From Macrostomum lignano (taxonomy: Eukaryota): 64,000 bases of DNA. Numbering within the stretch: the stretch's first letter is position 1; each line of letters opens with the position of its first letter. A program made the translations under genes and the position numbers. Of the stretch, positions 1 through 64,000 are shown piece by piece. Under the pieces are notes generated by a model. That model did no database searches. It worked only from the letters and a program-made list of their open reading frames with translations, and was not told the DNA's origin. The stretch spans positions 248,001 to 312,000 of the forward strand of contig NIVC01000413.1 of assembly GCA_002269645.1 (NCBI GenBank), written 5' to 3'.

Positions 1-9
1 AACACCGAT

Positions 10-404
10 AAGCCAATCAGAACCATCCGAAGCTCTGCCAGCCAATCAGAACCATCCGAAGCTCTGCCAGCCAATCAGAACCATCCGAAGCTCTGCCAGC
101 CAATCAGAACCATCCGAAGCTCTGCCAGCCAATCAGAACCATCCGAAGCTCTGCCAGCCAATCAGAACCATCCGAAGCTCTGCCAGCCAATCAGAACCAT
201 CCGAAGCTCTGCCAGCCAATCAGAACCACCCGAAGCTCTGCCAGCCAATCAGAACCATCCGAAGCTCTGCCAGCCAATCAGAACCATCCGAAGATCTGAC
301 CAGCCAATCAGAACCACCCAAAACACCGACCAGCCAATCATAACCACCTAAAACACTGACCAGCCAATCAGAACCACTCAAAAATCGATCAGCCAATCAG
401 AACC
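10..404. repeat. 29-bp minisatellite (GCCAATCAGAACCATCCGAAGCTCTGCCA), intronic
   Basis: About 13 tandem units, degenerating towards 400. Lies in the intron after the donor at 437 of the minus-strand gene. Confidence 0.95.
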
Positions 405-437
405 AATGAATCAAACCGAGATAACTTTGTCCCTCAC

Positions 438-3315
438 CTCTCCAAATTCAGTCCCACAAGACGCGTCTCGGACAGCCTCCAGTCTGGCCTGATGCGCGGC
501 CAGTTTTGCTTCGCACTCGGCCAGCCATTGCGCCTCTCTTCTGACCATCTCGGCTTGAAATTCAGCTTTCAACTCCTGCCTGACCTGATCCATCTCATTA
601 GTCAGTCGGCTATTATCGGCAGTTAGTTGTTCGCAGCGTTTATTCGCCTCGGCTAATTGTTCTTCTAACCCTACGCTGGACTCAGCACAGGACACTACAG
701 AATGAGCGATAGCTCGGGATACCTCTAACAATCGACGCGCTTCCTCTTCTTCGGAGGTTGAATTAGTCGTAGTTGGCCTCTCTATTAATACTAATTCGTC
801 ATTTTTATCAACGCAAGCGACGATGAGATCAGTTTGAGCTTCGCTATGCTCAACTGTTGCCGGCTTTACGGATGATGTCTTTTCTTTTTCTAATTGATTT
901 TGTAATTCTTTTAATTGCTGCTTGAGCTGAGTCACCTCAGCATTGGCTTTGTCTAATTCTAGCCTCGATGCCATAGACATGGTCGAGCTTGAAGCAGCAA
1001 GTTCCGGGTATTGTTTTGCATTTGATTCGGCTTCATCTTCGTCAGCGAATATATCGTCATCAACTACCGTTAGAGTGGTGAATTTATGGAATTTGCTATT
1101 GCTGCTGGTATTGCGCATCATTCCGCTCGATTGAGGCTGGCGTCCGGGGTGGCCGTTGCTTAGCAACCTGGATGGAGCGTGGCATATCAAAGCGGTGTAG
1201 TTAACTACACGAGAAGAGTAAACAGCCTGATTGGCGTCATAAATCACTTCAAACAGTCCTGTTAAACGATCTAGTACCAAGGTGACCTTGAAACAAGTTG
1301 CTTAACAACCTAGCTGACCTTGAAACAAGTTGCTTAGCAACCTAGCTGACCTTGAAACAAGGTGATTAGCAACCTAGCTGACCTTGAAACAAGGTGATTA
1401 GCAACCTAGCTGACCTTGAAACAAGGTGATTAGCAACCTAGCTGACCTTGAAACAAGGTGATTAGCAACCTAGTTGACCTTGAAACAAGGTGATTAGCAA
1501 CCTAGCTGACCTTGAAACAGGTGATTAGCAACCTAGCTGACCTTGAAACAAGTTGCTTAACAACCTAGCTGACCTTGAAACAAGGTGATTAGCAACCTAG
1601 CTGACCTTGAAACAAGTTGCTTAACAACCTAGCTGACCTTGAAACAAGGTGATTAGCAACCTAGCTGACCTTGAAACAAGGTGATTAGCAACCTAGCTGA
1701 CCTTGAAACAAGGTGATTAGCAACCTAGCTGACCTTGAAACAAGGTGATTAGCAACCTAGCTGACCTTGAAACAAGGTGATTAGCAACCTAGCTGACCTT
1801 GAAACAAGGTGCTTAGCAACCTAAGACTACCTTGAGGTAACCTGATTAGCAACCTAGATGGCCTTTAAATCGCCAGTTTAGCAACTTAGATAACTGTGAA
1901 AAAGGCCAAAACGACCTTAATAAAACCCGCTTAGTAATATAGACGACCTTGAACAAAAACCTAGATTACTTTCAAAAGTTTAAATGACTTTGAAAATAGC
2001 TCTATGAAATTGCAAAAAACAAACTACTTAAAAACTTAGACGAGCAAGCCCTAGCTGTTTAAGAACACACCTGCTTGAAAAAAATTTACGTAGGCTCGAA
2101 TACTTGTCCCAGCAACTTACCTAGACTGTTGCTGCAACTCAAGCACTCTGGTTTTCTCCTCTAATCTACTCTTCTCAAACTCAAGATCTCGCATCTGCTC
2201 TTGCCACCGCGTGGTGCCCTCGAAGTCTTCCAGCTCGCGAACTAACTGGCCCACCGATTGGAGCTTGGTTAGCGAGCGGGCCTCGATTTCACGCATCTGT
2301 TGCAGAAATCGGTCCACTGAAATGGAATTTACATGATTTGTCACCGCTGATTAAAGCATCCAAATCTAGGAACTTGTAAGGACAAGATTACATCTCTAGA
2401 TTGAGGATCTGAGAGGCTGGTGACCCAGCAACTGAGGATCTGGGAGGCTGGCCCAGCAACTGAGGATCTGGGAGGCTGGCCCAGCAACTGAGGATCTGGG
2501 AGGCTGGCCCAGCAACTGAGGATCTGGGAGGCCGGCTCAGCAACTGAGAATCTGGGAGGCTGGCCCAGCAACTAAGGATCTGGGAGGCTGGCTCAGCAAC
2601 TGAGGATCTGGGAGGCTGGCCCAGCAACTGAGGATCTGGGAGGCTGGTGACCCAGCAACTGAGGATCTGGGAGGCTGGCCCAGCAACTGAGGATCTGGGA
2701 GGCTGGCTCAGCAACTGAGCATCTGGGAGGCTGGCCCAGCAACTGAGGATCTGGAAGGCTGGCCCAGCAACTGAGGATCTGGTAGGCTGGCCCAGCAACT
2801 GAGGATCTGGGAGGCTGGCCCAGCAACTGAGGATCTGGGAGGCTGGCCAGCGTGAGGCAGCCAATACCCACTCACAGCAGCAATTCCGGCAGGTCTCGCA
2901 AGTCTCCAGCTGAAAGGAGAAGTCCTCAGAGTCCATGCTGTCCCCGACTCCACCGGCATCAGCAGCGTGACCATTGCCAGCCTCATCCGAATGGGGCTTC
3001 ATCTCCCGCTGCAAGCTGAGCAGCTGATCAGCGTATCTTTTATCCCATTCTTCGAGCACCTGTTCCAGCAGGCGTCTGTTGCCAATGGCAACCTGCTCGC
3101 CAAGGCGCCACGCTGTGCTGGAAGTTGAGGAGGTCATGCGGCGATGCTGAGGTTGCCGCCCAGATGGAAAATGGCTGGTGGCAGACTGGGCTGTGTGACT
3201 GCTGGCACCAGCGGCTGCTGCTGCAGCTGATGCTGATGAAGCTAGATCAGCTTTTGTTTCGTCCTGAGCACAGCTGGCACTGTCCGAGCATAGGCACTGG
3301 ACTCGATAGCAAGAT
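438..3315 (-). CDS. Partial multi-exon gene, coiled-coil protein of unknown family; exons 3315-2876, 2316-2121, 1167-438
   Basis: GT-AG junctions with matching phases (1 then 2) give a continuous frame: ...LETCETCRNC-L-DRFLQQMREIEARSL...LELQQQS-R-LLSNGHPGRQ...FGE. Heptad-like E/Q/L/K-rich segments. The gene continues past both ends of this model. Confidence 0.75.
1285..1830. repeat. 32-bp minisatellite (TGACCTTGAAACAAGGTGATTAGCAACCTAGC), intronic
   Basis: About 17 tandem units; the period is visible at 1381 and 1413. Confidence 0.95.
2402..2848. repeat. 28-bp minisatellite (CTGGGAGGCTGGCCCAGCAACTGAGGAT), intronic
   Basis: About 16 tandem units. Explains the PASQILSCW-repeat ORFs in the track. 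Confidence 0.95.
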
Positions 3316-6022
3316 CTGTGGACTATAGATAAGAATAGCTTATTTGTTAAAAAAAACCTGTAAGTAACCTAGACTTAAGCAAACAGTTATTTAAATTTTG
3401 CTATCTTAAAATTTCAATATACTAAACACTTTTCATAGAACCAGAAACCTAAGATTAGTATTTCACCTTGCCAACCTAGTATACATTGATTTAAAATTGG
3501 ATTATGTCAATTTGCAAAGCAATTGCTATTGGCTTTACTGATGTATCAAATGATATAGTACATAATTTTTAATAACTAAATATTCAAGTTTAATATACTT
3601 GAACTACTTTTGTTTTAATTAAGGTGGTTAAACATTAAACCATCTCATTAAACCAATTCAAAATGTTAGGATACTTATTCGAAAATCTTGACTTCTTTCT
3701 AAACTTCTAAACTCTTCTAAACTTAACTTTATAATGCATAATTCTTTTCAAAAAAAGTTTCATACAGTTTTTCTATATATTAAAAAAGTATATGAATTGA
3801 ATAGTACTGCCAATGATACCAAAGGATAATTTTCTTTTTAATATTAACAATATACTTAAGTTAAAAAGCATTTAATAGTGGCACTACTAAGATATTATCT
3901 TTTGGATACTAATAATACCTATGTTGTAATAGTGGCTCTAACAATCCTTGTTTTATTACCTTTTTTACAAATAACTTTTTATAATACTTGCTATTATTAA
4001 CATTTTTAGACATCTCAAAGATTTACAAAAAGCCTAATTCCTAATAGGGTATAAAATAAAAAATACCATGGCATTGATATAAAAAACTGAAAGCAAATCT
4101 TTTAATGTATAAACTAATTTATTTTATTTTTAAGTTAAGTAATTAAACAGTAAACTTCAAATGTTTTAGACTATACTTAAAGTAATTAAGCTTATTATTA
4201 AGCTTATTATACAAATAAATTTATCAATAAACTATAAAACATTTATAGTTTTATAAAAACAAAATAAATAAAATCTTACATGCATCATATAGGACTTATT
4301 AAAATATAAAATTCTTATCATTGACATTATAATGTTGTCTAACACTGTATTTCTATATACATATGCACTAGCACTACCCTCTTTCAATGTATATACACCA
4401 TAAAGACAGTCATTCAATGAAACACTTGAACTAAACAACACTTTGTCTTGATTATACTCAATTGATATGCTAAGGTATAAATTATAAATACACCACTAGC
4501 AAGCATATAGGATTATAGCTAGTACTAGTACATAGTTTCAAAGTTAAAGCTCAAATTACATCATGACATTAGCTATTTTTAATCTAAGCCTAAGGTTAGA
4601 TAATAGATAAAACCACTAAAATTCTCTCTAGCCTAACCTCTACCCCTACGCCCAATCGCCATTCATAATTTATTTAGATGTAGTATGACTTTTGGATACA
4701 TAGTCATTTCATCAGCGGCATAAATGTCAGTCAAATAGCATAGCACATAGCAAAAGTCTCAATATGACAACCCTTGGTCAAAAAATTGCAATAGAGTTTT
4801 GAATAGCACTTTAAACTAAGATTTATACATAATTCTCAGACCCAAACCCGGGGGGTTTAGTCATTCTTTCCGGTATTTTTCCTTCTTAGAAAAAAGAAGT
4901 TGAAATGCGAATACTCGCACGAAAATAACGTGAATTTAAATCCGTTAAATTGCTAAAACCCGGTAGAAAGCATTCTTTTGGAGTAATTGTAAATGTATAG
5001 TTCGATTCGAGATAGAAGACAAACTTCTGAAGTTTTTAGATCTAAATTTTTTTTACTTTGAAAAAGTGCAAATTCCAAGGACCACTGTAGAATAATAAGA
5101 CGAAAACTCAAAGATCGCGCAATTTTTGGAGGCCAACTTCCTGGAAAAAACGCAGTGCGGTGATAGGAAAACTTTTTTAACGCAAAATTAATGATTGAAT
5201 TTGATCTAAGGCATAGAAATTTACCATTCTTTTAATATAGCATGCACAACATACGCTACTCTGTAGTATTTAGGGCAGTGAATGCTTCATTTTACATATA
5301 TATTTGGTTTCTTATTTTGTCAGCCTAAGCTATTAGTTGTAAATTAAAATACTCACCATTGAAATTATTATTTTATTTCTTCTTGAGTCGAGTATTTTTA
5401 ATATTTGTATTAGCATATCCTCTATGTATCTTTGTAAAGTAAAACTTTGGTTTGGTCCTGAAATGTAAAGAAAACAATATCTGAAAATAGAAATTTCACT
5501 GCATATCTGTATAAAATACTACAGAGTAGCATGCCGTGCCTATGATATATTAAAGGAATATTCTTCATCTTCAGTGCCTTTTTATCAAATGCAATCATTG
5601 ACTTTGTTATGAAGAAAGATTTTTTTTCGGTGTATTTTTTCTCGAAATCAGCCTCCGTAAAATTACACTATCTCTGAGTTTTGCGTCCTTGTTATACTTA
5701 CAGTGTTTCTTAGTTAAACATTGCTGTTACTTTTCAGTGACCTTTTTTACTTGAATCAAATGTTTGAATTCAGCTTGATGGAACTAATCCTATTTTTGAT
5801 TGTCTACGTTTAGTTCTACATGTAAATCAGTCCAGAACATGTTTATGAAAACTTTAATAAATTAGAATATTTATGTATAGTCTAGATGCGCAAAGATATA
5901 ATATTTTTTTTTCAGGATGGAATCAATTTCACAATTGCGTTCCTTTATGCGTACTGTATGCATTTCTTAACATCCAATGAAAAGTCTTTGCTTGTTACTA
6001 TTGTTTTGCGTCAACCAATATA

Positions 6023-7363
6023 CGAGGGTCATCCCAAAAGTTTCAGAAATCGAATGATTTTTGTGCCATAGACAACTTTTAGGACTACAGCACTTATACC
6101 ACACGAAAGATGAGCATATTTCGGGTGTCTGAGTAAGTTTTTAGCATTCTAGCTGCAAAATTCTGTTTTCTAAAGAACATTTTGTGAGATCCTAAATCAA
6201 ACATCGGCCGACAACGATAAAATGGAATTTCCGTTGAACTTGGAGCAGCGCTCATACATTAAAACGGAATGTCTTCGTGGTGTCCATGCAGCTCAAATTC
6301 ACCGTCAGTTGCTGCAGACCCATGGGCCAAATGCGATGAGCCAGCGAGCCGTGTACGACTGGTACAGTCGATTCAAGAATGGCCGCTCTGATGTCGAGGA
6401 TGACCCATGATCTGGAAGGCTAAAAGAAGCTCGCACAGAGTCGAACATCGAGTTGATCCAAGGGCTGCTGAACATCGATCGCCGTTGGACATGCGAAGAA
6501 ATGGCTGAGCTGTCCGGATCCCCTCGTCGAGTGTGCATCGGATCCTCATCCAGGATCTTGGACTGCAGAAGGTCACAGCCAGGTGGGTGCCGCACCATCT
6601 CACGGATGACAACAAGGCACGCCGGGTGACAGCTGCTCAGCAGCTTCTGCATCGGTTCAGGAGAGAGGGTTCGGCTTTCCTAGACCGTATTGTCACGCTT
6701 GACGAGACTTGGATCTGTTCGTACGAGCCCATCTCAAGAGTCGAATTCCGAGTGGCAGTCGAAAGGTTCTGCCCAGCCATTAAGACCATCAGTTCTGCGG
6801 CGCGCCAAGGGAGCCGACAAAATGATGATCATCGCATGCTACGACAGCTTTGGCATTATTCTCATCCACCGCGTTCCTGAGGGCCAAAACATCAACCAAC
6901 AATACTATCGGAGCTTCATTATTCACCATCTTCGGCCTGCCTTGCACAAAAAGCGGCCACAGACCCTGGAACTTGGTCCACTCCTTCTGCACGACAATGC
7001 CAGTTCGCACACAGCCCGCATTGTGCAGGACCTACTGCGGGACTACCAGTGGGAGGTGCTGCCTCATCCTCCTTACTCCCCAGACCTCAGTCCCTGCGAT
7101 TTCGACCTTTTCCGAAGCTTAAGAACCAGCTCCGAGGGCGTCGTTTCCATTGCCTGGATGACCTGTTCAGCGAGGTCGGCCGCATTGCAAAAGACCTGTG
7201 CGAATCCGGCGCTGCTGACGGCGTTCAGAAGTTGCCTGGCCGCTGGGAGCGCACAATTCAAGTCAACGGAAGTTATTTTGAAGGTTTTTGACCTGTTCAT
7301 TGTTCTGACACTCGTTTGTTGAAAATTAGTAGGCGTTTGCTGAAACTTTTGGGATGACCCTCG
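6023..7363 (+). mobile_element. Full-length mariner (DD34D) DNA transposon, non-functional
   Basis: Perfect 24-bp TIRs (CGAGGGTCATCCCAAAAGTTTCAG) with TA duplications at 6021-6022 and 7364-7365. Confidence 0.97.
6222..7291 (+). pseudogene. Mariner transposase pseudogene
   Basis: WVPHHL, TLDETW, HDNA and YSPDLSPCDF motifs, with 34 residues between the 2nd and 3rd Asp. Premature TGA at about 6408 and frameshifts near 6525, 6730 and 7112. Confidence 0.95.
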
Positions 7364-8839
7364 TAGAACAATCTTGTAATAAAACATCAAAATAAACTAG
7401 CTCGTAACTTATTCAAATTGATAAAAAACAATGATCCTTTCATACAGTATAGAGTTGCGTATGCAACTTGCGTACAGAAATTCTCACCTCCGCATAGCCG
7501 GCATACCTGGAATGCGGTGAGGATAGCGTGGATACATAAGATGTTTTCGAAGTTATCGAATATAGGTATATTTGGCGATTCAATTTTATACCTAACATGC
7601 ACACAGGAATAATATAGCAGTACATACTCTAGAGCTCTAGAGCATTATGGACAAGCAAGCAAACATACAAACCTTAGAGATTTAGTATATTTTATATATT
7701 TTAATATATACATATATATTTATAGTATCTGTGCATGGTGGTCCTTGTGTGCATATTTAAATTTTAACAAAGGAAAATTCAACAATTGTACTCGTATCAC
7801 CCACTATGTACGAGCTAATCATTTTTTCTGCTCTATACAAATCATCCCAAATGCCATCATTTTGTATTCTAAAGCCTATAAGACTTCACATGCATTAAGT
7901 TTTAGCATTGAAAATAAATGTGCATACCGTACGTCATGTACATGTACTTACCGTAGCCGGTGCTTCCTCAGCCGTGGTCCGAAAAACGATTCCGGAAGAT
8001 TTCCAAGAAACAACGAGACTCTCCGATCGATCCGCAGCCATGAGTTCCATGGCCGGAATTCGAAACATGATTTTCAGGCTGCGAGAGGCTTTAAAATGAT
8101 TCAACACAAGCCTTAAAAAGTCGCAACAGGATCTGTTTATCCATGGCCAAGACGCGAGCTTGGACTCATACGTGAAAAATCCACTACAATTACCTGAGAG
8201 TTTAAGCGACTACAATTAAGGCTATTTAAAGGGAGAAGTGACGAAACTTCCGTAAAGCCTAGCTCTATGACTCAAAACAACGTTTTAGGAATCAAGGAAG
8301 TTGCTGAATGGGTTAGAGTATTTCACCTTGTCTTGGGCAGTTCAAGCCTGCTCCATGCAGCTACTCAGCATCATTCCACAAGAGTTTAATTCCTACGTCA
8401 ACTTCCTCTTAACATTAATAATATATTAGGCGTGGGGGCCATTGCACGAAGATCAACTCAAAAACAGTTCACCAATCATTCTGCATGCAGTGCTACTATT
8501 ATTGTTCTGCAGTAGACAACAGTGAGAACACTATACCCCGGGTAAGTGTACGCCTCAGATAGTCTGCACGTACACTCTAGATTCCTGCCTCAAGAAGTAT
8601 GTGTGGCATCTATCAATAAGCAATTCGATACTTCCCTATAGGGAGTCGGAACCAACCAATCGTTTTTTACTATCAAAGATAAAAGTACGTTCGGATAGGA
8701 AGGTGGAATAATTTTCTATTTGCTCTTTGATCGCAACTGGAATTTACACATACGCTGTTTGAGAAAGGACAGCTTGACCCTAAGTCGATATACATTTACT
8801 GGTGGCTACTTCTTATAAACGAAGACTCAAAATTTTATC

Positions 8840-9365
8840 TAGAGAAGTGGAATAGCCTCTAGGGAAGTGGAATAGTCTCTAGAGAAGTAGAATAGTCTCT
8901 AGAGAAAGTGGAGTTGTCTCTAGAGAAGTGGAATAGCCTCTAGTGAAGTGGAGTTGTCTCTAGAGAAGTGGAATAGCCTCTAGGGAAGTGGAGTTGTCTC
9001 TAGAGAAGTAGAATAGTCTCTAGAGAAAGTGGAGTTGTCTCTAGAGAAGTGGAATAGCCTCTAGTGAAGTGGAGTTGTCTCTAGAGAAGTGGAATAGCCT
9101 CTAGGGAAGTGGAGTTGTCTCTAGAGAAGTAGAATAGTCTCTAGAGAAGTGGAGTTGTCTCTAGAGAAAGTGGAGTTGTCTCTAGAGAAGTGGAGTTGTC
9201 TCTAGAGAAAGTGGAGTTGTCTCTAGAGAAGTGGAATAGCCTCTAGGGAAGTGGAGTTGTCTTTAGAGAAGTAGAATAGTCTCTAGAGAAGTGGAATAGC
9301 CTCTAGAGAAGTGGAGTAGTCACTCTAAAGAAGTGGAATGGTCTCTAGAGAATTGAAATAGTCGT
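8840..9365. repeat. 20-21-bp minisatellite with internal palindrome TCTCTAGAGA
   Basis: Units CTAGAGAAGTGGAGTTGTCT and CTAGAGAAGTGGAATAGCCT alternate, about 25 copies. Confidence 0.92.
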
Positions 9366-9677
9366 TAGGGAATTAGAATAATTTTTATGGAATACTCGTA
9401 CATGTAGTTTTATCACTAAAAGCTAAGAAGTTGACAGCATACATTCGTAGCAAAGCTGAAAAATTTCAGCAAAAACTACGCTCGCAATTGTCTCAAAGTT
9501 GAAATAAATGAGTATAGATGAATTTTGGAATGTCATTTTAACGTTTTCCGTGTGCAAAATTTAGCATTGACGTAATGAGGTTGAAGCGAAAACAGATTTG
9601 TAACAAAATTTGCTTGTTTAGCGTACTTCGCATTTTGATAATACAATTTTAATCCTGCATGTCACTCCAGCCATCAG

Positions 9678-10965
<1,288 letters not shown>

Positions 10966-12555
10966 ATTAGCGAGAGAATATGTTAGTTAATGAATCTGTA
11001 AATTTAATGCACTTTCTGATTGCTTGTAATCAAAATCAGAGCGCATACACAAATGAAGCTATTGCTAATTGCTCTTCTATGAAAAATATTTTGATAAAAT
11101 TAATTATTCAAAGAACGTTGCGTTATGCACATGTAGTTATTAAGCCTTTTTGCGAATTTAATCGACTTTGAGTCGGATGGATATTCCTCTGCTCAGGATG
11201 TCTATGGCCTAAAGGGCCCTCGGGTCCTTTGCAACATCACAATAGTCAATAGTAACCACAGATAGGTTTGTGTCTCTTCTCATCTGTCTTATCTCTAATA
11301 ATCTCCTCTCTCTTTTTCTTTCATCTCCTCTCTACTCTCCTCTCCCTTATCATCTCCTCCTCTCCTCTTCTCTCTTCTCTTCTCCACATCCTCTCTCTAC
11401 CTTCCTCTGACCAGAAGTCATGTGATAGGTTCTCTATCTGGCCCTTGATGCACGAGAAACAAAAGTTTGTCGTCTGTCTGGGTCAATATGGTCAATGGCC
11501 TTGATTGAAGTTATGCTGCAGCTGCACAAATCTGCTTAGAAAAGTTATAACTTCTATAACTATTTGACTTTCACTGCGTCCAGTTTTGTGCTTTGCAAGG
11601 AACCCAGCAGAATTCATATTCACCCTGCAGACTGAGAATTGAAATCACTAGGCAATTTGGTTTATGTCACGAACATTCACTGTCTCTTTCTCTGTCCAAC
11701 AGACAACAGATTTTAGCGCATGGTTCTCTCTCTACGCCATTCTTTACTTTAGCCATGCCATCCAGCTGTGGCCAAAATTAATCTCTGTTGTCTATGGCCT
11801 TTCTATGGTTTGTCTGTGTCAGATCTTTGCCACGCTACCACGTCACACTGCTGACAGTCAGGCGCCGATTTGAATAAAGAAAATGTAGAGGTTTAATTCA
11901 TAGAATTCTACTGCAAGTAGAGCAACGCACACATGCGCACCAAAACTTGAACTATGAATAATGTTATAGCGAAGAAATGAATCATAATCACTATTTACAA
12001 CAAAAAACGAGTCATGTTACTATTTATAACGAGAAGAGGAGTCATATTACCTTTTATAGCGAAAAGATGAGTCATTATATTTCACAAAAATTGCCTATAA
12101 ATACAAACGCAAAATCCGAGCTGAAATCTCAGACGTTTGGAGCAGCCTCAAAGCATCTTGAGCTAACGGGAGAAGCTAATCGAGGCTACATCTCTGAGGA
12201 AGACGAATACCGTTCGGTAAGCCCTTGTTCGAGCCTTTGTTATTAGATTGATTGAGAGCGATTTTATTGCCGGCCGTTACTAATCAGTTGATTCCACTGA
12301 GTTTATTGCGTTTGAGGCCTCCCCTTTTCCTAAGGATATTGAGGATATTAAGGGGATCCTCAATAGGATCTGCGGACCGATTCCGATACCCTTAGAGAAT
12401 TCTCGATTGATTGATTTGGATTACCCAAGAGTAACCGATAGGAGCTGCACACGACTCCGATTTCGTTATTTCTACGAGTAAAAGAAGACGCCTCTTTTTG
12501 GAGGACCTCGTCATTGTTATAGAAAGTTGACTTTGTTATTAGGGCGCATCGTTGA

Positions 12556-12888
12556 TATTGATTTCTGCACTCGAGGAATATATTGATTTCTGCACTCGAG
12601 GAATATATTGATTTCTGCACTCGAGGAATATATTGATTTCTGCACTCGAGGAATATATTGATTTCTGCACTCGAGGAATATATTGGATTTCTGCACTCGA
12701 GGAATATATTGGATTTCTGCACTCGAGGAATATATTGGATTTCTGCACTCGAGGAATATATTGGATTTCTGCACTCGAGGAATATATTGGATTTCTTAAC
12801 TCGAGGAATATATTGATTTCTGCACTCGAGGAATATATTGGATTTCTGCACTCGAGGAATATATTGGATTTCTGCACTCGAGGAATAC
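12556..12888. repeat. 25-26-bp minisatellite (TATTGATTTCTGCACTCGAGGAATA)
   Basis: About 13 tandem units. Confidence 0.93.
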
Positions 12889-14409
12889 TGTGACGTCGAC
12901 GGATTCAAGTGTTACACTCTCACTTTCGGCCGATTTTAGAATTCAAGACTACTCCGGAGGAAGAAGAATTGAAGAAACGAGCTCGGAGAACCTGCCCGAC
13001 AAAGAAGAGGAGCCCGCACCGGTAAGTGAGCACTGAATTCTGTTCCCAGGCTTAAGGTCTGGAAGTGGGAGTTTTCGGGTGACTGATCATCGCCCGATCA
13101 AACTCTTCAAAAAACAAATTGGTTACATAAAATGTGTGCACTTTTGATAGCCTTACTTTGTTTATTGGTTTTTACTCTCAACAATAAAAAACTTTCATGT
13201 GTTCACTTTAAACTGCTACAATCAAAGTTTAATTCAATTGAATTGTTGTATTGCTGTTCAATAACAAATAGGGAGGCCACGAACTATAGCAAGAGTGCAT
13301 TTGCCAGTGCAGCAGCTTTTGTATCCGTACCAGCGAGGGCCGCAGAGTTGACCGAGACCAGCACATTCTCTAAAAATTAAAATTAAAAAAATCATGATAT
13401 AATTAAAATAACAGAATTTTGGAAATTAAGGTGAAACAACAAGAAGAGTGGTTGGTCAAACTGCGTTGGCTCATGAAGCCTGTCTATCCGACCCTCGGGT
13501 CCTTTAAGAACTTCACAATGGCAATTCGGCCTAATCAAGATTTGTGTCGCTTCTTAGCTCTCTTCCTTACTCTCTACTGTCTCTCGTCTTTCCTCTCTTC
13601 TCCAAGCTGGCATACAAATAAATAAATATGAAACAATTCGATTTTCTCACTCAACGGAATAGCCAGGCCATCCTGGTGGCCAAGGCTGCACATGTGGCAA
13701 TGACTCATCCGCCGGGTTGAATGTCGATGGCACATCAGTCCGTCCATCAGCCGAGACAGAAAGCAGTTGGATGGCAAATAGACTCTCGCCTATAGCCAGA
13801 ATGCAACGGAAATGCATCGCGAAATTTGAGGTCGAACTTTCAGGGGTTTGTTAATTTTAAAAGTAGGCCATATAATTTGTGGCATATAATCACAATATAC
13901 TTCATAGCCTATAGTTCAAAACGAGCTTCAGAGACGTTGCTAAGTCAAACTTGTCTCAATGAACTCGTGAAGTTAGACTGACAGACACGGGAAAATGTTG
14001 AGTCAGACCATAGACTATGCATTTTAAACCTTCACGGCAAAAGTTAATTTTGTGTACGTCGTATAAGATAACACCCCACAGATTTGTTTCTTTGGCGTAT
14101 AGAATCGCTTCTACTCGGCCTAGAAACGCGTCCGAAGCCATTCTTTACACCATAGACAGCAAATCTGGGGGGTGTTATTAGATTTGAACCTAAGTGTAGC
14201 TCAGCCAGGTGATCTCAAATCTCAAGCAGCTAATCAATTCGCAATCGTACTTTCTGGCAAGTCCAATTCGACATGGAAGACAGTTTACCTTCCGATCCTG
14301 GCGATATTGAGACCCCAGATATGGAGATTTCTCCGGATCTACTGGACTTTCTTATACAAACAGAAAATGAGTCACAGTTGGCGCGCTCCAGTAAAAATAA
14401 GGGAATGAT

Positions 14410-14894
14410 TTCAGACACTGACAGAAGCGGACGTTCAGCAAAAGATTGAGGAGACCTCGACAACAAGAAGGAAGGCAGAATGGGCAATCCAAATCTTCCG
14501 AGATTGGCACAACGAGAAAAAGCATCTTTGGGCCACAGGCGGTAGTCCATCTCTAATGGTTTTAAACGACGTGGACAAAATGTCAAAAAGTGAGCAAACC
14601 AGAGTCTTCGCAAAACCTGCGCCACCCGACTACATGAAGCTGGTGTACAGCGTGCGGACATGTCGCGTGACTAGAAATTCCAGTTCCGCTGTGGAGAGAT
14701 ACATCGGTGTATCTGTGCCAATGCAGAAGAACATGAGTGCAATTGTTGCCGGAGTTTCACCGGCTGGAGAGAAGGCTGCTGATTCGCGCAACGAGCTACC
14801 AGAGCAGACTGCGAGCCTCGAGATGTCAATGAAGAAGAGGATGCGGATTGAAACGAATGGCGACACCAACACTGTTTCTTTCTACTTCGACTGA
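14410..14894 (+). pseudogene. YR1: internally deleted Crypton-type (DUF3504-like) tyrosine recombinase
   Basis: The N-terminal block FQTLTEADVQQKIEE...AEWAIQIFRDW joins directly to SLRKTCATRLHEAG (shifted frame) and ...SAVERY. The core catalytic region is missing. The C-terminus RIETNGDTNTVSFYFD resembles that of YR3. Confidence 0.75.
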
Positions 14895-15697
14895 CAAGTT
14901 TCATGATATGTTTCCGGATGTATGGAATGATTCGGACAGACGGACTGACTGGCTTTTTAAATTTATTATTTTTCTTCTCTTCTAATGTTTTTGCTGTTCT
15001 GCACTAGCTGATTTCACGGCCCGGCCGTGAAATATTTCCTGGCCTGGCCATTACATACCATATAGACACTGGACTGAGCTAAATTGGGGTTTAAATAGTT
15101 TTGCATATTCTGACAAATTTAAAATCATTTTTGACGATTCCGAATTTGAAATGTTAGGAGCTTTAATAACTGCCAAAACACTTTGAATGTTTATGAAATC
15201 CTTTAAATGTCTTTGGGGCGGTTGTAATGTATCTCCATATCTATTTTAAAAGGAATCATATTTTGTACTTATTTCTCACTGTATTATTTGTATTTCATAT
15301 TTGTATTCTGTTTCTGCATTTACTTTACTTTTTAGTGTATGTACTCGTATTTATATAATTTTGCATAATTGTTCTATAATGTAGTTTGTTTTATTGCTCA
15401 ATGTAACTAATATATAATAAATATCGCTCGTAAGAGTTCGCCGCGCGCTGATTTGGCATTTTCGACTGATCGTGATAATTCAAGTGACAGTCCTCGGCAT
15501 TCATTTTATTATACGGTAAGAATTCAGATAAATGCTAAACTTAAATCACGACCGACGGCATACCACCGCATAGTTGTGACCATAGAATACGAGTACAACT
15601 AAATTGTAAATAAAGTTCAAGAAATTAGCGATCCAAGATATTTGCAAAATTTTGAGGTCAGAATTTGATTTGTTGCTAATTTGTCAGACTGTCAACA

Positions 15698-16024
15698 ATG
15701 CGACTAAATACGACTGTAATAGTTTTAGTTTTTCTGTCAGAAGCAGTTCAACTTTCACGATGTAGTTCAGCAGAGTCTGTCACAACAGCCGAATCGAACA
15801 GAACAAAAATGTGGTTAGTGCGCAAACCAAGGTCAGGATTTTAACAAACTTTTTCTTTTAGTTATTTTCCTTTTTCACAGTGATTTTTCTGTTTTAGGTA
15901 CGCTGCAAGATGCTTGGAACGGTACGAAATTTGCGCTACAATACCCGAAGGACTCATCGGTGCTTGCTGCCCAGAATTAATTTGTCAACGTTTCTCAAAT
16001 TTCTACTGGGCTTGCTCTGTTTGA
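15698..16024 (+). CDS. Secreted inhibitor-cystine-knot (knottin)-like prepropeptide K2, 86 aa; exons 15698-15831 and 15898-16024
   Basis: Protein MRLNTTVIVLVFLSEAVQLSRCSSAESVTTAESNRTKMWLVRKP-R-YAARCLERYEICATIPEGLIGACCPELICQRFSNFYWACSV*. A 66-nt phase-2 GT-AG intron follows a long polypyrimidine-rich acceptor region. Cys spacing C-x6-C-x10-CC-x4-C-x9-C. Confidence 0.82.
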
Positions 16025-17121
16025 ATTTGACGGCTGAGCCATGTATTTTTCTGAACTCACTTTGACTAGTAAGTTAGTTGTTTTACTCGTTAAAAGCTCG
16101 TTCGAATTTAACTAAATGGGATCTGGATTATTCTACTGAAGTAAGATGAAAACTAAAGCGCTTAACGCATTAAGTATATATAACATTTCAACTTTGGATC
16201 CGTCAAAAGTAAGTTGAAATTCCCCAGCGTAAGTGTACTATGATAACATTGTTATTGACTACTAGCAAAGTTCTATAATAATTTGATTGTCATTATCTTA
16301 GATCAATGCCAGAAAATTCCGGGTGATAATCTATAGAAATTTGCGGGCTGATTCGCTAATGGATAGACTAAATTTAGGAAAGAGAGGGACAAGAGATCGA
16401 GAAGTTTTTTTCAGTGTTTGGATGAGAGGAACTTAAGAAGTTCATGTTCTGTTCAGAAAGCCATTCGGAGACTTAATAACAACTGTATAAGCGATTTACT
16501 TCTTGAGAATGTTGAACTTGGCGAATCTGCCGGATCAAATGGTATCCGGATTATCAACGGAGGAGCTGTATTGGGTGACGTCCGAATCTGCAACTCGATA
16601 TCTGGAGGAACTGAGTGGCCAGTTTGCTCGAAGACTGGAGACCGAAGAAATTCCAGACTTAAGTGAATATGCGCTCGATGATCTGAGAGAGCTTGAACAA
16701 GAAGGAATTCAGAGTCGTGAATTTCAATGGGACGTTCCAGAATTACACTTTCGATTTAGGCGGTATTAATGGTAAGCAGTAATTTATCGAAAGTGAACGC
16801 TTGTTTAACGGAACGAACTGAGCTTCCTAACTGATCATCTGTTTCATTGTTAATATTAACGTACTGTACTATTGTCACTACTGCAGTTTCGTTGCTGTCT
16901 GATAAAAAGTATACTTGTTTGTTACATTGTAATTATACTTTTACCCAGACGCAATGAAAAAATCTTTTGGCCATTATTCCACAGTTTTGATGTGTACCAT
17001 AGACATTTGGATTGAAAAAATCCATCGCTCAGTATTTTTGTTAATAAATACAGAAAAACAAGAAGTAAATGAACAAAAAGGAAAAATCATTAAAACTAAA
17101 GTACCAGCTACACGAAAAGAG

Positions 17122-17712
17122 TTAATAATAAATGTCACAGCTAGTGCAGTTTATCAGTTTGTAGTCGAAATTTGACAATGTAAAAATCAATTTGTCACCC
17201 AAAGTGAAACATGCACAGTTCTCAAAGCCGCAGTTTCCAACGATGCTCGACACTTTAGCCTGATGATTTGGCACTGCAAAAGGAGTTGGTCTATGTTGAA
17301 TGTTTTCTATGAAAGAGAAATACAGGTGCTCAAGTATAGTTGCCGAACTTACCATTTGAAAGATGCACGTCTTGGTTAAATTGGCATGCGACTGATGAGC
17401 TTCATATGATGAGCTTCTTTGGTACCGCAGTATCCAAGCTGGGATTCTTTGGGACTGTCGGCTGCTCGACTGAATCGATTGGCCGCTTTCGGCATCGTTT
17501 ATAGCCGTCGAGGCGTTGAAGACTGCATGGTCGAGTTTTCTTCCTAGGTAGCGCCGCACGGTTCGTTCAGTCGTCGACAGGAAGATTTTTTCAATTAATA
17601 AGCGCGGCTGTTTGACGAGATGCACCAGCCATGGTTGTTTGACAAGACAAATAGCTTTTTCTCCCACTACTCGCTTTCCTGATTTCTTGCAAGACGCAAG
17701 AAAAATCAGCAC
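17122..17712 (-). pseudogene. Possible IS630/Tc1-like transposase N-terminal (HTH) fragment
   Basis: LSTTERTVRRYL resembles the HTH recognition helix of Tc1-like transposases. No DDE domain follows. Bounded by CCATAGAC (16997) and GTCTATGG (17726). Confidence 0.4.
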
Positions 17713-18295
17713 TCATCACAGTGTTGTCTATGGTGAAACTAAGCCACACAACTCAGTTGTCTTTGGGTAAAACAACTCTTAAAACAGCCAATTGAAGCAT
17801 GATAAAAAGTGTGGAATAATGACAGCGACAAAAGTGTGGAATAATGGCCGCAAAAGTGTGGAATAATGACTGAGCGCTGAGTGAAAGTATAAATACAATG
17901 CACTTGTATAGTATGCAACTTCGTTGAATAATGGCCATAGACACTCGTGCGCTACGCGCACTCGAGTTTTGGCCATTATTCAACTCAGTTGCATACTATA
18001 CAATCTACCACTGCTTGGTTCTGAGCTGAACAAAAAGTGCAAGTTACCATAGACTATAAAAAACTTTAAGTTTGAAAACTTTTAGGTTTAGGCTAGCAAT
18101 CAGCGCCCCTCGTTGGGGAGCCAAAAAATGCAGTACAAGTTTTTTTAATAAACTACATGTAAGCGTCTCTTTGCATCATACTTTGTAAGCCTTGACATGT
18201 CAGAAAATTCCCCCACAAGCCTTAGCATATCAACCCCCTTGACATCTTAGCAATGCCCCATAAGCCTTGAAATCTTAAAAAATCTGTCAACCTTC

Positions 18296-18339
18296 TAACC
18301 CTAACCCTAGCCTAACCCTAGCCCTAACCCTAACCCTAA
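18296..18339. repeat. Interstitial telomere-like (CCCTAA)n tract in H1
   Basis: Imperfect CCCTAA/CCCTAG units. Confidence 0.8.
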
Positions 18340-19868
18340 AGCATTGACATTTCAGTAATTCTCTCCAACAGTCATTATAGCACTACAGCATTATAGCGAT
18401 TCCCTGCAAGCCTCGACATCCTAGGGATTCCCAAATGAATCTCCTAACTTCGACATGAAGCTTATTTTATTTTTTACATTACGCTTTTTTTATCAGCGAT
18501 CCCTCCCCTGAGGAGGCATCAAATAATGTAATAAAAAGTTTTCAATAAACTACATGTAGCTTCTGACTTTAGCCTTGACATCTCATTTATACCCCCATGA
18601 GCCTTGACATCTCAGCTATTCCCCCCGTAAGCCTTGACATGACAGCAATGGCCCCCATAAACCTTGATATCTGAAAAATCCCCTGTTAACCTTGAAACCC
18701 GCTAAAATCTAACCCTCAACCCACACCTGACTTAAACCTAACTTTAACCCAACCTAAAGCCTTGAAATCTCAGCAATTCTTCTCCCCTAAGCCTTGACAT
18801 TTTAGTGATTCCTTCTTTAAGAATCACAGCACTATAGCGATTCCCTCCAAGCTTTGACATCGTAGCAATTCCCAAATGAATCTTTTAACTTCGACATGAC
18901 TCTTCTTTTATGTATACATAGTGCTTCTTTTCTTTTTTACATGACTCTTCTTCTATCAGCGCCCCCCCATGGCAAGCCAACAAAGAATGTAATAAAAAAT
19001 TGAGTAAAGTACATGTACTTTGACGTAGCTTCTGACTTTTGCTTTGACATCTCAGAAACCCCCCCCCCGTAATCTCAGTTATTCTCCGTGAGCCTTGACA
19101 TCTCAGTAAGTCTCCCCAGCACAGCACAATAGCTTCATTTAATTTTTACATGACACTTCTTTCATGTCTGACATGACGCTTCTTTTATTCTTCCATGACG
19201 CTTCTATAATTTCTCAAATGACACTTCCATTACTTTTATATAAGGCTTCTATGATTTTTTACATGACGCTTCTATGATTGTTTACATGACGCTTCTATGA
19301 CTTTTTACATGACGCTTCTATGATTTTTTACATGACGCTTCTATGATTGTTTACATGACGCTTCTATGGTTGTTTACATGACGCTTCTATGATTTTTTAC
19401 ATGACGCTTCTATGATTTTTTACATGACGCTTTTATGATTTTTTACATGACGCTTTCATGATTTTTTACATGAAGCTTCTATGATTGTTTACATGACGCT
19501 TCTATGATTTTTTACATGACGCTTCTATGATTTTTTACATGACGCTTCTATGATTTTTTACATGACGCTTCTATGATTTTTTCATGACGCTTTCACGATT
19601 TTTACATGACGCTTCTATGATTTTTTTACATGACGTTTTTATGATTTTTTACATGACGCTTCAATGATTGTTTACATGACGCTTCTATGATTTTTCACAT
19701 GACGCTTCCATGATTGTTTACATGACGCTTTCATGATTGTTTACATGACGCTTCTATGATTTTTTACATGACGCTTGTATGATTTTTTACATGACGCTTC
19801 TATGATTTTTTACATGGCGCTTCTATGATTGTTTACATGACGCTTCTATGATTTTTTCATGACGCTTT

Positions 19869-20322
19869 TGAAGTGAAACGAAGGCGCCGTTAGCAAGAGG
19901 ATGTGAGAAATCAGCCGACACGCGCGTGATGCGTGAACAAGCATCCAGCCTTGGCAGCAACTCCCCAGACGCACAAGATCTGCATGCCTAAAAATAGTCC
20001 TGATGATCGGCGAGCAAGAAGCCCAGCCATGCGACCCTCGCGTGATGCATGCACAACCTCTGACCGACACTGCCTATTGGGCCTCGAAATCCCACTCTCT
20101 CTCTCCCTACTGCTCCTATTCCTCGTTGCTCGCGTACAGTGTGCTAGCTTATAAAATATACTGATTGAAGAGGAAAGAAAGATCCTCGCCTGAAGTTTGA
20201 GAATGTGACTCTAGAGATCACACAGAGAAAGTTACCATCGAGGTCCATTGTTCGTTGTCTTCCTGAACTGTTGGCAGAAGGAAACGATAATATGGGAAAA
20301 ACCCAAATAAATTGTCGTTTCA
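19869..20322 (+). mobile_element. Solo LTR (454 bp), copy 1
   Basis: TGAA...TTCA termini and a 4-bp TSD CTTT at 19865-19868 and 20323-20326. TATAAAA and AATAAA inside. Removing it restores the satellite unit GACGCTTTCACG. Confidence 0.8.
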
Positions 20323-21541
20323 CTTTCACGATTTTTACATGACGCTTCTATGATTTTTTTACATGACGCTTCTATGACTTTTTACATGACGCTTCTATGA
20401 TTTTTTACATGACGCTTCAATGATTGTTGACATGACGCTTCTATGATTTTTTACATGACGCTTTTATGATTTTTTACATGACGCTTCTATGATTTTTTAC
20501 ATGACGCTTGTATGATTTTTTACATGACGCTTTTATGATTTTTTACATGACGCTTTCATGATTTTTTACATGAAGCTTCTATGATTGTTTACATGACGCT
20601 TCTATGATTTTTTACATGACGCTTCTATGATTTTTTCATGACGCTTTCACGATTTTTACATGACGCTTCTATGATTTTTTACATGACGCTTCTATGATTT
20701 TTTACATGACGCTTCAATGATTGTTTACATGACGCTTCTATGATTTTTCACATGACGCTTCCATGATTGTTTACATGACGCTTTCATGATTGTTTACATG
20801 ACGCTTCTATGATTTTTTACATGACGCTTGTATGATTTTTTACATGACGCTTCTATGATTTTTTACATGGCGCTTCTATGATTGTTTACATGACGCTTCT
20901 ATGATTTTTTCATGACGCTTTCACGATTTTTACATGACGCTTCTATGATTTTTTTACATGACGCTTCTATGATTTTTTACATGACGCTTCAATGATTTTT
21001 CACATGACGCTTCCATGATTGTTTACATGACGCTTTCATGATTGTTTACATGACGCTTTTATGATTTTTTACATGACGCTTGTATGATTTTTTACATGAC
21101 GCTTTTATGATTTTTTACATGACGCTTTCATGATTTTTTTACATGAAGCTTCTATGATTGTTTACATGACGCTTCTATGATTTTTTACATGACGCTTCTA
21201 TGATTTTTTACATGACGCTTCTATGATTTTTTACATGACGCTTCTATGATTTTTTCATGACGCTTTCACGATTTTTACATGACGCTTCTATGATTTTTTT
21301 ACATGACGTTTTTATGATTTTTTACATGACGCTTCAATGATTGTTTACATGACGCTTCTATGATTTTTCACATGACGCTTCCATGATTGTTTACATGACG
21401 CTTTCATGATTGTTTACATGACGCTTCTATGATTTTTTACATGACGCTTGTATGATTTTTTACATGACGCTTCTATGATTTTTTACATGGCGCTTCTATG
21501 ATTGTTTACATGACGCTTCTATGATTTTTTCATGACGCTTT

Positions 21542-21995
21542 TGAAGTGAAACGAAGGCGCCGTTAGCAAGAGGATGTGAGAAATCAGCCGACACGCGCGT
21601 GATGCGTGAACAAGCATCCAGCCTTGGCAGCAACTCCCCAGACGCACAAGATCTGCATGCCTAAAAATAGTCCTGATGATCGGCGAGCAAGAAGCCCAGC
21701 CATGCGACCCTCGCGTGATGCATGCACAACCTCTGACCGACACTGCCTATTGGGCCTCGAAATCCCACTCTCTCTCTCCCTACTGCTCCTATTCCTCGTT
21801 GCTCGCGTACAGTGTGCTAGCTTATAAAATATACTGATTGAAGAGGAAAGAAAGATCCTCGCCTGAAGTTTGAGAATGTGACTCTAGAGATCACACAGAG
21901 AAAGTTACCATCGAGGTCCATTGTTCGTTGTCTTCCTGAACTGTTGGCAGAAGGAAACGATAATATGGGAAAAACCCAAATAAATTGTCGTTTCA
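21542..21995 (+). mobile_element. Solo LTR, copy 2 (product of the 1673-bp duplication)
   Basis: Same sequence, same CTTT TSD and same flanks as copy 1. Confidence 0.8.
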
Positions 21996-23873
21996 CTTTC
22001 ACGATTTTTACATGACGCTTCTATGATTTTTTTACATGACGCTTCTATGACTTTTTACATGACGCTTCTATGATTTTTTACATGACGCTTCAATGATTGT
22101 TGACATGACGCTTCTATGATTTTTTACATGACGCTTTTATGATTTTTTACATGACGCTTCTATGATTTTTTACATGACGCTTGTATGATTTTTTACATGA
22201 CGCTTTTATGATTTTTTACATGACGCTTTCATGATTTTTTACATGAAGCTTCTATGATTGTTTACATGACGCTTCTATGATTTTTTACATGACGCTTCTA
22301 TGATTTTTTCATGACGCTTTCACGATTTTTACATGACGCTTCTATGATTTTTTACATGACGCTTCTATGATTTTTTACATGACGCTTCAATGATTGTTTA
22401 CATGACGCTTCTATGATTTTTCACATGACGCTTCCATGATTGTTTACATGACGCTTTCATGATTGTTTACATGACGCTTCTATGATTTTTTACATGACGC
22501 TTGTATGATTTTTTACATGACGCTTCTATGATTTTTTACATGGCGCTTCTATGATTGTTTACATGACGCTTCTATGATTTTTTCATGACGCTTTCACGAT
22601 TTTTACATGACGCTTCTATGATTTTTTTACATGACGCTTCTATGATTTTTTACATGACGCTTCAATGATTTTTCACATGACGCTTCCATGATTGTTTACA
22701 TGACGCTTTCATGATTGTTTACATGACGCTTTTATGATTTTTTACATGACGCTTGTATGATTTTTTACATGACGCTTTTATGATTTTTTACATGACGCTT
22801 TCATGATTTTTTACACGAAGCTTCTATGATTTTTTACATGACGCTTCTATGATTGTTTACATGACGCTTCTATGCTTTTTTACATGACGCTTTTTTACTC
22901 GTCATGCCTTTTGTCCTTTATTTGTCCTTTAATAAAAGCTTATAATAAAAAAAACTTTTCACTACTAAGATTCGAACCCAGGTCGCAGCATTTGCAGTCC
23001 AGTTTGTTCACATCTAGGCTAGCTCTTATCGAATTTATAAATGAAATTGTAGAACTTATATAATTCAACACTCACTCACGAAGCAGTTATGACATAATCA
23101 ATTTCCCAGGCAAGTCAGTATCAGTCTCAAATAAAGTTGAGAATTATGGTTACGCAATCTAAATCAAGTCTGGTGCTACGCTTCCACACTGCATTTTCAA
23201 TACTGTGACGCAATTCAAGTCGGAGTTACAATTCAGTTATGATGCAATCTATTTCAGAATCAGAACTCAACCAGTCAGTTTTTTTCTCTAGCATTCTTAC
23301 AATGCATTTCAAGTCGAAAAGTTTGCTTGACCTTTGCAAAAAAGCATGTTTTTCGAATATTTAATGCCTTTAGCATCGAGAAATTTCTTAGCCACGATGC
23401 ATGTACCGTCACGGGAAAATTTCTGATCGAACAGTGCAAGTCTCATGAAAATCGGTTAAGCCATTTTTTCTCTAATCGATTACATTTAGGTTTAGTTGTT
23501 CATAGACAATTAGAGGCAAGACTAGCAATCTAGCGCCCCCCTTCGGGGTGGCCAATAAGCAAGGGACGAATCCTTTAAAATGAAAAAAAATTCTTAGGGA
23601 GGGGGGCTAGGAATCGAATTCTCATTTTAATTCCAGGCTTATGTACCAATAAAACATGTTTGTGCAGAATTTTATAACAGACATTGAAATTCAACCATAC
23701 TTGCCTTCTTTCAGAGCTACTTCTACCAGTATGCTTCAGTACGCTACCAGTACCCGTGTAAGCCTTGACATGTCAGCAATCCCCCCCCCACAAGCCTTAA
23801 CATATCAACTCCCCCCTTGACATCTCAGCGATGCTCCCATAAGCCTTGAAATCTTAAAAAATCTGTCTACTTT

Positions 23874-23919
23874 CTAACCCTAACCCTAACCCTAACCCTA
23901 ACCCTAACCCTAACCCTAA
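23874..23919. repeat. Interstitial telomere-like (CCCTAA)n tract in H2
   Basis: About 7 perfect units at the position equivalent to the H1 tract. Confidence 0.88.
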
Positions 23920-24864
23920 AGCATTGAAATTTCAGTAATTCTCTCTAAGAGTCTATAGCACTACTACAGCATTAAAGCGATTCCCTGCAAGCCTCGACAT
24001 CGTAGGGATTCCCAAATGAATCTCTTAACTTCGACATGAAGCTTCTTTTTTTTACATTACGCTTTTTCTATCAGCGATCCCTCCCGTGAGGAGCCAACAA
24101 AAAATGTAATAACTTTTTTCCAATAAACTACATGTAGCTTCTGACATTAGCCTTGACATCTCATTTATTCCCCCGTGAGCCTTGACATCTCAGCTATAGA
24201 TAGATAGATAGATAGATTCCCCTCGTAAGCCTTGACATGTCAGCGATGCCCCCCATAAACCTTGAAATCTAAAAAATCCCCTGTTAACCTTGAAACGCGC
24301 TAAAATCTAACCCTCAACCCAAACCTGACGTAAACCTAACTTTTACCCAACCTAAAGCCTTGAAATCACAGCAATTCTTCTTCCCTAAGCCTTGGCATTT
24401 AAGTGATTCCTTCTTTAAGAATCACAGCACTATAACGATTCCCTCCAAGCTTTGACATCGTAGCAATTCCCAAATGAATCTTTTAACTTTGACATGACTT
24501 TTATTTTATGTATACATAGTGCTCCTTTTATTTTTACATGACTCTTCTTCTATCAGCGCCCCCCCCACCGTGGCAAGCCAACAAAGAATGCAATAAAAAA
24601 CTTAAGTAAAGTACATGTACTTTGAAGTAGCTTCTGACTTTTGCTTTAACATCTCAGAAACCCCCCTGTAATCTCAGTTATTCTCTGTGAGCCTTGACGT
24701 CTCAGTGATTCTCCCCAGCACAGCACTATAGCTTCATTTAATTTTTATGACACTTGTTTCATGTCTGACATGACGCTTCTTTTGATTTTTACGTTACGCT
24801 TCTTTTATTCTTCCATGATGCTTCTTAATTTTTTAAATGACACACTTTCATTAGTTTTTATATG

Positions 24865-25435
24865 AGGCTTCTATGATTTTTTCATGACGCTTCTATGTTA
24901 ACATGACGCTTCTATGCTTGTTTACATGACGCTCTTATGATTGTTTACATGACGCTTCTATGCTTGTTTACATGACGCTCTTATGATTGTTTACATGACG
25001 CTTTTATGATTGTTTACATGACGCTTCTATGATTGTTTACATGACGCTTGTATGATTGTTTACATGACGCTTCTATGATTTTTTACATGACGCTTCTATG
25101 ATTTTTACATGACGCTACTATGATTTTTACATGACGCTTCTATGATTTTTTCATGACGCTTCTATGATTTTTACATGACGCTTTTATGATTGTTTACATG
25201 ACGCTTCTATGATTTTTACATGACGCTTCTATGATTTTTTACATGACGCTTCTATGATTGTTTACATGACGCTTCTATGATTGTTTACATGACGCTTCTA
25301 TGATTGTTTACATGACGCTTCTATGATTTTTACATGACGCTTCTATGATTTTTTACATGACGCTTCTATGATTGTTTACATGACGCTTCTATGATTGTTT
25401 ACATGACGCTTGTATGATTGTTTACATGACGCTTC
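24865..25435. repeat. 22-bp satellite, same family as 19240-22890
   Basis: Same ACATGACGCTTCTATGATT unit. Confidence 0.93.
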
Positions 25436-25584
25436 CATAATTTTTTTTGTCTTGGCGTTAAAAAGATTTAATTAAAAAAACTCTACTCTCTAAAAATTCG
25501 AACCATCGTCCCTGCATTTAGCAGTTTAGTCTGTTTACCTCTAGGCTAGCTCTCATGAATTTTAGTCATTACCCCTAAATAGAA

Positions 25585-25820
25585 AATATTCCCAAGACAG
25601 CAAGCATCCCCCAGTAGCAAGCATCCCCTAATACTCCTAGCAAGCATCCACCCAGATAGCAAGCATCTGCAGATAGCAAGCATCTGCAGATAGCAAGCAT
25701 CTTGCAGATAGCAAGCATCTTGCAGATAGCAAGCATACCCCAAATAATGTAGAAGCATCCTTCCAGATAGCAAGCATCCTGCACATAGCAAGAATCCCTA
25801 AATAGCAAGCATCCCTGGAT
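25585..25820. repeat. About 17-bp repeat (CAGATAGCAAGCATC), same family as 33400-33840
   Basis: Tandem TAGCAAGCAT cores. Confidence 0.85.
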
Positions 25821-25855
25821 AGAAATAATCCTATACATGTAGCCAAGCTTATCAA

Positions 25856-27355
25856 GCGCAGTAATCCTTGGCTATCGAGTGCAGTAATCCTTGGTTTATT
25901 AATAGCAATAATCCATGGCTTATCGAGTGCAGTAATTCTTGGTTTGCCAAGTGCAGTAAGTAATCCTTGGTTTATTAATAGCAAGAATCCATGGCTTATG
26001 AGTGCAGTAATCCTTGGTTTATTAATAGCAATAATCCTTGGCTTATCGATTGCAGTAATCCTTGGTTTATTATTAGCAATAATCCTTGGCTTATCAAGTG
26101 CAGTAATCCTTGGTTTATTAATAGCAATAATCCATGCCTTATCGAGTGCAGTAATCCTTGGTTTATTAATAGCAATAATCCTTGATTAATCAAGTGCAGT
26201 AATCCTTGGTTTATTAATAGCAATAATCCTTGGCTTATCGAGTGCAGTAATCCTTGGTTTATTAATAGCAATAATCCTTGATTAATCAAGTGCAGTAATC
26301 CTTGGTTTGCCAAGAGCAATAGTCCTTGGTTTATTGAGTGCAGTAATCCTTGGTTTATTAATAGCAATAATCCTTGGCTTATCGAGTGCAGTAATCCTTG
26401 GTTTGCCAAGTGCATAATCCTTGGTTTATTAATAGCAATAATCCTTGGCTTATCGAGTGCAGTAATCCTTGGTTTATTAATAGCAATAATCCTTGGCTTA
26501 TCGAGTGCAGTAATCCTTGGTTTATTAATAGCAATAATCCATGGCTTATCGAGTGCAGTAATCCTTGGTTTGCCAAGAGCAATAGTCCTTGGCTTATCGA
26601 GTGCAGTAATCCTTGGTTTGCCAAGAGCAATAGTCCTTGGTTTATTGAGTGCAGTAATCCTTGGTTTATTAATAGCAATAATCCTTGGCTTATCGAGTGC
26701 AGTAATCCTTGGTTTGCCAAGTGCATAATCCTTGGTTTATTAATAGCAATAATCCTTGGTTTATCGAGTGCAGTAATCCTTGGTTTATTAATAGCAATAA
26801 TCCTTGGCTTATCGAGTGCAGTAATCCTTGGTTTATTAATAGCAATAATCCATGGCTTATCGAGTGCAGTAATCCTTGGTTTGCCAAGAGCAATAGTCCT
26901 TGGCTTATCGAGTGCAGTAATCCTTGGTTTGCCAAGAGCAATAGTCCTTGGTTTATTGAGTGCAGTAATCCTTGGTTTATTAATAGCAATAGTCCTTGGT
27001 TTATTGAGTGCAGTAATCCTTGGTTTATTAATAGCAATAATCCTTGGCTTATCGAGTGCAGTAATCCTTGGTTTATTAATAGCAATAATCCTTGATTAAT
27101 CAAGTGCAGTAATCCTTGGTTTGCCAAGAGCAATAGTCCTTGGTTTATTGAGTGCAGTAATCCTTGGTTTATTAATAGCAATAATCCTTGGCTTATCGAG
27201 TGCAGTAATCCTTGGTTTATTAATAGCAATAATCCTTGATTAATCAAGTGCAGTAATCCTTGGTTTGCCAAGAGCAATAGTCCTTGGTTTATTGAGTGCA
27301 GTAATCCTTGGTTTATTAATAGCAATAATCCTTAGCTTATCGAGTGCAGTAATCT
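25856..27355. repeat. 24-bp satellite organised as 48-bp dimers
   Basis: GAGTGCAGTAATCCTTGGTTTATT alternates with AATAGCAATAATCCTTGGCTTATC. Confidence 0.95.
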
Positions 27356-28432
27356 AAGTGTTTTTATTTAGTCCTTTAATAAAAGCTTTTAATAAAAAAT
27401 TTTACACTACTACTTTTAAACTACTTAGATTCGAACCCAGGTCGCTGCATTAGCAGTCTGGTCTGCTCAGCTCTAGGCTAGCTCTCATCGAAGTTATCAG
27501 TGAATTTGTACCACTTATATAATTCAACACTCACACCAAGTCAGGTAGAGTAAAAAGTCACGCGAAGCAGTTATGACATAATCAATTTCTTAGGCAAGTC
27601 AGTACCAGTGTCTATGAAAGCTAACAATATGGTTACGTAATATAAATTCAGTACTGCACTATACTTTCACACTCAAAGCTGTGACGCAATTCAATTGAGT
27701 GTCAAATTCAGCCAGTACACAGACGATAAATAAAGTGTATTGTGATGCAATCTATTTCAGAATCAGAATTCAACCAGTCAGTTTTTTCTCTAGCATTTTT
27801 ACAGTGCGTTTCAAGTCGAAATAGCTGCTTGACCTTTGCAAAAAAGCATGTTTTTCGAATATTTAATCCCTTTAGCATCGAGCAATTTCTTAGCCACGAT
27901 GCATGTACCGTCACGGAAAAATTTCTGATCGAATGGTGCAAGTTCGAATAAAATCGGTTGAGCCGTTTTTGCTAAAATCGATCACACACATACCAACAGA
28001 CCATTTTTAGTATATGGAATTGCCACATTATCATATAGTCTAGCCAACAAGTGAGTCAAAATAATGGAGATTTTACCATAGACAATTGACAATCAGGGTG
28101 CAATAATGCGCCAAAAATGCACGCTGGCGGCTTTCAGCGTGCAATGGATAAATAATCAGCGGTCCCAGTGCGTGACAACGATTGTCTTTGCATTGTTTTT
28201 CTGTTTGACGATCCTACAGACAATGCATTGTTTGTAGTAATGGATTTTTCTGCATTAAAAATGTGAATAATGATCGTCAAATTGCTAAACAATAATACAA
28301 CAACACAAACTTTATTTTTACGAAAAGCAAACGTAGCAAATAGTTGAACATTTTTAACGAGCTCTTTGTCTAGTAGTCAGTGCTCTAGTAGTAACTCGAA
28401 AACTCAGTAACTCACTCAGTACTCATCAGTAC

Positions 28433-31340
28433 TCACTGATCACCGAATTTGAAGTTGCAATTGCTGAAACTACCACTCAGATGAATATGTAGCTCCGGTC
28501 GAACAGTATCGGCCGAAGATGCTTGAACGTCAACCTTGACATTTTGGACTGACGTCGTCATTCCAACACTTGCCACTCGCTTTGGGACCTCGGAGATAGA
28601 CGTAGCATCCCCCGCCGAATCCATATCGCCAGATGGTCCGACGATAGCCACAGACTTATCGTTGGTCGCAGAAGACGAACTGGCTCCATACAGCGATGCT
28701 GACAACACGTCGGACATCTTTCCCTGTTCACTCGCCTTGCGCTTGCCATTTGTTAAGTAGCTAACGAAAGTGCGTACAAAAAATGTTTTTTTACTTTTAA
28801 ATACACAATGTACTACAATCAGGAGAATTTTATTGGCAGCCCGATGCTGACACTTACCGCTGAACAGTCTTAACGTCTTTATGGCCAGTTATTTTGCAGA
28901 TCTGCTCCAAACGAAACCCGGCTTCGTGCAACTCAGAAATGACGGTTGGACGAACGTTGTGCCCAGTGTAGACTTTGGACAACTGTGCAGTCGCTTAAAT
29001 CCGGGCCATCAGGTTCTAAAGCGCATTCACGCCCATTGGCTTTGTTGTGTACCAGTGAACAGCCTTTTTGCCGATGCTAGGCATAAGAAACAGAGGCCTG
29101 TTACTCTCGGCAGTCCCAGCCGAAAGGCTAGCCTCCCGCTTTTCCAAGTACAACTTGATCGCAGCCACAGGGCAGTGCTCTCCGCCGGTCGACTTCACAA
29201 TGGCTTCTCGATTGTATTCCATTGCGCCCGGCGATAGTCTTGTGCCGACGGTTTTCTCGAGTCCTCCATTAAGTCGCACAGTCTCCACTCCACTCCGCAA
29301 CTCAAACACCAGACTGTTTACATTGAGCGATCGGAGCCATTCACGACCTCGCTGACCGAAGTAATAGAGCAGAATGAAGTACACCTCGTGTAGAAACTTC
29401 GTCCCATTTGAGCGGTCGAAGTACGTCCACAGTTTGTTCAGATCGTCCTTCTCCATCGCCTCGTAATGCCGAATGCGACTGCCATTTTTTAGGAACATTC
29501 GACAAACGGCCTTCAAGGCTAAATTCGCAATATGAAACTTTTCACCTTCAATGATGTTAATGGCCCTGGTACGCCTGAAATACCGAAACAAGCCGGCTCG
29601 AAAGCAGATTAGACTAGACGGTGCGTAGAAGCTCCCAGCCTGCTTTCTAAGAGTGGCATAGAAGAACTTTAGCTTTTCCGCAAGCTCGTCCTCGGTTTAC
29701 CCCCAATTCGCCGAATCCCGATTCGCCGATTCCCGATTCGCCGATTCCCGATTCGCCGAATTCCCGATTCGCCGAATTCCTGATTCGCCGAATTCCTGAT
29801 TCGCCGAATTCCTGACTCGCCGAATTCCTGATTCGCCGATTCCTGCTTCGCCGAAATTCCTGATTTGCCGAATTCCTGATTTGCCTTCAATCCAGCGGAG
29901 GCAACGCGGCGTAGGATGCATTGGCAGAAGTGGAAAAAGCAGCCTCGCAAGGCAGGTTGCGGATAGTGTGGCCACCTACCAGTCGCTGCGTTCATGCTTC
30001 CGGCTTCGAAGTCCGTCAGAATGGTCGTTGCCATGCAGTCATGACCTGTTACTCGACGAACCTCAGCATGGATCAGATCCCAGCATGTCTCATACGTTCT
30101 CTGATCCTTTGCGGGAAGCAGAAAGAAGACAAGAGGCTCCCAAGCACCGAGGACCTTGCCGTGAATGATGAACAGCTGGTAGAAGATCTCAGGGCAGCAG
30201 CTGAAAGTACCATCAATCTGCAACCGTTCGCACTCGCCAAGTCTTGCCCTCGGCAGCATTTGTCGCCACCTGGTCTCGGTAAATCCGTGCAATTGGAAGG
30301 GCAGATTCTTGTGCCTGCGCCTTCCTTGTCTCGGCAAAAGCTTTGCGCTTGAGAGCGGCGGCCGATGGCGGCGGGTGTTCGTGACTTCCAGACGTCGACG
30401 TCACAAACCCGTCTTCAACTTTGACCCGAGAATTGCAGCGTTCCTCTCGGCACTTGTAGTAGGAAGCCACCAGACTCTTTTTGTCCACGCGATACAGGTA
30501 GCCATCGCGGAGCAGAAGCTGGCCTCCTCGTTCGCTCACTACGAATTCGGCCCTTTCGGGTGCGGGTCCGGCCTGAGCCATAACTTATGTTGTCTTGAGG
30601 TCACTGGCTCACGTGTTGAGTTGTATTTATAAAAGTGTGACTGCCTCAACTGGAAGTCTGGCCCTTATATACGAGCGTGCGGACAGGGCTAGGCAGGAGA
30701 GCCTCCAGAGCTGGCCAATCACAACCCGGCCCACCTGGCATGCATCCACTTCCACCTGTGGCGTCGTACAATTAGAAACTGGAAGGTTCGGCGAGTCAGG
30801 AATTCGGCAAATCAGGAATTTCGGCGGAGCAGGAATCGGCGAATCAGGAATTTAGCGAGTCAGGAATTCGGCAAATCAGGAATTTCGCGAGTCAGGAATT
30901 CGGCGAGTCAGGAATTCGGCGAGTCAGGAATTCGGCGAATCGGGAATTCGGCGAATCGGGAATCGGCGAATCGGGAATCGGCGAATCGGGATTCGGCGAA
31001 TCGGGAATCGGCGAATCGGGATTCGGCGAATCGGGGGTAAGCCCTCGTCCTCAGTGCAGGATCCAGCTTCAAAGCTTTCGAATTTGTACTCTCGAAGAAA
31101 TACTTGGAAGCGGGCAATAGCCGATTCTTCTTGCTTTTCGGTAGAGATGACCTTGGTCTCCTCGTCCTGTCTGTCGACAATCGCTTGAAGTTCAGTTGTG
31201 GAACCTCCAACATCCGGAATTGATTCCGAGTCTTCACCCTCCACCAAGGGAATCAGATTGAACAGTTCTTCCACAGAGTAGGTAGGAGCGGCTCATCATC
31301 GAACATCGTCCGCTCGATCAACGAATCTCTGTCCATGAGC
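28433..31340 (-). pseudogene. YR2: intron-containing DUF3504-like tyrosine recombinase, interrupted by a MULE
   Basis: Removing the MULE and one TSD restores GSCTEDE-LAEKLKFFYATLRK in frame. Motifs RGRE, GHNVR, TGH and VQR|Y are present, with an intron at 28857-28761. Two premature stops near 29016 and 28998. The C-terminus ends SFSNCNFKF. Confidence 0.88.
29694..31043 (-). mobile_element. Non-autonomous MULE (Mutator-like) element, 1350 bp
   Basis: 9-bp TSD CTCGTCCTC at 29685-29693 and 31044-31052. GG...CC termini with about 190-260-bp TIRs made of 14-15-bp subrepeats. FLYWCH-like ORF at 30581-30213 and a truncated DDE domain (IDGTF, TDFE, GCFFH). Confidence 0.95.
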
Positions 31341-31788
31341 TCTACATGCTTCTCGATTTCCGCCGTAGTCAAGCCGGTATGCAATTGTCCGGGAATTGAG
31401 ACAGATGAATCATGTTTTCAAATGAACGCACACTGAGACGAACAAATATCGCGCTGTAGTGGAGAGAAAGACATTCCTTGCCTCCCTCAACCCTGTTCTT
31501 TGCAAATTGCCATAGACAAAAATGAATAGCCACTGTTGGCTAGTCTATATGATAATGTGATAGAAGCACGGCTTGCAAGTGCACTATCTTTCCATTCTTA
31601 TTTGATTCTGCGTGCAGGATTGCTGATCTGGCACGCCCAAGCGTGCAGAATTGATGTTGTCTATGGCAAATTATCCTTTAGGTCTAATGCATCTTACGTG
31701 CAGGATTGCACTTTATTTTTAGACAACAAGAAAATAACGAGTGAAAATTGGTTAATATCATTACTAGTTTTTCGCTTGCGATCAGATG

Positions 31789-32769
31789 CTACTCAAATAC
31801 AAATTCAATGACGTTGGTGTCACCATTGGCTCGAATCTTCAAATTCTTCCGATTTTCCGGAATAACTCGCACACAGCGCACCGAGCCCGACGTAGGATCG
31901 TTGATAACGTCAACTGGGTCACTTGCCTCAGTGCCTACAACTTGAGGGTCGGCCGTAGTAGCCACCTCCACGGCAGCCGTTAGTTGATGGCTCATAGCAC
32001 AGATCGCTTGCTCTCGTTTATTCCCTCGTCGAATGTAGCGCTCGACGGATGCACCTCGCTTGTGGCCAGTCACTTTAGCGATAGTTTCGACATTAAATCC
32101 AGCGTCGTGAAGTTCTGTGATTACAGTTGCACGCACACAATGCGCAGTGTATGGCTTGGACAATCCGGCGGACGTAGAAATTTTCTTCATCAGAGGCCCA
32201 AGGGTGTTGACTCCTACTGCACTCTTGCTGTACCACTTACCAGATGAACGAAAGTTAGCGTTTGGTCGCAGAAAGAAGTCCACTCCGTTCCATCCTTCAA
32301 CTTCGGTGACCTTTTGCTTGTACAGTCTGAACGCCTCAACTGGGCATTTGGCAGAATCTCCCTTTGACACCATCAACGCTTGCTTGTTGTCAACCAAGAC
32401 GGCGACGCTGATAGAACCATGTAGATTCTTTGAATCTCCCTGAACAAGCTCAATCGCGTAGAGTCCATTGGCGAGCCGCTTCTCACAAAACCGATCAAAC
32501 CTCAAACCACGCAACCATTCACGGCCTCTATTCCCATAGTAATAAATGATGTTAAAGTATACTTCCTCTTGAAGACGCACCGGATTCGACCGATCGAAGT
32601 ATTTACCGAGCTTCTTCAGGTCGTCACTCTCAATAGCATCGTAGTGCTTCACTCTTCCTCCAGATCGAAGGAAAGCGTTGCAAATGCTCTTCATGGTAAG
32701 ATTGGCGGCATGAAAGGCTTTATCATTTATTATGTCAATCGCTCGCAACTTCATAATATGGCGAAACAA
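31789..32769 (-). CDS. YR3: Crypton-type tyrosine recombinase, uninterrupted catalytic domain but 5'-truncated
   Basis: 326-codon open frame with RGRE, HCVR, TGH and VERY. Clearly homologous to YR2 from LFRH onward. The N-terminal domain is absent (in-frame stop just upstream). Confidence 0.85.
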   Translation of the reverse strand: MFRHIMKLRAIDIINDKAFHAANLTMKSICNAFLRSGGRVKHYDAIESDDLKKLGKYFDRSNPVRLQEEVYFNIIYYYGNRGREWLRGLRFDRFCEKRLANGLYAIELVQGDSKNLHGSISVAVLVDNKQALMVSKGDSAKCPVEAFRLYKQKVTEVEGWNGVDFFLRPNANFRSSGKWYSKSAVGVNTLGPLMKKISTSAGLSKPYTAHCVRATVITELHDAGFNVETIAKVTGHKRGASVERYIRRGNKREQAICAMSHQLTAAVEVATTADPQVVGTEASDPVDVINDPTSGSVRCVRVIPENRKNLKIRANGDTNVIEFVFE

Positions 32770-33337
32770 ACCATTGCTTTGTTTTTATAGTGGCAACTAG
32801 CTTTCAATTGTAATCTCCTTTCGTTACCCCCTCCCCTCACCATCTCCAGCGTGCAAGATTGATTTTGTCTATGGTTAAAATGTGGGGGCTTCGCCCCCAC
32901 GCCCCCAGCGGGGGCTCTGCCCCCGCACCCCCGCTAGCAGCGGGTAATGTCTATAGTAATATCAATTATAACCTTTTTTGGGCAGAATGTAAAATGAAAG
33001 AATCAAATAAGAATGAGATTCATGCACGCCAACTCGTGCGTCTATGGCAAAGAGCACTCGTGCGCTTCGCGCACTCGTGCTTTTGCCAATGACGCACTCG
33101 TTAGCGTTCAAGAATCCTAACATTGATGCCCTGAAACTGCAGGCATATGCCCTAAAAAATTATGACAATAAATTTACCCGCTGAAATGTTGTTCTGCCTA
33201 TGGATTTGCGGGCATCAGTCTGGGACTGCAGTTATCAGGCCGAGGCGAAGCCATCAGTAGCCGATTAAGGCGAGAGGCGAAGAGAAGGACAGGAAAGGGA
33301 GGGAACTTTTCAACCATAGACTAAATTCTAACATTAG

Positions 33338-33890
33338 ACTAGCAATCTACGCCCCCCGTTGGGGAGCAAATAAAGAATGAAATAATTTTAATAATGATGT
33401 AATGTAGCAAGTGATCCCCCAGATAGCAAGCAATCCCCCAGATAGCAAGCATCCCCCAGACAGCAAGAATTCCTTATACAGCAAGCAATCCCCCAGACAG
33501 CAAGCATTCCCCAGACAGCAAGCATTCCTCATACAGCAAGCAATCCCCCAGACAGCAAGCATTCCTCATACAGCAAGCTATCCCCCAGACAGCAAGAATT
33601 CCTTATACAGCAAGCAATCCCCCAGACAGCAAGCATTCCCCAGACAGCAAGCATTCCTCATACAGCAAGCAATCCCCCAGACAGCAAGCATTCCTCATAC
33701 AGCAAGCATCCCCCAGACAGCAAGCATCCCCCAGACAGCAAGCATCCCCCAGACAGCAAGCATCCCCCAGACAGCAAGCATCCCCCAGACAGGAAGCATT
33801 CCCCCAGACAGCAAGCATTCCCCAGACAGCAAGCACCCAAGACCCGGGGCACACACAGACAGACCATTTTTAACATCAGCCATATACGAG
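33338..33890 (+). mobile_element. H3: short Helitron-like element with a central 17-18-bp repeat
   Basis: 5' ACTAGCAATCTACGCCCCCCGTTGGGGAG and 3' ACAGACAGACCATTTTTAA resemble H2. Central (CCCCAGACAGCAAGCAT)n. Confidence 0.55.
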
Positions 33891-34327
33891 TATACTTTGG
33901 CACTGCAGTCAAATACATAGCAGCGATAGGCCGCTCAGTGTACGGGCAGAGCCAATGCACTGTTGAATGAAATCTATAAATAGCAATTGTCTATACAGTC
34001 CGCCAGTCAGCCAGGGTCTTAATGTATTACACACGCAGCCACTGAGCATTTTTCTCTCCCTTGTGCATATAATTAATGTGCAAATAGCTCGTAGCATCAG
34101 TTCAAGAACTTGAATTGAAGTTTAGTCTATGGCCATAGACATATTGAGCTCTCACTGCAAGAAAAGTACACTAATTAGATAGGGAAAACACCTGTTTTTC
34201 ACCTTTTACAGGTACTTAACATTGATCAAAACATACCAAAAACTAATCATACCATCTCTGATAAATTTCCTACAAGTTGGTCAAAAATGGAGAAAATTGG
34301 TTAAACGGTTTGCTTTTAAACGTGTCG

Positions 34328-34343
34328 CACACACACACACACG

Positions 34344-34378
<35 letters not shown>
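34328..34378. repeat. (CA)n microsatellite
   Basis: Direct read. Confidence 0.95.
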
Positions 34379-34749
34379 TCAGTCTAAATTTACACACTCA
34401 CGTTTAGTACATTTTTAGACTAGCCATGTAGCCCCCCTCCGGGTGGCTTTTTAGCAGTTAAGCGCTTGTCTTTCCCTTTCTCAATTAGCAAATAGTGCTT
34501 ATCCTTTCACTATTTGCCTATGGCCATATGGCCATAGACTAAACTTTAATTTCTTGAGCTGATGCTACGAGCTATAAATAATTAAATATTCGCAAGCTTC
34601 AGTATATGCACCAGAGAGATAAAGATATATTAAATTAACTTTCATTTATTTGTAGATTGTGCCTGGACTAATCGCTAAAATGCACACGATGCAAAATCTT
34701 CGTTGTATTGATGTGCAAGACTGCCAATATCTATCGAAAATTGATTATT

Positions 34750-36003
34750 TAATGAGCCGTACAATGCAGAGTAAATTTCTACATTATTGAAAGGATCATT
34801 GCAGCTTCCTGAGGACATTGAGGGGCCAGCAAAGAGGAAAACTGCAGACTGCTGAGGGGATAAATGATAATTTTTGTACACTGCAAATGGAATGACCGCA
34901 GGTTGCTAAGGAAAACTGCATTTTGTCGAAGGGATCATTCATTTAGACTGCAAAGTTGAAAAATGAAAAACTGCTGAGGTAGTTCCTCCAGACTTATGAG
35001 TGTATAGCTGCAAACTGCCGATGGGATAACTATCTGTAGAGTTTAAGTGGATAATAACTGTGAATGATTAAGTGCAAGTTTTTGAGGGGATGACTGCAGA
35101 CTACTGAATGAATTATTGTAGTTTGCTGATGTTAATGAAAGTTGTAGATGGCAAAGTGGATAACTGCAGGCTGTTATTAGTATGACTGCAGTCTGTTTTG
35201 CGGGATTAGAAGGGATAGCTAATTTCAAGAATTACTGAATTACTGTAGACAAGCAATAACAGGCATAGGCTAAGCACTTAAAAAACATTTAAATTTAAAA
35301 ATACTTTTGCTGGGTCTGCGTTAAGCTTCTAGAGCAGTGTTAATCTTCTGTAAGTGTTTATTTGCAGAGGGTATTAGTAATTTGGGTGAGCAGTGCTAAT
35401 CAGTGAGCCGTACAATGCTGAGCAAATTTCTAGATTGATAAAAAGATCATTTGCAGTTTGCTGAGGATACTGAGGGGCCAGCTGAGAGGATAACTGCAGA
35501 CTGCTGAGGTTATAAATGAGAGTTATTAAGGAAACACTTGCTGACTGCAAATGAATTGACTGCAGACTTCTGAGGGGAACTGCAGATTGTCAAAGAGATC
35601 GTTCATGCAGACCTTCCAGACTTAAGAGCGTATAGCTGCAAACTATTGAGTGGATAATTATCTGCAGAGTTTTGAGTGGATTTTTGAGGGGATTCCTGCA
35701 GACTGCTAAGTGAATCATTGTAGTTTGCTGAGAAGACAATTCTAGGCCACTGAGGGGATAATTGTTTAATCTGCAGGCTGCTAAGAGTTTGACTGCAGTT
35801 TGTTTGCAGGATTAGAAGGGATAGCTAATTTCAGTTTGTTGTGGGGATAACTGCCAATTTCTGGGGAAGGGTTAACTTCAAACTGCTGAAGTTAATAAAG
35901 CTTTTAGTAGAAGGTCGACAGTTCGAGCAGCATTGCTAATCTGCTGTAAGTGTTAATTTGCAGAGGGTACATGTATTAGTAATCTGTGAGAGCAGTGCTA
36001 ATC
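34750..36003. repeat. Diverged tandem duplication, unit about 650 bp, CTGCAG-rich
   Basis: TGAGCCGTACAATGC starts at about 34753 and 35404; the blocks are collinear to AGCAGTGCTAATC. Confidence 0.75.
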
Positions 36004-36132
36004 TGACGCATACAATAAAGTAATAAATATGTAAGAGGATTGAAAATCAAATTTAAACTGCAAGTTGTCAACATTTCAAATGGTTTCGATTATTGAGAAG
36101 CATATGGCGATTACTGGCCCTGATTGTGCAAA

Positions 36133-36670
36133 TAAGTGCTGGTGAACCATTGCTAAACTGCTGGTGAACCATTGCTAAACTGGTGGTGAACCATTGCTAA
36201 ACTGCTGGTGAACCATTGCTAAACTGCTGGTGAACAATTGCTAAACTGATGGTGAACAAATTGCTAAACTGGTGGTGAACCATTGCTAAACTGCTGGTGA
36301 ACCATTGCTAAACTGCTGGTGAACAATTGCTAAACTGCTGGTGAACCATTGCTAAACTGCTGGTGAACCATTGCTAAACTGATGGTGAACAAATTGCTAA
36401 ACTGCTGGTGAACAAATTGCTAAACTGCTGGTGAACAAATTGCTAAACTGCTGGTGAACCATTGCTAAACTGCTGGTGAACAAATTGCTAAACTGCTGAT
36501 GAACCATTGCTAAACTGCTGGTGAACCATTGCTAAACTGCTGGTGAAAAAATTGCTAAACTGCTGGTGAACCATTGCTAAACTGCTGGTGAACAAATTGC
36601 TAAACTGCTGGTGAACCATTGCTAAACTGCTGGTGAACAAATTGCTAAACTGCTGGTAAAAAATTGCTAA
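36133..36670. repeat. 22-23-bp minisatellite (TGCTAAACTGCTGGTGAACCAT)
   Basis: About 24 tandem units. Confidence 0.95.
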
Positions 36671-37361
36671 AGTTATTAATTTTTTTAATAAAAATCTATT
36701 TTAAAGAGAAGAAAACTCAACGCAAGAAAAAGCGAAAAAGAATCACCATGTCAATCATAAGAGAAGTAACCTGTCGAGCATAAAATAATCATTGGGAATT
36801 GCTTAGATGTCAAGGCTGGTATGGGAAATTGCTTTGATGTCAAGACTCAACCATAATTGTTGCGATGTCAAAGCTTACTGGGGGAATTGCTGAGATGTCA
36901 AGGCTTACTGGGGGATGGCTGAATTGTTGAGGGAGGGGGTAGATTTCTGGGCGATTGTCAGATAGTCAAGTAGTACGGCTTAAGTAGCTATAAATAGTTA
37001 AATATTCGAAAACATGCTTTTTGAATGAGTGAGAGAAATCAGCCAGTGCATATGCCTCAATACTAGCTTCATTATATGCACAAGGGGCTGCGTGTGTACA
37101 TTCTGACCCTGGCTGACTGACCCTAGCTGACTGGCATTATAGACTGCATAGACTGTTATAGACTTCACTTAACTGTGCATTGGCTCTGTCTGTACGCCTA
37201 CACACTTGGGTTGGGTATGGTTGGGTATGCTTGACCGTTTTGAAAATTCCTGTCGCTAAGGAAGGCGTCTCGACGTTGGTGTCAAGGCGATGAGTTTCAG
37301 TGAAGTGGTCTGTGGTCGGTTAATCGCTTTCTCAAAGACGCAGATCTATTCCAATGCTCAG

Positions 37362-37532
37362 TTGTTCCTTCTTAGTGGAGCCGAGTTGTTCCTTCTTAGT
37401 GGAGCCGAGTTGTTCCGTCTTAGTGGAGCCAGGTTGTTCCTTCTTAGTGGAGCCAGGTTGTTCCTTCTTAGTGGAGCCAGGTTGTTCCTTCTTAGTGGAG
37501 CCAGGTTGTTCCTTCTTAGTGGAGCCGAGTTT
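37362..37532. repeat. 24-bp minisatellite (TTGTTCCTTCTTAGTGGAGCCAGG)
   Basis: About 7 units. Explains the LFLLSGAR-repeat ORF. Confidence 0.93.
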
Positions 37533-40500
37533 TTCTATCTATCTGTACGTATTTGTATAACCATACTAATCACACTAGTTTCAGACACAGGATAAAACAG
37601 TAAAATTTTTGGAGCTGGAAAAAAGCCAATATTTAATACAAGTTTGAGCAACAAGCGAACACCTCTATAGCTCAAATTCAGGTCAAATTTATATCATCCT
37701 CAAAACAACAAACATTTTACGTCTAAAATCAAAAGAGCTCTGCAGTTTAATGACTGTTATTATTAGCTAGTAAGTATTACACCATGGCAAACGTACCTTA
37801 GGTAAATAGCGTCGTTTGTAGACGTAAATGTATTTATATTGTTGTTTCTAAGCACCAGTAAACTGCATCACTCGCTGTATTCTGTAGGTTAGCTCGTACT
37901 AGTGCACTAAAATAAAATATGCACAGTTAAAATGGAAGTTCTACTTGAATTCTAATGAGCATTTATAATGTGCACATGCTGCTAGTGTACACCGTTAGAT
38001 CGGACTGAAGAAACAAGTCGCTTTGTACGCTGGTACGCTAAAAATAGGTGTGTGTCCTACCACGTTCTGACCTGGTTTTAAATGTGGTTTTTTCGATTTT
38101 TCACAGAAATTTTCTGTTCAGTAAAACCCCTAAAAAGTTTATACGCGTTAACAGTATCTATATATGTGTACATCTGTGTGCATTTCGGTTATTGCTTATG
38201 ATCTTGAGCTAAATTTATATGTAAGATGTTAAAAGAAATTTGGATGAAAAACGAAACATTTTTTCCGAAGTTGAAAGGAGCAAAAAATAAACACTGCGTC
38301 ATATCTTAATTCGGCACTAAGTTTGCACTATATAGATCTTCACTAACATATTTTCTGCTCTTTCCCTTCTTCTCTTTCTTGACCCTTCTGCTCTTTCTTG
38401 ACCCTTCTGCTCTTTCCTCTAGGACTCACCAAAGCTTCTTGATTCTTGACCAGACAAGACCAGACAACCATGTAGCTGAGTTGATAATCAACGAGGACTT
38501 CTTCGAAGAAAAGTCATCATTGAACATGGACGAGACGCCGTCGCGGTCTAACCTAGCCGCTGGCATTGACTGAGGACCAGCTGTGAAAGTAAGGTCAATG
38601 CCACTATGAATTGCTGTAAATTGTGTTATTATTCGTAAGCCAGATTTTCTCTTCATTGAACCATACGAGTGAAGTTAGTGAGCAGTCAAAAGTTTCAGCT
38701 CAAGCTCTGTGAGTTAAAAGCATAGTCAATTGATGTAGAAAAAAGCTCGAAAGGCCGTTTTCCCTGCAAAATGAATTGGCGAGGTGGGAGGCTTTCACTT
38801 TTTCTAACACTCACTACATTCGCAGTATCTCACTTTCTGGCTTCCAAAATTCCAAATGAAACTAGCCATGTGTTTCTTTTGTGATACACTCACAGATTTC
38901 TCAAACTTTTTTTATATAAACTGCTATTCCTTTTCTATTCCTCTATCATCTGGTCCGCAGCTATGAGCTGGATTTTCTATCTGGGCAAAATTATCTATCT
39001 GGTACAAAAAGTTCGCAAAGCCCCCGCTCTACGGTTTAGTTAGCTTCAATTAATAATACAGTACTCTGCGAAACTGCATATTATTTGTCATAAGTTATTT
39101 GTCTGGCAGCTAAACACCGAATGTTTGATGGCATCCACAAAAGACCCTGTACCACTTTAGCTATCAAAGATTTGAAGGCCCTTACTGCAAAGTAGCAATA
39201 AATGTTTACTTTTGTGGATTGTCTCAAGCGCACTTGTAGAGTATTCGTTAACCTAGAACACGAAAAAATTTTACTGGAACGAAAGTTCCTTCTTACTCGA
39301 TAGTTTGCCCGTGTGCATGGGTTAAAAACGTCTGACACACATGATTGGCTAAGGCGGGCAGTATATCAAGTATATTAGCTCGTATGGTAAGGTTTGAGGC
39401 AAAACAGAACTTTTTTAGCTCTTAACTAGCTGTACAAAATGAGGAAGTTCAGTCTAAACTATCGTACATCTACGAGCTACATGAGATCAGTAGCGCAACC
39501 AGAAACTTTTTGAGGGGGGTGGTCTCCGCCTAAGGGGGGCGACCGCCCCCCCCCCGCCACTGTATGAGATATACATATAGCGAAGAGAGAAAGCAACTGC
39601 CGGACAGAAATGTTTATACGGACCAGAGACGAAGGGACTGCATGCATTCTTAATCAATGGTAAGCGCAACTACTACTTCTACTGAGTGTATAGCTACTAC
39701 TTATCTTTCAACCAATAGCTAAGCATTATTTTGGAAGATTTTACGGAACGCGTTACAAATTTCAACTAATCTCGCTTAAAGTTATAAGTGCAATGGCTTT
39801 GACTTGGAACAAAAGTACAAAACATAAGGACGTTTAGCTACAAAATAAATGGAAATATCTGATACATTTAGTACATTCAAGGACCACTAAAAGTTACCGT
39901 TGTATCAGGACGTAGCGAGTCCAAAATAGCTCGTTTTGCAATTTTATCATATTTGAAGGCTCCCTTGTTTGCATTGCAGCTAAAATAAACTTCAACTGCT
40001 CATCATGACTGCCGAATCAGTTGCACTTAAAAATATTTTCGCCAGTTAGTGTAAACCTCAAAGAAATATAAATACATGAGTTTTGAAGCTTCCGAGGCAC
40101 AGAGTTATTGCAGGTTTCTTTACAATACTCCGAATACAATGCTTTTTAAGGCAAACGTTGATAAATACGTCGTACACGTAAATAAGCGAGCCTTAAAAAT
40201 TGCAATATTTACGATATGAGTGTTACCGTCCTGATGTAACGGTAATTTCTAGTGGTCCTTGAATGCATCTGGGAAATTCGCAGGATCCATGTCAGAAGGG
40301 AAAAAAAATCCAAATTAAATTGAGATGTATTCGAACAGTTTATGGAAGCTTTTTGTACTGTGGACATTCTTAAAAATAACCTTGAATATTTTTCACTAAC
40401 TAAATCTACTAAGTTTGAAGTAGCTGCTCACCTATGCAGAAATTAGAGAAGTTTGTATATTGTTTTTTTGGCGTTCTCGCATTGAACAACAACGTAAGTA

Positions 40501-40932
40501 GAAATTCGCCAAAGCTCTAGAGAACTACAATTTTAACAAAGCAACAAAACATAATTTAAAAAAGCGAACTTACTTGTAAGTAGTCTACAAAAATAATTTA
40601 GACGTAGACTCGTAACTTTTATACACTTTTAAAATATTTAAGAGTCCTAAGCACTTGAGCTTGAATCTTGCTTCATAGCACGCATTTTAGGCTCAAATTA
40701 TAAGAAATAGAAGACTCTTGACTCCTAATCATACGCTTTATAGCACGGGCCCTTGTGTATGTTTGAAGAGTGTATATAGTTTGTACGTTTGTATGATAAT
40801 CGTAACGCATGATCGCCCTCCGCCCCTACCCCTTTGCATCACGCCAATTTTTCACCTTAATTCTGATTGGTCATACTGTACGCTCGTTCATTGCAAATCA
40901 TTCGCTCTTCCTTCTAGAGTCTGTGTGTCAGC

Positions 40933-41235
40933 TGCATGTAGCCACGATGGAGCGTCAAACTCACGACTTGAAGGTCGGGGGTTCGCTTCCTGATTCCACT
41001 GAGACAGTTTGTGTCCTTGAGCAAGACACTTAACACTTAGCATTGCTTCAGTTCACCCAGCTGTAAAATGGGTACCAGCATTAGCTGGGGTAATTGAGGG
41101 GTGTGTGTGTGGCAATGGCAACCCCCAGTCGTTTGATTGTACAGTCGTAGGTAAGTCCTCTGATGCGCCGCGCAACAGCTGTGGATGAGCTGTCGGTTGC
41201 ACATATGCACATTGTTCGTAATCAATAATTAATTC
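40933..41235 (+). mobile_element. tRNA-derived SINE with a CORE-like central domain
   Basis: A-box-like GTAGCCACGATGG and B-box-like GGTTCGCTTCC. These are followed by TGTGTCCTTGAGCAAGACACTTAAC...CAGCTGTAAAATGGG, which resembles the MIR/CORE domain. AT-rich tail. Confidence 0.8.
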
Positions 41236-42444
41236 TTATTAATTGCTTGCTTAGAAATTGAAAATTATTGAAGCTAGCGCATAATCCAAGACTAGGCTTA
41301 AACAGAGGTTGTTTATTGCTGCTATACTGCGAACGCGAATGTAGCCAAGTTTTCTCTTGTTATCATGTGTATAAGCGTGTATCTAATAGAACCAAGATTG
41401 GTTCTAAAAATTGGTTTATTAGAAAAACATACATGAAGGGAAGGCTTAAGGGAAGTGGTAGAGCGTAATAAGCAGCTAGCTGAGTTGATGGCCGGGTGCT
41501 ACAAGCGGCTCCGTTATTGATACAAATCAACGGAGTTTGCAAATGAGTTCGTCCCGTGCTGTCTTCTAGGACGCTCCCTGCTCGCGCAGTGCATTCCGCA
41601 ACTTCGGTAGGTATTTAAAAAAAATTTATTAATCATTGAAAAAATAGATTTAGCTCTTAAATTGCACAACTTTGCTAATCTAATAATTGAAATGTACTAT
41701 TTCAGATGATTGTAAATTGCACAAGACTGCCTATCCTAATGTGAAGGAAAACAGGTTGACCATGCAGCCACTATGCAGCAAGACGTTACTTATAATCGAA
41801 GTAAGTGGGTCTACTAAACGCTGAGATAGACTTGCAAAGATTTACTGTTTCCATACCTACACATTACTGATTTTATTTATATTTTCAACAATTTGTATCT
41901 AATGAGTATCACATTCCTTTCCGTAGAGTAAGGAAAGCATTAATTAGGACTCATTCTGAGAATTTTTGTTGCTATTTGGTAAACGGTGTATTGATTGTAT
42001 CATGCAGGTGTAAACCAGGATATATGAATCTGTAGAAATGAACAAAACTGCAGAATATTTTACTCCGCCTTCTACTTTGCGACTTCAATGCTGCGACATA
42101 AGTTCTTGTGATTAGAGACTCGAAATAAAAACACTCGTATAAGCGATGTACATGTACATCGAAATCCTGAAACTTACATAACAACGGAGTTTCGACCATT
42201 AAATTATTGTCCCCCGTGAACTCATGGTGCGCAGGTTTTCAGTGACATTCATTTATTTCACTATTTACTTTACTATTTAAATATTAAACTTATAAGGACT
42301 TTTTAAGTATCACCATTATTTTTGATCGAAAAGACTTGAAATATGATTTTCATTGTTGTCCCTAAAGATACTACGGACGGGGATGGGGAAGATTAATCTC
42401 AGAAATTAATTAATATCTGAGACATTCGAGCCCCAGCTTACCAT

Positions 42445-42960
42445 ACTCATAACTGTACTCTTACTTGACTCAGCTGCAGGGGGTTCCGGGCATCCGGATG
42501 TAGCGAGGAGGCGTTGCCGCCCACTTCGCTAACCCCTGGCGACCACTGGCAGCTAGTGCTGCTGTGTCGCGCAGGGAGTTCCGGTGGTGCCGGTGTCCGC
42601 AGCGCGGCCCCCCTCCGGAGAGTCCAGGAGGTGAATTGTTCTCGCTCGGTAGCCCTTAGGTAGCGGATGAGCTTCATGGTAGAGATTCTCGGGCCTGAAA
42701 GTGTCGGAGAGGTCCAGCTTGGGACCGAGGTAGGTGAGCCTGTCCTGAGTAAAGGTGGAGCATCCACAGATAAAGTGCTCCGCATTCTCGACATCGAAGA
42801 GGCAGAATGGGCATTCCTCACTGCGGATTTTTCCCTGGAGGTGGCGATTTCTGGTAGAACAGCCATGACCCGAGAGGGCCATGTTCACCGCCCTTATGTC
42901 CCTGCGGTTGTGTTCAAGCAGGGCCCTGCGCAGGGCGGAGCGTAACTTTACTCATAAATA
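42445..42960 (-). mobile_element. 5'-truncated non-LTR retrotransposon, C-terminal zinc-knuckle region (R1/LOA/I-like)
   Basis: LLEHNRRDIRAVNMALSGH...HL...CPFC...ENAEHFICGC...R.TYLG is the typical CCHC tail of these ORF2 proteins. Confidence 0.75.
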
Positions 42961-45586
42961 GAAGGTCCACTGCGCTCACTAGAGCGAGTGATAATTATTG
43001 TCAGCGCCTGACGCATTACTTATATTGATCGCCTGGTTCGTTCTTACATATATCGTAATATTGATGGGTTTCGGCCTTTTCGGCTTCTTGGGAAAGCCTC
43101 TGGACCTCAGATCTCAGAAATGAATCAATAAGAGTCCTGGCCCCCCCCCCCACTCCTGTCAGATCAGCCCCATGGTATTTTGATCTGTGGCAAGCAGTCT
43201 AGGTTTTTAAAGGTAGAGATCAGTTAATCCGCAGATTAACTTACCCGCCGTTACCAGCCCGTGCGTCCTGGCTCACCGAACCGAAAATTTCGAAATCGGG
43301 CTTCCGACTGAAAGAGGCTTAGCACTTACCTGCCAACTAGTGTCTTTTTGCTGTCAATCTCGAAGTCATAGCCGATGATAAGGGACACTGCTGGGACTCG
43401 ATCGCATTGATCATGCAGGTACAGAGGGGACTTGTGCAGGGGATTCTTGCAGTGGCGAGCCTATGGCAGCTACATGTACTATTACATTGCTAAATACGAG
43501 GATTTGTACTTTTGGCCTTCAATGCGCTAACCAACCTCTCGTAGCGCTGACGATAGGCTAACTCGAACCTCAGAGACTGCATGATTCATTACCCGAGCCG
43601 CTTGGCGATCCTAGAGTGCACAAAGTACATCCCTGGCGCCGATTCTGCAGTATTGGAAAACTTGCTAACTGATTTGATAAATTGATCGACTGAGAACCGC
43701 CTTGCCATTGGTCTACTGTGACCGGCGCCTACTAGCTTAGCTCCTCATCTGAGCCATCAGCGAACAAAGAAATAGAACCGATAAAAATACCGATAAAAAT
43801 AACTGTCAGATTTAACCTTCTCCTTAGATCACTTCACACTTCAGATTGAATTGGAGTAATCAGACTACTAGCAATATTATTAAATGATTTTTGCCTCCAA
43901 TACAGCACAACTGAACAAAATGAACAAATGTGTGCGCCTAATCCAGCTATTGAAATATGTGACAGATAAGCAATCACCCAATCAAGCAAGTCTTGGTAGC
44001 CTCTCACCCAACCAATCAGAAACTCAACAGCCGGAGACCAGGTAATCCACAGTAACCGAATCGGCTTAGTGCTTAGCAGCTGTAGGTCTGGGATGATGCT
44101 GTCACAGTCTTTGCAGATAGCTAGCAGGTGATGATCTTAACCTTGACGATTGATGCCGTTGACCAGGGGAATTCGTCCTTGATGCTGAGGGGGGGGGGTG
44201 TCGCAATCCGGGGATCAAGAGACGACGGTCGTGACTCCAGAATGGGACGAGTCCCGGGAGCCAGAGGTTACGAGGGGGGTAAGCCGAGGTAAGAGGTCGA
44301 GCGGGCCAAAAACACTGGTTTAAATAGCCGCTAACTGGACCGCAATTTGTTGAAATGGAACACCTCGACGCTGATTGGCTGACCCGATTTCTTATAACTG
44401 ACGTCGAATTTTCTGATTGGCTGAGCTTGTTGCCACCCAAAATCACGTGACCAAGAGATCCTATCAGTTCCCTCGGTGCCATAAAAATACGCCAGGTGCT
44501 ACCATAAATCACTCAAAATCGCTACATTATGATTTATGACCTTTCGCGTAGGAATTGAAAAAAAATAATTAAAAAATATTCATTAGAAAGATCTCATTAA
44601 GTAGAGAGTGAAGATGGTGAAGAGAAATCAAGAATCGCTAATCCCAAAGTACTTTTAGGGGTAAAAAGCATAGCTGTCAAAGCTGTCAAACGCCTGAGTG
44701 AACAAGAACAATAGGCCCTGACCTCATAAATCTGATGGCCTGTCAAAAATGATAAGAAAAAAGCTACCACCCGCATCCTCTCAGACCGTCTGGCGCCAGA
44801 TTCAACTCTGAGTGAGGCGCAGGTGCTGTCAGACAAGCTCACAAACAATGATTTATGACCCCAAAAGTAGCGAAAACCGCACCTATGTTATAATGACTAC
44901 AAGTATGGCAAAATAATATAGCTACAGTGTACAAAATTCTACTAGTATGAATTCTAGGAATACTACAAAAAGAGAAGAAAAATGCCCATAGCCTGCTGTT
45001 AGTAGGCTAACAAGTTTGGAACCCATGTGCGAGCTTGAGATTTGGAAAAAGTGCGTCCTCATCAATATTACGCATTGATGAGGCCGCACTAACGTTGCCG
45101 TTACTAATACAACAATAGCAACAGCAAGCCCCCGAATAAGTAAATAACTAGCCCATAAAGAGCAAGAAAGAAGATGAGAACTCAGTTGCAATTCTAAGAC
45201 TAAAATTAGTACATCCTCATCCATAGCTTAGAAGTGTAAGCTAAAAATCTGCCTTTCAGAGCGACTGTTTTTCTGCTTTAAGCATCTTAGAAGCTAAAAA
45301 TGAACTGAATCAAAAAGCTAATACTTGCTTTCTTACCGCCTCAACGCGGGACAATATTAACAGTACATGAAAGTCAATCATTTTTGTGCATCTGTCTGCA
45401 TTGGACCTATGGGAGCAAAGCCCTGGTTGGAAAAGACCACGAGAAGGAGTTTGCTTTCAAGCGAAACAGACAAAAAAGACAATTAGACCACAAAGTCTCG
45501 TCAGATACAAGACTCGAAAAAACAGACTGAATAACTGTCGGGGGTAATGCACGCTCTATAAACAGACGATTAAAAATACTCGTAAA

Positions 45587-47881
45587 ATGGTAAACGGCGA
45601 ATGATTCTATTGCATGCCCTTATTAGCTCGTAGCTACACTATCACTTGTCTAAACCGATTTTTAGACAAAGGCTTTCGATCACTTCTGTCTTTTCTGCCT
45701 GAAAGTGTCTGCTGGAAATGGCTTCATCTGTGTGCATAAGTAAGTAATCACGGTCAGATAAGGGACTCGCGTTTATAAAAACACATCTGATTATGCACTT
45801 TTCGATATCTGCTATACTACGAGTAGGACACTTTCTGACGGCATAATTAAATCGATTTTCCATCACGGCAGCTGCGACGCGGCCAATCATTATTGCGTCA
45901 ACGGTCTGACAACTAGTGTGGAACTCGACAACTTCTATCATCGAGAAGAAACGATTGTGCCTAGCGTTCCCAACGAGCTGGACACGCAGCACAAAAGCTT
46001 CAGACGATGCAGATGGTTAATTCGTATTCGAACCTCCAGCACCTGGAAGAGTCTTCAAATTGTTATTCAGACAACTCCGGACGAGCATGTCGCGGTCAAA
46101 GAAAATGAAACAGCCCGTAAAGACTTGACCATCGTTTCGCAAGAAGATGCGTTTGTTGCAACTCGTGGATTGTTTCGACTGTACCCACTGCGTCAAAGGT
46201 TAGGAATAAAATTTTCCAAATAGTTGACAAGTTACCGATGTTAGCTGTTAACCAAACAAAATGTTTTCCTATGGTTCCAGAAACTTCTTCACTAACACAA
46301 TCGAATGGGATCCAAAAATCCAGAGCAGAACGCCAATTCGACTGCGCTATCTGATCCCGATTCCAGGAATATGCAACAATGACATGCTCAGCTTCAATGG
46401 TAGCTGTTACGCCGTGACTGCCTTTAAACAAAATCTAACTGAAGCTTTGTCTACCATTGAAGGCGATGTCGAGTTGGCCAGCTTCGCCAGCATGGCAGAA
46501 ATTAACGAGTTCGTTGCAGCAAGTAAGTTCTGAAAAAAATTCGTAGAACTACTACGAATCAATGATTGATAAATTTATCATCTTACGAATTTTTAGTAAT
46601 ATGTTATTACTTTATTTGGCCCTGTCATCCCCTGCTAGTAAAAGTGTCGTGAGGTTAAATGTAGAATAATATTAAATAAGTATATTCTTAAAGCTAAATA
46701 GTTGTAGTAAAAAACAACAGCTTGTTTTATATGAATTTCAGTCACGAACAATACACATTCTGATTAAATATTCTGTAGATATCGCTCGAAAGTCGGAGTA
46801 CCCGTACAGACGGCCTCTAAATCTGAGTCAACCACTCCGCCTTGGCATGTTTCTCGGCTCCGATGGTCAGGATCAAACTGTGTCCATACTAACAAGAGGA
46901 AACAGCAGTGCAGGATGCAGTCTAGAACCAGTATCTAAGCTTAAGAAATTTAAGTGAGTCTTCGAAACTATCTCTTTAAGTTTAGTTAAAATATTCATAG
47001 TCAAAAAACATACTTTACAAGCTTGAAAGTTCATATGCCTAAAGGCTCATTCAAATTGCCTTGGAATCACACGACCGATGCACAAAGAATGGAAGTGGGT
47101 GTATCAGTCTGGGTGGTCACACCCCACACAGAATTTGGCCAAAAAACACAAAGCCTATTTGGCCTTAGTGTAAGCGAGGCTTAAAACTTCATACGTTAAC
47201 AACTTCACAAGCCCAAACTTTCAAAATCTTCGACATTGTGAAGTTTTGAGCTAGCAAAAGTGACTAGCTAGCAAGACTTAAAAGATGTTAAAAGCGACCT
47301 TTCTTGTGCTCTGGTGGGATAACTGATATTGTTCGAGCTACAACTCTTGGAAATTGGGACCGAAACATGTCACAAAAAAGCATATACGCGCTCGTATTGG
47401 CTACTTTGGGTACAACTATTTCAGGATCTCAAATACTGCTGTTGGTCCATGTGGTCATATCAGTTTGGATGTAACAGACAAAGCGCTGGTTGAGTTCGGT
47501 AGCTGTGATGCTTCGATTCTGGCGCTCATAAAATTTCCGCAAGTTGCTCGTAGTGATACTCGTAAAAGAATAATTAGCCGTTTCTGTCCAGAAATTATTC
47601 CAAAAGTTTTGTCGATGGAAAAAGACGCATATCCTCTGCAGGCAGGAGGGATGCTTCGCAATCAAACAAAACGATATCCGGAGGAGAATCGTGCAGGAAT
47701 TTGGGCTCGTGCTTTGGCTGTCGCCATTGCATGTTTACTGCTAGTAGCTGTAATGTGTCGTTGCTTCTCGCACTTAAAATCACGGCTTCGAACTGCAAAA
47801 AGGGACAGTGCGAAACTCAGAAAATTGAATGCAACAAAGTTAAAAATGCTACCAGATGCGAGCGTAGTTGAAATCCTTTGA
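45587..47881 (+). CDS. Receptor gene A: CUB-like + atypical C-type-lectin-like + TM; exons 45587-45589, 45666-45739, 45872-46198, 46281-46522, 46779-46953, 47425-47881
   Basis: All junctions are GT-AG and phase-consistent (0,2,2,1,2). CRWLI (CUB-like), CxxxxxxFNGSCY...VELASFASMAE (CTLD N-terminus) and TM ALAVAIACLLLVAVMC. The signal peptide is weak. Confidence 0.75.
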
Positions 47882-48181
47882 ACTTTTTATCAGTAACTTT
47901 GGTAACTTTTAAAAATTGTAACTTTGAAAGTTTTTATAATTTTGTGCGTACGTTTATTACAGGGTTCTAACCAAGAAATTTTACTCATATTTGAAGATGT
48001 TATTAAATTTGTAGTACAGTCATTTTTTTAGTTCGTGTTGGTGGGGAAGTTTGTCAATAAAGTATGCTTCTTTAATATTATATTCTGGAAATTTCTACGC
48101 TCTCATCGTTTACGAAAATCTTGCGACATTCTAGAAACTTCTTCTAGTTTGTAAGTTTGTAAATAGAAAATTCCTACGTAG

Positions 48182-48620
48182 CAGAGGCATCGCCATGGAT
48201 TTTATGGTGGGGGGGGGGACAAAGCCAACAATTGTACATGTACATGACTAAATTCCTAGATGTACATTATTTTCAGAATCGGTGTTGTCAGCACTCATTT
48301 TAGCGCCACAAGCACTCATTTTAGCGCCACAGCCACCCATTTTAGCGCCGCAGGCACTCATTTTGGCGCCGCAGCCACTCATTTTAGCGCCGCAGGCACT
48401 CATTTTGGCGCCGCAGCCACTCATTTTAGCGCCACAGCCACTCATTTTGGCGCCACAGGCACTCATTTTAGCGCCGCAGGCACTCATTTTGGCGCCGCAG
48501 GCGCTATGTTTTGTCGCCCTGCAGCAAAATTATTGATTTCCATAACGGGTCAAAAGGTATGGGGTGGGGGGACAAAGCATTGGCATGTCCCCCCTGTTCC
48601 TCCCGTTGGCGACGCCCCTG
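48182..48620. mobile_element. hAT-like MITE with an internal 21-bp repeat
   Basis: TIRs CAGAGGCATCGCCA / TGGCGACGCCCCTG. Imperfect 8-bp TSD (CTACGTAG vs CGCCGTAG). Internal (GCACTCATTTTAGCGCCGCAG)n. Confidence 0.75.
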
Positions 48621-49129
48621 CGCCGTAGCATAATCAGAATCAGTTATTGCCACTACACTGCTTACCACTTAATTCTGTACTACCAATATGAAATTTAGAT
48701 AAGGGTACCATATTTAGAATCTTCATGTACGCATTCTGCGCAGCACCCTCGGCTTGAAGCCGACAATTTGAGATCTCTGTTCACTCATTTACTCAAATAT
48801 ACGACATAATATTATAATTAGCGATGCGCACAAGCCGTTGAAACCCTTGGATTTTGAACCCACTGAATTTTAATCACCGGAACTGTTTTTGCATGCGTTT
48901 TTAAATCTGAAGTCAAATTTGAACAAAACAAAAACTTGTTAGGATAGGAGGTAAACAAAAATGAAGTAAAATGGTGCTAAATTAAGATTCGAGGCAAGCA
49001 TTGAACTCAACAGCTGGGGAGCCGCGCAGAATGGCATGCGATGTTTGTACGAGTATAAAGCATGCGTTGGTAAAAACTCTGGCCTCTGGCTTCCGCCTCT
49101 CTCCGTCATTGAGGTACTGAAACTTCTCT

Positions 49130-49800
49130 GTTCTCTTTTCTTTCTTCTCTCCCCTCACTCTTCTCTTATATCTCCTCTTTTACAACTCCTCTCTTTTCTC
49201 TCATCTCTCCTCTCTCTTTTCTCATCTCTACTCTCTTACAGTAATCTTCTCTCTCCTCTCCCCGAAATTTTCAGCTTATAAGAACAAACACTCCCTGGTG
49301 CTGAATGCCCCCCCCCCAGGAATGAATTCCTGACTGCGCCACTGTCCTCTCTACACTCTCTCCTCTCTCTCTAATCTTTCCTCTCTTCTTTCATCTATTC
49401 TATCTAATTTCTTATCTCTCATCTATCATCTCTATTCTCTCCTTTCTCCTCTCTCCTGTCTCCTCTCTAATCTCTTCTATCTAATCTCTCATTTCTCCAC
49501 TCTGCCCTCTCATCCCTCATCTCTCCTCTTTCTTCTCTCTCCTCTCTCCTCTCTCCCCCTTTCTCTCCCCTCTTCTCTCCTCTCTTACTTCTCAAGCTAA
49601 CATGCTTGTACAGTATGCAACTAACAATATAGAATTAACTTAAGTGAAAATCCTGTCAAATTAATAACGAATACTGCACCCCACAGTTATATCGAATAGC
49701 ATTACACGTACATTTGAGCAGCACTGACTTCTCCTTCCCTTCTCCTTCTCCTCTACTCTCTTACTTCTCCTCTCTCCTCTCTCTCTCCCTTGCCCCTTCT
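49130..49800. repeat. CT-rich low-complexity tract
   Basis: Direct read; a similar tract lies at 11270-11405. Confidence 0.85.
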
Positions 49801-50620
49801 TCTCTGAGAAAATTTGGTTTGCTTTTGCTCAAAATCGCTATTAATTACATGGAGCTGAATTGCTCGAATCGAAATGCCGAGAACTCGAGGCTTACGGGAA
49901 ATTGCTGAGATGTCAAGGCTGACGTGGGGAATTGCTGATATGTCAAGGCTGAGAGGTCAGAAGCTACATTTAGTTTATTTAAAAAAATATTTTATTCCAT
50001 TCCTTTTGGCTCCCCAACGCAGGGCGCTGATTGCTATATAGCCAGCTAAAATTAATATATTGATCGACTTATAGATAGTGATTTAGACATTTAGTACAGT
50101 TGGATTCTAAGGTGTAAAAAAGTGCAACCTCATTAGAAAACAGCTACTCGAGCGTATGCCTAGATGCTTGTTATATGGCCCAACTAAATTTGTATTAATT
50201 CCTATTTACTTGTACTATTACCTTTTGAATTTAGTAATTCAGTCATAAGGAAAATCTAAAATGAAGGATATACGATTTAAATTAAATTAAATCCTAGCTA
50301 CATATAATAAGGAACTGCCATCGTCACATTTGCGAGCGTCATTTATTAGTAGGAATGTTCTGGTCATGGTTTTTTATAGAAACTGAGTGCGATGATATGT
50401 ACAATCATAAGAGCAGAAAATGTACATTCTATTGTTCATCAAGTCTATTTGAGACTCCTTTGGATAGGGTTTTCTAACACAGTAGCTTAAATATAATTGG
50501 AAATGCCACTGGACGAGATACTTATAGACTTCTAAGACTTGAACTAAAAGCCGTTTGTGATCAACGTTACGAATATAACCAAATTAGCCTTAATTAACAA
50601 AATTTATTCTAAAACGAAAC

Positions 50621-52437
50621 ATGCGAAAAATATGTACATTCGGTTGTTCGTTTTTGTTCTGCATTTCGTTAATTGTCTTCACAAAGTAAGCACAGAAATT
50701 ATTTTAAAATTCATTTTGTTAAATATTAAGCTGCATTACCTTTTATCTTTTTTATTATAATAATCAGCAGGTGTGAAACAGCTGATGCTGCTAATCGAAC
50801 AGCTTGCAGCAGGGGCAGGCTCAGTTTCCATGGCAACTGCTACTATAGAAGCGATGCAATCATGAATTTGACAGACTTCATCAGCTCCGTCATCGGAGGT
50901 GATGCTGAGCTGGCCAGCTTCTCCAGTACAGATGAGCTTGACGAGTTCCTTGCTGTCAGTGAGTTTTGGGTTTCATTTATGCATATATAAAACATATTTT
51001 TGTATCATATTGACTCAACGGAGAATATTGGAATGAAATCTTCACGAACTTATTTGCTATCAAAGTTTCAGGCAAATCACTGAATCATTTGTTCGAGAAC
51101 AGCTCATCAATCAGACTTGGCCTGCTATACGAACCAGCTGATGACATCCTGCTTGGCCTGAGCAGAAATCAGAGCGGCGCCTGCGGACTGGTTCCCATTG
51201 GAAATTTGTCGGAGCTGCATGACGTGAGTTAAAAGATACTCTTGAATGTATAATTTATGTCATTTTTTATTTTAATACTTTTAAGTATATCTAAACTCTT
51301 GAGGTGCGACATTTTTGTGTTTCAAGGACTCTTTAAAGTCGAAGTCACCACTATTGAGTCGTCAGGAGCGTCACTTTAATCACAGGGCGCCACTTTGGGT
51401 CTCAGGGCGCTATTTTAAATCTCAGGGCGCTACTTTCGGTCTCAGGGCGCCACTTTGAGTCTCAGGGCGCCACTTTAGGTCTCAAGGTGTCACTTTGGGT
51501 CTCAGGATGTCATTTTGGGTCTCAGGGCGCTCGCTATACTTTGGGTCTCAGGATGTCATTTTGGGTCTCAGGGCGCTCGCTATACTTTGGGTCTCAAGGC
51601 GCCACTTTGGATCTCAGGGCGCCACTTTGGGTCTCAGAGGGCATCACTTTGGGTCTCAGAGGGCGCCACTTTGGGTCTCAGAGGGCGCCACTTTGGGTCT
51701 CAGGGCGCCACTTTGGGTCTCAGAGGGCGCCACTTTGGGTCTCAGAGGGCGCCACTTTGGGTCTCAGGGTGCCACTTTGGGTCTCAGGGCGCTATTTTGG
51801 GTCTCAGGGCGCTATTTTGGGTCTCAGGGCGCTACTTTGGGTCTCAGGGTGCTGCTTTAAGTCTCATATCGCCAATTTGAGTCTTAGGACACCGATTTGG
51901 TCTCGGGCCGGTATAATTCGTCGAGTAATTAATAATTAATAACAATTTTTTGAACTTTGATTTAGCAGGCATTCTGTCAGCGTCGCAGCCGGCCCGTGCG
52001 CCTTTCTACTAAAAGCGGCAGACGACGGCAAACCGGCTCTTGGTTTCGGCAACTGCAGCGTCCCAAGGCCTTCGCTGGTCGTAGAGCCTGACTTCATCAC
52101 TGCTCAAGCATCGGAGCGTAGCAGCTGCAATCAATCCGATTTGTTGCAGAGAATTCGTCTTTTAGAAGAAACCGGCGTCTTTAATTCGGTTGGAAAGATA
52201 CTGCAGAGTACAAGTTCTCGCTGGGAAAATGCAGCTCTCTATGGCTCCATCATCACACTGCTACCAATTTTTGTGTTATTAATTTTACTGTTTGTCAAGT
52301 GGGTTATTTTGACCTACTTTTTTGACTATCTGCCAAACTCTGTACAGAAACTTTGGTTCATGCGAACTGCGGATGGTAACATTCTTGGAGGCTATGCAGT
52401 TGTTAAGCCATCAAAGTCGGGTGTGCGAATTGTGTAA
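50621..52437 (+). CDS. Receptor gene B: signal + CTLD-like + TM, no CUB-like domain; exons 50621-50685, 50771-50958, 51072-51223, 51969-52437
   Basis: Signal MRKICTFGCSFLFCISLIVFTKC, then FHGNCY...AELASFSS and TM IITLLPIFVLLILLFV. The last junction has a phase mismatch (0 vs 2), so the gene may be disrupted or the model incomplete. Confidence 0.6.
51380..51860. repeat. 20-22-bp minisatellite (CAGGGCGCCACTTTGGGTCT), intron of gene B
   Basis: About 22 tandem units. Confidence 0.93.
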
Positions 52438-53625
52438 ATTAAAATTGTTGCGTTAACAAAAACAAACAATAGAATCAATAAACTAGTATTTCTTCGAAAA
52501 ATGTAAATAGTTTCTACTAACGCAGGAGAGTTCAAATTTTGTTGCATAATTAAAAAGTAATTGTCTAGCTTGTGTGTGCCATGGTGTTACATTCTAGTTC
52601 GTACTTAATTACCTGTAGGTGCAATGTAAAAAAATCTTTAAATTATCTTTCTTAACTAACTATACGAGACTCTACGATGTTGTAGCTCGTTCACAGGCTA
52701 ATTGAAGTCCAATTAGTATTACAATGTTTACATAAAAGACTAAAAATTGCACTTTTAATATGAGTATCATTTCTTGGAAACAAAATCTAACTTAATTAAC
52801 AAGCTAACATGCTTGTGCAGTATGCAACTAACAATATAGAATTAACTTAAGTGAAAATCCTCTCAAATTAATAACGAATACTGCATCCCACGGTTATATC
52901 GAATAGCATTACACGTACATTTGAGCGGCACTGAATGCTGTTTGTGAGACCATTCGTCAGGACTTCTTTAGGACGTTGCTATGCTTACGAGAACACTACT
53001 CGTAGAACACTACTTTAACAAAATTTGACAGAAGTTCGACAGAGATACGAGGTTGCACCCGGGTTCGTATATAAACAGATCATGGAAATAGTGTGAAACA
53101 CTCAAATTTCCCACTACAGCAACGCAGTTTGTGCGAAAACTTTTCAGTACGCAACTGCATACAGTTGTACGACTCGTACACGCAGTTGTCAGATTTATAT
53201 TTTCTTTTGCTATTCGCAGAATCATCCACAAAGCAGACTAATTGCGCATGCATCTAGAAAGCAAGTTGGTATCGACAGATCTCGCGCAAAAGTTGCAGCT
53301 TGAAAATCATTGGCTGTTTGTTGTGCCAGCAATCTTTGAACCCGTCGGCAGCATGTTGACCAAATCGCGTTGGGGTCAAACATTGGGAATCTTTTCAGAG
53401 CTCTACGTTTTAACCAGCTCTAATTTTAGGCCGATCATTTGATTGCCGACTATTAAAATTCTCGAAGATAAAATTCGTTCATATTCACCGATTTCAACAC
53501 ATAATCGGTTACATAATCTTAAGAGTCTTACTTACACCATTCTTAATTCTAGCTCGAGTCGCTTTTGTGTCTTGAATACAATACCATATTTATTAGCATG
53601 CCATAATTTAAATAGCGTGACATGT

Positions 53626-53665
<40 letters not shown>

Positions 53666-55430
53666 GTATAACAGACTGTCATTCAGTTCACTAGCACGTC
53701 AGTGTCACATAAGTACGCCTCAGAGCCTAGGCGCAAACGTAGACCGAATCCGGGGCATGAACTGCTGACAACGTGCAAAGGTTCAGTCCCCTGTCTGTCA
53801 GCGCCTCAACACAAAGGCATTGGTGTCGTCCTGCATGCAGAGCGCGATGGCCCTCTATGTGTTGACCACCAGATACGCATTCGCTGCAACAGCAAACAGA
53901 CTGTCCTGGTGTTGCTGGGAGCCCTCGGTGGTTGAGGATATACCTGAAGCACCCTAGGGAATGTCTTAAAGAAGGTCGAAAGGGAGTCCCGTATTGATGC
54001 AGCACTTTAGTGCCGAAATGGCGAAAACTATAGTTGCTCTTTTACATCGCACACACCTTTGAGAGCATGGCTCAGACGACCAAGTCGAATACCTTCTGGA
54101 AAACAGCAAAGAAAAAATTCAATCAGGATCGACTGGCGCATCTGCGTCAACTCGATGACTCGGAAAAAGTACCAGGATTTGCGCCACTCTGTCGCGATAG
54201 GGGCCGCGAAACCGTTCTGCTCAGGTAGCAGGTACGGATCCAGCACGGGCTGCAACCACAACAGCATCCGGTTGAACAAATTCGCAGCCCAGGACTGAGG
54301 GTCCGACTTCTTAAGAATAGCGGCGATGTGTTTCCCCCACTCTGGCGACCTTATTGGCTACATGGTTTATCCGCAATACCTTGACCTTGTCTAGCACCTT
54401 GTCCGGATCCAGTGCTTTCCCGCCTGACGACTGTTAGGTGAGCTTTACAAAGTCGCCTGTACTGACTGCTGCTACACTGAAATTCTCCTCCACGAATGAC
54501 GCCTCTGGCGACAAAGTCAGATTGTCTGGTATTGTCTGGAATTTGCCGCTTTCGCCCCCGTCAGAGCGTTAATGGAGGATCAGGCGATGCGCCCTCTGAC
54601 ATCTAGTCCTGGGTGCTCAAACGGAGCCTATCCAGCTCTTCCCTTGCTTGCTAAATCGTGGGTTGTCCTGGTCGCATCAGCCTATTCCATGGGGGAGGGG
54701 GGCTCTAACTGCAGCTCTAGCAAAGCGGCGGCGGTGCATTGTCGGTGTCCCTGAGAGTGCGGTAGTAGCACCACGGCGGCGAATGGTAGAGCGGATCGCA
54801 AAGCCGAAGGTTGCAGACGGATCGGATTGCAAAGCCAATGGTGTGATGGCTCGGCAGTAAGCGCTCACAAAAGTGCACAAGCTTATAATCGAGCTGTGTC
54901 CATTCCATTTTGAATTTCGGCCGCCGCGTTCGTTTCACCGCCTCCTTTGGCGGCCCATGAAGGTCGCGTCCTACCTCTCCAGGTTCTCCAGTGCTTTAGT
55001 TCTCCCATTTCTGCCATCACGAACAGTTATCGCTCGGACCTGCGCAGAACGCGTTCAGGCATCCGAGTTCAACCCCTGTGTCTCGCTTGCCTCCCCCTGC
55101 ACCAAGAGCTACTCGAAAACTCGTTCCAGCCAGACGTCAACCTGAAGTACAAGCTAGCAATTGAACAATACCATTGGTCCACCGATGTGTAGTAGAAGAT
55201 TCATCCGGTGCCTAAGTCTTCATGGTGAAGTCCTGAGTCAGCCTTGACGCTAGCGAGTACGACTGGGGCTCGACACAATTAAGCCTAGTGACCCCGGCGC
55301 TACCTGGAAGATCCGTAGGGACCAGCACGGCAGCAGCATGGCGTTCGCTTTGCTGCCTTCGCGTGGTGCGGGTGGTTTGTTAGCCGCTACGGCAGTGAAT
55401 GCGGCTCTCTGTCTTGACCACTGGGAGGGT
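53626..55430 (-). mobile_element. Degenerate RTE-like non-LTR retrotransposon with a (GTT)n tail
   Basis: Frameshifted endonuclease (QLDY) and RT fragments (FNRMLL...LDPYLLPEQNGF; a VLQGDSLS-like segment). (AAC)n at 53626-53664. The 5' boundary is approximate. Confidence 0.8.
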
Positions 55431-56183
55431 GCCAGAAGTTAAGTTAATGTACATGTTATAGATTTGTGGCAGTCAAATTGGAGCAGTCAAATGTCGTCTA
55501 CCAACTGGGCTGACAATATAAATTCAAACAAAATTCAAATACAGCTATAAGTCTTTAGAAGAATGTGAATTGTTAATATAAATGGGTACCATATATATCC
55601 CAGTTGAATCTTCCTTTATCTCTAAATTTAGTCTCGTTCTCCTGTGAATCCATCATAATTTGTTTCGAATGGATCGGTTATATTTATACATAGTACATAC
55701 TCCTATGTAGAGAGTAGTGACTCATGGTTTACTCTCTCTTGAGCCCAATGGAGTGTACGGCTTGTAAAATTATAAGCCATACACTCCATTCCATACACTC
55801 CGTACACTCCGTCGCTCTGTTACTCAGTCGTTCTGTTACTCCGCTTTTCCTTTCTATATTTTCCGTCTACATGTGCCGTAGCTGTACATTCGTTCTCATT
55901 TTCAGTCCTCCTAGCCTAAAGGAGGCAGCCACTGGCTCTTAATCCAAGCCTTTTCTCTTCTGATTGCAAGTGAGAAAGTTCTTCTATATTGTGTCTACAC
56001 TGTACAGTAGGGCAGCGTACAATTTGAGCGTACAGGAGAAATACATAAAAAGCATTCGCAGAAACAGTATGCTTTTCCATTCTGTTTAGCAAAACAGTAC
56101 AATACTGACACGAAAAACTTTCCGCCAAGTAGGTTCTCAGCATTCTACTGGCTTATGAAGGCCAGATACTCATGCATAACGAT

Positions 56184-59017
56184 ATGGTAAGTGTTCCTGT
56201 CTTGTTTGCAAAGAAAGAGTTTATTTAGGAATATCAGTTGACAGTAAAGTCAGTTGTTAAGCAAAAAAACAAGGAACTAAAAACGTACAAAAGCCTATTT
56301 ACTGTCGATCGGTTTCGATTGTCTAATCTCAAATTACAAGCTACTTAAATTTAGTTAAAACATACTGTATATGCACAAAGCAAGTGATAAGGTCGACCCA
56401 CTGTTTTGAGTTATGCTGCCCAACAACAACCTTTCCCGTGCTCAAATGATAAGATACCTAAATAAGGAGTTGGAGATTTGGCTATATTAAGATGTGACTC
56501 CTACCTACAGTAACTTGTAAATATACCTGTAATATACCTATAATAGCTACTGATCACCAGCCAGCACGATAGAATGACAAGTTTTCGAACGAACATGGTG
56601 GTTGATTTAATTCGCCGAATTTTTCAGAGTCAAAGATGCGATCCTGTGCTTGTCCTGCTACTACTAACGTGTTTAAAGTAAGTGTTCTAGCGTGATTAGG
56701 TGTGGAGGTGTTACTACGAACTAAAAATATGGTTTTCTGTTCATCTCTGTACCTAATTTTGAGCAACTTTGTACCTACTTCCTCAATAATCTAAGCGTGA
56801 CAACGAATTGCCTATGGCTCGCTAGTTTAGTTTAGTATGGTTTAGTTAGTTTAGTTTGCTAGCAAACTCGATGGCTAAATTTACCTGAAGCAACTAGGAA
56901 TACAGATAGATTGATGTCGGTCCAGACTTTTTAATGTACCTGCAAAACTTCCACGCATTCCACCTTCAAGATTCCAATGCGAGGCCGCGAATCACTACTG
57001 CAACAATAATATGATCAGGCCAGTAAAAATTGACGAATTACAAAACCAAGAGGAAACGATTGTCCCTGTGATATTTGGTGAGAGCGGCGACTCTGAACTG
57101 AGCTACAAGAGCTGCCGATGGAACATTGACAGTTCTGTGACAAGAAAAGAAATACCGCTAGTCCTTCAGGGAGTGACCATGGATGCCACAGTGGACAAAA
57201 GTTTGCCACCGCCAAAAGGCGAGCAGAAACGTCCTGCAGACTTTGTCGTAAATTACAACGGTGGAAAAGTTCCTGTGGCGGCTGGAATGTTTTTCGCTTT
57301 GCCCATCGGACAGCTGTAAGTAGAGAATACTTTCCAGTAAAGGCATATAATTAGTGATCAAAAAAGGCAAGCTGCAATTTGATTTGATGCTTCAGACTGC
57401 CGCTCACTGTGGAAGCCAGTTGGGACCCGAGGTACCAACGTGCCGCCCAGGTAAAGCTCAAACTCCTGCTGATTCTCCCTGGACTCTGCCACAGAGACAT
57501 GCTCGGCTTTAAAGGAAACTGCTACGCTGTGAGCAAAGTCAGAGCCAATGTGACAGCCGCAATGTCCAGCATCAGAGGCGATGCTCAGCTGGCCAGCTTC
57601 TCCAGCATGACTGAAATCCATAATTTTACAATTGCAAGTGAGTTGTTGAAAATAAAGCAAATGTATTCTACCTTTTCCGATTTCTATTCTAATTTAACAT
57701 TGCAAACGTTTCAGACACAGCCAGACTGTCGGTACATCCGTACAGACGGCCCCTGAGCCTGAGCCAGCCAGTGCGGCTCGGCATGTTCTACAGTGCAGCC
57801 AATGCCTCAGTGATTTCTCCTAAAAGAAACCGCTATGGTGCGTGTGAACTGGAGCCGGTTGCCACAGCCGAGGAGTTTGTGTGAGTCAGCAATGAAAATG
57901 GCTGCTGCCTTGTTTTTATTTATATAAAAGTCCATTCTAAAACTTCAAGTATTTCTTGCCTTTCAGTGGATCAGCTGCAGTGTCAGGTCCATGCTCAACC
58001 CTGAAAGTTGATGCATCAGACAAAGCGTATGTCGAGTTTAGGAACTGTAGCAGTTCAATGCTAATTCTCATAAGTTTTCCAGAGAGCAGAAGCGCTGACC
58101 GTGATCTCACAAGCTGCAATACTCAGGCTGTCGTTACAGCCATTTCAGAACTATTGCAAAGGGCTGCTAACTTCATTTCAACGATTACTAAACCATCTAG
58201 CACAGCATTGCCTACTACCATGTCAACGCTGCTGGTCGAAACAACACCAGAAAGTTCTCAAACCAATCTGCCAATAATAGTTGCAGTCATCTGTGCAGTT
58301 GTTGCCGTTTTGCTTGGATCTTCTGTATTATATTTCGTGCTTAAAAAGAAGAGGCGAAAAAGGCAAAGAAGAGCAGCAATACAGAATGATAGCAAAAATG
58401 AAAAGGAAATAGAAAAGGGAGAAGGTTCTGCTTTAGTGGCTTATGTAAGCGAGCCGCCTCTGCCGAATGCGCCATCCAACGCATCTTCAGATTTACATGT
58501 GCAGCCTGGGCTCTCAGCTGATCCATCTGGTGAAAAGACTGCCAAATCAACTGAAAATTCGAAACATGTCACCTTTGAGGATCCAGAGGAGTACACAACA
58601 GGTTTGATGAGTCAAAGTCACATGAAAGCCGTAAGTTCGGAACAGCATCGCAATCCAAATCCGAAAAATTCTGATGATTCAGAACAGTTCAAAGATCCAA
58701 ATCAAATAGTAAGCTCTAATCAGCATCAAGATACTCCAAGCCAGCCAATTTCCGAAGAAGACTTCCAGACGTGTCCTAATTTTGATTCAAACCAGATGGA
58801 AAGCATAAACTCTGATCAGCATCAAGATCCTCCAAGCCAGGCAATTTCCGAAGAAGACTTCCAGACGTGTCCTAATTTTGATTCAAACCAGATGGAAAGC
58901 ATAAACTCTGATCAGCATCAAGATCCTCCAAGCCAGCCAATTTCCGAAGAAGACTTCCAGACGTGTCCTAATTTTGATTCAAACCAGATGGCAAGCACGA
59001 GCTCTGATCAGCAATAG
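56184..59017 (+). CDS. Receptor gene C: signal + CUB-like + CTLD-like + TM + long acidic tail; exons 56184-56186, 56628-56677, 56971-57315, 57396-57637, 57715-57880, 57967-59017
   Basis: Phase-consistent GT-AG junctions, same pattern as gene A. Signal MSQRCDPVLVLLLLTCL. TM IIVAVICAVVAVLLGSSVLYFVL is followed by KKKRRKR. Confidence 0.85.
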
Positions 59018-60165
59018 ATTTGGGCTTCGTTGTCGATGAAGGAACTTGTTTGAAAAACGTGGCCGAGCTACCTGTATAAGACGTTTTTTACATATAAGAA
59101 CTGTTTAATGTTTCAATAATTGTTAAAACTTTGAAATTTCTCATTGATGCTTTTAAGATGTCTTTTTCCTTTCAATATGCTTCGTAAAGAACATACTTCT
59201 TTCGATAATTTCTAGCGAAATGGTTAGTCATTGAATTAAGATTCACGGTCAGTAGTACTCGTAAGATGATACTAATCATTATTCAGAATTTAAAATTGTT
59301 TTTTTAAATATGCTAAAGAATATGAGCGAGCTTAAGCTCTTACAAACCTTAGCTGCATAAGCTATAAATATATATGTATCCCAATAAACCATTCGTGAGA
59401 AATACTATAGCCTACAAAGAATGGTCTTCTGTAATTTGATTCTAAACGTGCGTTTAAGCCTCTATAAAAAATTACTGTATGGTTCTAATGCTCAGTGATT
59501 GGCTTTGACAAAGAGTACAGCTGTGAAGTTCCGTATTGTGTGTAGTCCGAGTTTCACTAATGCCGGAGGTAACTCTAGAAAATTTACCGACTTCATATTA
59601 AACCCGAAAATGTAAGGCAAATGTGTGTGCTGATATTTGGTATGCAAACATACAATGCTACTAGCTACTTGGCATCTTTGTCAGCTCATAATACACCCGT
59701 ATTACTAAGAATGAGAATGAGCAGCAGAGGTGAATAATTAAGCAATACTCAGCTACTCGAGTCCTATTCTCTGTCTCTCCGTCTCTCTTTCAATTTGAGT
59801 GAGCTCTGCAACGCGCTTCATCTTCTCTCAGCTCCAATTCCAGCCTCTCCATTTTAGCTTTTTCTGTTTTCCTGTCAGCTATCTTCCTGCAGTAGCTAGT
59901 TAAGCCTAGCTCTTTTGCTCAAAAACTTTTCTTCATTGTCTATTCGCTGTACAATCAAACTATTCACGTCTTCAAGTGAGTTTTGTACAATGAAATTCTC
60001 AGCTCGATCTTTTGCACAGCTGTGCAAGGATTTAATAGCATAGGTTGTAAAAAGGCTAGGTTATCTTTCGACGTCTCAGTTGTAATATCACAGAAAAGCC
60101 ACAAGTACGACGACACTATATTCACTGAATTTGCTAGCAGAAAATTTGTTCGGTCTGTCCTAAAT

Positions 60166-63100
60166 ATGGTAAGTTTGTAGTCATCGGGCTTTTATTTTTG
60201 TGCTCCAATATCTTAGGAGCTATTTGAGAAAATTTTGCTGGTTAAAAAATCAATTTGTCAAATACTGTAGTATAGCATAACAATATTTTCAACTTAATTT
60301 ATTGATCCAATTGTTGTGTAGTGACTAAAATGATTAGTTTAGTCAAAAAACGAATTGTACTAGACATATTTTTACAGATTTATTGCTTAGCGCATTTTCC
60401 TTACCTGTGTTCAGAGTAGGGGTGTTTGGGTTTCCATTTTTTCCGGGTTCGGACCCCGAACCCAAAACCCGACCCGGACCGAAACCCGACCCGTCCCGAC
60501 CCCGAACTTTCCCTAAAAGAAGAACGCTTCATCGCAGGCTTTCCGTGATCTTTTTTTCCAAGAGTGACAACTGAAGGGAGTTGCTCGTCAAGAGGTACTT
60601 CTAGTAGTCTACTTCTCGTTTTCATTGCAGTCCTGGCTCCTTACTCCTATTTCTAGTCATTAGCTAGCAATTTTAAGTCTTCACTCCTCTCCTCCCTATA
60701 ATTTGACTCCTCATTCTTAAGATCTAAGCATTGACTTTAACATCCACTTATCCTAATGTTTACCAACTTGGGTTTAAGTTGTCATTGTTAGCGCAACCTC
60801 CGAGTGCAGCTTAATGAAGAATTGGAAAATAAAGGTTAAACACCCTTAAATCTTTAATTCATGTCTTTAATAAAAATGTTTGTAATTAAAAATAAAGGGA
60901 TTTTTGAAATCCACAAGCATAGTCCAGAGGCCAGCCAGAATCCATAGATTCATAGATTTTATCCGTAGAACCCTAAATTTGTAATTGAAAACTTAAATTC
61001 AAGCATTTTCGAAGTTTAAATATTCGCCTTTTTATGCTTAAAAGCGTTACATAACGGCTAGGAAAAATTTATTTAAAAAAAGTTTATTTATCCTTTGAAC
61101 CCGAAAACCCCGAAAACCCGAAAACCTAACCCCGAACCCGATACCCGACCCGAACACCCTACACCGACCCCGAACCCAGTACCAAAACCCGACCCGACCC
61201 CGAACCCCGAACACCCCTAGTTCAGAGTAAACTCAGCCGTTAACGCGACTAATTAAAAAGTGGTCTCCTTAGTTTGAGACTTTGCACGAAAATTGACTGA
61301 GGACTTTTGGAGTTCTTGCCAATGAGGGCCGTCCATTTGGCGCAGAGAGTTTGACGATTAAAAAGTTGGGGCTTCTGTACACCTTGCAAGCTAAACAATG
61401 AGATTCATTATCGCAGTAAAAATTGTTTTCGCTATTCTAGATTCGAACCTGTGCCCTAGCCATCTGCTGGCTCCTACTCGCGTGTCTCAAGTAAGCTCTT
61501 TTTTCCCACTTTGCTCTGCTCGTTCGATTTGCATTTGATCTTAGCATAGAAGTATCCAAACAGAAATAACCCACACAAACGCATAGATCCGAATGCCAGG
61601 CCGAAACATACTACTGCACAAACGGAGTCGTCAGTCCAATTACAATTGATATCAACAATGGAGACGTAAAAATCATTCCCGAAGTTCTTGGCGACACCAA
61701 TGACAACAGACCGTTGAGCAATCGAACCTGCCGATGGAGCATCAAGGCTGCTGCAACAGAAAATGACATGCAAAAACTTGTCTTGTTGGCAGAACCGATA
61801 AATTCAACAGCTGGATCTTCTCTGTCCATTAACAACGTGAAAAGTCAGGCGGATCTTGTCCTCAACAGCTCGGGAGGGCAACTTTTGGCAACTGCAGGGC
61901 TCTTTCTCGTCCGCCCAATCCGGCAGCTGTAAGTACTGAAAAATGCACATGTTGCTCATGAGTAAGGATCGTTTATGAGTTTAAATTACATGGCTAAGCA
62001 CATCAAACGGGTAATTTATTTGCTCAAGATAGTTAAAGATTCTAGAGGCTGATTTTAAAAACGCCTCCAAGAGGGTGACCTCTGTACCCCGGTGGGGAGG
62101 GCTGAATAAGCGCGCAAGACGCTACTGCCATTGCGTATATTTTTACAATATTTGACATAAGCGCGCACAGGCAGAAGCGCGCGAATGCGGCAGTGACACA
62201 AGAGCGCAGACAGTTTCGACGGCAGTCACCTCAAAGATAAGTCGATGACTGTGACCCAAGCCCAAGAGAAAAAAATCTAGCATTAAACAGGCATACGAAA
62301 CCAGTCGGGAATATATTTTTGGATATTTTTGGATCAAATACAAAGACGAACGATAAAGTAAAGTAAGCTGCCACTTAAAGTGATAATGCGCGCTTGTGTG
62401 TCACGTAGAGCAGTTTCAAAATGCGTGCTAATGTCATGCGCGCTCAATCCTGCGTCCCTCCGGTGCTCCAGCTCCCTTCAGAATAAATAATCAAATATTT
62501 ACCGAGTAGAGAGATGATGGGAAGAGAAATAAGAGAAAACGACATCAGCCAATCACAAACCGCTTCAACTTAGAAGACAGTACGAGTAGAATAAGACAGA
62601 TTGTGCGGTGAATTTAGCACAGGAAGGGCACAAGACAAGTCAGGCTTTAAAAGCCGCCAAACCTTGGTCTGACTGATAGGCTGAAGGGATAGATGCGAGC
62701 AGTCATCGAGCAGCCAGCCCTAAGTAAAAATATAAAAACCCCGCTAAAATTTAACAAACGTTGCCTTCAGGCTGCCGCTTACGGTGGAGGCCAGCTGGGA
62801 CCCAAGGTATCAACGTGCCGCCCAGGTAAAGCTGTGACTCCTGCTCATTCTCCCTGGACTCTGCCACAGGGACATGCTCGGCTTTAAAGGAAACTGCTAC
62901 GCTGTGAGCAAAGTCAGAGCGAATGTGACAGCCGCAATGTCCAGCATCAGAGGCGATGCTCAGCTGGCCAGCTTCTCCAGCATGTCTGAGATCCGCAGTC
63001 TGATTGCTGCAAGTGAGTTGTGACTCTGATAATTTGTTTTCAATTTCCATGACTACTTTATTATAAAAATGAGCATCAAAACGTTTCAGACACAGCCAGA

Positions 63101-64000
63101 CTATCAGTGCATCCGTACAGACGGCCCCTGAGCCTGAGCCAGCCAGTGCGGCTCGGCATGTTCTACAGTGCAGCCGATGCCTCAGCGCTCTCTCTAATCA
63201 GACAGGATAGCGGTGAATGTGAATTGAAGCCTGTTCTCGGATCTGAGAAATTTGTGTGAGTAATTCCGTTTCACCTTCTGTAAAACGGAAGAGGCTATAA
63301 AAATAAGCTGGGAGTAAATCAAGAACACCTTTAAATAACTGCAGATATTCAGGCGCCGCGACAGGTCCGTGCGTGACTGTGAATGTGGATTCTTCTGACA
63401 GAGCGGAAATCGAATCGAGAAGCTGCAGCAGCCAGATTCCATTTCTTGTAAAGTTTCCTGAGAGAGAAAACGCAGTGAGATACAATGCAGACAGCTGTAG
63501 CGCGAAAGCGGTCATTTGGAGAGTTATGGAAGCACTGCAACAGAAGCAGACAACAAAGATGCATTTTATTGCAGATACTGATGCTACTAGTGTTGTCGCT
63601 AGAGATTCTTCTGATCTAAAAACCGGTATTAGAATATCACCAACAGCAATTACTCAATCAATACGAGACTGGACCTCAACTGAAGCTTCACCAAGCAAGT
63701 TGGCCATCATTTTTGGAGTTTCCTGCCCGATTCTGCTAGTATTTATTGCAGCCATTATGATTTTCATTGTCTTCAAAAGACGGTGCCGCTTACGACCTAG
63801 TACTGAGCAGTCTGGTACGAAAGAAGATGTTGAACCAAGAAATGCTTCAAAACCCTTAATTGAACATGACACTAGTAATCCAGCCGATAATTCAGTGAGT
63901 GATAGAGTCGATGCTGCAGCTGGCACTTCAGAAAACTCAAACGTTATCTCGGCGTCACGGGACTCGATTCCTTCTGGTGACCTAACCAACGAGATACCTG
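60166..64000 (+). pseudogene. Receptor gene D (runs off the window; in-frame TGA at 62835-62837); exons 60166-60168, 61441-61490, 61587-61928, 62771-63012, 63090-63255, 63345->64000
   Basis: Three exon lengths (50, 242, 166 nt) equal those of gene C. Signal MIRTCALAICWLLLACL. TM LAIIFGVSCPILLVFIAAIMIFIVF then KRR. One premature stop where gene C has AAA. Confidence 0.78.
60417..61219. mobile_element. Non-autonomous hAT element (803 bp) in intron 1 of gene D
   Basis: TAGGGGTGTT...AACACCCCTA TIRs, a perfect 8-bp TSD GTTCAGAG (60409-60416 and 61220-61227), and subterminal CCCGA repeats. Confidence 0.92.

Follow-up and report, generated by a model that had tools for sequence, protein, structure and literature searches.

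K2, a short two-exon gene on the plus strand, is probably a functional and so far unannotated protein-coding gene of Macrostomum that belongs, with its two paralogs K3 and K1, to a tandem gene cluster for small secreted cysteine-rich peptides. The cluster was found in a 64,000-nt stretch of the Macrostomum lignano contig NIVC01000413.1. This whole stretch is referred to as the window, and all positions refer to it unless another contig is named. In a comparison with a second, diverged copy of the locus, the C-terminal six-cysteine domain of K2 is under strong purifying selection, while its signal and pro region change freely.

Gene model of K2

An earlier note on this DNA had described K2 as an 86-aa gene with two exons and a 66-nt intron, and this model, including the quoted protein, was reproduced exactly from the sequence (Table 1). 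The spliced product has 86 aa and reads MRLNTTVIVLVFLSEAVQLSRCSSAESVTTAESNRTKMWLVRKPRYAARCLERYEICATIPEGLIGACCPELICQRFSNFYWACSV. Its cysteines are located at positions 22, 50, 57, 68, 69, 74 and 84. Cys22 is a seventh cysteine in the signal region, and the other six form the framework C-x6-C-x10-CC-x4-C-x9-C, after which two residues are left before the stop. The basic motifs upstream of Cys50 are RKPR (42-45) and AAR (47-49), without a dibasic KR or RR. Thus, the cysteine spacing and the basic residues before the mature region were all found as claimed before.

Retention of the intron leads to in-frame stops, both in the window and in the K2 copy on NIVC01000271.1. The knottin frame of exon 2 is shut upstream by a TGA (15881-15883) and lacks an ATG ahead of the first knottin cysteine (Cys1). 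Therefore, the cysteine domain can be translated only once it is spliced to an upstream exon. The main donor, GTCAGG, is suboptimal. Use of the alternative donor after 15813, which is also kept in the NIVC01000271.1 copy, would result in an in-frame precursor of 80 aa that lacks LVRKPR, and the choice between the donors at 15831 and 15813 is beyond what sequence alone can decide. Within 1 kb downstream of the stop codon, the canonical poly(A) signal AATAAA is absent and only ACTAAA variants occur.

Table 1. Positions of the three knottin-like genes, the elements of K2 and the minisatellite arrays in the window
Feature	Position	Strand	Description
K3	9678-10965	-	Exon 1 10965-10868; intron 10867-9814 (1054 nt, phase 2); exon 2 9813-9678
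K1	13258-13817	-	Exon 1 13817-13651; intron 13650-13370 (281 nt, phase 2); exon 2 13369-13258
K2 cassette	15514-16195		Gene with ~185 nt upstream and ~170 nt downstream; inverted in place relative to K1/K3 in comparison with NIVC01000271.1 5337-6747
K2 exon 1	15698-15831	+	134 nt; start ATG 15698; end AAG/GTCAGG, phase 2
K2 exon 1, content			Putative signal at about residues 1-22 MRLNTTVIVLVFLSEAVQLSRC; polar pro-region at residues 23-45, ending in RKPR
K2 pro-region			N-x-T sequon at residues 34-36
K2 alternative donor	15814-15819	+	TG/GTTAGT after 15813, phase 2; 18 nt upstream of the main donor
K2 intron	15832-15897	+	66 nt, T-rich; GTCAGG...polypyrimidine...TTTTAG; acceptor TTTTAG/G
K2 exon 2	15898-16024	+	127 nt including TGA 16022-16024; YAAR and 37-residue six-cysteine domain CLERYEICATIPEGLIGACCPELICQRFSNFYWACSV
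Minisatellite arrays	11-405, 1276-1869, 2402-2848, 8838-9380, 12555-12887, 19143-22892, 24768-27354, 33406-33835, 36137-36671, 51348-51888		

A cluster of three paralogous genes

When all six frames of the 64-kb window were scanned with a strict ICK regular expression, three matches were obtained, all of them inside 9696-16015 (6.3 kb). In 200 shuffles, the same pattern was found 0.035 times per 64 kb on average, with a maximum of one match, and the cluster is therefore not due to chance. Besides K2, the pattern occurs on the minus strand at 13365-13264 (K1) and 9797-9696 (K3). K1 encodes a precursor of 92 aa with the C-terminal end ...EECAGLGQLCGPRWYGYKSCCTGKCTLAIVRGLPICY, and K3 one of 77 aa, with a (TAC)158 microsatellite at 10220-10695 in its intron.

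Each of the three genes consists of two exons separated by a phase-2 intron, which is located two to six residues before Cys1, and the first exons measure 134 nt (K2), 167 nt (K1) and 98 nt (K3). This common architecture indicates that K1, K2 and K3 are paralogs. The signal peptides of K1 (...AIQLLSVSA) and K2 (...AVQLSRC) are similar. K3 has a different signal and no basic pro-site, and it is only ~20 % identical to K2 outside the cysteines. MAFFT alignments of K1-K3 placed the last two cysteines of K1 wrongly and were not used as input for AlphaFold2 (AF2).

A scan of the window for more cysteine-rich exons returned only repeat-derived artifacts and one unconvincing ORF with seven cysteines (KFQFRCGEIHRCICANAEEHECNCCRSFTGWREGC). 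This stop-free stretch on the plus strand (14675-14809) lies between K1 and K2, in a segment that is absent from NIVC01000271.1. It does not contain the ICK pattern and is probably a chance occurrence.

Comparison with a second copy of the locus

The contig NIVC01000271.1 of the same assembly (GCA_002269645.1, Mlig_3_7) contains a second copy that is 92-94 % identical to the window at the DNA level, with many indels. The published SNP divergence between the subgenomes of M. lignano is lower, at ~1.9-2.4 % (PMC10733133), and the window may be an unusually diverged paralogous block relative to NIVC01000271.1.

On this contig, K2 is intact at 5703-5836 and 5905-6031, with start, donor, acceptor, stop and all cysteines kept. 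The intron of the copy has a length of 68 nt compared to 66 nt and shows five mismatches in addition to a 2-nt indel. This indel and the in-frame stops indicate that the segment is non-coding. Across codons 46-86, seven synonymous changes and one replacement (E55K) separate the two copies. For the mature domain, this amounts to a dN of 0.010, a dS of 0.318 and a dN/dS of 0.033 (Nei-Gojobori), and the probability that at least seven of the eight changes are synonymous is 1.6e-4. If the same eight exon-2 substitutions are read in either of the other two frames, each frame would receive six amino acid changes. Codons 1-45 show two synonymous and eight replacement changes without any indel, corresponding to a dN/dS of ~1.4, and the partition between prepro region and mature domain is significant (Fisher p=0.015). 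The frame, the N-x-T sequon, R-x-x-R and YAAR are retained in the copy. The synonymous bias in the knottin frame, in conjunction with the intact structure, points to a translated gene in which the C-terminal domain would be the functional product and the N-terminus a dispensable leader. The earlier view of K2 as a genuine coding gene is upheld by this comparison, as the diverged copy preserves the ORF together with its two splice sites and its stop codon, and nearly all exon-2 changes (seven of eight) are synonymous.

Both paralogs are also conserved. Exon 2 of K1 differs from its copy by two synonymous changes and no replacement, and the coding sequence of K3 (234 nt) is separated from that of its Mlig_3_7 copy by a lone synonymous base, compared to a divergence of ~6 % in the flanks. 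The near-identity of K3 amid diverged flanks points to very strong constraint or to recent gene conversion.

Several structural differences between the two copies were observed around K2. At the right junction of the cassette inversion, a segment of ~22 bp (16174-16195) can be aligned in either orientation, the window has no counterpart in NIVC01000271.1 for positions 14051-15514, and NIVC01000271.1 carries an insertion of ~550 bp located 20 nt past the stop of its K2 copy.

Annotation and transcript support

A profile search with the three proteins found a single match, the hypothetical protein BOX15_Mlig029002g1 of Macrostomum lignano, to which K3 is 100 % identical over 77 aa. This protein, the sole member of the K family in public protein databases, has no functional annotation. 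It has the cluster, the two-exon phase-2 structure and the cysteine framework in common with K2, and its GenBank gene model in Mlig_3_7 is the same as the K3 model built here. For the K1 copy, a GenBank model of 56 aa at NIVC01000271.1 7043-7490 uses exactly the predicted intron (7128-7404), but an out-of-frame ORF. When read in frame from the ATG at 6958, the K1 copy encodes a knottin precursor of 93 aa with a mature domain identical to that of K1, and the 56-aa model looks like a mis-annotation. Since the GenBank models match the introns of K3 and of the K1 copy, two of the three family members have transcript-supported introns.

For Mlig_3_7, the GenBank annotation was built on transcript assemblies guided by RNA-seq, and transcripts classed as non-coding or overlapping repeats were dropped (PMC5730564). 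It contains no gene call at the locus of the K2 copy. Due to these annotation filters and the repeat-rich setting, the missing call is weak evidence. As it stands, K3 is annotated as "hypothetical", the K1 copy is mis-framed in GenBank and K2 is missing. The case shows how transcript-filtered annotation can lose or mis-frame very short genes for secreted peptides in repeat-rich regions. A search of the accessible literature found no report of a knottin from Macrostomum or any other free-living flatworm, and no mention of the locus tag Mlig029002 or of fragments of the K peptides.

Comparison with known sequences and structures

The K2 loops of 6, 10, 0, 4 and 9 residues are within the ICK consensus C-x(3-7)-C-x(3-10)-CC-x(1-4)-C-x(4-13)-C. 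Nevertheless, a Pfam search (hmmscan, E<=10) with K1, K2 and K3 matched no knottin or toxin family (Conotoxin PF02950, Toxin_12/Toxin_9, Tachystatin, UPF0506, Omega_toxin clan). An HMM comparison with such families, put forward in the earlier note as a check on K2, thus came back without a match. The only Pfam match of K2 at E<=10 was to the ET-module and remained sub-threshold, with 14.8 bits against a cut-off of 25; K1 and K3 had none. A word-indexed homology search of a 5.8-billion-protein index found no relatives of K2 or K1, and an exhaustive phmmer search of K2 against 1.84 billion representative proteins returned nothing credible. The lone phmmer match, a Ser-rich repeat protein of 3822 aa, covers the pro-region and was rejected as low-complexity noise. 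A search of the window against Rfam gave no match. Among PDB sequences, the best match of each paralog is an ICK toxin, none of them significant: muO-conotoxin MfVIA for K2 (E=0.57), mu-TRTX-Pre1a for K3 (E=0.075) and omega-Tbo-IT1 for K1 (E=0.34).

AF2 was run in single-sequence mode, with the 41-residue C-terminus as the query for K2. The resulting K2 model has a pLDDT of 71.6 and a pTM of 0.45, with the five models ranging from 45 to 72, and contains a C-terminal beta-hairpin (28-31/37-40). A Foldseek search of the PDB with this model gave 32 matches, almost all ICK/knottin structures, with TM values of 0.55-0.65 and non-significant E-values (E>=0.4). They include ACTX-Hi:OB4219 (TM 0.61), xibalbin, tachystatin A, MfVIA, agelenin, asteropsin G, J-ACTX, psalmotoxin and fungal CBM1. 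The K3 model (pLDDT 77.3) had 19 matches, again almost all ICK or related knottin folds and none significant. Structure prediction, also named earlier as a check, therefore gave a divided answer: the K2 model resembles ICK peptides, but no match reaches significance. A knottin fold is the best-supported reading of the K2 models, short of proof. In this fold, the six cysteines would form the canonical I-IV, II-V, III-VI knot (C50-C68, C57-C74, C69-C84).

The ICK venom and defense peptides (spider ACTX-Hi:OB4219 1kqh, J-atracotoxin, agelenin, psalmotoxin, remipede xibalbin 7rz3, horseshoe-crab tachystatin A 1cix) are the top structural neighbors of the K2 and K3 models. They have in common with K2 the six-cysteine pattern C-C-CC-C-C over ~35-40 residues, the C-terminal beta-hairpin and a secreted precursor of the prepro type, both of which are predicted in K2. 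K2 differs from them in the lack of a significant sequence or structure score, in being anionic and hydrophobic instead of basic, and in the phase-2 intron just before the mature domain. To our knowledge, Macrostomum is a free-living, diatom-feeding flatworm that is not venomous and has no described venom apparatus. The earlier statement that the K2 features are hallmarks of venom ICK precursors is unsupported, since no curated knottin or toxin family was matched and the host is a free-living flatworm.

The closest PDB sequence, MfVIA (O1 superfamily, PDB 2n7f), matches K2 over the pattern C.E..E.C....G...CCP.LIC..F, and both peptides are hydrophobic, slightly acidic and end in C-x-V. In addition, the signal peptides of K1 and K2 resemble the conotoxin O1 signal, MKLTCVVIVAVLLLTACQL. 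In conotoxins, the signal is typically conserved and the mature toxin hypervariable. In K2 this pattern is reversed, with a conserved mature domain (dN/dS 0.03) and a variable prepro region (~1.4), and the phylum is different. Membership of K2 in the O1 superfamily was rejected on account of this reversal, of the unmatched PF02950 profile (E<=10) and of the E-value of 0.57. Convergence or a shared framework best accounts for the resemblance.

UPF0506 is a knottin-fold Pfam family with undefined function that occurs in parasitic flatworms (Schistosoma, Opisthorchis, Schistocephalus secretome; bioRxiv 10.1101/2020.02.03.932509). Its members are, as proposed for K1-K3, small secreted Platyhelminthes proteins with a knottin fold, but K1-K3 do not match its profile at E<=10. 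Macrostomum is a free-living, early-branching rhabditophoran. Given this position and the unmatched profile, K1-K3 would represent an independent or highly diverged lineage.

Predicted signal peptide and precursor processing

The N-terminus of K2 is hydrophobic, with a 9-residue Kyte-Doolittle mean that peaks at 2.9 (residues 5-14) and the core TVIVLVFL. In the NIVC01000271.1 copy, the changes S14L and E15A make the signal more hydrophobic, with a 9-mer mean of up to 3.7. Glu15, which is Ala in this copy, sits inside the h-region of K2 and counts against a signal. The site S-R-C/S satisfies the -3/-1 rule and is aligned with V-S-A/D in K1. On the basis of the Kyte-Doolittle core and the small residues at -3/-1, the signal described in the earlier note is supported as a hydrophobic N-terminal one.

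After removal of the 66-nt intron by splicing, the 86-aa prepropeptide would enter the ER via this signal. Cleavage would most likely take place after Cys22, judging from the alignment with K1 (...SVSA/D), with Ala16 as a possible alternative. A furin-type convertase may then cut after R-x-x-R45 (RKPR; RNPR in the other copy) or after Arg49. Such processing would free a hydrophobic, slightly anionic knottin of 37-41 residues, which would then be secreted. The predicted mature K2 has a net charge of -1 to -2 and a GRAVY of ~+0.5.

Upstream of Cys1, K1 has no basic residue within at least 20 residues and K3 has none within 13. Since both paralogs are without a basic site, Arg-directed maturation is a motif of K2 and not a feature of the family. 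Thus, the claimed removal of the propeptide at Arg corresponds to no more than a motif in K2, and the processed bioactive peptide proposed in the earlier note is a candidate product.

Alternative explanations

Three other explanations of the data were considered. K2 could be an untranscribed or decaying duplicate, i.e., a pseudogene, or an ORF that arose by chance among repeats. In favor of this, GenBank calls no gene at the homologous locus, no identical or similar protein was found among the 5.8 billion and 1.84 billion database proteins, and minisatellites and transposon fragments abound in the region. In the same direction point the inverted cassette, the insertion 20 nt downstream of the K2 stop in the NIVC01000271.1 copy and the absence of a canonical poly(A) signal nearby. 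However, both copies, although they diverge by 6-8 %, retain the ORF with its start, stop and splice sites, the substitutions are strongly biased to the synonymous sites of one frame (P=1.6e-4), and all cysteines are kept. As the GenBank annotation filtered non-coding and repeat transcripts (PMC5730564), the absence of a gene call carries little weight. A pseudogene or chance ORF is therefore very unlikely. Taking K2 as a real gene, its six-cysteine domain could still be a secreted disulfide-rich peptide without ICK topology, either with another connectivity or with a non-knotted fold. AF2 was only moderately confident (pLDDT 71.6, pTM 0.45, models 45-72), every Foldseek E-value was at least 0.4, and no knottin Pfam family was found. 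This explanation is nonetheless unlikely, as the C-C-CC-C-C framework and the loop lengths are inside the ICK consensus, the PDB structures matched by K2 (32) and K3 (19) belong with few exceptions to ICK or related knottin folds, and the best PDB sequence matches of all three paralogs are ICK toxins.

Another possibility concerns the precursor. The gene for a secreted knottin may be real, but the "propeptide" of K2 may not be cut at Arg, so that the product is the whole post-signal chain (~64 aa) or the form without RKPR made from the alternative donor. A division into signal, propeptide and mature peptide would then be over-interpreted. This would fit the lack of a basic site before Cys1 in K1 and K3, the phase-2 donor at 15813 that drops LVRKPR and keeps the frame, and the lack of dibasic KR/RR sites. 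Yet R-x-x-R is retained in the copy (RKPR to RNPR) and YAAR is identical despite six replacements in 23 pro-region codons, and rapid change in a spacer next to an almost invariant C-terminal domain is what a discarded pro-region typically shows. An uncut pro-region is possible, though somewhat doubtful. Overall, the most likely reading of K2 is a genuine gene that encodes a secreted knottin-like peptide and is part of a small cluster specific to flatworms.

Possible function and relevance

The K2 peptide might act extracellularly as a high-affinity ligand of a membrane protein, for example an ion channel or a receptor, a tentative proposal drawn only from charge, hydrophobicity and analogy. 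Its role could be defense, manipulation of prey or partner, or endogenous signaling. Because of the negative net charge and the positive GRAVY, a classical cationic, membrane-lytic antimicrobial role is less likely, and hydrophobic gating-modifier toxins are closer. One could imagine that Macrostomum has a lineage-specific, so far unrecognized ICK family that acts as neuroactive secretions, for example as a mucus/rhabdite defense toxin or as an ejaculate peptide manipulating the mate, and that K2 is convergent on the hydrophobic muO/delta-conotoxin gating modifiers of sodium channels. This scenario is quite improbable, but if true, it would be the first functional knottin "toxin" family known from any free-living flatworm, and it would come from a model that is genetically tractable.

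In ion-channel pharmacology and peptide engineering, knottins are among the leading scaffolds, but outside venomous arthropods, molluscs, cnidarians and plants their occurrence has been charted poorly. M. lignano is amenable to RNAi and in situ methods. Transgenesis also works in this species (PMC5730564), and owing to this tractability, the biological role of a non-venom animal knottin is directly testable. The finding itself is incremental, adding one further six-cysteine peptide family with an activity that is still only predicted.

Other features of the window

Minisatellite arrays are unusually dense in the window (Table 1), with periods of 16-48 nt and lengths of up to 3.7 kb, and several of them give rise to long spurious ORFs. 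Three of the arrays flank or separate the knottin genes. Transposon-related sequences comprise a fragment of a mariner/Tc1-like DDE_3 transposase (6690-7322), a MULE transposase domain (29669-30337), a FLYWCH zinc finger (30213-30581) and two Crypton-like tyrosine-recombinase ORFs (Phage_integrase/DUF3504; 31789-32769 and 29016-29591).

Two further ORFs on the plus strand, 47354-47881 and 57956-59017, had no significant match in Pfam. They have an N-terminal motif in common (LDVTDKALVEFGSCDASILALIKFPQ and LKVDASDKAYVEFRNCSSSMLILISFPE, respectively), which is followed by a hydrophobic, transmembrane-like stretch, and may be paralogous single-pass membrane proteins. The second of these ORFs ends in a coding tandem repeat of 96 nt.
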